From NCBI GenBank assembly GCA_002269645.1, contig NIVC01000036.1, positions 186,001-250,000 of the forward strand: a stretch of DNA of 64,000 nucleotides. Direction: 5' to 3'. A program made the position numbers and the translations under genes. Each line of letters begins with the position of its first letter. The first letter of the stretch is position 1. This document shows positions 1-64,000 of the stretch, piece after piece. The DNA is from Macrostomum lignano. Its lineage: Eukaryota. The notes beneath the pieces are model-generated. The model was not told the DNA's origin and did not search any database. It was given only the letters and a program-made list of their open reading frames with translations.

Positions 1-280
1 TACCAGCGACATCAACCGCAGCACCGCGCAGACGCGACGTTAGCACTGGGTCTCATCCATCGCGAAAAACTCAATTAGCAATCCACAATAAACCGGCTGG
101 CACTACTGGCGAGTCTACACATTGCAACCTTCTACGAGGTTCCTCGATAAGCCGGTGGTCAACCAGCTGGCCTAACCCGGACGACACCCATGAATCTTTT
201 CGGTTCTGTTTCAGCCGCAGAGCGACTACCCGCCTTGATCCCTGGCGCCTATCCGTAGTTCAGGAGTCGTCTGTCTGCAA
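1..280 (+). repeat. Near-identical direct repeat of 1455-1734 (internal region of the LTR element)
   Basis: Base-by-base match at offset 1454, about one mismatch. Confidence 0.95.
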
Positions 281-755
281 CTCGGCAACTTCCGTAGGTC
301 GCACCAGCCCCAGCGCCATTCCGCCATTCTGGAGCAACGCAGGAAGACGCACGAGTGGACCAGCCGCCGTTCCATTCGACACATCTACCGCGAAGCGACA
401 TTACCACATTCAGCCAGCAATCATCACCACGAAACCATCAGCATCGACATCCATCTCGTGCGCTTCGCCTGGTACCTTCGGCCGCAGAGCGACAACCCGC
501 CAATTTCTCCGGTACACCTCATCCAGGGTGTCGTCTGTCTGCATCCGGCAGCACCCAGTTTGGTCCCACGTCCGACAATCCGCCAACCGGAGCACCAGTC
601 GAGGACACAAGTGGATCGATCGCCATCAGATCAGACTCCATCGCCGAATCCATTCGAATTGACAGTAACTTATCCTAAGTACCGCATTTCATCGCATATT
701 TTCAAACCATAGATACTGTACTTTTCCATAGGGACTCCGTCTTCCGCGGGGGGAC

Positions 756-1112
756 TGTTGTAGTGACCTTCGAGAAATTTATATTCGTACGTTTTCTAGA
801 AAGTTCTGTGTCTGAAGCAATTTCTTATTTACTGCATTTCAATATATTTAATAATTAACAAGTATTCGCAGTCTGTGGGTAAAACTAGCGATAAATAACT
901 AGCAGTATTTTCTTAACAATCATTTTGTTATAATGCATAATATATTTCTAGAACTTTCCGGAAGAGCATCTCAACATTATAAATATATACAGCAGCTCAG
1001 CTGGAATCTCTTCACGAATCTTTTTCTAGATTCCAATAACATTATTCTATAAAATCATTAACCAGTTGAACCACCGCCTTGCTTTCGCCTCATTACTGAA
1101 AAACCCCTTACA
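756..1112 (+). repeat. LTR copy A (start 756 or 759)
   Basis: TG...CA ends, preceded by PPT, TATAAAT at about 978, followed by PBS; shares TTTCTAGAAnTTTCCGGAAGA and GAACCACCGCCTTGCT with copy B. Confidence 0.65.
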
Positions 1113-1113
1113 A

Positions 1114-1125
1114 TGGTCCGGTGAG
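1114..1125 (+). promoter_or_regulatory. Putative primer-binding site TGGTCCGGTGAG (tRNA-Tyr-like start TGGTCC)
   Basis: One base after LTR end ...CTTACA; begins with TGG, complementary to tRNA CCA. tRNA identity not verified. Confidence 0.5.
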
Positions 1126-2023
1126 GCGTCGAGCGATCTCTTTCAGAATGCGTGTGCATACGCACGCCCGTGACCGCTCATCATGCCATCATTCGCGATC
1201 AGCACCGCCGTCGCTACCAACGCCGAAACATAGCACACCACTGTCTACTGCCCAGCGTCATCACTTCTCAGCGTGTCTCCCATCGCCGTCATGTAATATA
1301 AATTTAGCTAAACCGTCGCCAACCTCCCTGTTCCCACATCTAAAAACGACACGGTATCTCGTCGGTGACCAAATAAACTACGCCTACACGGGCTCACGAA
1401 CGGCCATCCGATCGAGCCATCCGCGCAGCTACATGTATGACCTCCACGTATACGTACCAGCGACATCAACCGCAGCACCGCGCAGACGCGACGTTAGCAC
1501 TGGGTCTCATCCATCGCGAAAAACTCAATTAGCAATCCACAATAAACCGGCTGGCACTACTGGCGAGTCTACACATTGCAACCTTCTACGAGGTTCCTCG
1601 ATAAGCCGGTGGTCAACCAGCTGGCCTAACCCGGACGACACCCATGAATCTTCTCGGTTCTGTTTCAGCCGCAGAGCGACTACCCGCCTTGATCCCTGGC
1701 GCCTATCCGTAGTTCAGGAGTCGTCTGTCTGCAAACTGGCAATAACCCGCAGGTCGTTCCAAACTACAGCGACAAACCGCCATCCTGGAGCAGTGCCGCA
1801 GAGACCACGGACTTGTTAACCGCCAAAATGTACAATCAGTCTGAACTCCTCGACCGCAGTGCGAGCCCAGCTGCCCCTATCCGTCTCGCGGTGAACCCAG
1901 TCGTCATCTGTATTAATTTTCAGCAGCGTAATTTCAACCTGGACTTTATTCACAGTAACCCAGCATCTAATTAACATTAATTAACCGTTATACCTTAGGG
2001 ACTCCGTCTCCCGTGGGGGGAAC

Positions 2024-2409
2024 TGTTGTAGCGTACTTTAATAACTTTCCCGAAATTTCTTTCAGATTTCTAAAAGTCAAAAACTATTTCCAGAAACTTC
2101 TTTGAGTTAGCAGCTAATCTATAACATACGCATATAAATAGTAAATAATTAATTATCACTAAGTATTAATGTTCTAATTATATTTACGTAATGTATATAA
2201 TTAAAGGGTTATTTTGCTTTGTTAAAATTAGCTAAATCTTTCTAGAAATTTCCGGAAGACAATAACAAAGCTATAAATACACGGCGGCGGCAGTGAAACA
2301 AATCACTCACTCTCCCCTTGTTTTCTCTTGGATCTAAGTTCCGTTGGTAAATAACTAAATGAACCACCGCCTTGCTCTTATTCAATAATCAAATAAAGAA
2401 AATTCTACA
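2024..2409 (+). repeat. LTR copy B (3' LTR; start 2024 or 2027)
   Basis: PPT then TGTTGTAG; ends TTCTACA (TGTAG...CTACA inverted termini); TATAAATA at about 2272; no PBS follows. Confidence 0.65.
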
Positions 2410-2732
2410 AGCTACTTAGTATATTTTACTTAGTATATTTTCAGAAAAATGACAAAAAGCAGAAAAAGTACAAACTTACTAATACCAATGCTTAGTAATT
2501 AATTAAAAACATTTAATGATATAAAATAAAAAATCAAATTGCATTTTTAAAAAAATCAAATTTAAAGAAATTAAAGATGCATACAAGCACTGATATTCTG
2601 ATAATTATTAATTATTAAATTCAAGTTAAAATAATAACAAACACAATTCCATCCCCATGTCTATGATATAGCCAAAAGTTTCAATAAATTTTCGTTCATA
2701 CAATATTGCAATTAATAAACATTAAGACTTAC

Positions 2733-2882
2733 ACGAAAGTCAATCTGAGCTTTGTCATCCGATTCAAATTTTTCATAGAAGCAATCTTTTCTTCGCTCGC
2801 GCAGTTCAAAAGTGAACTCTGTGCAGCTTGCTTGAAGGCATAAAAAACCCAACGCAAATGTGCTAAGTTTAAGCGAATTCAT
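2733..2882 (-). CDS. TMED7-like: Exon 1 of a p24/emp24/GOLD cargo receptor (p24-gamma, TMED7/TMED3-like); rest of gene left of window
   Basis: MNSLKLSTFALGFLCLQASC signal peptide, then TEFTFELRERRKDCFYE...IDFR matching the TFELPDNAKQCFYE...LEFQ motif; perfect CGT|GTAAGT phase-0 donor at 2732. Confidence 0.85.
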
Positions 2883-3682
2883 ATTATAATTTAGCACTTA
2901 GCGGCAGCTTTTAAACACTACCTTAACTGTGTGAATTTCTGTGTTCCAGTTGCAGCCCTTAGTGAATTGAATTTACTACTAACTTTGAAGAAACTTATTA
3001 AATAATTGTAATTACTATAATATTTTTAAGCTATATAATTTGCGACCTAAAACTATTTTCGTCCATCGCAAGAGACTCGATACAAAAATACTAAGGAAAT
3101 AAAAATATTGTTGAAAATACAAGCGAAATAGTTTTTCGTTCGGTCTGAACGGTAGCAGAATAAATTTTAAAATTTTTATTTGAATTTCGCAGAAACTTTG
3201 TTATACCGTGTCTACAACTAAGCCGGTTTGTGAAAAACTTGGCCTGGGGTTGTTTTTGATATTGCTGTGGACCTAATCTGTAGAAAGCTTAAGGTTAATT
3301 ATCAAGCTGAAGGCTATGAGAAGCTGAATGCAAGAATTTAGTACAAATTAAATATATACATGTACTTGCTTCAAGAAGGAACAAAAAAAAATTTTTACCT
3401 GTGTGACTATACCTTGTACATATGATATGCATTGTGCTTGTGCTTATAAAGTAAAAATAAAACTTTCAGTATAAAACAATATAAAATAAAACATCGTGAC
3501 ATGTTATTCATGCTAAACTTAACAATGGTAATCTCGATTAGAAATTACAGGAGCGAACGTCAAAAACGTGCAATATATTCTTTAGTGAACACATCTTTCA
3601 AAATCGTTTGCCAACGCGTTTCATCTTAAGCGGACATCATCCAGGGTTATCTCGATTACTGCCCTATTAAACCAAATGCAAT

Positions 3683-4689
3683 TGTAGTGACTGGCTGCTA
3701 ACTGGCTATTCAGCAGCATTCACTAGCTAGCTTTCCTTTAAGAGCTCTGTGTTCCGCTGCGCAGCAGCTCAATCCACCTGATCTAGAGAGAGTTACCCTG
3801 TGCTGGGCCTAAGTGTTTACTGCCCGATGACTCATCGCCCGAGCAGGCGCGCAGGCAGCCACACAAAGTTTTCTCCACTCGCACTGAGGAGACGTAGCAG
3901 GATGACGATCATCACCTGCCCTCTCGCGCGCGCGGAGTGTAATCGCTGCCTGGAGGGAGTAAACAGGATGACTCATCCGCCCAAACTCTATTTTTAGCGC
4001 AGTAAAAGCACATGACTGTGCACGCAAGTTGTGCGTGGCAGCTGACCTAGCTTGAGTCACCCCACGGTGGCGTGACAGGGTTACCTTATTTGGAAGTTGG
4101 CCTTGAGTCACACATCTCTTGCATGACTCCCAGGCCCAAATAAGGAAGTTTCACGCTTACCGCATGAAACTCACGCGACTTTTGGGGGTTCGATCGGCTA
4201 TAAATACGGAGCACCTGAGAGCTGTTTTCTTCAGATCCTTGCCGCCGCGCTTGTTGAGCCTCGTCCGGAGCTGCCTCTCTGCCTCCGAGCTCTCTCCTCT
4301 CTCATTTCAGGTTTACAGGTTTTCAGGTTCGAGCAGCAATTTTAGGAACGGTCAACTGTCGAGACATCTTCAGATTTGCATTGCTCCGAGCGACTTCGTT
4401 ATTTTATTTCAGGTTACGGGTCAGGTTACGGACGCGTCGAGTCCGCAAACCAAGGTCGCAGCAACTACCGAGACTAAGGCTTACGATTTAGGTTCTTTTC
4501 AGGCAAATCGATAGGTAGTACAACGGTACTATCTAGTAGCTACTTCCGGAGCAGCGAATTCAATTTTAGGTACATCGTACAGAACTCGGAAAGCAGCGCG
4601 TAACACAATCATGGGTTTTTTGATGATTGGTTTTATGAAAATGGCCTTCTAAAAAGTACACGATGAGCTCTGCGTCCTATTTTACTACA
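3683..4689 (+). mobile_element. Candidate ~1-kb LTR followed by a PBS-like TGGTCCTT
   Basis: Starts TGTAGTGAC (same 9 nt as LTR A at 759), ends TTACTACA, central TATAAATA at 4199, TGGTCCTTAAG at 4691. No TSD and no partner LTR seen. Confidence 0.4.
3828..4206 (+). promoter_or_regulatory. Cluster of four perfect AP-1 sites plus TATA box
   Basis: TGA(C/G)TCA at 3828, 3969, 4053 and 4104; TATAAATA at 4199-4206. Confidence 0.55.
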
Positions 4690-5256
4690 GTGGTCCTTAA
4701 GCCACTACAGTATGTTGTTTGTCTGTCATAATGTATCTGTTGTCCCTGATCTCTGTTCGCCCAGCAGCATGCTACTTGACTGCACAATTATCAGTAGTGT
4801 ATTCCACACAGGAGCAATTGCAGCTTTTCGGTTGAAAACGAATGAAAAATATTAATAAGCGAGATAAACAAGATAGTCAGGCATTAGACTCGTCGACCTT
4901 TCCCCGTTGGGACAAAATTGCTCACGAACTCCAATCCGAGAGCGATTCAGGTGCCCTCAATGTGGGTGGAAAGTGGGTGGATGCCTTCTTGCAAGCAGTT
5001 TTCCTTTTCATTTATTTTGAATCTCAATTTACAAAGACAGTATAATAAAACGAAGGGAAGTCTCAATTGGCGATGGAAGGTTCAATTTTTAAAGGAAATC
5101 AACTGAGAATGTCACGAGGGCCGATCTTGACATTTTCCTTTTCTAATGCCATTTTGTTTCATGAAGCTGCATTTTGCTATGACTCCTAATAGCGCATTCT
5201 GTTTTAAACGAATGGGCTCCGTTAATTCAATCGTTCGCTTCATGACCTCAAAAAAG

Positions 5257-6100
5257 GGGAGAGGAGAGGAAGAGAGGAGAGAGCAGGAAGAGAAGAGGGA
5301 GTAGGGGAGAGGAGAGGAGAGAGGAGTGGAGAGAGGAGAGAGGAAAGAAGAGGGGGAGAGAGGGAGAGAGAGGAGAGCCTCCAATACCGGGCACTGACAC
5401 GGTAAAAAGACCAGGAGCAAAAGGTTTGAATTGTAATAGGAGAGAGGAAAGAAGAGAGGAGAGAGGAGAGAGGAAAGAAGAGAGGAGTGAGGAGAGGAGA
5501 GAGGAGAGAGGAGAGAGGAAAGAGGAGAGAGGAGAGAGGAGAGAGGAAAGGAGAGAGGAGAGAGGAGAGAGGAAAGAAGAGAGGAGAGAGGAGAGAGGAG
5601 AGAGGAGAGAGGGGAGAAGAGAGGACAGAGGAGAGAGGAAAGAAGAGAGGAGTGAGGAGAGGAGAGAGGAGAGAGGAAAGAGGAGAGAGGAGAGAGGAGA
5701 GAGGAAAGGAGAGAGGAGAGAGGAGAGAGGAAAGAAGAGAGGAGAGAGGAGAGAGGAGAGAGGAGAGAGGAGAGAGGAGAGAGGGGAGAAGAGAGGACAG
5801 AGGAGAGAGGAAAGAGGAGGAGAGAGGAGAGGAGGGGGAGGAAAGGAGAGATGAGGAGATGAGAGGAGAGGAGAGAGTAGGGGAGAGATCAGGAGAGAGG
5901 AGAGGAAAGAGGAAGAGAGGATAGAAGAGAAGAGAGAGGTGGGGAGAGGAGAGGAATGAGGAGGGGAGAGAGGAGAGGAAAGAGGAGAGAGGAGAGGAAA
6001 GAGGAGAGAGGAGAGGGGAGAGAGGAGAGAGGAGAGAAAACGAAGCAGCGAAGACACAAAAGAAGACAGAGAGGGAAACAGAGGAGAAAAAGAGGGAGAC
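5257..6100. repeat. (GAGAG)n purine-rich low-complexity tract
   Basis: Direct reading. Confidence 0.95.
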
Positions 6101-6815
6101 AAAAAGGGGATAACTTGAAAAGTGTATCTATTAAGATTAGCTAAAAGCAAGAGAAAGCGTCATTTAAGTTTGAACCAAAGCGATTTCAGTTGTTTTTTAA
6201 CAATGTAAAAATTTTTCAACAATATTTTAACGCTACTGCTGTTCCTTTGTTTATTTTAAAGCTGACGAGGCTAAATCCTCCGTTGGAGAAGAAAGGAGAT
6301 AGAACTCCCATCGACAGAATTCCTTTCCCTGAAATCCATCAGCTGAATCCTATGACCCGAATCCCTTCTTCGAAATCCTCTGTAAAACCACTCAAAATAC
6401 CATATCCTATTTTCCATGTTTGCAACACTTGACTGCCATGGTCCAGACTGAGACTCTCTCCTGTCTCTTCTCTCCTCTTTCCTTTCTCATCTCTAATCTC
6501 TCCTCCCTCATCTCTATTCTATTACATGTACCTATTATCTCTCATCTCTCCTCTTTCCTCTCTCCTTTCGCATGAAAAAGATACCGAAGACAGAAAAGCA
6601 GACAAAGGAGGGGACTTCTAGAGTTTTAGATCAGTTCCAGTTTTAATAGGATCAAAATTTTGGTCACTTTTAAAGAGGTTTTTTATGGAGCTGATTTCAA
6701 ATACACAGCTTTCTTATACTAGGCGAACGTTTCATTAAAATGTGACACATGTCGCAAACAAAAGCATTCAACAGGTAGAAGAAGACGCAACAAGCAGACA
6801 TAGCCTACGCGGAAG

Positions 6816-7280
6816 TCACGCTCCAAACCGTTTTCCTGTTGCGTCGCTGCCACTAACGCCGCCTTTGATGGTGACTTTGCCTTTGGCCCATCCGCCTCGC
6901 CTGCTGGCTGCGTTACCGCCCCCGTGGCTGTCGCCGCCGCCGCCGCCGACTTTGGTGGATCTGGCCAGCGTCAGCAGCTCCTGCATGCCCAAGTAGCGGT
7001 CCTCGGCCACGTGACTCTTAGCTGACCGGATGGCCAGCACCATGGCCGAATTGGACTTCACCATCATCAGCGCTGTGCAGGAGGCCATGACGAGCAGAAC
7101 AAACATCACGCAGACGCAAAGAAGAAAGACGAATGACATTCTCGATTCGCCAATTAGATTATCGATGCTGGTGAGCACGTCCATGAGTTCGAAAAGCAGG
7201 TCTTGCTTGGTTGAATTGAAGAATACATCGCTATTTAAAGAGCTTGAATCAAATGATTTAGTTGGAGTCAATGTAGTCAT
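6816..7280 (-). CDS. Hypothetical 154-aa single-pass membrane protein (N-terminal NST sequon, one TM, Gly-rich tail)
   Basis: ATG-to-TGA ORF, GC-rich relative to flanks; TM SFVFLLCVCVMFVLLVMASCTALMMV; splice acceptor AAACCAG 8 nt upstream of ATG. Confidence 0.55.
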   Translation of the reverse strand: MTTLTPTKSFDSSSLNSDVFFNSTKQDLLFELMDVLTSIDNLIGESRMSFVFLLCVCVMFVLLVMASCTALMMVKSNSAMVLAIRSAKSHVAEDRYLGMQELLTLARSTKVGGGGGDSHGGGNAASRRGGWAKGKVTIKGGVSGSDATGKRFGA

Positions 7281-8264
7281 CAGCTCAGCTGGTTTAGTTT
7301 ATTTAGTTTAGAAAAATATTTAGAGAACGGTTTGTCCATCTGCAAATCGTAAGGCATTTTTTAAATGTACGTGCGCATGAGCCTCTTTCGGCCATAGAGG
7401 CCGGTCTAAGGTTTGGAAGCATCGCCTTTATTAAGAAAGTATAAAAGAACATCAGCGTAAATCGTAAACGCTTTTCAGATTAAAAGTACACAAGATTTCA
7501 AGGAAATTAGGCGAGTTTCTGCTACTTTTAGCTTGATCAGTAGCCGCTCCTCAAAGAGAGCTTTTGCCGGAACACCTCTCCTAATGAAATTGTAATCTGC
7601 AGTGTTATTGCTTTGAAAAGCTGCCAAGGGAACTCTGCTTTACCTAGCTCCCAAGTCCGTCCTTGAGCTAACTTTATAATGGTAAAAGCAGTCTGAAGTT
7701 TAGACTGTTTACAATTTAGGGACTGATGCACCAGAGTTGCCAGTGAGTTTTAGACGTACTTAATAAGTGCATTAGGGCATTAGCTCTAGTATTTACAATC
7801 GTATTGAAGTACGTCGTACTTTGGGTTTGAGCTTCCCGATTTACAGGCACTTGAGTTCTACTTCAAGTTTCGAGCCTCTTCTGGAAAGCAGATTTTTGTA
7901 GCGTGAATATGAATCGCAATAGGGAAAAACCTCGGGGCCAGTGTCGTGTGCGCAATAATCGAATCGTTTAAATCCCCCAGTTAGTCTGTCTCCAACGGTT
8001 AGCCAAGCAATCTTCAACTTTCTTCACTGATGGGTCCAACCAATCCAATCAAATATCTTCGATTCAGTTCCGGATATGAGCTTCGGGTTCAATTTGTAGT
8101 CATTTTTTTTTATTTAAATATTACAATTAGTCTGAGTATACAATCGACAGGCAACAAATGTTACAAGAGAAAGATGAAAATTCGGTTGAACAACTATCTG
8201 CAGCTACGGACTACACGCACTCACAACAAGTGCACAGTAGGTCAATCAAGCCTTGCGTAATCTG

Positions 8265-9758
8265 TCACAGCATCGCCGGTATCTGCCTATTCAATGGGCA
8301 GAGCTCGATAATCTCCGCTGAACTGTTCCCGGACTGGCGGCTACTGCGGTCTCCTCCGCCGTCACACGGACGGCTATTCGTTCCGTTGAAGTCGTTATTG
8401 TACAACAGCAAGCGGTGGCTGTTGCTGAGCCTGCTGCTACCGTTGCCATGACGACCGCTGGCCTGGCTACCGTCCAGGCACCATCTATTCGCAGCCGCTG
8501 ATAGCGTCGCTCCCCCGGCTGCTCGGCCGCCACTCGTTGCTGCCGCCGAGGCCGCTGCTTGCGCCGCCGCAGCGTGCGTAGCCACCGCCGCCGCCGCCGC
8601 TGCTCCGCTGAGCCGCCTGCCGCCGTCGCTCCGCGGCCCACCAGTCCGGCAGCCGAGAATGCGCAGGTACGCCAGACGGAACTCGCGCTGATTCGAGCAG
8701 TACAAAATCGGATTCACGCCCGAGTTGGCGTAGCCCACCCAGGTGACGGCTGTCACCAGCCAGAACGGCAGACTGTTGCACTGGTCGGCCGTGAACGGGC
8801 AGCCCGTGTACATGATGAAGAACGGGAACCAGCAGACATAGAAGCAGCCGAGAATCAGGCCGAGAGTCTTTGTCGCCTTGGTCTCGCTGGTCATGTGCCG
8901 GGTGACTCGAACCGCTGCCGCTGCCACCGCCGCGGCCGAACTTTTCTTTGTCGTAACCACGACCGACAGCGTAGCCGTGACTGTTGCCGTCCTGTACGAC
9001 GACGAAGAGGCGTCAGAGGCCCCGCCGCCGCCACCACCACCGCCTTTGTCGCAGCACGATCGTCGACGAGCTTTCCTCCTCCAGGTCCCAACGGTGTGAG
9101 CCGTGGCGATTCGATGCACCCGGACGTAGGCCAGGGTCATCACCAGCATTGGCAGAAAGAAGGAGGTTGACGCGGACACCACGGCGTAGGTTCTATCTGG
9201 CTGCATCTGGCACTGACCGTCGCTCGAGTCCGACTGCGACTGCTGCACAGCGCCTGAGTAGACAGGGCCGAAGCTCAGGCCGATGCTGACGGCCCACACC
9301 AGCGCCACTGTCGCCCAGATTCGTCTAGGCCTGACAAGACTCCGATAGTGCAACGGTCGAGTGACGGCAATGTAGCGGTCCAAACTGATGAGGCACAGAT
9401 GCAGGATGCTAGCCGTGCAGCACATGATGTCGCTGGCCTGATAGAATTTGCAGAGAAAGTCACCCAGAGGCCAGCAGCCGAGCATCGTGTGCACGATGGA
9501 GCAGGGCATGACAATCAGGGCGATGGCGATGTCGGCCGATGCCAGTGAGGCCAGCAGGTGGAAACAGTTCCGGGTGCGTAGGCGGCGGAATCTAATTACC
9601 GAGGCGATCACCAGGCTGTTGCCTAGCAGCGTTTCCATAGCAACCAAAGCCAACAGGCTGGCAACTAGAACTCGAACTGGAAACTGCGGCGAATTGATAA
9701 CGCTGCTAGGCGTCAGAGTTGCTAAGCAACTAATGCTGCTATTGTTGACGCCGCTCAT
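8265..9758 (-). CDS. Intronless class A aminergic GPCR, octopamine/dopamine type, 497 aa
   Basis: 7 TMs; TM3 DIMCCTASILHLCLISLDRY (Asp3.32, DRY); TM5 SASTSFFLP (Ser5.42, Ser5.46); TM6 ETKATKTLG...CWFPFFIMY; TM7 NSGVNPILY. AATAAA about 150 nt after the stop. Confidence 0.95.
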   Translation of the reverse strand: MSGVNNSSISCLATLTPSSVINSPQFPVRVLVASLLALVAMETLLGNSLVIASVIRFRRLRTRNCFHLLASLASADIAIALIVMPCSIVHTMLGCWPLGDFLCKFYQASDIMCCTASILHLCLISLDRYIAVTRPLHYRSLVRPRRIWATVALVWAVSIGLSFGPVYSGAVQQSQSDSSDGQCQMQPDRTYAVVSASTSFFLPMLVMTLAYVRVHRIATAHTVGTWRRKARRRSCCDKGGGGGGGGASDASSSSYRTATVTATLSVVVTTKKSSAAAVAAAAVRVTRHMTSETKATKTLGLILGCFYVCWFPFFIMYTGCPFTADQCNSLPFWLVTAVTWVGYANSGVNPILYCSNQREFRLAYLRILGCRTGGPRSDGGRRLSGAAAAAAVATHAAAAQAAASAAATSGGRAAGGATLSAAANRWCLDGSQASGRHGNGSSRLSNSHRLLLYNNDFNGTNSRPCDGGGDRSSRQSGNSSAEIIELCPLNRQIPAML

Positions 9759-10841
9759 ATCAATGCCGGTAGCGTATAACTGGGAGTAGCGGGACTAATC
9801 TCAGGCAAAGATTTTACTTTATATTTCCTTTTTACAGCCCTTGGAAGCCTCTGATTGGCTGGCAGTTGCCTATCCATCTCAGTCGGAGTCAACCAGTCGG
9901 TCACTCTGGGAGGTGCTTGTGTCGCAAACGCTACATGATTGCATCGTTTTAGCGACTTTGACATCCAGCTTAAGCGTGCGTGCAGAGATGCAGTTAAGGG
10001 AATCTCTGAAATTTTATGATTATGGGACGATGTCGCTGAAGGTTCATTGTTTCTTTTTAATTTCCCCTATGTAACGTGATATAACTTTTGGGAGTCATTT
10101 ATAAGCGGTCAGTACAAAACACTTCAAAAAAATAGTTGTTGACTCTCCCCTTAGAAAGTAACAAAAAGCTTCAACCAAAAAGTCCTCACGGCGAGAGTCG
10201 ATAGGCATCACCGGTTCCTGTTTATGCCAAGCCCGCAGGCCAATACAGAGTAATGATTATAGTGACGAAATTGAAAAGAAGTCACAAACTGCCGCAAGCT
10301 CAATGCTCTAGCGGGCCACCTCATCCTCCGCTAGCTCAACTCTTCAAGCCCTCAATCGCCCGGTAGAGCGATCGGAGGCAGAGCCAATTCTCCCAACAGT
10401 TTTTGGCGGAAGTGTCAGTCACACTGAGCCACGCCAAGGACAGTCGCTGAAGTAGAGGCCGTAGGATAGGGAAACGACCCGTGGACTGAGTCGGTAACTA
10501 TAGGTAAACTGTAGTCGACAGTTTGAGAAGTCAGAGCGGTTGGGCGACCAACTAGTGCTGATTTTGCATTTCCAATGCTGTGCTAAAATGCGGATGTATG
10601 GGGTAGAAGGAAAAGAATAAATGTACTTTGCTGCCTAAACGGCAAAGTAACCTTTTCAGCGTACCGGGTCGCTATCGACGGATGCAGTGGTAGGAAACTA
10701 ATCTTCATTGACAAGGGTTTCCGTCATGGGCCGGCATTGAGACTAAGACAGTATCGATAACTTATTTTGTAGCCCTAGTAGCCCTAAGAAACTGCAAAAA
10801 ACTTATGCTTTAAACTACTAGAATTGTACGACACGAGCTAG

Positions 10842-11589
10842 ACACTCAAAGACACTTTAAACGACTCAAAGACAATTCATACGACTCAGAGACAATCCAG
10901 ACGACTCAAAGACAATTCATACGACTCAGAGACAATCCAGACGACTCAAAGACAATTCATACGACTCAGAGACAATCCAAACGACTTAAAGACAATTCAT
11001 ACGACTCAGAGACAATCCAAACGACTTAAAGACAATTCATACGACTCAGAGACAATTCAGACGACTCAGAGACAATCCAGACGACTCAGAGATATTTCAA
11101 ACGACTCAGACACACTCTTAACAACTCAAAGACAATCCAAACGACTCAGAGACAATCCAAACGACTCAGAGATAATTCAGACGACTCAGAGACAATCCAG
11201 ACGACTCAGAGACAATCCAAACGACTCAGAGACAATTCAGACGACTCAGAGATAATTCAGACGACTCAGAGACAATCCAGACGACTCAGAGATAATTCAG
11301 ACGACTCAGAGACAATCCAGACGACTCAGAGGCAATCCAAACGACTCAGAGACAATTCAGACGACTCAGAGATAATTCAGACGACTCAGAGATAATTCAG
11401 ACGACTCAGAGACAATCCAGACGACTCAGAGATAATTCAGACGAGTCAGAGACAATCCAGACGACTCAGAGACAATCCAAACGACTCAGAGATAATTCAG
11501 ACGACTCAGAGACAATCCAGACGACTCAGAGATAATCCAGACGACTCAGAGACAATCCAGACGACTCAGAGATAATCCAGACGACTCAG
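10842..11589. repeat. 20-bp minisatellite (ACGACTCAGAGACAATCCAG), about 37 copies
   Basis: Exact 20-bp period. Confidence 0.97.
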
Positions 11590-13476
11590 TTAGTCAGTAA
11601 AATAGCCAGACGGGCAGTTATTTTTTAACATGCACGAAGTGTTACAAATTTAGCTCGCGACACTGCGACAGTGACGCAAATCAGCCGTAAGCAATTAGGC
11701 TGAGCTAGGAATTCCAGCTAGGGATTCTAGAAAGAAATGTGAGAGCAGGTACAGAGACAGGGGGAATATGACTCCAGTGGGAATATGATCAGGAACTGCA
11801 TGCAAACTGCAGCGAAGCGCATCAAAAAAACAGCGGAAAATAATTGTCGCATGGCGCGATGAAGTGTCGGATCTCAAACCGTGCAACAGCTTTTAACGAT
11901 ATGTTCGTCACTGACAAGCTACCTTGCTTTTATTGAGAGCGATGCAGATAGTCATAGCTTGGCTTTCAATTTCAGTCAAATGCACTGTCACTTACTACAT
12001 GTATCTGATCTACCCACTCTTTTTCGAAACACTTATTTTCGCACTGTCGCATTTCATTTAATTTTCATGATGCATTGCCTAAATTGTCTTTCATCCATTT
12101 TTATTGAAAAAATGAAATAATTTACGAGATTGAATGCGTTCGGACTTTTATAGATCAAATATTAATTAAGCCTACACAGTGATTCACACTGAAGTACATG
12201 TATAGAAGGATATAGCTGACCTTAATAGATCGCAGATCACAGTGGAGACCAATTAAGGCAATTAACAAATCCAGTCCGGTATCTGAGGTCCATACATGCA
12301 CTTGATCTCTACTTGCTCGTTTCCCGGTACGAGCTCCATGCATATCAAGGATTTAGGCTATACATGAACTTTTACGATATGCCTTAATCAGATACTGAGT
12401 GCCAGATCGTCACAACCAATTAATCGACAGTCCGCATTGAAACGACGTCACCTAATGACTATCTTTTTGATACTAATTGATCTTGCCTGTAGGGTACGGC
12501 AGTGTAATACATGTAAAGTAATTATAGAAAGCCGATATTGAGTCGTCTGGTTTGATTGCTCTCTGATTTTAACGTCAATTCCTGGAGGAATATCTGTCGA
12601 TCCCAGGTGCTTTCACATAACCTTTGACATAAAGACATGGATATCTGCTGCAAGACTCGGACATCGAAGACTCAAGGTGATGTACAAAGTGTGTCAATTT
12701 AGGAAGAAATTATCCTCTTCCTAAATAAGACTACGGAAGTTGAGTTGGTTTTGACCAAGAACTTTACGCACTGATGCAGATAATTGTCATAATGCACTCT
12801 GACTCGCACGAGAAAAGAGAAACTGATACTACAGGTGGAACAAATGTAATTGTCGTCAGTACCTCTAGACAAGCAAATCGGTAAAAACACGAAACATTCT
12901 AACTCTAATCAGTAACGTAGAAGTATGCCGATTACTACAGTAGTGGGCTTGATCAATTATCTATAAAAGACAATTATGCCTAAATGGTTATATCGTTTGA
13001 AAACACTCATCTAGTGTCCATTTAGTGTCTATCAAACGTTTCAAACAATCCAATTGTTTATTGCTACCATAAACTATAGTTGTATAGTGAGAACGAGTCA
13101 TATTGTAACGAGTCCAGTATATTTTATATCACTTAGCGCAGCTATACGCCTGTCAGACCTAGGCTAGGAATCCTTCTGTCTTATGATTACTAAGATGCGC
13201 AAACTGACGCTCTGATTACGTATTTATCACGTGTAATGGTTTTCGATATTCAGCTGAGATCTACATCCAAGGCTGCCACACGTTTACAGAAATATACTAC
13301 TATTAAGTTGCATGCTTAAATATGAGTCTCATTTCTTGGAAACGAAATCTACTTAAACAAAATATTAAAACATTATTCCATTACTCTTACAACAAATAGT
13401 TTTCCTTGCAATCAAATACTGCATTGACAAAAAATGTTATAATGTGTAGCGGTTCGGGGCGGTGCGGTGCGTGTTT

Positions 13477-16400
13477 TAGGGAGACCCTATTTTTAAATCT
13501 GAAATATATTCAAAAGCTAAAAAAACATTGGAATTTTAAAATATGAAATATTTTTAAATCTGATAATATTTGCATTCGCATTCGTTGGTCGTTGCAGACT
13601 GTTAGATTCAAAGAGATACCTCTAAAAATCAGATTTATACATCTAATACATCTAATGACAGTAATTTGACTCTGTTAAGTCTAACTTCTTTATACTTGAA
13701 GATATTAACGATACCATTTTTATGTACTACAAGCTTCAAGTACAAAGCACAAGCTAGCCGACTGAGCTGCATTTTTTAAACTAACTCTCTCACTTATTAA
13801 ATTAATTTCTGCAAGCATAACCATAGTTTTACAAAGTAAATATTTTTTAGTAAATGAGTGCATAACTGCTAAGAATGCTTGCACACTGAGTGTAGGTAAC
13901 TTCCTGGAGGTCATTTTAAATGAACTTTTTTTGTTCAAAAATATGTACATGTACATGTACATGTACATGTAAAATTTAAAATGGCCATAACTTTTGAATG
14001 GAAAGAGCGGCCACCCTAATTCTTTTTGCTACTTACTTCTAGGGACAAAATGAAACTTTTAGGCAAGACAAGATGAGTGTAACTCTTGCCGCAGTATGCT
14101 TAACAGAAATCGTCAAAATGCATGCAAATCCCCATAAAAGACATTAAAATCGGGAAATTTTCGAAGCTCAAAAGAATGGCCAGTTAGTTTCTTCGATAAA
14201 ATGATAGCAAAATAGGCCAAACTCTTTGTCCTAAAGGCACATCCTGATAACTTTTGCCGCACCAAAGTTATGAAGCATATTTGGCACAGCTGTACAGGCA
14301 AATACACTATGGAGATAGGAAAAATGTACATTGAGGGGCTGTATGCTTCACAAATTAGTCACACATGTAATTTTTTTCAAAAGAGGATAGATGGACTCAC
14401 GATATACTTCATCCTTTATGCACATCTCACCAATCCATTGTATAATTAACTATATCTAGTAAATATAGGGCATGGTTGAATGAAAATACGGAGAATGGGT
14501 ACAGTGAGAAGAGATGCACATATTAATATCTGCTGTGGTTCCTGCACCTATGGTATGATGTTCGTTGAGGTAAAATGTAATGAATAAATTATGTTAACAC
14601 ATTATTTGTTTCAGATGACTGCTATTATTGGTACATATGTATATTTCTATACATGGAAAGATGGAGGTCAAAAGGAAGGCTTCCACTGTGGAAATGCTGG
14701 AAATGGACCCTAGCAAAGCTATCCCAACAAGCCATCTCTGTCTGTTCAACTTGTCAATGCTAATTGACCTTTCTGATATGACTTTACAAATTGTATAACT
14801 TATTAATAATGAAGGAAGTTTAAAAAACAGTTACTGGTAGGGCAACCTACATGTACATACATTGTTTGTACAGTACATCTTAGAAGTTAAACTCAGAAGT
14901 ACAAAGGGCGTGCCTTCCCAGAGATTTTGCTTTTCTCACTTTCTCTATGGGTAGTACATTATTATGTACATATACATATACATGAAGTACATATACTGCA
15001 TGTACCTGTACTCTACATCCCCATTCAAAGCTTTCTGGATCCGCGCCTGGTAAAATTTAAGCCTACGGAACAGTATGTTACTCAATGTCTTCATCGTCTA
15101 GCACATGGTGGTCATTGTCTAAGTAGTCCTTGTACAGGTTGTAGGTAAAAACTTCATTTGGGCCAGTCTCATTGAAGGTGACCTCGAAGTTCCATGAAAG
15201 TACATCATGGCTGGCGCATGGCAGTCAACGCTGAACGTAGCCTTCCTCCCATTGCTCAGAACCATCAGCATAGCCAAATCGCATTTCAATGCGTCGACAC
15301 TCGAGGACTGGTAAGTTCTGAAGCGATGGTGCCTGCCTGGGTTGGGCCTCGGGCTCGGCATCCGACTCGCGCTCGGACTCGGAGGTCGAGTCGTGAGGCC
15401 GCTTGGTAGTTGGATGTATACCTGCACGCCCGCGACCACGCGCACGCCCACGCCCACGTCCCCGTCCTTCTCCATGTCCGCCTTCGCTGGTGCCCTGAGC
15501 CTGAGCTCCATTGCCTGCGCTGCCTCTGCCTCTACCTCGGCCACGACCACGCCTCGTCCCACGCCCACGCGATCCGGCAGCTACAGATGAGGCTGTTCGC
15601 GCAGGCTCCAGCTTTTTTGCGATTGCTGCCTTAACACGATCAGCACGCTCATTGGCAGATCGCATCGATACAGCCTGCGCGTCATCCTCCTTGGCTGTGG
15701 CAGCTATCTTTTCCCTCTGTAGATGGGCCAGAAATTCTTGCAGGTTGTCAGTGAGAAGCTGCACTGACCTTTTTGCGCCAGAATTGGTGAGGTTCAGGCA
15801 GCCTGCCATGTCATTGGGGATCGTTGGCTCTGTTTGGGGAGGGTGTTAGTAGGGAATGCGCATTCGATGATGACAATTAATCCTAAGAGTGGGGTATGCA
15901 TGAGCACAGGCAGTAATAAATATATATTACTCATTGCTTTGTGCAGTCGCAGTTGGGAGAGCACAGCTGGCTCATGCAGCCGCTCAGGCAGGTCCTGAAG
16001 CCTGTTCTGCATCTCGGAAACTGTGAGCCACAGGCCACCGTAGTCCTGCACCGCGTTGATCAGGTCGCGGAGCGAACTCTCCCTGGCGATCTTTCTGTGC
16101 TGATCCTGGGCGATTCGAGCCTGCTGCTGGTGCTGCTGTGCAGCTCGAACAGCCCTGGCATCCGCCTTGGCCTGCATCTCCACCTTCTTCGCGATGTGCC
16201 GTGCTCGCGACAGCATTGCGACAGCAACTACTTTTTAGCGACTCTTGTCACATTATCATTTTCAACAGGTTAAGATTGACATGAGCTACATAGATTTTTA
16301 GACACCATTGACATCTAGAGTGGTACTTTGGAAGACCCATTTTCATTAAAATAATGGTCGATCATTTGCATACTACTAACAGTAGGAAGATAAGAATCTT

Positions 16401-16883
16401 ACCAATTATAGTATACAAGTATTGCTTTGATATGACAATAATAAAAATAAGGTAAATGGTAAGTATACCATGACAAAGCCAAAGAATGGTACTCCTAAAA
16501 ATTTTTTTGCTTCATCTTTTTTGTCTTAATCCCTAGATATCTGCATTTATAGAATGGTATATATGTACAAAAATATTAGAAAATGCTATGGTAACAAAAA
16601 GCTACAAAATAACACCTAAAACACAAAAATCGGTAATGAAATAAAAAAGTTACAGACATTTTACTGCAAAAAACATGCTTTTTTGCCCAAAAATGGCACA
16701 GTTTTTAGTGTATTTGAGATAGGGAAAAAACAATATTTTTTGAAACAAAAAACTCCATAACTTTTTTATTACTTGATCAATTTTCAAAAGTTTGGTGTCA
16801 TTTCACTCATAACATCCAGGACTACAACATGGCATGATTAAAAATTTGGATTTCGAAAAAAAATTTTCTCACTGGACCCCCTA
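13477..16883. mobile_element. Probable non-autonomous DNA transposon carrying the 15078-16216 gene; boundaries tentative
   Basis: Imperfect inverted ends TAGGGAGACC / TAGGGGGTCC, long AT-rich subterminal regions, internal transposase-C-terminus-like coding sequence. No TSD found. Confidence 0.3.
15078..16216 (-). pseudogene. Two-exon gene (16216-15931, 15829-15078): transposase-like C-terminal module, RG-rich linker, Spindlin-type Tudor domain; one in-frame TGA at 15225-15227
   Basis: 101-nt GT-AG intron with CTAAC branch site joins both ORFs in phase 1 (LRLHKAM-K-PTIPND). Reading through the TGA continues in frame to TAA at 15078: CRRIEMRFGYADGSEQWEEGYVQR*LP...NFEVTFNETGPNEVFTYNLYKDYLDNDHHVL. 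Confidence 0.7.
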
Positions 16884-19152
16884 CTATCTTTTTGAAAAAT
16901 AAGTGATAATAGATTTATATTTTTGCATATCTTAGTTGATATTACTTTTATTTTTATAGCATAAAAAAAGAAAAATATATAAGAGGTGGGGAATACAATA
17001 AGAGATTGGGAATACAATCCTAAGATTCCAGGATCCCAAAATCCTAGGAACTAGGATTAGGCCTAAATCCTGGGATTCTAAATCCTAGGATCATAATTGT
17101 CTGGGATTAAAAAATCCAGGGATTGACCATTAGGTCCTAATCCTAGTTTGCAATAATTCAATAATTCATTCTCAAATAATAGTATTTACAATCGGGCTAT
17201 CATAACCTATCTTGGCTATCTGTATTGCTTTGATTTATTAATCCTTTAAGCATAAAGGCTAATAAGAAGGCTAGGGTTGCAGGAATACAAAACTAAAGCT
17301 ATTGGTAGATTATGAGATTTTAGGTGCAATGATATATATAGGCCTATGTAGCTATATATATGTTACTTGCAAACTAATGTAATTATTATTCAAAAACCTG
17401 TGAATAGAGCCTAAAGCAATAGAAGCCAATTCCTAATTGTTTCCTATCATAGCACTATAGCTTGCTAGATGAAGATCATCAAATCATTGTTCATTTGAAC
17501 TCTCCCTCTATTTCAAACCTAGATAAAGTCAGGGGGTCTCAAGTCTTGACCTTGCATAGATCAAAAGCCTCCTATGCAAAAGACCTCATTCTCAGCACTG
17601 TCAAGGCACCATTTAGATGCCTAGAATAGGGTTAGTGGCAGAACTACTCAAATAGCCCCTGCCCTACCTTCAAAACTCTAAGCTGTAGTTAAGATTAGAA
17701 CAGTAGGAGTTAGGACTTTGCTATCGGACTGCAACCAAAACTAGCAATTCTTTAATTAGGGCAGGAGGTGCAAGGTCTGATCCCTTTCTAACCTGATATT
17801 AGTACCTTGGGCCATGCATGTAGCTCTGTAAGTTTAAGCTATCATTCCCTAGGTTATATCACAATTTAGTCTGATTTTCCTAAGCTGATACTGGCATGTA
17901 AAAAAATCATGTCTATTATGCTAGCCTATATATCACACTCTAATTCAAAGCTCATTGTCAGTTTCTTGTTTGTAAAATATTTTATTCTATTGTACTTTTA
18001 TCATTAAAAGCCCTTTAAAATCATATTAGATAGCTTTGTAAACCAAAATTGCACCAACAAAAATGAGAAACCTTTTGATCCTGGCCAAATTTATTGCAAT
18101 CCTGGGTAGGCCTAGTGATGAACTAAATGTAGATTTTTGCAAGTTTCCAAAACCAAAACCAAATGTACAAAAAAATTCCAAATCCAAATCTGAACATCCA
18201 AGTGTGTTTCTGAATATAAAAGAGTAAAAGGTAAACAGCAGAAGTAACTTGATACCCTTCATTGTCAAAAAAGCCTTGTCATCTAATTAGTAATTGTATT
18301 AATGCTGTACATTAATTTACTGACAGGATTCAATCTATCTCGGGCTTTACTATATCTATCTAGTATCTGAATTGAATTGAACTTAGAATTGAACCTAATT
18401 CTTATATATCTAATCTAATTAATTCCAATTACTAATGCTAACTGACATTACATTTGTGCAATTTGATAACTTTACCATGTACATTGCATGTAAAGTCCAT
18501 TGCATTTGCATTTTTAAAAAAAGTAATGATTACACTTAAACAATCCTATATACTAAAAATGAGTTGTCTGTATGTATGTGGGTAGGTATGCGATAGATTT
18601 CAGAAAAAATGGCTCAACCGATTTTCTTCAAACTTGCACCATTCGATCAGAAATTTTCCTGGGACGGTACATGCATCTTGGCTAAGAAATTGCTCAATGA
18701 TAAAGGGATTAAATATTCGAAAAACATGCTTTTTTGCAAAGGTCAAGCAGCTCTTTCGACCTAAAATTCATTGTAAGAATGCTAGAGAAATAAACTGACT
18801 GGCTGAATTCTGATTGTCATAAAGATTGCATCATAACAAGTAGAAAACAGTGCCGAAAAAATGCACACACGACTTGATTTAAATTGCGTAACCAATATTG
18901 CTAACTAAAATTGAGACTGATACTGGCTGACTGAGAAATTGATTATGTCATAACTTTTTACCCCAATTGACTTGCTGTAAGAATTGAATTATAAGGGCCA
19001 CAATTCATGTTCTCCAATTGAAAAGAGATAGCCTATATACGAACAGACTGGACTGCCAACGTAGCGACCTGGGTTCGAATCTTAGTAGTGAAAAATAATT
19101 TTTTTATTAAAACACCTTGAAAACACGGAACTGCTAAACATAAAAAATCACA

Positions 19153-19990
19153 ATGTCAAACATAAAAGAGGCACCATGTCAAACATTACATGGGCACCAT
19201 GTAAAACATATACGTGACTCTATGTCAAACATTAAAGAGCCACCATGTAAAACATAAAAGAGTCACCATTTCGAACATTAAAGAGCCACCACGTCGAACA
19301 TTAAAGTGCCACCATGTCAAACGTAAAAGAGCCACCATTCCAAACATAAAAGAGCCACTATGTCGAACATTAAAGAGCCACCATTTCGAACATAAAAGAA
19401 TCACCATATCGAACATAAAACAGCCACAATGTAGAATATTAAAGAGCCACTATGTCGAACATTAAAAAGCCACCGTGTCAAACACTAAAGAGCCACTATT
19501 TCGAACATTAAAGAGCCACTATGTCAAACATAAAAGAGCCACCATGTCGAACATTAAAGAGCCACCATATTTAGAATATTAAAGAGCCACCATATCAAAC
19601 ATTAAAGAGCCACTATGTCAAACATAAAAGAGCCACCATGTCGAACATTAAAGAGCCACCATATTTAGAATATTAAAGAGCCACCATATCAAACATTAAA
19701 GAGCCACTATGTCAAACGTAAAAGTGATTTTATGTCAAACATATCAGTGACTTTATGTCAAACATATAAGTGTTTTTATGTCAAACATTAAAGAACCACC
19801 ATTTCGAACATTAAAGAGCCACCATTTCGAACATTAAAGAGCCACCATGTCAAACATTAAAGAGCCACCATGTCAAACATAAATGAGCCACCATGTCAAA
19901 CATAAAAGAGGCACCATGTTAACATAAAAGAGCCACCATGTCAAACATAAGAGAGCAACCATGTCAAGCATAAAATCTACACAATTTCAA
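19153..19990. repeat. 23-bp minisatellite (ATGTCAAACATAAAAGAGCCACC), block 1
   Basis: Direct reading. Confidence 0.95.
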
Positions 19991-20094
19991 ACGTAAAAGT
20001 ATTGCCAGCCAATGCCAATTTTAAGTCATGCCAATTTTAAAGGAGCCACTATAAAGCTAAGGAAATTTTCGCACTAGCTACTTATTGTCCGGTG

Positions 20095-20805
20095 GATGCT
20101 TGCTATTTGGGGATACTTGCTATCTGGGGGGGGGGGTGCTTGCTATCTGGGGGATGCTTGCTATCTGGGATGCTTGCTATCTGGGATGCTTGCTATCTGG
20201 GGGATGCTTGCTACCTGGTATCTGGGGGATGCTTGCTATCTGGGATGCTTGCTATCTGGGGGATGCTTGCTACCTGGTATCTGGGGGATGCTTGCTATCT
20301 GGGATGCTTGCTATCTGGGGGATGCTTGCTACCTGGTATCTGGGGGATGCTTGCTATCTGGGATGCTTGCTATCTGGGGGATGCTTGCTATCTAGGGGTG
20401 CTTGCTATCTGGGGGATGCTTGCTATCTGGGATGCTTGCTATCTGGGGGATGCTTGCTATCTGGGGGATGCTTGCTATCTGGGATGCTTGCTATCTGGAG
20501 GATGCTTGCTATCTGGGGGTGCTTGCTATCTGGGTGATGCTTGCTATCTGGGGGATGCTTGCTATCTGGGGAATGCTTGCTATCTGGGGGATGCTTGCTA
20601 TCTGGGGATGCTTGCTATCTGGGGGTACTTGCTATCTGGGGGATGCTTGTTATCTGGGGGATGCTTGCTATCTGGGGATGCTTGCTATCTGGGGGGTGCT
20701 TGTTATCTGGGGGATGCTTGCTATCTGGGGGGTGCTTGCTATCTGGGTGATGCTTGCTATCTGGGGGATGCTTTCTCTCTGGGTGATGCTTGCTGTCTTG
20801 GGATG
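20095..20805. repeat. 18-20-bp minisatellite (GGGATGCTTGCTATCTGG), block 1
   Basis: Direct reading. Confidence 0.95.
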
Positions 20806-20872
20806 ATTTCTTTTTGCATTGCACTTCATTTGAGCAGTTTGTCGGTTTTCTTTGTGAAGGTTTTTTTGTATG

Positions 20873-21726
20873 TCGAATATTAAACAGCCACCATGTCAAA
20901 CATAAAAGAGACACCATGACAAACATTAAAGAGCCACCATGTCAAACATTAAAGAGCCACCACGTCAAACATTAAAGAGCCACCATGTCGAACATAAAAA
21001 GAGCCACTATGTCAAACAAACACGTGACTCCATCTCAAACATTAAAGAGCCACTATTTCAAACATAAAAGAGCTACCATGTCAGACATAAAAGAGCTACC
21101 ATGTAAAATATACAAAAGCCTTCATGTCAAACATAAAACAGCCACATATACGTGACTTAATGTCAAACCTTAAGGAGCCACCATGTCGAACATTAAAGAG
21201 CCACCATGTCGAACATTAAAGAGCTACCATCTCAAACATAAAAGAGTCACCATGCCAAACATAAAAGAGCCACCATGTCAAACATAAAAGAGCCACCATT
21301 TTAAACATATACGTGACTCCATGTCAAACATTAAAGCGCCATCATGTCAAACATATATGTGACTGCATGTCAAACATAGAAGAGCCACCATGTCAAACAT
21401 AGAAGAGACACCATGTCAAACATAAAGAGCCACCATGTAAAATATAAAAGAGCTACTATGTAAAATATAAAAGGGCCATCATGTCAAACATTTACGTGAC
21501 TCAATGTCAAACATTAAAGAGCCACCATATCGAACATTAAAGAGCCACCATGTTAAACATAAAAGAGCCACCATGTCAAACATAGAAGAGACACCATGTC
21601 AAACATAGAAGAGACACCATGTCAAACATAAAGAGCCACCATGTAAAATATAAAAGAGCTACTATGTAAAATATAAAAGGGCCATCATGTCAAACATTTA
21701 CGTGACTCAATGTCAAACATTAAAGA
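20873..21726. repeat. 23-bp minisatellite, block 2 (left of the CACTA insertion), with 206-bp higher-order unit
   Basis: Nine-monomer unit starts at 21481 and 21687. Confidence 0.95.
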
Positions 21727-24286
21727 CCCTAGATGAAGTTCTGTTCACTCATTCTTGGCAGATCTGTTCTTGTTTAAATTTCTTAAAAGATCTGTGAATT
21801 TTGGTTAACACATTCTTAACAGATCTGTTCTTACTTAAATCTCTTAGCAGATCTGTATCTGCTTTTGTCATACAAGATCTTACAAATCTTTGCAAGCCAT
21901 TTTTTATTGTTTGGTAAGTAAAAAACATTCGTGATTTTTTAGAAAATACTTATTAGGTAAAGAGAAAACAAAATTTCCAACTGTATATCAGAAAAAAGAC
22001 TTTCATATATTTTCACATTTCTCTGCTGGATCTTGTCAGATCAGTTCTTGCAGATCTGTACAGACCAGTTTTGAAAAGTGTCTGAATTGTTTTTTTCCAC
22101 AAAATATTTAACATAATAGTAATTACGTTTTTTAATGATTTGTATTTATTTTAGTTGTTCTTTTGGCAGCCAACAGTAAATGAATTTGTTTAAATATTCT
22201 TTCCGCAGTTCTGAACATAGTGGACCCTTATAGTTTGAATTCTCGCTCTTGCAATTTATCCATCCATCTCAGTTCTTTCTTTTGACTTAGCCGAATATGT
22301 AATTTTTAATTCCTTAAATTGTTTCATAGTGTAGTATCACTATTTTTTAGCCATAATAACTGTTGATTGAGTATAGCTATGGCTTTAAATGAAGAGCAGA
22401 TCGCGTCATCAATTAAAAAAAAATTGACATAATTGACAGACTGACTATAATGTATGCTATATATCTATATCTATATATATATATATATCTAGGCTTGTCT
22501 CCTACTCCCAGGCCTATAAGTATAAATAGGCCTAGGCCTATGACTTTGTTCTATGCTTTAATAGAAACAGAATGCATGTCTAGACCTAGTGATGTTGCCC
22601 ATTAATAATTCATTAATCCATTAATAATTCAGAAATTCAGTTGCATACATAGAATAGGCCTATAGATCAGTATTTTTTGAAGTCTTTTGCATTTCATTAT
22701 ATTATATTTATATATACATACCTAGTTCTAGCCCCTAGGCTAGGGCTAGGCTAGTTCTATTGACCTAGCTAGTAAGTAAATCTTAATTAAATAGGTCTAC
22801 TCTGTTTTGTTTGTTTTATATATGCTTATCTAGATTTATAAATAGGTAGACTGACATATCTGTAAAACTTGGTTTTAATCCCTCCTTGATTTTAAACACT
22901 TAGGTTAAGAGTGTAATGTCTACTTTTAGTGAATAGTGTTATAACTAGGCTTATCATTTTAATTTTAAAATAAAATAGGCCCTACTCTACTAAAAATTGT
23001 AATTGCTATATAGGCCTAGGGTATAGTTTTTATGAATTAGAATTAAACCTGGATGCTTAAATATAGGCTTATGGTTGTTAGAAAGTTATCTTAAGCCTTG
23101 ACCTATTATTTGAAGAATATAGATAGGCATGGTAAAATCTAAAAGTATTTATATTAGATAGGCCTAGATGAATAATATGAATAATATAGAATAGAAGAAA
23201 AACATAGGTCTAAATTTAATTAGACCATAGAACTTTTACAAAAGTTATTACTCCGACTATTTAAAAACACAACAACAATATTTATTTTATATTTTAGTTA
23301 TTTTGAATTGAATATTAATGTTTATAATCCCAGAACTTTACTACAATTTTCCCTTTCATTGCAGCTACTTTACATGGTCAATATGGCATCGCTACTTATG
23401 GGTACCAAGCTTGTCTTTATACCAAGTGGCAAAGTAGCAAGCATCCTATGATTGCTAAAAGAAAAAATGAAGCCAGCCTAAAGTAAAAATGCAACATGAT
23501 AAAGAGCCCTAAAGTATTACTAAGAGCTCTTATAGACCTACTTTTATTGATAACAAAGTAAGCTTTCTAGCAATATTGACTTTAAAATCTTTCAGTACTG
23601 GACTCTTTCAGTTTCAATTATTTGCAAACCAATTTAATTGTACATTGTAGTAAAAGATGCACCTGGTTTTTTTCAAATGTTTCTGCTTCTATTTTTTAGT
23701 TGCTAAAAGTATTGCTCACCCTAATTTCATTAGTCCATTGTACCATTAGTATTTTTTCAATTGAATGTGTGCTTAACTTTTGTTTTGAAGTTGACTTATT
23801 TTTTGCTTGTGCTATTTCCCTTGTGCATACAAGTTTTATTTCATGAGCATATATGTGTATTTGTTTACATTTTCACAAATAAATATGTCTAATTTATTTT
23901 CATTGTTCAATGACATTTGCTTTTGTTCTGGCAGCTTACTAGCACAATACTAAAAGTGCAGAATCAAATAAGAAAGTCCTGTCATAACTCGTGTTCTTTA
24001 TTGGAATTAGATTAGTGCATTGGGGTTTTATAAATGGATTACTAAACAGATCTGGGAAGATTTGATAAGACGGACAATGCATTCAATTGGTAAAGCTTAA
24101 TACATCTTACAAGATCTGCCCAGATCTCCTAAGATCTGCTCGTGCAGACCGTGCAAGATCTTCCTGCAGATCTTGTAAGTTCTGCCTATATATTTAAATA
24201 GTGCAGATCTGTTACGTTCTTGCAAGAACGTAGCGAGAAGCTCCAGACAGATCTGCTAAGAAATGGCATGACGATTTCATCTAGGG
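21727..24286. mobile_element. Non-autonomous CACTA/EnSpm-type (CCC-terminus) DNA transposon, 2560 bp
   Basis: Perfect 11-bp TIR CCCTAGATGAA / TTCATCTAGGG; 2-bp TSD (GA) that restores the satellite ATTAAAGA-GCCACC on removal; repeated GCAGATCT subterminal motifs. Confidence 0.85.
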
Positions 24287-25075
24287 GAGCCACCATATCG
24301 AACATTAAAGAGCCACCATGTTAAACATAAAAGAGCCACCATGTCAAACATAGAAGAGACACCATGTCAAACATAGAAGAGACACCATGTCAAACATAAA
24401 GAGCCACCATGTAAAATATAAAAGAGCTACTATGTAAAATATAAAAGGGCCATCATGTCAAACATTTACGTGACTCAATGTCAAACATTAAAGAGCCACC
24501 ATATCGAACATTAAAGAGCCACCATGTTAAACATAAAAGAGCCACCATGTCAAACATAGAAGAGACACCATGTCAAACATAGAAGAGACACCATGTCAAA
24601 CATAAAGAGCCACCATGTAAAATATAAAAGAGCTACTATGTAAAATATAAAAGGGCCATCATGTCAAACATTTACGTGACTCAATGTCAAACATTAAAGA
24701 GCCACCATATCGAACATTAAAGAGCCACCATGCCAAACATAAAAGAGCCACCATGTCAAACATATACGTGACTCCATGTCAAACATTAAAGCGCCATCAT
24801 GTCAAACATATATGTGACTGCATGTCAAACATAAAAGAGCCACCATGTCAAACAACTAAGCTACCATGTCAAACAAAGAAGAGACACCATATCAAACATA
24901 GAAGAGCCACCATGTCAAACATAACAGAGACAACATTTCAAATGTAAAAGGGCCGCCATGGTAAACATAGAAGAGCCACTATGTCAACATTAAAGAGCCA
25001 CCTTTTTAAACATAAAAGAGACACCGTTTCAAACATAAAAGAAGTGTCATGCCAAACAAAATGGAGCCACTATAA
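24287..25075. repeat. 23-bp minisatellite, continuation of block 2
   Basis: Same 206-bp higher-order unit at 24455 and 24661. Confidence 0.95.
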
Positions 25076-25109
25076 ATCTAAGGAAATATCTGCACTAGCT
25101 ACTTTCTCT

Positions 25110-25572
25110 GGTGGATGCTTGCTATTTAAGGATGGATACTTGCTATCAAGGGGATGCTTGCTATTGGGAGATGCTTACTCTTGGGGGGTGGAGGGTACTT
25201 GCTATCTAAGAGGGGTTGCTAGATATCTATAAGGTCTCTTTGTATCCAGGTTAATGCTTGCTATTTGGGGTTGCTTGCGGTCTGGGGGATGCTTGCTCTT
25301 GGTGGGTGGAGGGTACTTGCTATCTAAGAGGGGGTTGCTAGATATCTATAAGGTCTCTTTGTATCCAGGTTAATGCTTGCTATCTGGGGTTGCTTGCGGT
25401 CTGGGGGATGCTTGCTATTTGGGGGGAGCTTGCTATCTGGGGGATGCTTGCTATCAGGGGTTGCTTGCAGTCTGGGGGATGCTTGCTATCTGGGGTTGCT
25501 TGCAGTCTGGGGGATGCTTGCTATTTGGGGATCGATGCTTGAATGCTGTCTGAGGATGCTTGCTGTCTTGGG
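25110..25572. repeat. GGGATGCTTGCTATCT minisatellite, block 2 (more diverged)
   Basis: Same junction sequence as 20041-20110. Confidence 0.9.
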
Positions 25573-26671
25573 ATGTTTTGTTTTTAGAGGGAATGTCTGT
25601 TGTTTTTTATGAAGGCTTTATTTTGCTGTCTATTTGTTATTTGTGAAGAACAAGGATTCTATCCAGATGTCCCCCATCGGGGGCGAAGATTGCTAGTGAT
25701 TACCTAAAAATGTTTCTGCAACTTTAGGTTGAATGCCTCAAAGCTCTTAAAGTTAAATAACTTTATTTAATAACACTTTAAAAATATATATTATTGCAAA
25801 AATAGACAATTGTAAAAACAAGCAATATAATATAAAATTTTTGATCTCTCTTTTTTATTTACTTTCTTTTTTCAAAAGTAGTATTTCTTTTATGTTTGCA
25901 TAATTTTGTTTTGGTTTTTTGATTTTTTATATTTAGAAGCATATTCGGAACATTCAGATTTCTATAAAAGTGAGACTTTTTTCAGATTCGGATTCCAAAT
26001 CTGAATATTTGGATCTATCATTAATCCTGGGATTGGCAAAGTCTGGGATAGTAAAGATTGGCAAAGTCTCCTAATCCCATGAATCTTGAGATTGGAAAAA
26101 CTTGGGATTTTGTATTCCCTAATGAGATGTTTGTTCTAGAGGTCTCCCAAGTTTTGATTTTTTCAATATCCATTTTTTTTAAATTTATATATTGACTTTA
26201 TTTTGTATTTTGTCTAGAGACCTCTAATATCCAATAAATATTATATGCATAGGCCTAATTATATCTATAACTATGATAGTATTCTAACATTTCCTTGACT
26301 ATATATATTGCAAGAAACAATATTTACAATATAAAAAATAGGACTAATCACTACATATTTCTTATTCATCTTTATATTGCTTTACAATGAGAAGGACACC
26401 TTAGATAAGTAACAATATTGTTGCCAATTGTTTATTAGAAAGGCACTTAGGCAAAAAGGATCTTAAGAAGATTTGTATCAATCATCAAATTTATGACTAT
26501 GAGTAAGCTAAATATTAATATTTAGTCTGCAGACTTTTTTAGGCTGGATAGACCATAAAGTAAAAAGATAAGATAGTGATATTGCTGTTTTATTTTATTT
26601 AAAATTTTTTTGTCTATAATGAGTTTGGTCTTTGGATAACAAATTGATGTCAAAGTTTTGCAAATTTTCAG

Positions 26672-27112
26672 GACAATCCAGCATCAATCAATCACAGTGC
26701 CCTAACCAGTGGAGTGGACTACTGTGTTGGTGGCAATTTTGATTTGCCTATAATGGCATCGCCACCGCCTGTTCACCCAGTCAGATCTGTCACTCTGCTT
26801 CAGCCTAGCCAGCAGCAGCAGCAACAGAGTCTGCAACAGTTCAGTCTCACTGACCCAGACCTGGACAGCCCCAACTGGCAATATGCTGATTCTGATGGCC
26901 TGCCGCCGCAACTTCTCATGTCGCTGTATGAGAAGATTGCATCCGAAGGTGTTGCACAGTTGGAGTGGCGTCGGCCCTCGGAACAGCAGCCTCAGCCTCA
27001 TCCTCAGTCTACTCAGGGTCCGGCGTTTGTTGGCCAAACAATTTTGATTGCTGCTCATCAGCATCAGCAGCAACATCAGCAACAGCAGCAATACTTTTCT
27101 GTTAGCAAATAG
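26672..27112 (+). CDS. Gln-rich exon with a PAGR1 (PA1)-like motif
   Basis: TTTTCAG acceptor at 26671, open frame to TAG. DSPNWQYADSDG-LPPQLLMSLYEKIASEGVAQLEWRRP resembles PAGR1 DSEDWCVPCSDEE...[21 protein letters not shown]. The PAGR1 C-terminal motifs were not found. Confidence 0.45.
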   Translation, partial: DNPASINHSALTSGVDYCVGGNFDLPIMASPPPVHPVRSVTLLQPSQQQQQQSLQQFSLTDPDLDSPNWQYADSDGLPPQLLMSLYEKIASEGVAQLEWRRPSEQQPQPHPQSTQGPAFVGQTILIAAHQHQQQHQQQQQYFSVSK

Positions 27113-27149
27113 AATTTTTGGAGTCCCCAAATCTTGAAGCTAAGAGTGT

Positions 27150-28490
27150 TAAAAGTCCCTAGATCCCAAGGTTAAAAAATCCCGAGATCCCAAGGTTAGA
27201 AGTCCCGAGATCTCAAGGTTAAAAAATCCCGAGATCCCAATGTTAGAAGTCCTTAGATCCCAAGGTTAAAAAATCCCGAGATCCCAAGGTTAGAAGTCCC
27301 GAGATCCCAAGGTTAGAAGTCCCGAGATCTCAAGGTTAAAAAATCCCGAGATCCCAATGTTAGAAGTCCTTAGATCCCAAGGTTAAAAAATCCCGAGATC
27401 CCAAGGTTAGAAGTCCCGAGATCTCAAGGTTAAAAAATCCCGAGATCCCAATGTTAGAAGTCCTTAGATCCCAAGGTTAAAAAATCCCGAGATCCCAAGG
27501 TTAGAAGTCCCGAGATCTCAAGGTTAAAAAATCCCGAGATCCCAATGTTAGAAGTCCCTAGATCCCAAGGTTAAAAAATCCCGAGATCCCAATGTTAGAA
27601 GTCCCGAGATCTCAAGGTTAAAAAATCCCGAGATCCCAAGGTTAGAAGTCCTTAGATCCCAAGGTTAAAAAATCCCGAGATCCCAATGTTAGAAGTCCCG
27701 AGATCTCAAGGTTAAAAAATCCCGAGATCCCAAGGTTAGAAGTCCCAAGATCTCAAGGTTAAAAATCCTGAGATCCCAAGGTTAGAAGTCCTGAGATCCC
27801 AAGGTAGAAGTCCCGAGATTCCAAGGTTAGAAGTCCCGAGATCCCAATGTTAAAATTCCCGAGATCCCAAGGTTAGAAGTCCTGAGACCCCAATGTTAGA
27901 AATTCCGAGGTCCCAATGTTAGAAGTCCCGAGATCTCAAGGTTAAAAGTCCTGAGATCCCAAGGTAGAAGTCCCGACATCCCAAGATTAGAAATCCCAAT
28001 GTTAAAATGTTAAAAGTCCCGAGATCCCAATGTTAGAAGTCCCTAGATCCCAAGGTTAAAAAATCCCGAGATCCCAATGTTAGAAGTCCCGAGATCTCAA
28101 GGTTAAAAATCCTGAGATCCCAAGGTTAGAAGTCCCAAGATCTCAAGGTTAAAAATCCTGAGATCCCAAGGTAGAAGTCCCGAGATTCCAAGGTTAAAAG
28201 TCCCGAGATCCCAATGTTAAAATTCCCGAGATCCCAAGGTTAGAAGTCCTGAGACCCCAATGTTAGAAATTCCGAGGTCCCAATGTTAGAAGTCCCGAGA
28301 TCTAAAGGTTAAAAGTCCTGAGATCCCAAGGTAGAAGTCCCGACATCCCAAGATTAGAAATCCCAATGTTAAAATGTTAAAAGTCCCGAGATCCCAAGGT
28401 TAGAAGTCCTGAGATCCCAAGGTTAGAAGTCCCGAGATCCCAAGATTAGAAGTCCCAAGATCCCAACGTTAGAAGTCCCGAGATTCCGGA
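27150..28490. repeat. 23/24-bp minisatellite (CCCGAGATCCCAAGGTTAGAAGT)
   Basis: Direct reading. Confidence 0.95.
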
Positions 28491-29127
28491 GCTAAGAGTC
28501 CCTTTATTTACTTTTGACTTTATTTACTTTTTTACTTTCTACTTTTGTCTTTTAACCAGGTTAGGGTTCCAAAAAAATTAATTGATAGCTATTAGTATTT
28601 AATTATTGCTTCTTTTCTTAAAAAAAACTTGAGATTCTTTATTCAGTCTTTAATTCTTCCCTTTTATGATATTGCCTTCCAGGTGTTTTGCTTTGATGCA
28701 GATTTTTTTAGTTTATTTATGTTTTGTTATTCGTTACTGCAAGTAGGCTGATGCAGCTATAGCGAGTTTTTTTACTCTTTTATTTATTTTTAATCAGTTT
28801 GTAACTTATTTTCATTGCCTTTTTCGTGGTTATCCTGAGCAATTGCAGCAAGAAATTCTGTGATTTTTTTACATTTATAGTTTAACTACTAATTAATTTA
28901 ATTTATCAAATACGCAGCTATTGATCTCAGAATCATATTGTGTAGCTTACATTCAACTGAATTTCTAATTGTTTTGCCTTGCATACGTGTGTATGAATAT
29001 CTATCCAAATATACTACTTGTAGAAATTGTAATCCATTTTTACTTTTTTTACTAAAATCTTTAGTTGGGTTTAATAACTATTTGCAGGCTAATACTTTTG
29101 ACATTTCTTTCGTTTTTTGCTAACCTA

Positions 29128-30712
29128 TGCCACCCTATCTAGCGCCACCCTATGCAGCGCCAATTTCGGCGCCACCCTATCTAGCGCCAACTTCGGCGCC
29201 ACCCTATCTAGCGCTACTCGTAATTTCGGTGTCACCCTATCTAGCGCCACTTTTGGCTCAGCGCCACTTGGCGCCACCCTATCCAAGCGTCACTTTCGGC
29301 GCCACCCTATCTAGCGTCACTTTCGGCGCCACCCTATCCAGAGTCACTTTCGGCGCCACCCTATCCAGCGTCACTTTCGGCGCCACCCTATCCAGCGTCA
29401 CTTTCGGCGCCACCCTATTCAGCGTCACTTTTGGCGCTACCCTATCTAGCGTCACTTTTGGCGCCACCCTATCCAGCGTCACTTTCGGCGCCACCCTATC
29501 TAGCGTCACTTTCGGCGCCACCCTATTCAGCGTCACTTTTGGCGCTACCCTATCTAGCGTCACTTTTGGCGCCACCCTATCCAGCGTCAATTTCGGCGCC
29601 ACCCTATCCAGCGTCACTTTCGGCGCCACCCTATCCAGCGTCACTTTCGGCGCCACCCTATCCAAGCGTCACTTTCGGCGCCACCCTATCTAGCGTCACT
29701 TTCGGCGCCACCCTATCCAGAGTCACTTTCGGCGCCACCCTATCCAGCGTCACTTTCGGCGCCACCCTATCCAGAGTCACTTTCGGCGCCACCCTATCCA
29801 GAGTCACTTTCGGCGCCACCCTATCCAGCGTCACTTTCGGCGCCACCCTATCCAGCGTCACTTTCGGCGCCCTATCCAGCGTCACTTTCGGCGCCCTATC
29901 CAGCGTCACTTTCGGCGCCACCCTATCCAGCGTCACTTTCGGCGCCACCCTATCCAGCGTCACTTTCGGCGCCCTATCCAGCGTCACTTTCGGCGCCACC
30001 CTATCCAGCGTCACTTTCGGCGCCACCCTATCCAGCGTCACTTTTGGCGCCACCCTATCCAGCGTCACTTTCGGCGCCACCCTATCCAAGCGTCACTTTC
30101 GGCGCCACCCTATCCAAGCGTCACTTTCGGCGCCACCCTATCTAGCGTCACTTTGGGCGCCACCCTATCTAGCGTCACTTTTGGCGCCACCCTATCCAGC
30201 GTCACTTTGGGCGCCACCCTATCCAGCGTCACTTTCGGCGCCACCCTATCCAGCGTCACTTTCGGCGCCACCCTATCCAGCGTCACTTTCGGCGCCACCC
30301 TATCCAGAGTCACTTTCGGCGCCACCCTATCTAGCGTCACTTTCGGCGCCACCCTATCTAGCGTCACTTTCGGCGCCACCCTATCTAGCGTCACTTTCGG
30401 CGCCACCCTATCCAGAGTCACTTTCGGCGCCACCCTATCCAGCGTCACTTTCGGCGCCACCCTATCTAGCGTCACTTTCGGCGCCACCCTATTCAGCGTC
30501 ACTTTTGGCGCTACCCTATCTAGCGTCACTTTTGGCGCCACCCTATCCAGCGTCACTTTCGGCGCCACCCTATCTAGCGTCACTTTCGGCGCCACCCTAT
30601 CCAGCGTCACTTTCGGCGCCACCCTATCCAGCGTCACTTTCGGCGCCACCCTATCCAGCGTCACTTTCGGCGCCACCCTATCCAGCGTCACTTTCGGCGC
30701 CACTCTGTCTGC
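29128..30712. repeat. 27-bp minisatellite (CGGCGCCACCCTATCCAGCGTCACTTT)
   Basis: Direct reading; 9-residue periodicity in the spurious ORFs. Confidence 0.97.
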
Positions 30713-31191
30713 TACTCCATAATAAATGTACTTTTCATGTGCATTCATAAGGGGAATGGGATGCATTTTTCGCTTTCACGCATGACGCAGCACAAGGAAG
30801 CCTTAGAGAGATCATCGCCACCCTCTATACAGTGGGCTATTATTAATGGATACTTCAGTCTGCATCCTTACGAGGTGCACATGCATGCTCATGGCTGTTG
30901 ACATCGCTCAGCAGTCCCCTCTCAAGGTGTGAGGCGACTCACGAGTACACATATGCATTTATGAAGTTGATTGGCTTAGGAGGAAAATTGCTAAGTGTTG
31001 CTTGCCTGGTTTAGTTGTGTCATTAGTTGCTGCTGAGTCTCTTTCACGTCGTATGCATGGTTAACCTGGATTCGCTGTCGTAGTGTGGGGCACTAACTTA
31101 GAGAGGCCCCGTGCTGTCAGCTCTCGTGCGTCTCATGCTGCAAGCGTCAATTTGATGCACTTTTTATTTATTTGCACTTTTCTGTCTACAG

Positions 31192-31250
31192 AGACACCGA
31201 TTCAGTTGCTTGCCTGTTATTGCTTGCTAATCTGGGCCTGCATCATGCAG
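31192..31250 (+). other. Candidate 59-nt internal exon
   Basis: Polypyrimidine tract with TCTACAG acceptor and CAG|GTGCGT donor; two open frames; no homology recognised. Confidence 0.25.
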
Positions 31251-31317
31251 GTGCGTGCTTGTTGATGCTTGGATGCAATGGAGAAAAATTAAGAGATCTT
31301 GCAGGTTTTTCTAGAAC

Positions 31318-31555
31318 CTCAGTTACTGGGCCACAGCCTACCAGATCCTCAGTTGCTGGGCCAGCCTCCTACAGTGTCAGTTGCTGGGCCAGCCTCCCAC
31401 AGTGCCAGTTGCTGGGCCAGCCTCCCACAGTGCCAGTTGCTGGGCCAGCCTCCCAGATCCTCAGTTGCTAAGGCAGCCTCCCACACTGTCAGTTGCTGGG
31501 TCAGCCTCCCAGTGTCAGTTGCTGGGCCAGCCTCCCAGAGTGTCAGTGCTGGGCA
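31318..31555. repeat. 28-bp minisatellite (GTTGCTGGGCCAGCCTCCCACAGTGTCA)
   Basis: About 8 degenerate copies. Confidence 0.9.
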
Positions 31556-32261
31556 AGCCCCCCCCCCCCCCAGATCCTCAGCTTAGCCACACGGGACCAG
31601 GCTAACAGCAGATGCATGAGTAATTAATAATCTCCAGCCACACGGCACACGCAAATCTTGCTACGAGAACTAACCAAACTAAAAATTGAGCAGCTCAGTG
31701 TTAGTCGTATATTACAAAACGCAACAGGGTCTGAAACGCCACGTTAAGGTGAGAAACAGCCTAAACACACAAGACACTGCATGCAGGCTCGAATCGTGCT
31801 CAAGTGTGCAGCACCGGCGGGCTCCAATACAGAGGACGAGAAGCTTCAATCTTGAACTCACGCAGCTTCATTCTCTAATATACACTTCGGCTGTCATGGG
31901 TTGCATTGTATTAAATTCGCTGCTATGGAGCTATTCGATATAGTGTAGTTCTTCAATTTCAATTTTTTTATTAAACTGGTTGAGCTCTATGGGGGGGGGG
32001 GGCGCAGGCAAGCCGCAGTGACAGTCTCAGTGTATCAAAATATCTCGGAAAATTTTCTGCGCATAGCCATGTATCTATTATACGACTATATGGAGTTGGC
32101 AGGTACTCAAAAATGCTTTTTATTTTAGGTGAACTGATGACTCACAACGCCTGACTGACTGACAGGTTTCAGCTATCTCTTATGAGACTTTTTTCTGCAA
32201 ACGAAGTACGAAACGAACCTTGAGACCTGCAGGACACCGATCTGTATGGATTTCTTAAATC

Positions 32262-35200
32262 TAAGATCCCGAATCACCGGTTTTCTTTACCTGAGATCAC
32301 AAATCACCGGTTCTCTTTACCTGTGATCCCAAATCACCGATCTCTTCACCTGAGATCCCAAATCACCGGTTCTCTTCACCTGAGATCCCAAATCACCGAT
32401 TCTCTTCACCTGAGATTCCAAATCACCGGATTTCTTGACCTGAGATCCCAAATCACCGGTTCTCTTTAACTGAGATCCCAAACACCGGTTCTCTTTACCC
32501 GAGATCCTAAATCACCGGTTATCTTTACCTAAGATCCCAAATCACCGGTTGTCTTCACCTGAAATCCCAAATCGCCGGTTATCTTGACCGGAGACGGAGA
32601 TCCAAAATCACCGATTCTCTTCACCTGAGATCCCAAATCGCCGGTTATCTTGACCGGAGATCAAAAATCACCGGTTCTCTTCACCTGAGATCCCAAATCG
32701 CCGGTTATCTTGACCGGAGATAAAAAAATCACCGGTTCTCTTCACCTGAGATCCCAAATCACCGGTTATCTTCACCTGAGATCCAAAATCACCGGTTCTC
32801 TTCACCTGAGATCCCAAATCGCCGGTTATCTTGACCGGAGACGGAGATCCAAAATCACCGGTTCTCTTCACCTGAGATCCCAAATCGTCGGTTATCTTGA
32901 CCGGAGATCCAAAATCACCGGTTCTCTTCACCTGAGATCCCAAATCACCGGTTATCTTCACCTGAGATCCAAAATCACCGGTTCTCTTCACCTGAGATCC
33001 CAAATCGCCGGTTATCTTGACCGGAGACGGAGATCCAAAATCACCGATTCTCTTCACCTGAGATCCCAAATCGCCGGTTATCTTGACCGGAGATCAAAAA
33101 TCACCGGTTCTCTTCACCTAAGATCCCAAATCACCGGTTCTCTTTAACTGAGAAACAAATCACCGGTTCTCTTCACCTGAGATCCCAAATCGCCGGTTAT
33201 CTTGACCGGAGATCAAAAATCACCGGTTCTCTTCACCTAAGATCCCAAATCACCGGTTCTCTTTAACTGAGAAACAAATCACCGGTTCTCTTCACCTGAG
33301 ATCCCAAATCGCCGGTTATCTTGACCGGAGATCCAAAATCACCGGTTCTCTTCACCTGAGATCCCAAATCACCGGTTCTCTTTACCTGAGATCCCAAATC
33401 ACCGATTCTCTTCACCTGAGATCCCAAATCGCCGGTTATCTTGACCGGAGACGGAGATCCAAAATCACCGATTCTCTTCACCTGAGATCCCAAATCGCCG
33501 GTTATCTTGACCGGAGATCAAAAATCACCGGTTCTCTTCACCTGAGATCCCAAATCGCCGGTTATCTTGACCGGAGATAAAAAATCACCGGTTCTCTTCA
33601 CCTGAGATCCAAAATCACCGGTTCTCTTCACCTGAGATCCCAAATCGCCGGTTATCTTGACCGGAGATAAAAAATCACCGGTTCTCTTCACCTGAGATCC
33701 CAAATCGCCGGTTATCTTGACCGGAGATCAAAAATCACCGGTTCTCTTCACCTAAGATCCCAAATCACCGGTTCTCTTTAACTGAGAAACAAATCACCGG
33801 TTCTCTTCACCTGAGATCCCAGATCGCCGGTTATCTTGACCGGAGATCCAAAATCACCGGTTCTCTTCACCTGAGATCCCAAATCACCGGTTCTCTTTAC
33901 CTGAGATCCCAAATCACCGATTCTCTTCACCTGAGATCCCAAATCGCCGGTTATCTTGACCGGAGACGGAGATCCAAAATCACCGATTCTCTTCACCTGA
34001 GATCCCAAATCGCCGGTTATCTTGACCGGAGATCAAAAATCACCGGTTCTCTTCACCTGAGATCCCAAATCGCCGGTTATCTTGACCGGAGATAAAAAAT
34101 CACCGGTTCTCTTCACCTGAGATCCAAAATCACCGGTTCTCTTCACCTGAGATCCCAAATCGCCGGTTATCTTGACCGGAGACGGAGATCCAAAATCACC
34201 GGTTCTCTTCACCTGAGATCCCAAATCGCCGGTTATCTTGACCGGAGATCAAAAATCACCGGTTCTCTTCACCTGAGATCCCAAATCGCCGGTTCTCTTC
34301 ACCTGAGATCCCAAATCGCCGGTTATCTTGACCGGAGATCAAAAATCACCGGTTCTCTTCACCTGAGATCCCAAATCGCCGGTTCTCTTCACCTGAGATC
34401 CCAAATCGCCGGTTATCTTGACTGGAGATCCTAAATCACCGGTTCTGTTTACCTGAGATCCCAAATCACCGATTCTCTTCACCCAAGATCCCAAATCACC
34501 GGTTCTCTTTACCCGAGATCCCAAGTCGCCGGTTATCTTGACTGGAGATCCCAAATCACCGGTTCTCTTCACCTGAGATCCCAAATCACCGGTTATCTTC
34601 ACCTGAGATCCCAAATCACCGGTTCTCTTCACCTGAGATCCCAAATCACCGGTTATCTTGACCGGAGATAAAAAATCACCGGTTCTCTTCACCTGAGATC
34701 CCAAATCACCGGTTATCTTCACCTGAGATCCAAAATCACCGGTTCTCTTCACCTGAGATCCCAAATCGCCGGTTATCTTGACCGGAGACGGAGATCCAAA
34801 ATCACCGGTTCTCTTCACCTGAGATCCCAAATCGTCGGTTATCTTGACCGGAGATCAAAAATCACCGGTTCTCTTCACCTAAGATCCCAAATCACCGGTT
34901 CTCTTTAACTGAGAAACAAATCACCGGTTCTCTTCACCTGAGATCCCAAATCGCCGGTTATCTTGACCGGAGATCCAAAATCACCGGTTCTCTTCACCTG
35001 AGATCCCAAATCACCGGTTCTCTTTACCTGAGATCCCAAATCACCGATTCTCTTCACCTGAGATCCCAAATCGCCGGTTATCTTGACCGGAGACGGAGAT
35101 CCAAAATCACCGATTCTCTTCACCTGAGATCCCAAATCGCCGGTTATCTTGACCGGAGATCAAAAATCACCGGTTCTCTTCACCTGAGATCCCAAATCGC

Positions 35201-38200
35201 CGGTTATCTTCACCTGAGATCCAAAATCACCGGTTCTCTTCACCTGAGATCCCAAATCGCCGGTTATCTTGACTGGAGATCCAAAATCACCGGTTCTCTT
35301 CACCTGAGATCCCAAACACCGGTTCTCTTTACCCGAGATCCTAAATCACCGGTTCTCTTCACCTGAGATCCCAAATCACCGGTTATCTTGACCGGAGATA
35401 AAAAATCACCGGTTCTCTTCACCTGAGATCCCAAATCACCGGTTATCTTCACCTGAGATCCAAAATCACCGGTTCTCTTCACCTGAGATCCCAAATCGCC
35501 GGTTATCTTGACCGGAGATCAAAAATCACCGGTTCTCTTCACCTGAGATCCCAAATCGCCGGTTATCTTGACCGGAGATAAAAAATCACCGGTTCTCTTC
35601 ACCTGAGATCCAAAATCACCGGTTCTCTTCACCTGAGATCCCAAATCGCCGGTTATCTTGACCGGAGACGGAGATCCAAAATCACCGGTTCTCTTCACCT
35701 GAGATCCCAAATCGCCGGTTATCTTGACCGGAGATCAAAAATCACCGGTTCTCTTCACCTGAGATCCCAAATCGCCGGTTATCTTGACCGGAGATCAAAA
35801 ATCACCGGTTCTCTTCACCTGAGATCCCAAATCGCCGGTTATCTTGACCGGAGATAAAAAATCACCGGTTCTCTTCACCTGAGATCCCAAATCACCGGTT
35901 ATCTTCACCTGAGATCCAAAATCACCGGTTCTCTTCACCTGAGATCCCAAATCGCCGGTTATCTTGACCGGAGACGGAGATCCAAAATCACCGGTTCTCT
36001 TCACCTGAGATCCCAAATCGTCGGTTATCTTGACCGGAGATCCAAAATCACCGGTTCTCTTCACCTGAGATCCCAAATCGCCGGTTATCTTGACCGGAGA
36101 TAAAAAATCACCGGTTCTCTTCACCTGAGATCCCAAATCACGGTTATCTTCACCTGAGATCCAAAATCACCGGTTCTCTTCACCTGAGATCCCAAATCGC
36201 CGGTTATCTTGACCGGAGACGGAGATCCAAAATCACCGGTTCTCTTCACCTGAGATCCCAAATCGTCGGTTATCTTGACCGGAGATCCAAAATCACCGGT
36301 TCTCTTCACCTGAGATCCCAAATCGCCGGTTATCTTGACCGGAGATAAAAAATCACCGGTTCTCTTCACCTGAGATCCCAAATCACCGGTTATCTTCACC
36401 TGAGATCCAAAATCACCGGTTCTCTTCACCTGAGATCCCAAATCGCCGGTTATCTTGACCGGAGACGGAGATCCAAAATCACCGATTCTCTTCACCTGAG
36501 ATCCCAAATCGCCGGTTATCTTGACCGGAGATCAAAAATCACCGGTTCTCTTCACCTAAGATCCCAAATCACCGGTTCTCTTTAACTGAGAAACAAATCA
36601 CCGGTTCTCTTCACCTGAGATCCCAAATCGCCGGTTATCTTGACCGGAGATCAAAAATCACCGGTTCTCTTCACCTAAGATCCCAAATCACCGGTTCTCT
36701 TTAACTGAGAAACAAATCACCGGTTCTCTTCACCTGAGATCCCAAATCGCCGGTTATCTTGACCGGAGATCCAAAATCACCGGTTCTCTTCACCTGAGAT
36801 CCCAAATCACCGGTTCTCTTTACCTGAGATCCAAATCACCGATTCTCTTCACCTGAGATCCCAAATCGCCGGTTATCTTGACCGGAGACGGAGATCCAAA
36901 ATCACCGATTCTCTTCACCTGAGATCCCAAATCGCCGGTTATCTTGACCGGAGATCAAAAATCACCGGTTCTCTTCACCTGAGATCCCAAATCGCCGGTT
37001 ATCTTGACCGGAGATAAAAAATCACCGGTTCTCTTCACCTGAGATCCAAAATCACCGGTTCTCTTCACCTGAGATCCCAAATCGCCGGTTATCTTGACCG
37101 GAGATAAAAATCACCGGTTCTCTTCACCTGAGATCCCAAATCGCCGGTTATCTTGACCGGAGATCAAAAATCACCGGTTCTCTTCACCTAAGATCCCAAA
37201 TCACCGGTTCTCTTTAACTGAGAAACAAATCACCGGTTCTCTTCACCTGAGATCCCAAATCGCCGGTTATCTTGACCGGAGATCCAAAATCACCGGTTCT
37301 CTTCACCTGAGATCCCAAATCACCGGTTCTCTTTACCTGAGATCCCAAATCACTGATTCTCTTCACCTGAGATCCCAAATCGCCGGTTATCTTGACCGGA
37401 GACGGAGATCCAAAATCACCGATTCTCTTCACCTGAGATCCCAAATCGCCGGTTATCTTGACCGGAGATCAAAAATCACCGGTTCTCTTCACCTGAGATC
37501 CCAAATCGCCGGTTATCTTGACCGGAGATAAAAAATCACCGGTTCTCTTCACCTGAGATCCAAAATCACCGGTTCTCTTCACCTGAGATCCCAAATCGCC
37601 GGTTATCTTGACCGGAGACGGAGATCCAAAATCACCGGTTCTCTTCACCTGAGATCCCAAATCGCCAGTTATCTTGACCGGAGATCAAAAATCACCGGTT
37701 CTCTTCACCTGAGATCCCAAATCGCCGGTTCTCTTCACCTGAGATCCCAAATCGCCGGTTATCTTGACCGGAGATCAAAAATCACCGGTTCTCTTCACCT
37801 GAGATCCCAAATCGCCGGTTCTCTTCACCTGAGATCCCAAATCGCCGGTTATCTTGACTGGAGATCCTAAATCACCGGTTCTCTTCACCTGAGATCCCAA
37901 ATCACCGGTTCTCTTCACCGAGATCCCAAATCGCCGGTTATCTTGACTGGAGATCCCAAATCACCGGTTCTCTTCACCTGAGATCCCAAATCATCGGTTA
38001 TCTTCACCTGAGATCCCAAATCACCGGTTCTCTTCACCTGAGATCCCAAATCACCGGTTATCTTGACCGGAGATAAAAAATCACCGGTTCTCTTCACCTG
38101 AGATCCCAAATCACCGGTTATCTTCACCTGAGATCCAAAATCACCGGTTCTCTTCACCTGAGATCCCAAATCGCCGGTTATCTTGACCGGAGACGGAGAT

Positions 38201-41127
38201 CCAAAATCACCGATTCTCTTCACCTGAGATCCCAAATCGTCGGTTATCTTGACCGGAGATCAAAAATCACCGGTTCTCTTCACCTAAGATCCCAAATCGC
38301 CGGTTATCTTGACCGGAGATCAAAAATCACCGGTTCTCTTCACCTGAAGATCCCAAATCACCGGTTATCTTGACTGAGATCAAAAATCACCGGTTCTCTT
38401 CACCTGAGATCCCAAATCGCCGGTTATCTTGACCGGAGATCCAAAATCACCGGTTCTCTTCACCTGAGATCCCAAATCACCGGTTCTCTTTACCTGAGAT
38501 CCCAAATCACCGATTCTCTTCACCTGAGATCCCAAATCGCCGGTTATCTTGACCGGAGATCCAAAATCACCGGTTCTCTTCACCTGAGATCCCAAATCGC
38601 CGGTTATCTTGACCTGAGATCAAATCACCGGTTCTCTTCACCTGAGATCCCAAATCGCCGGTTATCTTCACCTGAGATCCAAAATCACCGGTTCTCTTCA
38701 CCTGAGATCCCAAATCGCCGGTTATCTTGACTGGAGATCCCAAATCACCGGTTCTCTTCACCTGAGATCCCAAATCACCGGTTATCTTCACCTGAGATCC
38801 CAAATCACCGGTTCTCTTCACCTGAGATCCCAAATCACCGGTTATCTTGACCGGAGATAAAAAATCACCGGTTCTCTTCACCTGAGATCCCAAATCACCG
38901 GTTATCTTCACCTGAGATCCAAAATCACCGGTTCTCTTCACCTGAGATCCCAAATCACCGGTTATCTTGACCGGAGACGGAAAAAATCACCGGTTCTCTT
39001 CACCTGAGATCCCAAATCGTCGGTTATCTTGACCGGAGATCCAAAATCACCGGTTCTCTTCACCTGAGATCCCAAATCGCCGGTTATCTTGACCGGAGAC
39101 GGAGATCCAAAATCACCGGTTCTCTTCACCTGAGATCCCAAATCGTCGGTTATCTTGACCGGAGATCAAAAATCACCGGTTCTCTTCACCTAGATCCCAA
39201 ATCGCCGGTTATCTTGACCGGAGATCAAAAATCACCGGTTCTCTTCACCTAAGATCCCAAATCACCGGTTCTCTTTACTGAGAAACAAATCACCGGTTCT
39301 CTTCACCTGAGATCCCAAATCGCCGGTTATCTTGACCGGAGATCCAAAATCACCGGTTCTCTTCACCTGAGATCCCAAATCACCGGTTATCTTTACCTGA
39401 GATCCCAAATCACCGATTCTCTTCACCTGAGATCCCAAATCGCCGGTTATCTTGACCGGAGACGGAGATCCAAAATCACCGATTCTCTTCACCTGAGATC
39501 CCAAATCGCCGGTTATCTTGACCGGAGATCAAAATCACCGGTTCTCTTCACCTGAGATCCCAAATCGCCGGTTATCTTCACCTGAGATCCAAAATCACCG
39601 GTTCTCTTCACCTGAGATCCCAAATCGCCGGTTATCTTGACTGGAGATCCAAAATCACCGGTTCTCTTCACCTGAGATCCCAAACACCGGTTCTCTTTAC
39701 CCGAGATCCTAAATCACCGGTTCTCTTCACCTGAGATCCCAAATCACCGGTTATCTTGACCGGAGATAAAAAATCACCGGTTCTCTTCACCTGAGATCCC
39801 AAATCGCCGGTTATCTTCACCGAGATCCAAAATCACCGGTTCTCTTCACCTGAGATCCCAAATCGCCGGTTATCTTGACCGGAGACGGAGATCCAAAATC
39901 ACCGGTTCTCTTCACCTGAGATCCCAAATCGTCGGTTATCTTGACCGGAGATAAAAATCACCGGTTCTCTTCACCTGAGATCCCAAATCGCCGGTTATCT
40001 TGACCGGAGATCAAAATCACCGGTTCTCTTCACCTAAGATCCCAAATCACCGGTTCTCTTTAACTGAGAAACAAATCACCGGTTCTCTTCACCTGAGATC
40101 CCAAATCGCCGGTTATCTTGACCGGAGATCCAAAATCACCGGTTCTCTTCACCTGAGATCCCAAATCACCGGTTCTCTTTACCTGAGATCAAATCACCGA
40201 TTCTCTTCACCTGAGATCCCAAATCGCCGGTTATCTTGACCGGAGACGGAGATCCAAAATCACCGATTCTCTTCACCTGAGATCCCAAATCGCCGGTTAT
40301 CTTGACCGGAGATCAAAAATCACCGGTTCTCTTCACCTGAGATCCCAAATCGCCGGTTATCTTGACCGGAGATAAAAAATCACCGGTTCTCTTCACCTGA
40401 GATCCAAAATCACCGGTTCTCTTCACCTGAGATCCCAAATCGCCGGTTATCTTGACCGGAGACAGATCCAAAATCACCGGTTCTCTTCACCTGAGATCCC
40501 AAATCGCCGGTTATCTTGACCGGAGATCAAAAATCACCGGTTCTCTTCACCTGAGATCCCAAATCGCCGGTTATCTTGACCGGAGATCAAAAATCACCGG
40601 TTCTCTTCACCTGAGATCCCAAATCGCCGGTTATCTTGACCGGAGATAAAAAATCACCGGTTCTCTTCACCTGAGATCCCAAATCACCGGTTATCTTCAC
40701 CTGAGATCCAAAATCACCGGTTCTCTTCACCTGAGATCCCAAATCGCCGGTTATCTTGACTGGAGATCCAAAATCACCGGTTCTCTTCACCTGAGATCCC
40801 AAACACCGGTTCTCTTTACCCGAGATCCTAAATCACCGGTTCTCCTCACCTGAGATCCCAAATCGCCGGATTTCTTTACCTGAGATCCCAAATCACCGAT
40901 TCTCTTCACCCAAGATCCCAAATCAGCCGATTCTCTTCACCTGAGATCCCAAATCACCGGTTCTCTTTACCTGATATCCCAAATCACCGGTTCTCTTCAC
41001 CTGAGATCCCAAATCACCGGTTCAGCGGTTCTCTTCACCTGAGATCCCAAATCAGCGGTTATCTTCACCTGAGATCCCAAATCACCGGTTCTCTTCACCT
41101 GAGATCCCAAATCGCCGGTTATCTTGA
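32262..41127. repeat. ~8.9-kb 30-bp satellite (TGAGATCCCAAATCACCGGTTCTCTTCACC) with higher-order variants
   Basis: Direct reading; recurring variant monomers (GGAGACGGAG, TTAACTGAGAAAC). Confidence 0.98.
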
Positions 41128-41855
41128 ACATCTTGAACGCAGGGTAAGCATATTTGTCAATAAAAGTATTATTAGTAAATGAATTTTCTGCAAACTCGGA
41201 GGATTAGTAAAAAGCATATTAGAATTGTAGAATCAGGGATCAGTTGATGGTAAGACTTGACATAGCTGAGTAATAATGGCTTGACTTCCATCAGCTATGC
41301 CAAAATCTTGCCTCCCACTGAGTAATCCCAGCTTTCTTAATAATAATTCTTCCGCTAATGTTTCCACAAAAGACGCAGTTAGTTAATTAACAAACTTTAT
41401 TTCGTAATTGTCCTATGGAGCAAAAACTGGCAAAGTAAGGACAGGACACAGCGGAGGGGGGTGCTGCTTGTCCTTCCTATACTCAAAACTCCGCTCTCTG
41501 GCTGGCCTATTCTCAGTGCTGTTATAACTGATAAGATAAGATGCGAAATTGCCTAGTTTAGGTTAGAGAGGCTTGCTTTATAAATAAATAAGTTAGGAGT
41601 AGGACTAAGGAGTTCGGGGGTCCTACTCTATTGCTATCGTATTGAAAAATTATTGGTTTGTACGCCTGCGCTCTATACTGGATTTGAACTTCATTCAAAT
41701 AAATGAAACAACTTGAGATCGTATAATTTAGAGTAAGAAGTTAAAATTATATAATAGCTAGTGCTAGATCTTTGAAAAGTAAACTGTCCCAGTCCCAGAT
41801 AGCATCGCAATGCGACGAAAATCCTCCCATTCCCTGTTCCCTCCTTCTCCGGAAC

Positions 41856-41936
41856 TTGTGTTTAAAGGAAGCCCAGGCCCTGTGGGCCCTGTCCCTTGTG
41901 TTTAAAGGAAGCCCAGGCCCTGTGGGCCCTGTCCCA
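41856..41936. repeat. Two-copy ~39-bp tandem duplication (TTGTGTTTAAAGGAAGCCCAGGCCCTGTGGGCCCTGTCC)
   Basis: Direct reading. Confidence 0.9.
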
Positions 41937-42566
41937 GAGGCTGAGCCGGGGAGCCCTACTGTTTACAAGCGGCGGGCTCGCAAGTGCGCATTTCAAGGTC
42001 GAGTTATACAACTTATACTAGTATAGTAGGATAGATTGTAAAACATCTGTTCAATATGGATTTTTATCCTAGCCGTATACTAGTCTTCCCCAGTTATTTT
42101 ATGATTATTAGTATAATAGGTTATAGGTAAGGCAGTAGTCGCGCTACTAGACATGGTAATTTGGTAATGCTATAAAAAATTACGGCACAACCGAACTTCG
42201 ACTAACTGAAAAAGCAAGCAAGGCAAAATTGCTACAATTAATGCAACAGTTGTTGCTTCGGGTTGGGGTAGCGCGATTTCTTTCTTATGAATGTACTTTT
42301 CGTTACGCCCCCCTACGGCCCTACCTAGTCCGAGGCTTAGGCCTTTCTCGAAACACTCGATTTATATAGTTATACCAAGGCTACAACATTACTATTAGTA
42401 GGTAAAATCTAACAAAGCAGAAAGACCAATGTCCAATGAACATCTACATCGCATTGATGATTCATCCCAACTATTTTCTAAATAAGAAGGTAATCCACAC
42501 CACACATACTAAAAATACAAATTAAAGTTTCTTACAGTTACAGTTACAGTTTCTTCTTAAGACTTA

Positions 42567-43070
42567 CAGTTACACTGCAATCAAAGTTAGCCTTCGCAGC
42601 CGTTGGCGTTGGTTGTGGAGCTGCGAGATTTCAGGACAACTGAACTCGGAACAGCCCGACACACCCTATTGTGAGCTCAGTCAGTCCTCTTATCTTTAAC
42701 GACTTAAAAAGGCTTTGGACAAGCATTGGCTGCTGTCTTTACAGCGCGCCAAGCCTTCACGCCTTCACTTTGTTTTCTACCAGTAAGCACGCACAGCCGA
42801 AACTTCAATATATAAAGCCTCTCTGATTTGAGGTTGTGGTGGGGTTGGAGGGGCCACGGGTGGATGGGGTGGTGGGCCGGGTGAAGAAAACCAATTCAGA
42901 CCAACACCACTCCTCTCTCTCCGTACGCGGCGCCGCCACCCCACCCCACCTCCCCAAACTTATTAAACGCGCCGCACCGCTCCATTTCCTAGCCCCACTG
43001 AGAAGACTGGGCGGCCTGCACACAGTGCACACAGCGCGACCGTCCAATCTACCCCCCCCCTCTTAAATTT
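42567..43070 (-). promoter_or_regulatory. Candidate promoter and non-coding first exon
   Basis: GC/CACCC-box-rich block at 42830-43070, TATA-like TTTATATAT at about 42808-42816 (minus strand), GTAAGT donor at about 42567. Confidence 0.3.
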
Positions 43071-43799
43071 CCAAACCAGCCAACCCCGGGCAGCGCTATC
43101 GATGTTTACCCTTCCCCTTGCCCCGGAGATTTGAAACCAATAATAGAGCTTAGTGTGGGAGCTTGAGAGGAAACGGTACTATGAGAGCGGGAGCTTCGAC
43201 TCTCAAGATTCGATTGGGGATTGAACATTAAAACTTGATTGAATGAGTTTTAGAAAAATAAGAAACAGCCCGTTTGTCTTGCAGTATGGTGACTGGTCTA
43301 TACTTGTAACCAACACTATTAGATATACTACTAAAGCTACCTCGCCTACCTGTGGCGTACTGGCGTAGCCAAGTTCATGACACTTATGACCCCCTGTCAG
43401 CTGACCCCCAATAAAAGTCGGCGGAGTTTAAGCTGTTATTTTGAACTCTCATTTCAAAGAAACTACAAAAAACCGGTGCATTTTTGAGCCACGTGCATGT
43501 ATATGTATATACGCATTCTGAAATCCCATTCGATGGCAAACTGTTTTCGTCTGGATTTTATTTTAGATATATTCCAAAAGTATTAGAATTGAATCGAAAA
43601 TATTTTTCAGCTATTTATACAATAAAAGCCAAAAATGAATGATGCAACACAGATATCCTTATTTATCTTATTCTTCTTTTGCTCTTTAAGTCTGATTAAT
43701 TAATATTGCATATATGGCAGCTGCTGACACAGTAAGATCCCTGAAGCTCTAGCTATATGTCTGGGTAATTTGCTTTATAAAAAAATCCCAACTCGAAAA

Positions 43800-44700
43800 C
43801 CCTGTTTACCCTTTTCTCCCACAACAACTCTCTCTTCCTCTCCCTTTCACCCCTCTCCCTCTCCCTCTTCTTCTTCTCTCTTCCTTTCCCTCTCCCTTTC
43901 CCTCACCCTCTTCCTCATCCTCTCCCCCCTCCCTCTTCTTCCTCTCTCTCCCCTCCCTCTTCTTCATCCTCTCTCCCCCTCTCTCCCTCTCCCTCTCCCT
44001 CTTACTCTCCCTCTCTCTCCCTCTCCCTCTCTCTCTCTCCATCTTCTTCCTCTCTCTCTCTTTCCCTCTCCCTCTCCCTCCCCCTCTCCCTCCCCCTCTC
44101 CCTCTCCCTCTTACTCTCCCTCTCTCTCCCTCTCCCTCTCTCTCCCTCTCTCCGTCTCTCTCCCTCTCCCTCTCCCCTCCCTCTCCCTCTCCCTCTCCCT
44201 CTCTCTCTCCCTCTCCCTCTCCCTCTCCCTCTCACTCTCCCTCTCCCTCTTTCTCTTCTTCCTCACTCCCTCTCTCTCTTCTTCCTCTCTCCCTCTCCCT
44301 CTCCCTCCCCCTCTCCCTCTCCCTCTCCCCCCCTCTCCCTCTCCCTCTCCCTCTTACTCTCCCTCTCTCTCCCTCTCTCCGTCTCCCTCTCTCTCTCCAT
44401 CTTCTTCCTCTCTCTCCCTCTCCCTCTCCCTCTCCCTCTCCCTCTCCCTCTCCCTCTCCCTCCCCCTCTCCCTCTCCCTCTCCCTCTCCCTCTCCCTCTC
44501 CCTCTCCCCTCCCTCTCCCTCTCCCTCTCCCTCTCTCTCTCCATCTCCCTCTCCCTCTCCCTCTCACTCTCCCTCTCCCTCTTTCTCTTCTTCCTCACTC
44601 CCTCTCTCTCTTCTTCCTCTCTCCCTCTCCCTCCCTCTTTCTCTCCCTCTTCTTCATATCTCTCTCTCCCTGTTTATCTTCCTCTGCCTCTCACCTCTGC
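43800..44700. repeat. (CT)n/(CCCTCT)n pyrimidine tract
   Basis: Direct reading. Confidence 0.95.
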
Positions 44701-45289
44701 CGTAAAATGAAGATGCAAAACCATCAAACTTATAAAGAGCCTCCTTTCTCTTAGCTATAGCTAGATTCGAGCACACCACAGTAACATCCCGTTTTTTTGA
44801 TCCGGTCAGATTCGATAGTTATGTGCTTGCTGCTAATCCCAGTATTAGTTGTCTTTCTAATTATCTATTAAATACGGCTAACGCTCGATCGGATCTTATA
44901 GAATGCAGAAGAATAAAGGATTTAAATCACCTGAAACCTTAGATTATTATTTGTAATACTTTAATATACTATGGCTAGTATACATTCCTCAATGTCTTTC
45001 TTGTTCTTCGATTTCGCCCCCTTCCCTGCCCCCGGGCTTACCAAGAGTTTGGCGGTTCTGGCAGTCCGATCGATACGGATACCCCAGGAGGATCTTTGGT
45101 TTCTCCTCATCATTATCTGTCTTATCTGTCCTATAGCTGTCGCCCTGTAGCCCCTGTTCAATAATCTGTAATGTTACATGCGGTCCTGCCGTTGTATCTG
45201 AATCTGATTGCTGAAATGTTAAATTCAGGTACTAAATAATACTGTGCAGTTTGAATGACTCACCACTTGGAGAATTATTCTTTAACAGT

Positions 45290-46455
45290 GGCGCCACTGA
45301 TCTCTAATATAGGCGCCACTGATCTCTAATATTGGCGCCACTGATCTCTAACATTGGCACCACTGAACTCTAATGATAGCGCCACTGATCTCTAACACTG
45401 GCGCTACTGATCTCTAATGATGGCGCCACTGATCTCTAACACTGGCGCTACTGATCTCTAACACTGGCGCCACTGATCTCTAACATTGGCGCCACTGAAC
45501 TCTAATGATAGCGCCACTGAACTCTAATGATAGCGCCACTGATCTCTAACATTTAGCGCCACTGATCTCTAACACTGGCGCCACTGATCTCTAAAGATAG
45601 CGCCACTGATCTCTAACATTTAGCGCCACTGATCTCTAACACTGGCGCCACTGATCTCTAACTAAGGCGCCACTGATCTCTAATATTGGCGCCACTGATC
45701 TCTAATATTGGCGCCACTGATCTCTAATATTGGCGCCACTGATCTCTAATATTGGCGCCACTGATCTCTAATATTGGCGCCACTGATCTCTAATGATAGC
45801 GCCACTGATCTCTAACACTGGCGCTACTGATCTCTAACACTGGCGCCACTGATCTCTAATATAGGCGCCAATGATCTCTAATATAGGCGCCAATGATCTC
45901 TAATATAGGCGCCAATGATCTCAAAAATTGGCGCCACTGATCTCTAATGATGGCGCTACTGATCTCTAACACTGGCGCCAATGATCTCTAATATAGGCGC
46001 CAATGATCTCTAATATAGGCGCCAATGATCTCTAATATAGGCGCCAATGATCTCTAATATAGGCGCCAATGATCTCTAATATAGGCGCCACTGATCTCTA
46101 ACATTGGCGCCACTGATCTCTAATGATGGCGCCACTGATCTCTAATATTGGCGCCACTGATCTCTAACACTGGCGCCACTGATCTCTAACATTGGCGCCA
46201 CTGAACTCTAATGATAGCGCCACTGATCTCTAACATTTAGCGCCACTGATCTCTAACTAAGGCGCCACTGATCTCTAATATAGGCGCCACTGATCTCTAA
46301 TGATGGCGCTACTGATCTCTAACACTGGCGCTACTGATCTCTAACACTGGCGCCAATGATCTCTAATATAGGCGCCAATGATCTCTGATAAAAATATCTC
46401 TAGGCGCCAATTGGCGCCATTATCTCTAATATTGGCGCCACTTATCTCTAGGCGC
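45290..46455. repeat. 22-bp minisatellite (GGCGCCACTGATCTCTAATATT)
   Basis: Direct reading. Confidence 0.96.
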
Positions 46456-46760
46456 CACAGGTACCATGGCGCCATTATTGTCATTGTCTCTATTTTGTAC
46501 ATTTTTAGCGCGCGACTTCGACTTCTCATTCAAAATAATTCTCAGTCAACAAAAATTCCCAGCCAATTTCAAGGCCGAACGAGTTCCTTCAGTCAGCTTT
46601 TTCAGCTTCCGCGTCATTTGATGATGGATTTCAATTTCTCGGTTGATTGACTGTGCGGTTGAAGCGACTTTTGAAGCAGCTGCGCAAGTCATCAATATCA
46701 GAAATATTGAGAAACTTCTGCCGCAGTGAAAGAAGGAAATCTATAGCTTATTCTGGTCTG

Positions 46761-47511
46761 GTGAGACACTCACTGCTCACTCAGGTGAGACACTCACTGC
46801 TCACTCAGGTGAGACACTCACTACTCACTCAGGTGAGTCACTCACTGCGCATTCAGGTGAGACACTCACTGCTCACTCAGGTGAGATACTCACTGCGCAT
46901 TCAGGTGAGACACTCACTTCTCACTCAGATGAGACACTCACTGCTCACTCAGGTGAGACACTCACTGCTCACTCAGGTAAGTCACTCACTGCGCATTCAG
47001 GTGAGACACTCACTGCTCCCTCAGGTGAGATACTCACTACTCACTCAGGTGAGACACTCACTACTCACTCAGGTGACACTCTCACTGCTTACTCAGGTGA
47101 GATACTCACTACTCACTCAGGTGAGATACTCACTACTCACTCAGGTGAGACACTCACTGCTTACTCAGGTGAGACACTCACTACTCACTCAGGTGTGATA
47201 CTCACTGCTCACTCAGGTGAGATACTCACTACTCACTCAGGTGAGACACTCACTACTCGATCAGGTGAGACACTCACTGCTTACTCAGGTGAGACACTCA
47301 CTGCTTACTCAGGTGAGATACTCACTACTCACTCAGGTGAGATACTCACTACTCAATCAGGTGAGATACTCACTACTCACTCAGGTGAGATACTCACTAC
47401 TCAATCAGGTGAGATACTCACTACTCACTCAGGTGAGACACTCACTGCTCACTTAGGTGAGACACTCACTACTCACTTAGGTGAGACACTCACTGCTCAC
47501 TCAGGTGAGAT
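46761..47511. repeat. 24-bp minisatellite (TCAGGTGAGACACTCACTGCTCAC), internally palindromic
   Basis: About 31 copies; GTGAG-ACA-CTCAC hairpin in each unit. Confidence 0.96.
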
Positions 47512-47557
47512 ATACATTGTCAGAATGTATATTATGTGAATGTATGAATGTATAATA

Positions 47558-48712
47558 TGGTTGTCAGAAAAGTTCTGTGTATTAGAGAATAGCTCAGCTC
47601 TATGAATAGCTGAAGAGTTGGGGTTTTAGCCATAGATATATACATATATAAAGAGTCGCTAGCTTCAGTTTCAGAGCACCAGATCATTTCTAGCCAAAAT
47701 AGCAGTCATTTTTCAACCACACCCATGGCGCATTCCGTCCCGCGAGAGAGTTTTTCTAAACGCAACAATCGAGCGATCATCAAGTTTCATGTCCTTCAGG
47801 GGCGTTCAGCAAACGAGATTTTTGAAGAAATGCGGCAGACCATAGGATACTTTTGCCCATCTTATGAGACGATTCGCCGCTATGGGCTATTGCCATTCGC
47901 AACGGCAAAGAAGACCTCGACGACAAGCCACGCAGTGGATGACCAACGAGTGCTCGGACTGACAGCCTGGTGAGTCAGGTGGAGGCAGCCGTGTTGCAGG
48001 GCCGGAGACTGAGCACCAGGCAGCTGGCTGATGCCATAGGGGTGTCCCACGACTCAGTCCACAAAATCCTGACTGAGGACCTTGGGATGGGCAAGTTCTG
48101 TGCCAAGTGGGTGCAGCATCTGCTCACTGACGATCAGCGGGCTCGGGGGCGGGTCGCCATGTGCGCACCCAACCTGCAGCGGTATCGGCGGGAGGGCATG
48201 GCGTTCCTGCAAAGGATCGTTGCCTGCGCATTCTCTACCTGTCAGTTCTGGTGAAATTTCGGCGTGCCATTCGGGACAAAAGGCCTGCACTTCACGCGGC
48301 TGGCCCGATTCTGCTTCACGACAACGCAGCCCCGCACCGAAAGCAAAGCGTGCTGGCTACGATCGAGTCGTGTGGGTGGGAAATTCTTCCGCATCCGCCT
48401 TATTCCCCGGACTTAAGTCCATGCGACTTTTTCCTCTTCCCTCGCATCAAGGAGTCGATGCGGGGCCAGCGTTTCAGAACGCAGAGGAAGACGTGAATCG
48501 GGCCTACAAGGCTGGCATTGCCACCGTGACGAACAATGGCATGACTGCAGGCATTGACGGGCTGGTGCGGCGTTGGGAGAAGTGCATTGAAGCTGAGGGC
48601 TCATACTTTGAGTGAATAGATGTTAAGGAAGACATTTGTAACTTTTCATGTTTCTACTGTTTATCGTTCTTAAGTTATTACAATGTACACAGAACTTTTC
48701 TGACAACCCTCA
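47558..48712 (+). mobile_element. Defective mariner (Tc1/mariner) transposon, 1155 bp
   Basis: TIR GGTTGTCAGAAAAGTTCTGTGT at both ends, flanking TA; left TIR lacks 3 bp relative to the right. Confidence 0.93.
47725..48615 (+). pseudogene. Mariner transposase pseudogene (frameshifts, internal deletion)
   Basis: HTH region, WVQHLL (WVPHEL-like), LLHDNAAPH, HPPYSPDLSPCDFFLF, RWEKCIEAEGSYFE. The segment carrying the first catalytic Asp is missing between RIV and YLSVL. Confidence 0.93.
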
Positions 48713-49189
48713 TAAAAGAAGGTTTATGCTTTCCCTAAAAGCATATCCTTACACATCATTACACATTCTGGAGAATCATAAAAACGAATACCATGAAAAT
48801 GGAGAGAAAAACTATGCTCAACTTTAAGTAGCCATATTTGCAGCAAATATTTTTTTCTGACTTATTTTTACACCGCAAGTTAAAGCCGGCGGGCTCTCTG
48901 TGACCTCTCTAGATTTGTTTGCCAAGGGCAGGACCCCCGACTCTGAGCTGCAAACAACTCTTCAAATGTGAATGACAAGAGCTATTGGTAAGTTTTATTC
49001 ACGAGCACGACTGCGCTCCATGGCCTATTGGACTGAGTACACAATATGTAGAATCCATGAGAGCTTGGCTTAAAAAACTGTACAAGTACTCGTATAGAAT
49101 TTCGTAATTTCAGTGCACTTTTTGGGACTGTCTTTGTTTGTCTGTGTGTGATGTGGTCCTGGCTAGACCGTTTCCACCTTTATGTGTCG

Positions 49190-49455
49190 TATTCTCCTCT
49201 CTCATCTCTCGTATCTCTCTCCTCTTCTATTCCTCTTCTTTTATTAGCTCTCTTCTCTCTCCTTTTCTTATCTCTCTCATCTCATCTTACCTCTTCCTTC
49301 TCTTATCTCTCTCCTCTCCTCTTATCTCTCTTCTCCCATCTCTCCTCTCTTTTCTCATCTAACCTCTCCTCTTCTCCCATCTCTCTTTCCTCTCTCTTTC
49401 TCTCTGTTCTCCTCTTGCCTCATCTCTGCTCCATTCTTCTCTCATCTTACCGTTC
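49190..49455. repeat. CT-rich low-complexity tract
   Basis: Direct reading. Confidence 0.9.
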
Positions 49456-49784
49456 CTATTGTCTCACTCCACGGGTTTTTTTATCATCATGACAATGAAA
49501 AATTAAAACCAAAAAACGCAGTCACAAAGATAGGTTTGCAAGCATTAAACTTTGAGTCGCGGATTTTCCCAGAGAAAGGAAACACACACGTAGGTCACTA
49601 GATTGCTAGCGCAAGCAGGTGGTTGGTTACCTGGCGGGGTATCAATTGGTTTCCGCTCCGACTTTATTGTGTGGTTGCCGCAAATTAGAAAAGTAAACAA
49701 ATTGATTTGTGACGGAGTCACGAAGGTCAATCTAATTAAAGCAAAGTAGAGGGACACACGCAAATAGGATAGGGTATAAGGAAA

Positions 49785-50375
49785 GAAGAGACAAAGAGAG
49801 AGGAAGGGAAAGGAAGGTAGGGAGGAAGGGGAAGAAGAAGGGAGAGGAAGGGAGAAAGGAAGAAAGAGAAGAAGGGAGAGGAAGGGAGAGAAAAAGGGAG
49901 AGGAAGGCAGAGAAGAAGTGAGAGGAATGGAGAGACGAAGGGAGAGGGTAAGGGAGAGAGGAAGGGAGAGGAAGGGAGAGGAAGGGAGAGGAAGGGAGAG
50001 GAAGGGAGAGGAAGGGAGAGGAAGGGAGAGAGGAAGAAAGAGAAAAAGGGAGAGGAAGGGAGAGAAGAAGGGAGAGGAAGGCAGAGAAGAAGTGAGAGGA
50101 ATGGAGAGACGAAGGGAGAGGGTAAGGGAGAGAGGAAGGGAGAGGAAGGGAGAGGAAGGGAGAGGAAGGGAGAGGAAGGGAGAGGAAGGGAGAGGAAGGG
50201 AGAGAGGAAGAAAGAGAAAAAGGGAGAGGAAGGGAGAGAAGAAGGGAGAGGAAGGCAGAGAAGAAGGGAGAGGAATGGAGAGACGAAGGGAGAGGAATGG
50301 AGAGACGAAGGGAGAGGAATGGAGAGGGTAAGGGAGAGAGGAAGGGAGAGGAAGGGAGAGACGAAGATAGAGAGA
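49785..50375. repeat. (GGAAGGGAGA)n purine tract with internal duplication
   Basis: Direct reading. Confidence 0.92.
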
Positions 50376-51016
50376 GAATTCATAACAGGCTCCATAGAAC
50401 TCTGCATTACTTTTAAAAAGTCTCAACACTAGCGCTGGCCAAAAAGGAAAATGTTTCTCAGAAATTGCTCCAAATTATAATAGGTGATACAGGTGAAGAC
50501 CCCAATTTAAACTATAAAAAACACTGAAAGGTTATTGCGCACAAAATGTGCTTAGAAAATTATAAGCACGTTGTTTTATTCATTACGGCGCCGAATAATA
50601 TATTTATATATATTTAAACTAATAATAAGCACTCTGCGATATTAACGGCAAACATTGGCACGCACTGGCATACAGTATTGTATATAGTTGAGATTATAAA
50701 GGACCACACGCAGCGGTGTTGCATATGCGACTAACTGCATTGCATATTGAATTGCTGGGCAAACAGTTCGGGAACACCATGCATGCATTTTTCTCCAGTT
50801 TGTTTGACAGCCAAAGTCGAGCTGTCAGAGCTTATTCCCCCCCCCACCCACCCCAGATTTTTGAGTCGAGTTTGACTTACTGAGTCAACACAGATTACTC
50901 TCTTGTATTACTGCCTGCTCATATTCATATCTGCATGGCCTGGGAAGCGAGGTGAATGGGTTTGTTGGAACAGCGATTTAGAAATTAACGACAGCTTATA
51001 AATCTGTTGCAAACAT

Positions 51017-51265
<249 letters not shown>

Positions 51266-51701
51266 TAGATAGCGAGAAAGAGCGAGCGAAGCGAGCTCTT
51301 TCGAGCTTGCTTGCCGCAGCCAATCAAGCTGAATGCACGCACACAAGATCACCGGAAACGATTAAGGCAGCTGGAAAGCCAATGGGCGCGGTAAGCGCTT
51401 TTATCCAGAGGAACTACCTGCTGGAACCAGCCTGCCGTTCGAAAATCAGACTACTCAAGTAGTGCAAAAGAGTGCGAGCAACTACCGAGAAATCTAATTT
51501 TCGTAACCGCTCCGGTGCAGGTCCTGGCAATAGATGGTAGATAGCGAGAAAGAGCGAGCGAAGCGAGCTCTTTCGAGCTTGCTTGCCGCAGCCAATCAAG
51601 CTGAATGCACGCACACAAGATCACCGGAAACGATTAAGGCAGCTGGAAAGCCAATGGGCGCGGTAAGCGCTTTTATCCAGAGGAACTACCTGCTGGAACC
51701 A
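51266..51701. repeat. Duplicated ~165-bp module (period 272 bp) with two CCAAT boxes per copy, between GATA runs
   Basis: 51266-51428 repeats at 51538-51700. Confidence 0.9.
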
Positions 51702-51702
51702 C

Positions 51703-52201
<499 letters not shown>

Positions 52202-52689
52202 GAAGTGAGAGTCAGAGTCGTAAATCAAGGTTCAATGAATTTCTCTCGCTAATTAATCCCAGAATTCCTCAGGTGTGCCGGAACAAGCGTGGACATCAGT
52301 TCCGGGATCCAATTCGTCAGTCGGCAGGTGTTTTCAGCTTTTTATTCCTCCCATCAAAGCGGTTAAAAACCTGCCAACCAGATGGGATTTTAGCCGGAGA
52401 CTTGATCGCAGCCCGCAGTTGCTAACCAAGGATGGTCATTGTGGCTGATTGCCGTGGAAAACATCCTGGGACATAGCGTTGATCCGCATTTAAATAAAAC
52501 TTGATTTATTCACCATCGCGTTTTCACTCCGTATTTTATTGAGCCGATTCCATACCGAGTTTCGGAATCTATGAATACTACTAATTATAGTAGTGTCAGA
52601 TGAAGAGAAAATTCTTTTTTTTTGAAAATCTGCTGCAATTTTTAATCGTAGCTGTATAATTTTAAAAATGCTGGTGGTAAGATTTAGAG

Positions 52690-52925
52690 GTAATTATCGG
52701 GTGGTAAACATGGGAGGGTAAACATCGGATGGTAAATATCGGTTGGCAAACATTGTGTGGTAAATATCGGGTGGTAAATATCGGGTGGTAAATATCGGGT
52801 GGTAAATATCGGTGGTAAATATGGGGTGGTAAATATCGCGTTGTAAATATCGGATGGTAAATATCGGGTGGTAAATATCGGGTGGTAAATATCGGGTGGT
52901 AAATTGGGGGGGGGGTGGTAAACAT
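52690..52925. repeat. 14-bp minisatellite (GGTAAATATCGGGT)
   Basis: Direct reading. Confidence 0.9.
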
Positions 52926-53142
52926 CAGATGCAAAATAAACATTGTCAGCAGACTTCAGGTAGTGGCTTGATTGGGCAAATTTGTTATTCTACACGCAAC
53001 TTTCGTCGGGAAACTTAAATGCTAGTTAATTTAATTAGTTAATTAACTAGTTAATTAGTTGGATTAATTAAATTTAAAATAAATTAGCTAGTTATTTAAA
53101 TTCCACAACTTTCGTAGAGCTCCAACTTTATCCCAAAAAAAG

Positions 53143-53516
53143 CTATACAGTTCAGTCTGTCCGTCTGTGAGTCCACTCCAGACCCCAATCAAATTGAGCC
53201 CCAGTTCCCATGCAATGTTTGTACAGGGGCTTCGTTGGACTATACGCCCATACGTCCACCGAAAAGTATCCGATGCTAGACTTTCTTGGCCGGGTTTTCA
53301 GACTCACGGGGGCTCTCCGAGAAGCATCTCGGTTTTCCACAAAAATGCAGCACAGCAGAGGCTGTATGTGTGTGTGTCTGTGTGTGTGTGCAAAGTGTGT
53401 ATTTTTTGTAACAAAGACCGCGTTTTTGGACCGTCGAATGTCTGACGAAAATAGTTAAATTTTTTACTATACAGACCAAAGGGTTTCCTATTCTCGAATG
53501 TATAGTGACTGTATAG
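53143..53516. mobile_element. Short Helentron-associated (HINE/DINE-1-like) element
   Basis: Inverted CTATACAGT / ACTGTATAG ends in A-rich context, third CTATACAG at 53467, GTCTGTCCGTCTGT and (TG)n microsatellites. Confidence 0.4.
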
Positions 53517-54289
53517 AAAAAGAAGAGAGCCATGGGGGGGGGGGCAGGGCAGACGACCGATCTTACCTTACAAACAGGAAATAGGAGGGCGAGAAGAGAG
53601 TTATGAGTCACCCGCGCTCCCAGATCCAGAGAGCGCATGACGGGGTGGAGGGCGCCCAGGATTACGCAACCTCTGGACCGACCCCCTCCCAGTCCTCTAA
53701 TTATTAATATTATACAACAAGGCCCCCCACCGCCCCCCCTTCCAACTTGAAAGGGGTTACTGTACATTCATCAAGCGAACGAGAAATATAGAGAGCTGGG
53801 GAGAGAGAGAGAGAGAGAGAACCCACACCGATCGATGAAACCCGGCCGACCAACCACGGAAAGGCAGGAGGGGCAGTTTTGAAATCCTTCACGTAAAAAT
53901 TTCAACCAGAGAGAGAGAGAGAGAGAGGCCTTTAGGTTATAAACCGAGTTATTCTACCTTTGCTCTACCACAAGCTAAGAGTAGGTTAACTAAAAGAAGC
54001 GAGCGTTCTGCATAGGGGGGCAATGATAGTGCCTATTGTCTATGCATAGATAATACTACTGAAGTATTACATCATAAATAGTAATATCATCACAAACTGA
54101 CTAATAACCGACTGTCTATCATATCCAGCTTGTAAAACTTTCTTTTATGAGCAGGGCAGACTTTGTGTGACAACTCTGAGTGGTAAGTGAATGAATTTTG
54201 TGGTTGATTTTAAAGCTTTGACAGCTATTTTTTTCATGTCATTGAATCAATAGGATTTATGATTGGATCAGTGAATGGTGGATTGCGTG

Positions 54290-54600
54290 AATAAAATCTG
54301 TGAATGAGAGAATGGGATCTGTGATTAAGTGAATGGGATCTGTGATTGAGTGAATGGGATCTGTGATTGAGTGAATTCCGTGAATGGCACTGTGATAAAG
54401 TGAATGGGATCTGTGATTTAGAGAATGGGATTTGTGATTAAGTGAATAGGATCTGTAAATGAGAGAATGGGGATCTGTGAATGAGAGAATGGGATCTGCG
54501 AGTGAATAGGATCTGTGAAGTGAGTGAATAGAATCTGTAAATGAGAGTATGGGATTTGTGATTTAGTGAATGGGGTCTGTGATTAAGTGAATGGGATTTC
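54290..54600. repeat. 21-bp minisatellite (GTGAATGGGATCTGTGATTAA)
   Basis: Direct reading. Confidence 0.9.
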
Positions 54601-54673
54601 CGATCTTTAACATGTTCAGTCTATAAAACACTCAACCTGTGCACCCGCACGCACCTGCAGAAATCTTCCCAAC

Positions 54674-54986
54674 ATGGTTGGCTCAGAGTTCATCGACTTC
54701 GTGACAAAATGGAACATCCCAGCTTACGCCGGTGTTGAGGATTTCTCTGACAAATGGAATTTCCTATTCACACCGTGCATTCTCGTGCTGTGCACCATGG
54801 TGGTGACCGTGAAACAGTACCTGCTCAAGCCCATTGTCTGCTTCACCTCGAATAAAGTGACCGGCACAAATTATGACAGCTACATGGAGAACTTCTGTTG
54901 GGTGGACGGCACCTACCCTGTGCCAGTGGACTCCAAGTCTCACGACGACACGGATTTCTGGAAGAGGATGGAGAGCCAGAGGCTGC
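54674..54986 (+). CDS. inx: Innexin, coding exon 1
   Basis: MVGSEF...EDFSDKWNF...KQYLLKPIVCF...ENFCWVDGTY; donor C|GTGAGT (phase 1); CTGCAG acceptor 13 nt before ATG. Confidence 0.96.
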
Positions 54987-55239
54987 GTGAGTTTAAATTT
55001 GTTTTAACGATTGAATAAATAACGATTCATTCTCAATAAATGATAATTTCTATACGAATTTTTATATTCTTGGGCCTAGAAACTTTGAGTGTAAATTCTA
55101 CGATAACTCTTTTCTTATATATTTATGTACGTACAATGTATTTTCAAAGAACTATTGATTGATAATCCATTTCACAATTACCCCTTTTTTGAATATTTGT
55201 GACCGATTTCTAATTGATTAATGAAATTAGTGATCGATT

Positions 55240-55600
55240 TTTAAATTGATATACAAAATATCGATATATCGATTTCTAAATTGATTTAGTGAATATAATC
55301 GATTGCTAAATTTATTTAAGTAAATATTATCGATTTATCGATTTTAAATCGGTTTAGTAGATATTATCGAAAATTAAACTGATTTAGTAAATATTATCGA
55401 TTTCTAAATTGATTTAGTAAATATTATCGATTTCTTAATTGATTTATTAAATAAGATCATCGATTTCTAATTGATTTAGTAAATATTATCAATTTCTTAA
55501 TTTATTTTAGTAAAAAAGATCATCGATTTCTAATTGATTTAAATATTATCGATTTCTTAATTGATTTTAGTAAATAAGATCATCGATTTCTAAATTGATA
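55240..55600. repeat. AT-rich ~30-bp minisatellite (ATCGATTTCTAAATTGATTTAGTAAATATT), innexin intron 1
   Basis: Direct reading. Confidence 0.88.
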
Positions 55601-56039
55601 TTGCTCTCCAACTAACGGTGAATTTGGTTCAGCTGGCAAGTGAATAGATAAATTGCATTCCATGTATAACAAATTACGTAATGAAAAGGTGAAGTGTATA
55701 TAGCTAAATAGCAGGAACAGGTGAAATCTTCGAAATGCTAAGCCGTTCTAAGAAAATATTTGAGCGCGTAGAGGTCAACTGGCTGACCCTGCCAAGCTCA
55801 CCACTGCTTATAATTAGGTTGAATTTTTACTGTGTACGTGGCATGTAAGGACGTCAAAGGCCAGAGCCTTTTTCAATGCAACATTCTCAGTCGTTAGGTA
55901 GTAGTAAAGCTAATTTCTAAATTATTATTAGGGACAGATTTAATACAAAAGAGCATTTCGCCGCCGAAATGTTTGAAATCAAGATCAAGTTGCCGCCGCC
56001 ATCCCCCTAATCTTAACTCCGAAATCTTAATTGTGTCGC

Positions 56040-56960
56040 AGATTTTGAAACCCTGTTTCTCCAAAAGTCCAAGATCCAAGAGTCAAAACCCAGTTTCTCC
56101 CAACTCCCAGATCCCCAAACCCAGTTTATCCCAAATCCCAAAACCCATGCAGTTTCTCCAAAAGTCCCAGATCCCAAAGCAACCAGTTTATCCCAAATCC
56201 CAGATCCCAAAACAACCAGTTTCTCCCAACTCCCAGATCCCCAAAACAACCAATTTATCCCAACTCCCAGATCCCCAAAACAACCAATTTATCCCAAATC
56301 CCAGATCCCAAAACCCGGTTTCTCCCAAATTCCAGATCCAAAAACCCGGTTTCTCCCAAATCCCAGATCCCAAAACCCAGTTTCTCTCAAATCCCAGATT
56401 CCCAAAACCCAGTTTCTCCCAAGTCCCAGATTCCCAAAACCCAGTTTATCCCAAATCCCAGATCTCAAAACAACCGATTTCTCCCAAATCCCAGATCCCA
56501 AAACCCGGTTTCTCCCAAATCCCAGATCCAAAAACCCGGTTTCTCCCAAGTCCCAGATTCCCAAAACCCAGTTTCTCCCAAATCCCAGATCCCAAAACCC
56601 GGTTTCTCCCAAATCCCAGATCCAAAAACCCGGTTTCTCCCAAATCCCAGATTCCCAAAACCCGGTTTCTCCCAAGTCCCAGATTCCCAAAACCCGGTTT
56701 CTCTCAAGTCCCAGATTCCCAAAACCCGGTTTCTCTCAAGTCCCAGATTCCCAAAACCCGGTTTCTCTCAAGTCCCAGATCCCAAAACCCGGTTTCTCCC
56801 AAATTCCAGATCCAAAAACTAAACCCAGATTCCTAAAGTCCCAATCCCGAAAACCACTTTTCCGAAATCCCAGATCCCCAAAACCCTGTTTGCCTCAGTC
56901 TCAAGACCCGAGATCCCACCACCCTGTTTCTCCCGGAAATCCCAAAGTCCAAAAGCCAGA
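56040..56960. repeat. ~31-bp minisatellite (CCCAGATCCCAAAACCCGGTTTCTCCCAAAT), innexin intron 1
   Basis: Direct reading. Confidence 0.93.
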
Positions 56961-56994
56961 TTGCGCACCCCCCACTACCCGCGACAACCCGCAG

Positions 56995-57422
56995 TGTACT
57001 ACCAGTGGGTGCCGTTTATCCTGGGCCTGCAGACGGTGATGTTCTACCTGCCCCGGCTGGTGTGGCAGATGGTGATCACCTATCGGTCCGGCACCGACCT
57101 GCAGCACCTGGTGAATAGCGCGGCCGAGGCTGCCAAAGCTGACGGTGAAAAGCGAGAAAAAGTGGTGAAACACATCGCTGGCAGCCTGGAGCACATGCTG
57201 TTCATGCACAGGGAGTACCGCACAGGCAAGCTGCAGAGTCTCAAGATGCGGATATTCAGGGCTGCCAACCTGCTGGTTGCGAGCAAGCGCCTCGGCACGG
57301 GGCTGAGCATCGCTTATTTAGCTGTGAAGCTGCTCTACCTGGCTAATTCAATCGGGCAGATCTATTTGATGCAGAGGTTCCTGAGGCTGGGCACCAACTA
57401 TACTGGCTACTTCGGGTTACAG
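56995..57422 (+). CDS. inx: Innexin, coding exon 2
   Basis: CCCGCAG acceptor; YYQWVPFILGLQTVMFYLPRLVW signature; TM3 YLAVKLLYLANSIGQ; donor CAG|GTGAGC (phase 0). Confidence 0.96.
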
Positions 57423-57599
57423 GTGAGCGGGTATCAGCTGCTGGGATTGCTGAGGCTATTTATTAATTGGGTAATGTACTCTACCTGCTCTACTACTCGC
57501 ACTCCAAACCTACCTCAACAAAAGACCTACACTAAATCACTGCCTACATTAGTGAGAAATTACTTCACGCAAAAATAGTCTACTAAAACATCATCGAAA

Positions 57600-57950
57600 C
57601 CTATTCCACCAGAGCCAACTCCACCAAAACCTACTCCAACAAAACCTACCAAAACCTACTCTACCAAAACCTAGTCTACCAAAACCAACTCTACCAAACC
57701 TACTCTAAACCAAAACCTACTATGCCAAAACATACACTACCCAAACCTACTGTACCAAAACCTACACTACCAAAACCTACGAAAACCTACGCTACCAAAA
57801 TTTACTCTACCAAGACCAACTCTACCAAAACCTACCTTACCAAAACCTACCTTACCAAAACCTACCTTACCAAAACCTACTCTACCAAAACCTCATCTAC
57901 CAAAACCTACCTTACCAAAACCTACTCTACCAAAACCAACCCTACCAGAC
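57600..57950. repeat. ~15-bp C/A-rich minisatellite (CCAAAACCTACTCTA), innexin intron 2
   Basis: Direct reading. Confidence 0.88.
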
Positions 57951-57988
57951 TCTGACTTTACTAGACGCAACCTCGACCCCACTTCCAG

Positions 57989-58385
57989 GTGCTCTCCGAC
58001 ATCGCCGCAGGCAGAGACTGGGAGTACACCATGGTGTTTCCTCGGGTGGCATTCTGCCGTACCAACGTGGCCATCTTCGGCGGCGCCCAGACCTACCTGA
58101 GCCAGTGCGCCCTGCCAGTCAACATGCTGAACGAGAAGATTTACATATTCCTCTGGTTCTGGTTTGTCATTGGCAGCGCCATCACGGCTGCCAGCCTCCC
58201 AATTTGGCTGTGTCGCATTGTCAATCGTCGGTCTCGAGCTCGATTCGTGCGCCGGTTCCTTCGCCTAATGGACGACTACGACAGCGAGAAACGGCTTGTT
58301 GGCGAGTTCGTAGTCGAGTTCCTGCGGCACGATGGCACCTTCTTGCTCAAGATGATGCAGCTTAACGCTGGGGACATTGTTACCG
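57989..58385 (+). CDS. inx: Innexin, coding exon 3
   Basis: TTCCAG acceptor; FPRVAFC...QCALPVNMLNEKIYIFLWFW; donor G|GTAGGG (phase 1). Confidence 0.95.
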
Positions 58386-58620
58386 GTAGGGGATCAGGGT
58401 GTTACCGGTGGGGATCGGGGTGTTACCGGTAGGGGATCAGGGTGTTACCGGTAGGGGATCAGTGTGTTACCGGTAGGGGATCGGGGTGTTACCGGTAGGG
58501 GATCAGGGTGTTACCGGTAGGCGATCAGGGTGTTACCGGTAGGGGATCGGGGTGTTACCGGTAGGGGATCAGGGTGTTACCGGTAAGGGATCAGGGTGTT
58601 ACCGGTAGGGGATCAGGGTT
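58378..58620. repeat. 22-bp minisatellite (TGTTACCGGTAGGGGATCAGGG) spanning the exon 3/intron 3 junction
   Basis: About 11 copies; the first copy begins inside exon 3. Confidence 0.95.
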
Positions 58621-58714
58621 CAGCTGCGTTGCGGTTGGGACTTTGGACAGAGCAAGTCAGAGTGGGACTTCGAATTATTAGTAGCAGCTCAAATAAACTG
58701 TTAGGAAGATACGG

Positions 58715-59030
58715 TAGACTGGAAGAGGGTAGAGTAGACTGAGAGTGGGGTGAGTAGAGCGAGAAAGAGTACACTAGATTAATTGAGTGGGGTAGAGTAT
58801 ACTGACAGAGGTTGAGTAGGCTGGAAGAGGGTAGAGCAGTTTGGAAGTGGGTAGAGTAGACTGGGAGAGGTTAGAGTAGACTGGTAGGGGGTGGAGTAGA
58901 CTGGGAGAGGGTGGAGTAGACTGGGAGAGGGTGGAGTAGACTGGGAGAGGGTAGAGTAGACTGGGAGAGGGTAGAGTAGACTGGGAGAGGGTAGAGTAGA
59001 CTGGAAGAGGGTGGAGTACTCGTAGACTAC
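58715..59030. repeat. 20-bp minisatellite (GGGTAGAGTAGACTGGGAGA), innexin intron 3
   Basis: Direct reading. Confidence 0.9.
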
Positions 59031-59130
59031 CTACCAATCAAGGTGAATACCAATCAATTAACTAGCGAACCAAGCAACCAATCGATCACTCAGCTTGGTA
59101 AATCAATAAATCAATCAATCGACCCACCAG

Positions 59131-59459
59131 GCGACATTGTCCACGAACTGTTCCGCATGTGGCGCGACAAGCACCAGGGCCAGGACATGCGAGGTCCAAA
59201 AGCCTCTCGCTCCGCCGCCGCTGCCGTCTCGCGCGATCGCCGCGGTGCCGGCTGCGGCGATGACGAGCTGAACTACCCGGTGAAGATCCAGTTGGAGTCC
59301 GGTGGCACGGCGCGTCGTCCCGGGCGCAGCGGTAAGCGCCAAGCGCCGAGCGCGCCGATCTACATGTCGCCGTTGAAGTGCTCCGGGGACGACGTGGGCA
59401 GCGGTATGGAGAAGCCGCTGATGCTGAAGGATCCTGATAGCGGACGGAGCAGCTCGGGT

Positions 59460-59517
<58 letters not shown>

Positions 59518-59567
59518 CACTGACTGCCAGCTTTGAGCATCTTCGTGCTTCCGGCCTGCCCGTTTGA
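59131..59567 (+). CDS. inx: Innexin, coding exon 4 (C-terminal tail with ~17-Gln tract); spliced CDS 1575 nt, 524 aa
   Basis: CCACCAG acceptor restores VTGDIVHELF; all phases are consistent (313+428+397+437 nt). Confidence 0.88.
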
Positions 59568-59689
59568 AAATTGGGGCTGGAAATGTTCTTTGTTAAAGTG
59601 ACTCGAACTCCAGCAGGTTTGAGCGGGGCGGGGGTTTAAATCATGTTGCTATGACTTGAGGCTCGGTTGTCAGATTTTTCTAGGGTAGA

Positions 59690-60420
59690 GACTCTGGGGT
59701 AGAGATTCTTGGGGTAGAGACTCTGGGGTAGAGACTCTGGGGTAGAGACTCTGGGGTAGAGACTCTGGGGTAAAGACTCTGGGGTAGAGACTCTGGGGTA
59801 GAGACTCTGAGGGTAGAGACTCTGGGGTAGAGACTCTGGGGTAAAGACTCTGGGGTAGAGACTCTGGGGTAAAGACTCTGGGGTAGAGACTCTGGGGTAA
59901 AGACTCTGGGGTAGAGACTCTGGGTAGAGACTCTGAGGGTAGAGACTCTGGGGTAGAGACTCTGGGGTAAAGACTCTGGGGTAGAGACTCTGGGGTAAAG
60001 ACTCTGGGGTAGAGACTCTGGGGTAGAGACTCTGGGGTAGAGACTCTGGGGTAAAGACTCTGGGGTAGAGACTCTGGGGTAGAGACTCTGAGGGTAGAGA
60101 CTCTGAGGGTAGAGACTCTGAGGGTAGAGACTCTGAGGGTAGAGACTCTGAGGGTAGAGACTCTGAGGGTAGAGACTCTGAGGGTAGAGACTCTGAGGGT
60201 AGAGACTCTGAGGGTAGAGACTCTGAGGGTAGAGACTCTGAGGGTAGATACGCTGAGGGTAGAGACTCTGAGGTAGAGACTCTGAGGGTAGATACGCTGA
60301 GGGTAGAGACTCTGAGGATAGACTTCTGGGGTAGAGAATTTGAGAGAAGATATTTTTGGGGTAGAGACGCTGAGGATAGATATTCCTGGGGTAGAGATTC
60401 TTGGGGTAGAAATAGTTGGA
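59690..60420. repeat. 14/15-bp G-rich minisatellite (CTCTGGGGTAGAGA)
   Basis: Direct reading. Confidence 0.95.
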
Positions 60421-62071
60421 GTATAAGTGGTTGATGTAGAGTTTCTTCTGATAGAATTTTCAGGGTAGAGATTCCAACATGCGGCTCGTATTATACCATC
60501 TTCTATATGCCGGATAATTAGTATCAGTCAGGGTGTAATTCTGTGCTCAAATTAACCAGTATTAAAGAATTAAATTAAACTAAAAAACAGGCAGATTGAA
60601 TTTAACATAATTTCGACATAACGATTATTATATGAACTTATGCTTGAATTTGTTAACAGCAGTTAACAGAAATTTATCGATAAATCAATCAGTTTTTATG
60701 TGTATTGTTTTCGGACAATATTTTCATGTTATGACTTAAAAATAATGAATTTCTGTGTCTGCGCTTGCATAATTTTGCTATCCTAACTTTGAGCGTAGTT
60801 CAATATTCGTCCTGCTTCGTTTTAAAGTGCATGACGTATCAATTCTGTTTTATCAGTTCTGACTTTCACTGATTTCAATAATCTTTGCTGTTGTTTTTTA
60901 TCAACTTCTAGTAAGCCGGTGATTCTGTCACTAACTTTGTTTAACTGTTTATCACAATCACTATTTTCCGGTGTGTGTTAATCGGGTCGCTTGAATTTAT
61001 GTTTCTTGGAAATAGTGCATGTCGTGTACTTTGTTTGTGTTTTAATTGACTTGGTTTTTCCTCCTGGTTTAAAATTATATCTGTACAAAATTGCACTTTA
61101 ATACCTATTATTTTATCGTCTTGATGGCTATACATAAACTTTGTTTTAATGACTCATATTTGTACGGAACAGTAAACTAGTTATTAAATATTCGATAGCT
61201 GTCTGAATACTGTTCATCTCTTAGTATGAATATATACGATAGGAATTTAACTTTCTACATGTTTTATGCTTCCAGGTATGCTTGTAGTATTTTACTACAC
61301 TTTTACATTCATGATTTAATAAATAAATAATGCAGGCCGACTCCAACGCGTATACCTCATCCTGTATCATATCATACATTTTTAAATATTCACATCTCAT
61401 CGCGGTTTACCGGCAGGCCGCTTAAAATTCTACGAGTATCACTGAATGCATGCTGAAATCTGCGGGTTTTCTATCCGGTATTTGTTATTATAACAAACTG
61501 TCTTTTTTGTCCAACTCGTTCTCCAATTAATTTGCGCGCGAAATCGAACTTTTATAAAAGTTAAACAAATGCGTCAAGCCTTCATGGCGGTTGTTTACTG
61601 CGGCATTCAATAAACTGGCTGATTTGTGCTGTTTTAAATAACACTCAAATCCTAAAATGTTTCTTTGCACGCCTTTTTTCGGCACTAATTTTCAAGGCGT
61701 ACTACTACTCAGAATTTAAAAAGTAGTAAAATGAGGTAAAAAAAAGAGAAGAAAAAATGTGCGACAACTACTGGCTACAATGACGTTAAACATTGCTGCG
61801 GCTGAGAAAGTTGTCAAAAATAAGACCGTTTTTTTCTCTTTTCGCTTAGCAACTCGGCAAGCTTTCTAAGTATTTTATTTCGATTCGTTTGAGCTTCGAC
61901 TTCCGAGCATTTATTGTTCGGTATTCGGACTTTTTGTACACAAAAATATCGTTGGACCGGTTTGCGTAGGAAAAAAATAATTTTACAAACTTATATTACC
62001 TGTCCGGGTATTTATATAGATAATAAGCGTTGAAAATGTCCTAACGATATTGCTTGGCCGCGTTAACGTGA

Positions 62072-62350
62072 TCACGTGACGTTCGTGGCCAGCCTATTGC
62101 TGTTGCCTCTGCAGGCCGCTGCTGTGGCCGGTCCGTCTGCAGTGTCCGGCCACTTGGCCCGCTGCAACGGACTGTACGGCCGCATGTAGGACGGCAGGGC
62201 GCCGCTGGCGTCCGGTGGATTGGCGCGACCGCCTGGCGCGGCCTGAGGCTGGCCGACGTCTTGAAGCTGGTGCAGCAGGCGGCCTGGGTTGATCGGCTCA
62301 GCCCGCCTGCTGCTCCTGGAAGGCGGCGACGGTGGCAGTAGGTGATGTAT
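62072..62350 (-). CDS. Probable terminal exon (92 aa, Pro/Ala-rich) of an unidentified gene entering from the right, convergent with the innexin
   Basis: GC-rich island; TCTCTTAG acceptor; 279-nt phase-0 frame IHHLLPPSPP...LPSYMRPYSPLQRAKWP...NVT*; AT-rich 3' flank. Confidence 0.45.
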   Translation of the reverse strand: MHHLLPPSPPSRSSRRAEPINPGRLLHQLQDVGQPQAAPGGRANPPDASGALPSYMRPYSPLQRAKWPDTADGPATAAACRGNSNRLATNVT

Positions 62351-62674
62351 CTAAGAGACAGGTTCACACACCTGAGACAGTGGCGCGTACCTAATAGACA
62401 GGGGTACATACTTAGAGACACATGGTACACAACCTAAGAAACAGAGAAAAGTACCCAAGTAGATACCTACATGAAGAGACAGGACGGTCCCCCTGAGAGG
62501 CAGGGGTTCCCCATCTGATATTCTGCGAATCTCTAGAGTCTAGGGGATTCAAATGGAAGAGATGAAAGAGATTCTAACTTCTTGAGACTCTTGCAATTAG
62601 TAGGCTAGCTGAGATTCTCGGGCACGTGAAACGAAAAACTTTGAGGCATGAGACTCTTGTACGTGTAGAAAATC

Positions 62675-63935
62675 TGAGGGTAGAGATTCTAGGGGTAGAG
62701 ATTCTCTGGGTAGAGATTCTAGGGGTAGAGATTCTAGGGGTAGAGATTCTAGGGGTAGAGATTCTAGGGGTAGAGATTCTAGGGGTAGAGATTCTAGGGG
62801 TAGAGATTCTAGGGGTAGAGATTCTCGGGGTAGAGATTTCCGGGGTAGAGATTCTGAGAGTATAGAGATTCTCGGGGTAGAGACTCTCAAGGTAGAGATT
62901 CTCGGGTTAGAGATTTCCGGGGTAGAGATTCTGAGGGTAGAGATTCTCGGGTTAGAGATTCTAGGGGTAGAGATTCTAGGGGTAGAGATTCTCGGGGTAG
63001 AGATTCTCAAGGTAGAGATTCTCAGGTTAGAGATTTCCGGGGTAGAGATTCTGAGGGTAGAGATTCTCGGGTTAGAGATTCTAGGGGTAGAGATTCTAGG
63101 GGTAGAGATTCTAGGGGTAGAGATTCTAGGGGTAGAGATTCTAGGGGTAGAGATTCTCGGGGTAGAGATTCTAGGGGTAGAGATTCTAGGGGTAGAGATT
63201 CTAGGGGTAGAGATTCAAGGGTAGAGATTCTAGGGGTAGAGATTCTAGGGGTAGAGATTCTAGGGGTAGAGATTCTCAGGGTAGAGATTCTCGGGGTAGA
63301 GATTTTCGGGGTAGAGATTCTGAGAGTATAGAGATTCTCGGGTTAGAGATTCTAGGGGTAGAGATTCTAGGGGTAGAGATTCTAGGGGTAGAGATTCAAG
63401 GGTAGAGATTCTAGGGGTAGAGATTCTAGGGGTAGAGATTCTAGGGGTAGAGATTCTAGGGGTAGAGATTCTAGGGGTAGAGATTCTAGGGGTAGAGATT
63501 CTAGGGGTAGAGATTCTAGGGGTAGAGATTCTCAGGTTAGAGATTCTCGGGGTAGAGATTCTTGTGGTAGAGATTCTCGGGGTAGAGATTCTGAGGGTAG
63601 AGATTCTCGGGTTAGAGATTCTAGGGGTAGAGATTCTAGGGGTAGAGATTCTCAGGGTAGAGATTCTCAGGGTAGAGATTCTCAGGGCAGAGATTCTCAG
63701 GGTAGAGATTCTCGGGGTAGAGATTCTAGGGGTAGAGATTCTCAGGGTAGAGATTCTCAGGGCAGAGATTCTCAGGGCAGAGATTCTCAGGGTAGAGATT
63801 CTCGGGGTAGAGATTCTAGGGGTAGAGATTCTCAGGGTAGAGATTCTCAGGGTAGAGATTCTCAGGGCAGAGATTCTCAGGGTAGAGATTCTAGGGGTAG
63901 AGATTTCCGGGGTAGAGATTCTAGGGGTAGAGTCT
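62675..63935. repeat. 15-bp G-rich minisatellite (ATTCTAGGGGTAGAG)
   Basis: Direct reading; related to 59690-60420. Confidence 0.96.
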
Positions 63936-64000
63936 CTAATGGGGTGGATATCTAAAGAATGAGACTGAAGAACTACTAAGTCGGACAGTTCGCACCAACT

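Follow-up and report, generated by a model that had tools for sequence, protein, structure and literature searches.

A stop-interrupted, 5'-truncated copy of a Macrostomum lignano protein family with a spindlin-like C-terminal domain

Can a short, interrupted reading frame in a flatworm genome be the remnant of a transposon that carried a spindlin-type reader of methyl marks? The question is raised by a locus at positions 16216 to 15078, on the minus strand, of a 64-kb stretch of Macrostomum lignano DNA (hereafter the window), for which inspection of the sequence alone had proposed a transposon-type gene ending in a spindlin-like Tudor domain. Fusions of chromodomains and PHD fingers to mobile-element enzymes are known, and explain the landing-site choice of some elements; if a transposase-like protein carried a spindlin-type Tudor domain, these fusions would gain a new reader class. 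Such a case would also be notable in view of recent work that implicates mammalian SPIN1 in host recognition of young transposons.

The reading under study comprises 345 codons and extends from an ATG at 16216 to a TAA at 15080-15078, with a 101-nt intron removed and one in-frame TGA read through. Exon 1 (15931-16216) has 286 nt, that is, 95 codons plus one nucleotide (phase 1), and its translation contains a Q/R/A-rich predicted coiled coil (16207-16079) followed by the first half of a 'GGLW...LRLHK' module (16078-15932). The intron (15930-15830) is of the GT-AG type and interrupts a Lys codon in phase 1 (A|AG); it has a branch-like 'ctaac' at 15849-15845, a pyrimidine-rich tail, and a GC content of 0.42 versus 0.58 in the exons. 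Exon 2 (15829-15078), which contains the TGA and ends with the TAA, encodes the second half of the module (15708-15829), an RG-repeat linker (residues 181-232; 15420-15575), an acidic, Ser-rich stretch (residues 239-259; 15339-15401) and, according to sequence and predicted-fold comparisons, a single Spin/Ssty-like Tudor barrel (residues 268-341; 15093-15314). The TGA (15225-15227, context cgt TGA ctg) falls in this barrel, after the predicted beta2 strand and before the beta3/beta4 half, and is followed by 48 sense codons before the TAA. GC3 is coding-like beyond the TGA (0.58, versus 0.23 for GC2), and is 0.21 beyond the TAA. We also considered whether a second small intron might excise the TGA, but this stop is not flanked by any GT..AG pair that would give a plausible length, and the idea was dropped. 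The gene structure put forward by the sequence-only reading (ATG, 101-nt phase-1 GT-AG intron, TGA and TAA) was correct at every coordinate, and the peptides that it quoted were exact.

Does this assembled frame correspond to a gene? An exhaustive phmmer search with the stop-free exon-2 ORF as query found only two relatives among 1.84 billion representative proteins, both of them from Macrostomum lignano: P0001, a protein of 1416 aa (E=6.7e-57), and P0002 (E=9.9e-07). The other matches, P0003 to P0007, were of low complexity and caused by the RG-repeat linker. P0001 is continuous over the proposed splice junction ('LRLHKEMKPTIPKDMAGCL') as well as over the position of the stop ('YIQRRLPCASHDVLSLNFEVTFNETGPNE'), and its residues 1055-1150 are 90.6% identical to exon 1. 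A full-length paralogue on the M. lignano contig L001 is more distant (35% identity over exon 1, E=8e-13); its intron (L001 14706-14547) lies at the same codon and in the same phase as that of the window copy (A|AG Lys after LRLHKxx), and one tblastn HSP with an L001 paralogue spans the TGA in frame (E=1e-11). The helical module has the consensus 'GGLW...LRLHK...NxSxGxKRSVxxLxxNLxE', and its exon-2 half, 'NLTNSGAKRSVQLLTDNLQEFLAHL', aligns with 'QFSVQGVKRTVAQLQEQLLEVI' in P0002 and 'NFSARGVRFSLAQLHQNLEEVL' in L001; P0001 and the full-length copy on L001 likewise contain RG repeats. Altogether four copies were seen (the window copy, P0001 and two on L001), which are 35-90% identical to one another, none being near-identical.

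The P0001 match, the HSP across the TGA, the shared intron and the GC3 pattern thus make the reading more than a product of chance. By our estimate, 48 stop-free codons at about 46% GC are not rare in themselves, and it might be argued that the locus holds only chance ORFs, the intron and the read-through frame being artefacts of inspection by eye; but homology at E=6.7e-57, spanning both the junction and the stop, together with the conserved intron, refutes this view, to which we give practically no credit. Other searches returned nothing: word-indexed protein searches with the full product (a query probably saturated by the RG linker), the N-terminal half or the C-terminal domain gave no matches, and none were obtained when viral and metagenome contigs were scanned with the window protein and an alignment of the family core. 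No further copies or core fragments were found elsewhere in the 64-kb window. Look-ups of exact products in the assembly and transcript collection found none for the two unspliced ORFs at the locus, and a similar look-up of a GPCR encoded in the window was also without match.

What, then, is the window copy? In P0001 it matches only residues 1055-1385, and in the full-length copy on L001 only the tail ORFs. Its homology with the larger relatives starts within two codons of the ATG at 16216, a point that maps to the middle of an exon in the L001 relative, where the ORF is continuous (14657-15319). Since it starts inside an exon that is continuous elsewhere, the window copy appears as a 5'-truncated relic. 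The stop site is occupied by a sense codon in each of the three relatives, Arg for P0001, Glu for P0002 and Gln for the L001 copy. Two origins had been envisaged for the stop, decay of CGA to TGA or leaky readthrough; the former fits, given the Arg in the 90%-similar paralogue, and the latter is not needed to explain it. Decay is not confined to the window: P0001 carries a deletion and frameshifts, the L001 full-length copy is frameshifted, and P0002 is a fragment limited to the last exon. We conclude that the window copy is probably a truncated, nonsense-bearing relic of the family tail, with a spindlin-like barrel. The TGA would delete the beta3-beta4 half of this barrel, leaving at most a coil/RG protein with half a domain. 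The suggestion that the copy is a dead fragment devoid of the catalytic core agrees with these data, there being no core in the 64-kb window and a stop where the paralogue has Arg. Origin as a processed (retro-)pseudogene was rejected, as the ancestral intron is still present.

A short gene that was functional until recently is conceivable, given that the truncation point falls at an ATG and that no frameshift disturbs the 345 codons. Such a gene would consist of the tail only, with its own ATG, and act as a KP-like regulator, producing either a 297-residue coil/RG protein or, by readthrough of the UGA-C, a 345-residue Tudor protein. UGA-C is the leakiest of the stop tetranucleotides. The intact splice signals, the start of homology so close to the ATG and the existence of a second tail-only copy (P0002) would suit a live gene. 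Against it stand the halving of the barrel by the stop, the sense codon at this site in three relatives out of three (with Arg in the closest), the general decay among family members and the lack of an exact product, in the assembly and transcript collection, for the two unspliced ORFs; we regard a live gene as improbable. The comparison with KP, a truncated P-element repressor, is itself partial: the window copy is likewise truncated and lacks a catalytic core, but KP-type repressors keep the N-terminal DNA-binding part, whereas here only the C-terminal tail is left and the stop lies inside its sole recognisable domain. Being dead, as we believe, the window copy is of value as a pointer to intact relatives in Macrostomum, a model in which transgenesis is possible.

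The spindlin-like part is formed by the C-terminal 75 residues or so, and in all four members it is a single repeat located at the extreme C-terminus. In Smith-Waterman comparisons, the window domain aligned with residues 135-197 of SPIN1 (z=7), and z=6.2-7.0 was obtained for three members with mutual identities of only 35-51%, in each case against SPIN1 repeat 2. Among 177,635 PDB sequences, a family profile retrieved Spindlin-3 (E=0.011), Spindlin-1 (about 0.1) and Spindlin-4 (1.2), always through repeat 2, with a best-domain i-E of 0.21; these values are borderline at database scale, but every match covering most of the domain was a spindlin, and in each case repeat 2. Profile-profile comparison of the domain with spindlin by hhalign gave a probability of 84% (P=7.7e-6). 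The Pfam Spin-Ssty model (PF02513), which had been proposed as a check, found no match at E<=10 for the window protein, its C-terminus, P0001, P0002, the P0002 C-terminus or the L001 domain.

Structure prediction was applied to the intact domain of P0002 (residues 109-195), that is, to a relative and not to the interrupted window copy, and the AF2 model, built from a four-row alignment, is of moderate confidence (pLDDT 70.4, pTM 0.59). It contains five strands (20-27, 30-42, 55-60, 67-71 and 81-84) and one helix (72-77). When this model was compared with the PDB by Foldseek, the top 42 matches were all spindlin chains, with E from 2e-3, TMq of 0.64-0.70 and rmsd of about 2.5 A; their sequence identity (20-25%) and TM were above those of any other barrel, bearing in mind that Foldseek scores amino-acid identity as well as shape, and therefore shares part of its evidence with the sequence tests. 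A viral structure library returned generic barrels only (TMq <=0.59). The Tudor fold foreseen from the sequence is thus borne out by superposition of the P0002 model on spindlins, and the likeness to Spin/Ssty repeat 2 is supported by profile, profile-profile and predicted-fold comparisons.

An alternative is that the domain is a generic SH3/Tudor-like small barrel, whose likeness to spindlins would result from convergence or from the statistics of short domains. The silence of Pfam, the modest PDB profile E-values (0.011-0.1), the presence of one repeat instead of three, and the fact that a Foldseek E of about 1e-2 is also reached by unrelated phage barrels all lend themselves to this interpretation. 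It does not account well for an unbiased PDB-wide profile search in which the matches covering most of the domain were all spindlin repeat 2, for three divergent members that each reach z>6 against the same SPIN1 segment, for shared C-terminal motifs such as 'DLYRDYIRGDLRIL' versus 'QLLDDYKEGDLRIM' in spindlin, or for the exclusive presence of spindlins among the 42 best structural matches, whose TM and identity exceed those of other barrels; we consider a generic barrel unlikely.

Repeat 2 of the vertebrate spindlins SPIN1-4 and the flatworm domain align over the same length (about 66-75 residues), and have in common the motifs (I/V)GK.(I/V)E..(F/Y), DG(S), W.G.V, F.(I/V).(F/Y) and (L)(Y/L).DY..GDLRI(L/M). 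SPIN1 repeat 2 is a Tudor-like domain that binds H3K4me3; its aromatic cage comprises F141, W151, Y170 and Y177, residue identities that were checked. In hhalign and MAFFT alignments, thus at the level of sequence, the equivalents of the first three are aromatic in all family members, as in SPIN1: F, Y and F for F141, an invariant W for W151 and an invariant F for Y170. The equivalent of Y177 is variable (window copy, F; P0002, H; L001, V), and the window copy and L001 have a Tyr two residues further on. Other differences concern the context: spindlins have three tandem repeats and the Macrostomum family one, below PF02513 detection, and the flatworm barrel follows a coil/RG linker and, in the full-length relatives, a large unrelated core. 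In intact members the barrel is a putative methyl-lysine or methyl-arginine reader, with aromatic residues throughout the family at three SPIN1 Tudor-2 cage positions out of four, and Phe at the remaining one in the window copy. With such a reader the protein would be anchored to marked chromatin or to methylated partners with RG repeats, among them possibly its own linker.

The family appears to belong to the Macrostomum lineage, and its intact relatives are proteins of about 1,000 residues, with an N-terminal coiled coil, a core of about 450 residues and a C-terminal extension. The window retains the extension only (the last 345 codons or so), composed of coiled coil, helical module, RG linker, acidic stretch and one barrel. 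The N-terminal half of the window product had been compared with the C-terminal module of DDE-transposase-like proteins; it is indeed the tail of larger proteins, but a DDE nature of their core found no support in Pfam or the PDB. Pfam gave none for the 626-aa L001 core, its pieces or the annotated 940-aa product, and phmmer and profile searches of the PDB with the core found nothing relevant.

Is the family, nevertheless, one of DNA transposons? By eye, the L001 core contains the candidate motifs LMTDGTS, LMTDRHVVNK, FCGMHVIVNL, FRGNRLYV and GERMFAAL..LFGQN, in the order of hAT signatures; of these, LMTDGTS, LMTDRHVVNK, FCGMHVIVNL and GERMFAAL recur in part in P0001. The order and spacing recall D / D..N / CxxH / R / ER.F....R.L......LF..N of hAT transposases, as does a long helical insertion before the last motif, both likenesses being again by eye. 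Unlike hAT elements, the core has no match to Pfam hAT families or to the PDB (Hermes), and no TIR or 8-bp TSD was found. Shared ends had been named as a further check; no credible TIR, TSD or LTR signatures surround the window copy or the L001 full-length copy, a search that old or degraded ends would escape. On balance, we lean slightly towards a family that is, or descends from, a DNA transposon.

An ordinary lineage-specific, or long-domesticated, host gene family is a less likely alternative; the window copy would then be a partial duplicate pseudogene in a duplication-rich genome, M. lignano having been described as neopolyploid in one account (PMC10733133). The absence of Pfam and PDB transposase matches and of TIR or TSD at either copy would fit a host family, as would copies at 35-90% identity, the conserved intron and the mere two matches among 1.84 billion representative proteins. 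On the other hand, the core carries motifs that, by eye, stand in hAT order, of the four copies three are broken or incomplete, and two copies that lie 3.3 kb apart, tail to tail, adjoin a transposase-like ORF (DUF1258).

Going one step further, it is conceivable, but doubtful, that a Spin/Ssty-type Tudor reader, present as a single copy and placed after an RG-repeat linker, was captured by a flatworm lineage of hAT-like transposons. The captured reader of an active copy could steer integration to methyl-marked chromatin, or dock on arginine-methylated RG proteins, candidates for the latter being the linker of the element itself and, in neoblast or germ granules, PIWI-type partners. It would also mimic, or compete with, host spindlin recognition of young transposons: SPIN1, with SPOCD1, takes part in piRNA-directed methylation, an example of host use of spindlin in recognising young transposons (PMC11499256), and young TEs are silenced by SPIN1 (bioRxiv 10.64898/2026.08.20.746118). 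The earlier proposals on transposon targeting and on the origin of spindlins are still speculation, the family being detected only in Macrostomum. If true, they would reveal a single, divergent and free-standing Spin/Ssty unit in an invertebrate, below the reach of Pfam and of the kind from which the three-repeat spindlins of vertebrates could derive.

Literature searches found no precedent for spindlin or Spin-Ssty in transposons, and Grau-Bove et al., as far as their section on TEs goes, list only Chromo and PHD fusions (bioRxiv 10.1101/2021.11.30.470311). Compared with chromoviruses (chromodomain integrase), hAT-Chromo elements and TE-PHD fusions, the family differs in that its reader-like domain is a Spin/Ssty-type Tudor instead of Chromo or PHD, and in that the TE nature of its core is conjectural. 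What it shares with them is the layout, an enzyme-like core of large size followed, at the extreme C-terminus, by a small and here putative reader of methyl marks; like reader-bearing transposable elements, it is multi-copy and decaying.

On the minus strand of the window, a gene model can be read from an ATG at 16216 through exon 1 (16216-15931, 286 nt), a 101-nt intron (15930-15830) with GT and AG ends and a 'ctaac' placed 16 nt ahead of its acceptor, and exon 2 (starting at 15829) to an in-frame TGA at 15227-15225, after which 48 more sense codons lead to a terminal TAA at 15080-15078. Spliced and read through, the product has 345 codons. All of these features, first proposed in a sequence-only reading, match the minus-strand translation exactly, as do the peptide strings quoted there. 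GC content is 42% in the intron versus 58% in the exons, and the coding island (0.55-0.72) lies between flanks of 0.25-0.40. Past the TGA, the GC1/2/3 values of the codon positions (0.56/0.23/0.58) are still coding-like; this signal is gone beyond the TAA (GC3 0.21).

Relatives of this locus are few. An exhaustive HMMER search of 1.84 billion representative proteins with the stop-free exon-2 ORF (window 15228-15827, minus strand) returned only two real relatives, both from the flatworm Macrostomum lignano, the five remaining matches being restricted to an RG-repeat linker. No relatives emerged from word-indexed protein searches with the window product, or from viral and metagenome contigs. The first protein, UniRef100_A0A1I8HN33 (1416 aa, E=6.7e-57), includes the entire window product as its residues ~1055-1385, with 90% identity over exon 1; it spans the proposed splice junction as LRLHKEMKPTIPKDMAGCL and the window stop as YIQRRLPCASHDVLSLNFEVTFNETGPNE, with Arg in place of the TGA. 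The second, PAA51465.1 (195 aa, E=1e-6), is a last-exon fragment whose C-terminal domain is uninterrupted and has Glu at that position. Its contig, NIVC01003425.1, also holds a near-full-length copy on the opposite strand (13850-18107), in which an intron at 14706-14547 falls at the same codon and phase as in the window (A|AG Lys after LRLHKxx). In one tblastn HSP, the C-terminal ORF of this copy aligns in frame across the window TGA (E=1e-11), and a 56-nt non-coding match (80%) also links the window to this contig. The latter match and the 90% identity to A0A1I8HN33 in exon 1 suggest M. lignano, or a near relative, as the source of the window. Because homology to A0A1I8HN33 extends across both junction and stop, homology to the NIVC01003425.1 copy crosses the stop, and the intron is conserved in the latter, the intron, the gene model and the read-through frame are real, ancestral features. 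Since relatives have a sense codon at the stop and homology continues in frame beyond it, the TGA is secondary, one C>T step away from the CGA implied by the closest paralogue. A retrocopy origin of the copies is ruled out by the retained intron. The source name of A0A1I8HN33 is 'Protein kinase domain-containing protein', and Pfam finds no kinase domain in it; low-complexity, Ser/Ala/Arg/Cys-rich sequence makes up its first ~750 residues, which resemble the product of a gene model that was mis-framed or fused.

When aligned with the full-length copy, the window copy proves to retain the tail alone of a protein of ~1,000 residues. Homology begins no more than two codons from the ATG ('MLSRARHIA' versus 'LILTRARALA' and 'AMLLRARHIA'), at a point that is mid-exon in NIVC01003425.1 (continuous ORF 14657-15319); 5' of the ATG lies unrelated, AT-rich sequence that has a stop five codons upstream, and no piece of the central core of the full-length relatives was found in the whole 64-kb window. 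The window copy is thus 5'-truncated, with a nonsense codon in its sole recognisable domain; it is a dead tail fragment. A0A1I8HN33 is frameshifted in places and carries an internal deletion, and the full-length copy changes frame after the helical module, ahead of the RG/Tudor part (13850-14592, minus strand). This change, which may be a genuine frameshift or stem from an indel error in long reads, accounts for a public 940-aa annotation that is devoid of the Tudor part. Both tail-only copies (window and PAA51465.1) are preceded, at a distance of a few hundred bases, by a short non-coding stretch that is 76-80% identical between window 16645-16800 and NIVC01003425.1 9301-9460 and is oriented alike with respect to the gene. 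This may be a dispersed repeat, or sequence that the copies share where they are truncated. One of its 18-mers, along with other short words close by, recurs at window 18720-18737, 13978-13995 and 19095-19109.

The C-terminal domain had been likened to the Spin/Ssty repeat (Pfam PF02513) of vertebrate spindlins. Pfam Spin-Ssty matched no family member, even at E<=10, and a single-sequence PDB search found no spindlin. When aligned by Smith-Waterman to SPIN1 (sequence verified as 7e9m_A), three members with a mutual identity of only 35-51% each matched residues ~126-199, that is, repeat 2 (scores 59-63, z 6.2-7.0, at most 2 of 3000 shuffles scoring as well), and the window alignment runs across the stop. 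Among 177,635 distinct PDB sequences, the top match of a four-sequence family profile was Spindlin-3 (E=0.011), with Spindlin-1 at ~0.1 and Spindlin-4 at 1.2, repeat 2 always being matched full length; the sole non-spindlin intruders were de novo TIM barrels, matched over a 20-residue fragment. Comparison of the family with SPIN1/SPIN3 repeat 2 by hhalign gave 84% probability (P=7.7e-6, 66 columns). An AlphaFold2 model of the intact PAA51465.1 domain, built on a four-row alignment including both window halves (pLDDT 70.4, pTM 0.59), forms a barrel of five strands with a single short helix. When Foldseek compares it with the PDB, spindlin chains occupy each of the first 42 places (TMq 0.64-0.70 at an rmsd of ~2.5 A and 20-25% identity, with E from 2e-3); a control against a viral library gave generic phage barrels only (TMq <=0.59, identity mostly lower). 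At what we take to be the SPIN1 Tudor-2 cage (F141, W151, Y170 and Y177, residue letters checked against the sequence), the family has F/Y, invariant W, invariant F and, at the fourth position, F in the window copy and H or V in the others. The domain is thus quite likely, by sequence and predicted fold, a divergent, single-copy Spin/Ssty-type Tudor barrel. The likeness to repeat 2 recurs across these tests, borderline as it is at the scale of a whole database; with one repeat and no score above the Pfam threshold, the domain is outside the spindlin family as strictly defined.

The barrel is preceded by an acidic, Ser-rich stretch and by the RG-repeat linker, the latter present in three of four copies. 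N-terminal to the linker is a conserved module that the intron divides in two, with motifs 'YGG(L/M)W...LRLHK' and 'N(L/F)(T/S)..G.(K/R)(R/F)(S/T)(V/L)..L...L.E', preceded by a Q/R/A-rich stretch that is a probable coiled coil; none of these four parts has a Pfam match. RG repeats are classic arginine-methylation substrates, Tudor-type barrels bind methyl-arginine, and SPIN1 has been crystallised with H3K4me3-R8me2a, according to PDB entry titles among the Foldseek matches. A reasonable mechanism, given these three points, is that the barrel of the intact proteins would bind histone tails that bear marks, or else RG partners that are methylated.

The family had also been likened to DDE-transposase-like proteins. 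By eye, the NIVC01003425.1 core shows motifs in what we take to be hAT order (LMTDGTS, LMTDRHVVNK, FCGMHVIVNL, FRGNRLYVIF, GERMFAAL....LFGQN), the last being preceded by a helical insertion. Two observations favour a mobile or repeated sequence: the copies are fragmentary, each broken independently, and two of them lie tail to tail, 3.3 kb apart, beside a transposase-like DUF1258 ORF. Against a transposase, Pfam matched neither the core nor pieces of it and has no match on record for the annotated product, phmmer and profile searches of the PDB with the core found nothing, and neither TIR nor TSD was found around the window or NIVC01003425.1 copies. On balance, the scale tips slightly towards a DNA transposon or a derivative of one. 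The DUF1258 ORF (NIVC01003425.1 3400-5700, plus strand; intact, single-exon, 766 aa, Pfam match recorded) reads like another transposase-type protein, unrelated to the present family. Just upstream of the full-length copy, a 238-nt inverted-repeat pair (18789-19026 and 20331-20568, with 92% complementarity and a spacing of 1.3 kb) resembles a foldback or MITE-like element in its own right.

Chromo and PHD domains are the chromatin readers for which fusion to transposon enzymes is established, a sponge hAT-Chromo among them (bioRxiv 10.1101/2021.11.30.470311); the reader of the present family would instead be of Spin/Ssty type, for which searches of the literature found no precedent in that setting. 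Mammalian SPIN1 is linked to host recognition of young transposons in recent papers (PMC11499256 and bioRxiv 10.64898/2026.08.20.746118), which lends appeal to the idea of a transposon-borne spindlin-like domain. A transposon system and a link to spindlin origins are put forward as hypotheses. The value of the finding resides in the intact Macrostomum relatives, not in the window locus.

Elsewhere in the window, which derives from an invertebrate, an intronless 497-aa ORF (8265-9758, minus strand) encodes a rhodopsin-family GPCR (Pfam 7tm_1, E=4e-60) whose third loop and tail contain poly-Gly and poly-Ala runs; a look-up for its exact product found no record. A 154-aa ORF (6816-7280, minus strand) combines a hydrophobic segment with a tail rich in Gly; its match to Pfam GRP is weak and sub-threshold (E=7.5e-5). 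Two innexin exons (56961-57578 and 57989-58432, plus strand; Pfam Innexin, E=8e-24 and 2e-33) are separated by a 15-nt-period minisatellite at 57597-57947. The minisatellite load is extreme: an 8.9-kb array at 32264-41125 comprises ~292 copies of a 30-nt unit, and about 25 others (for example, 29259-30703, 27148-28484 and 62678-63932) include many with periods of 14-30 nt, several of which yield long spurious ORFs.
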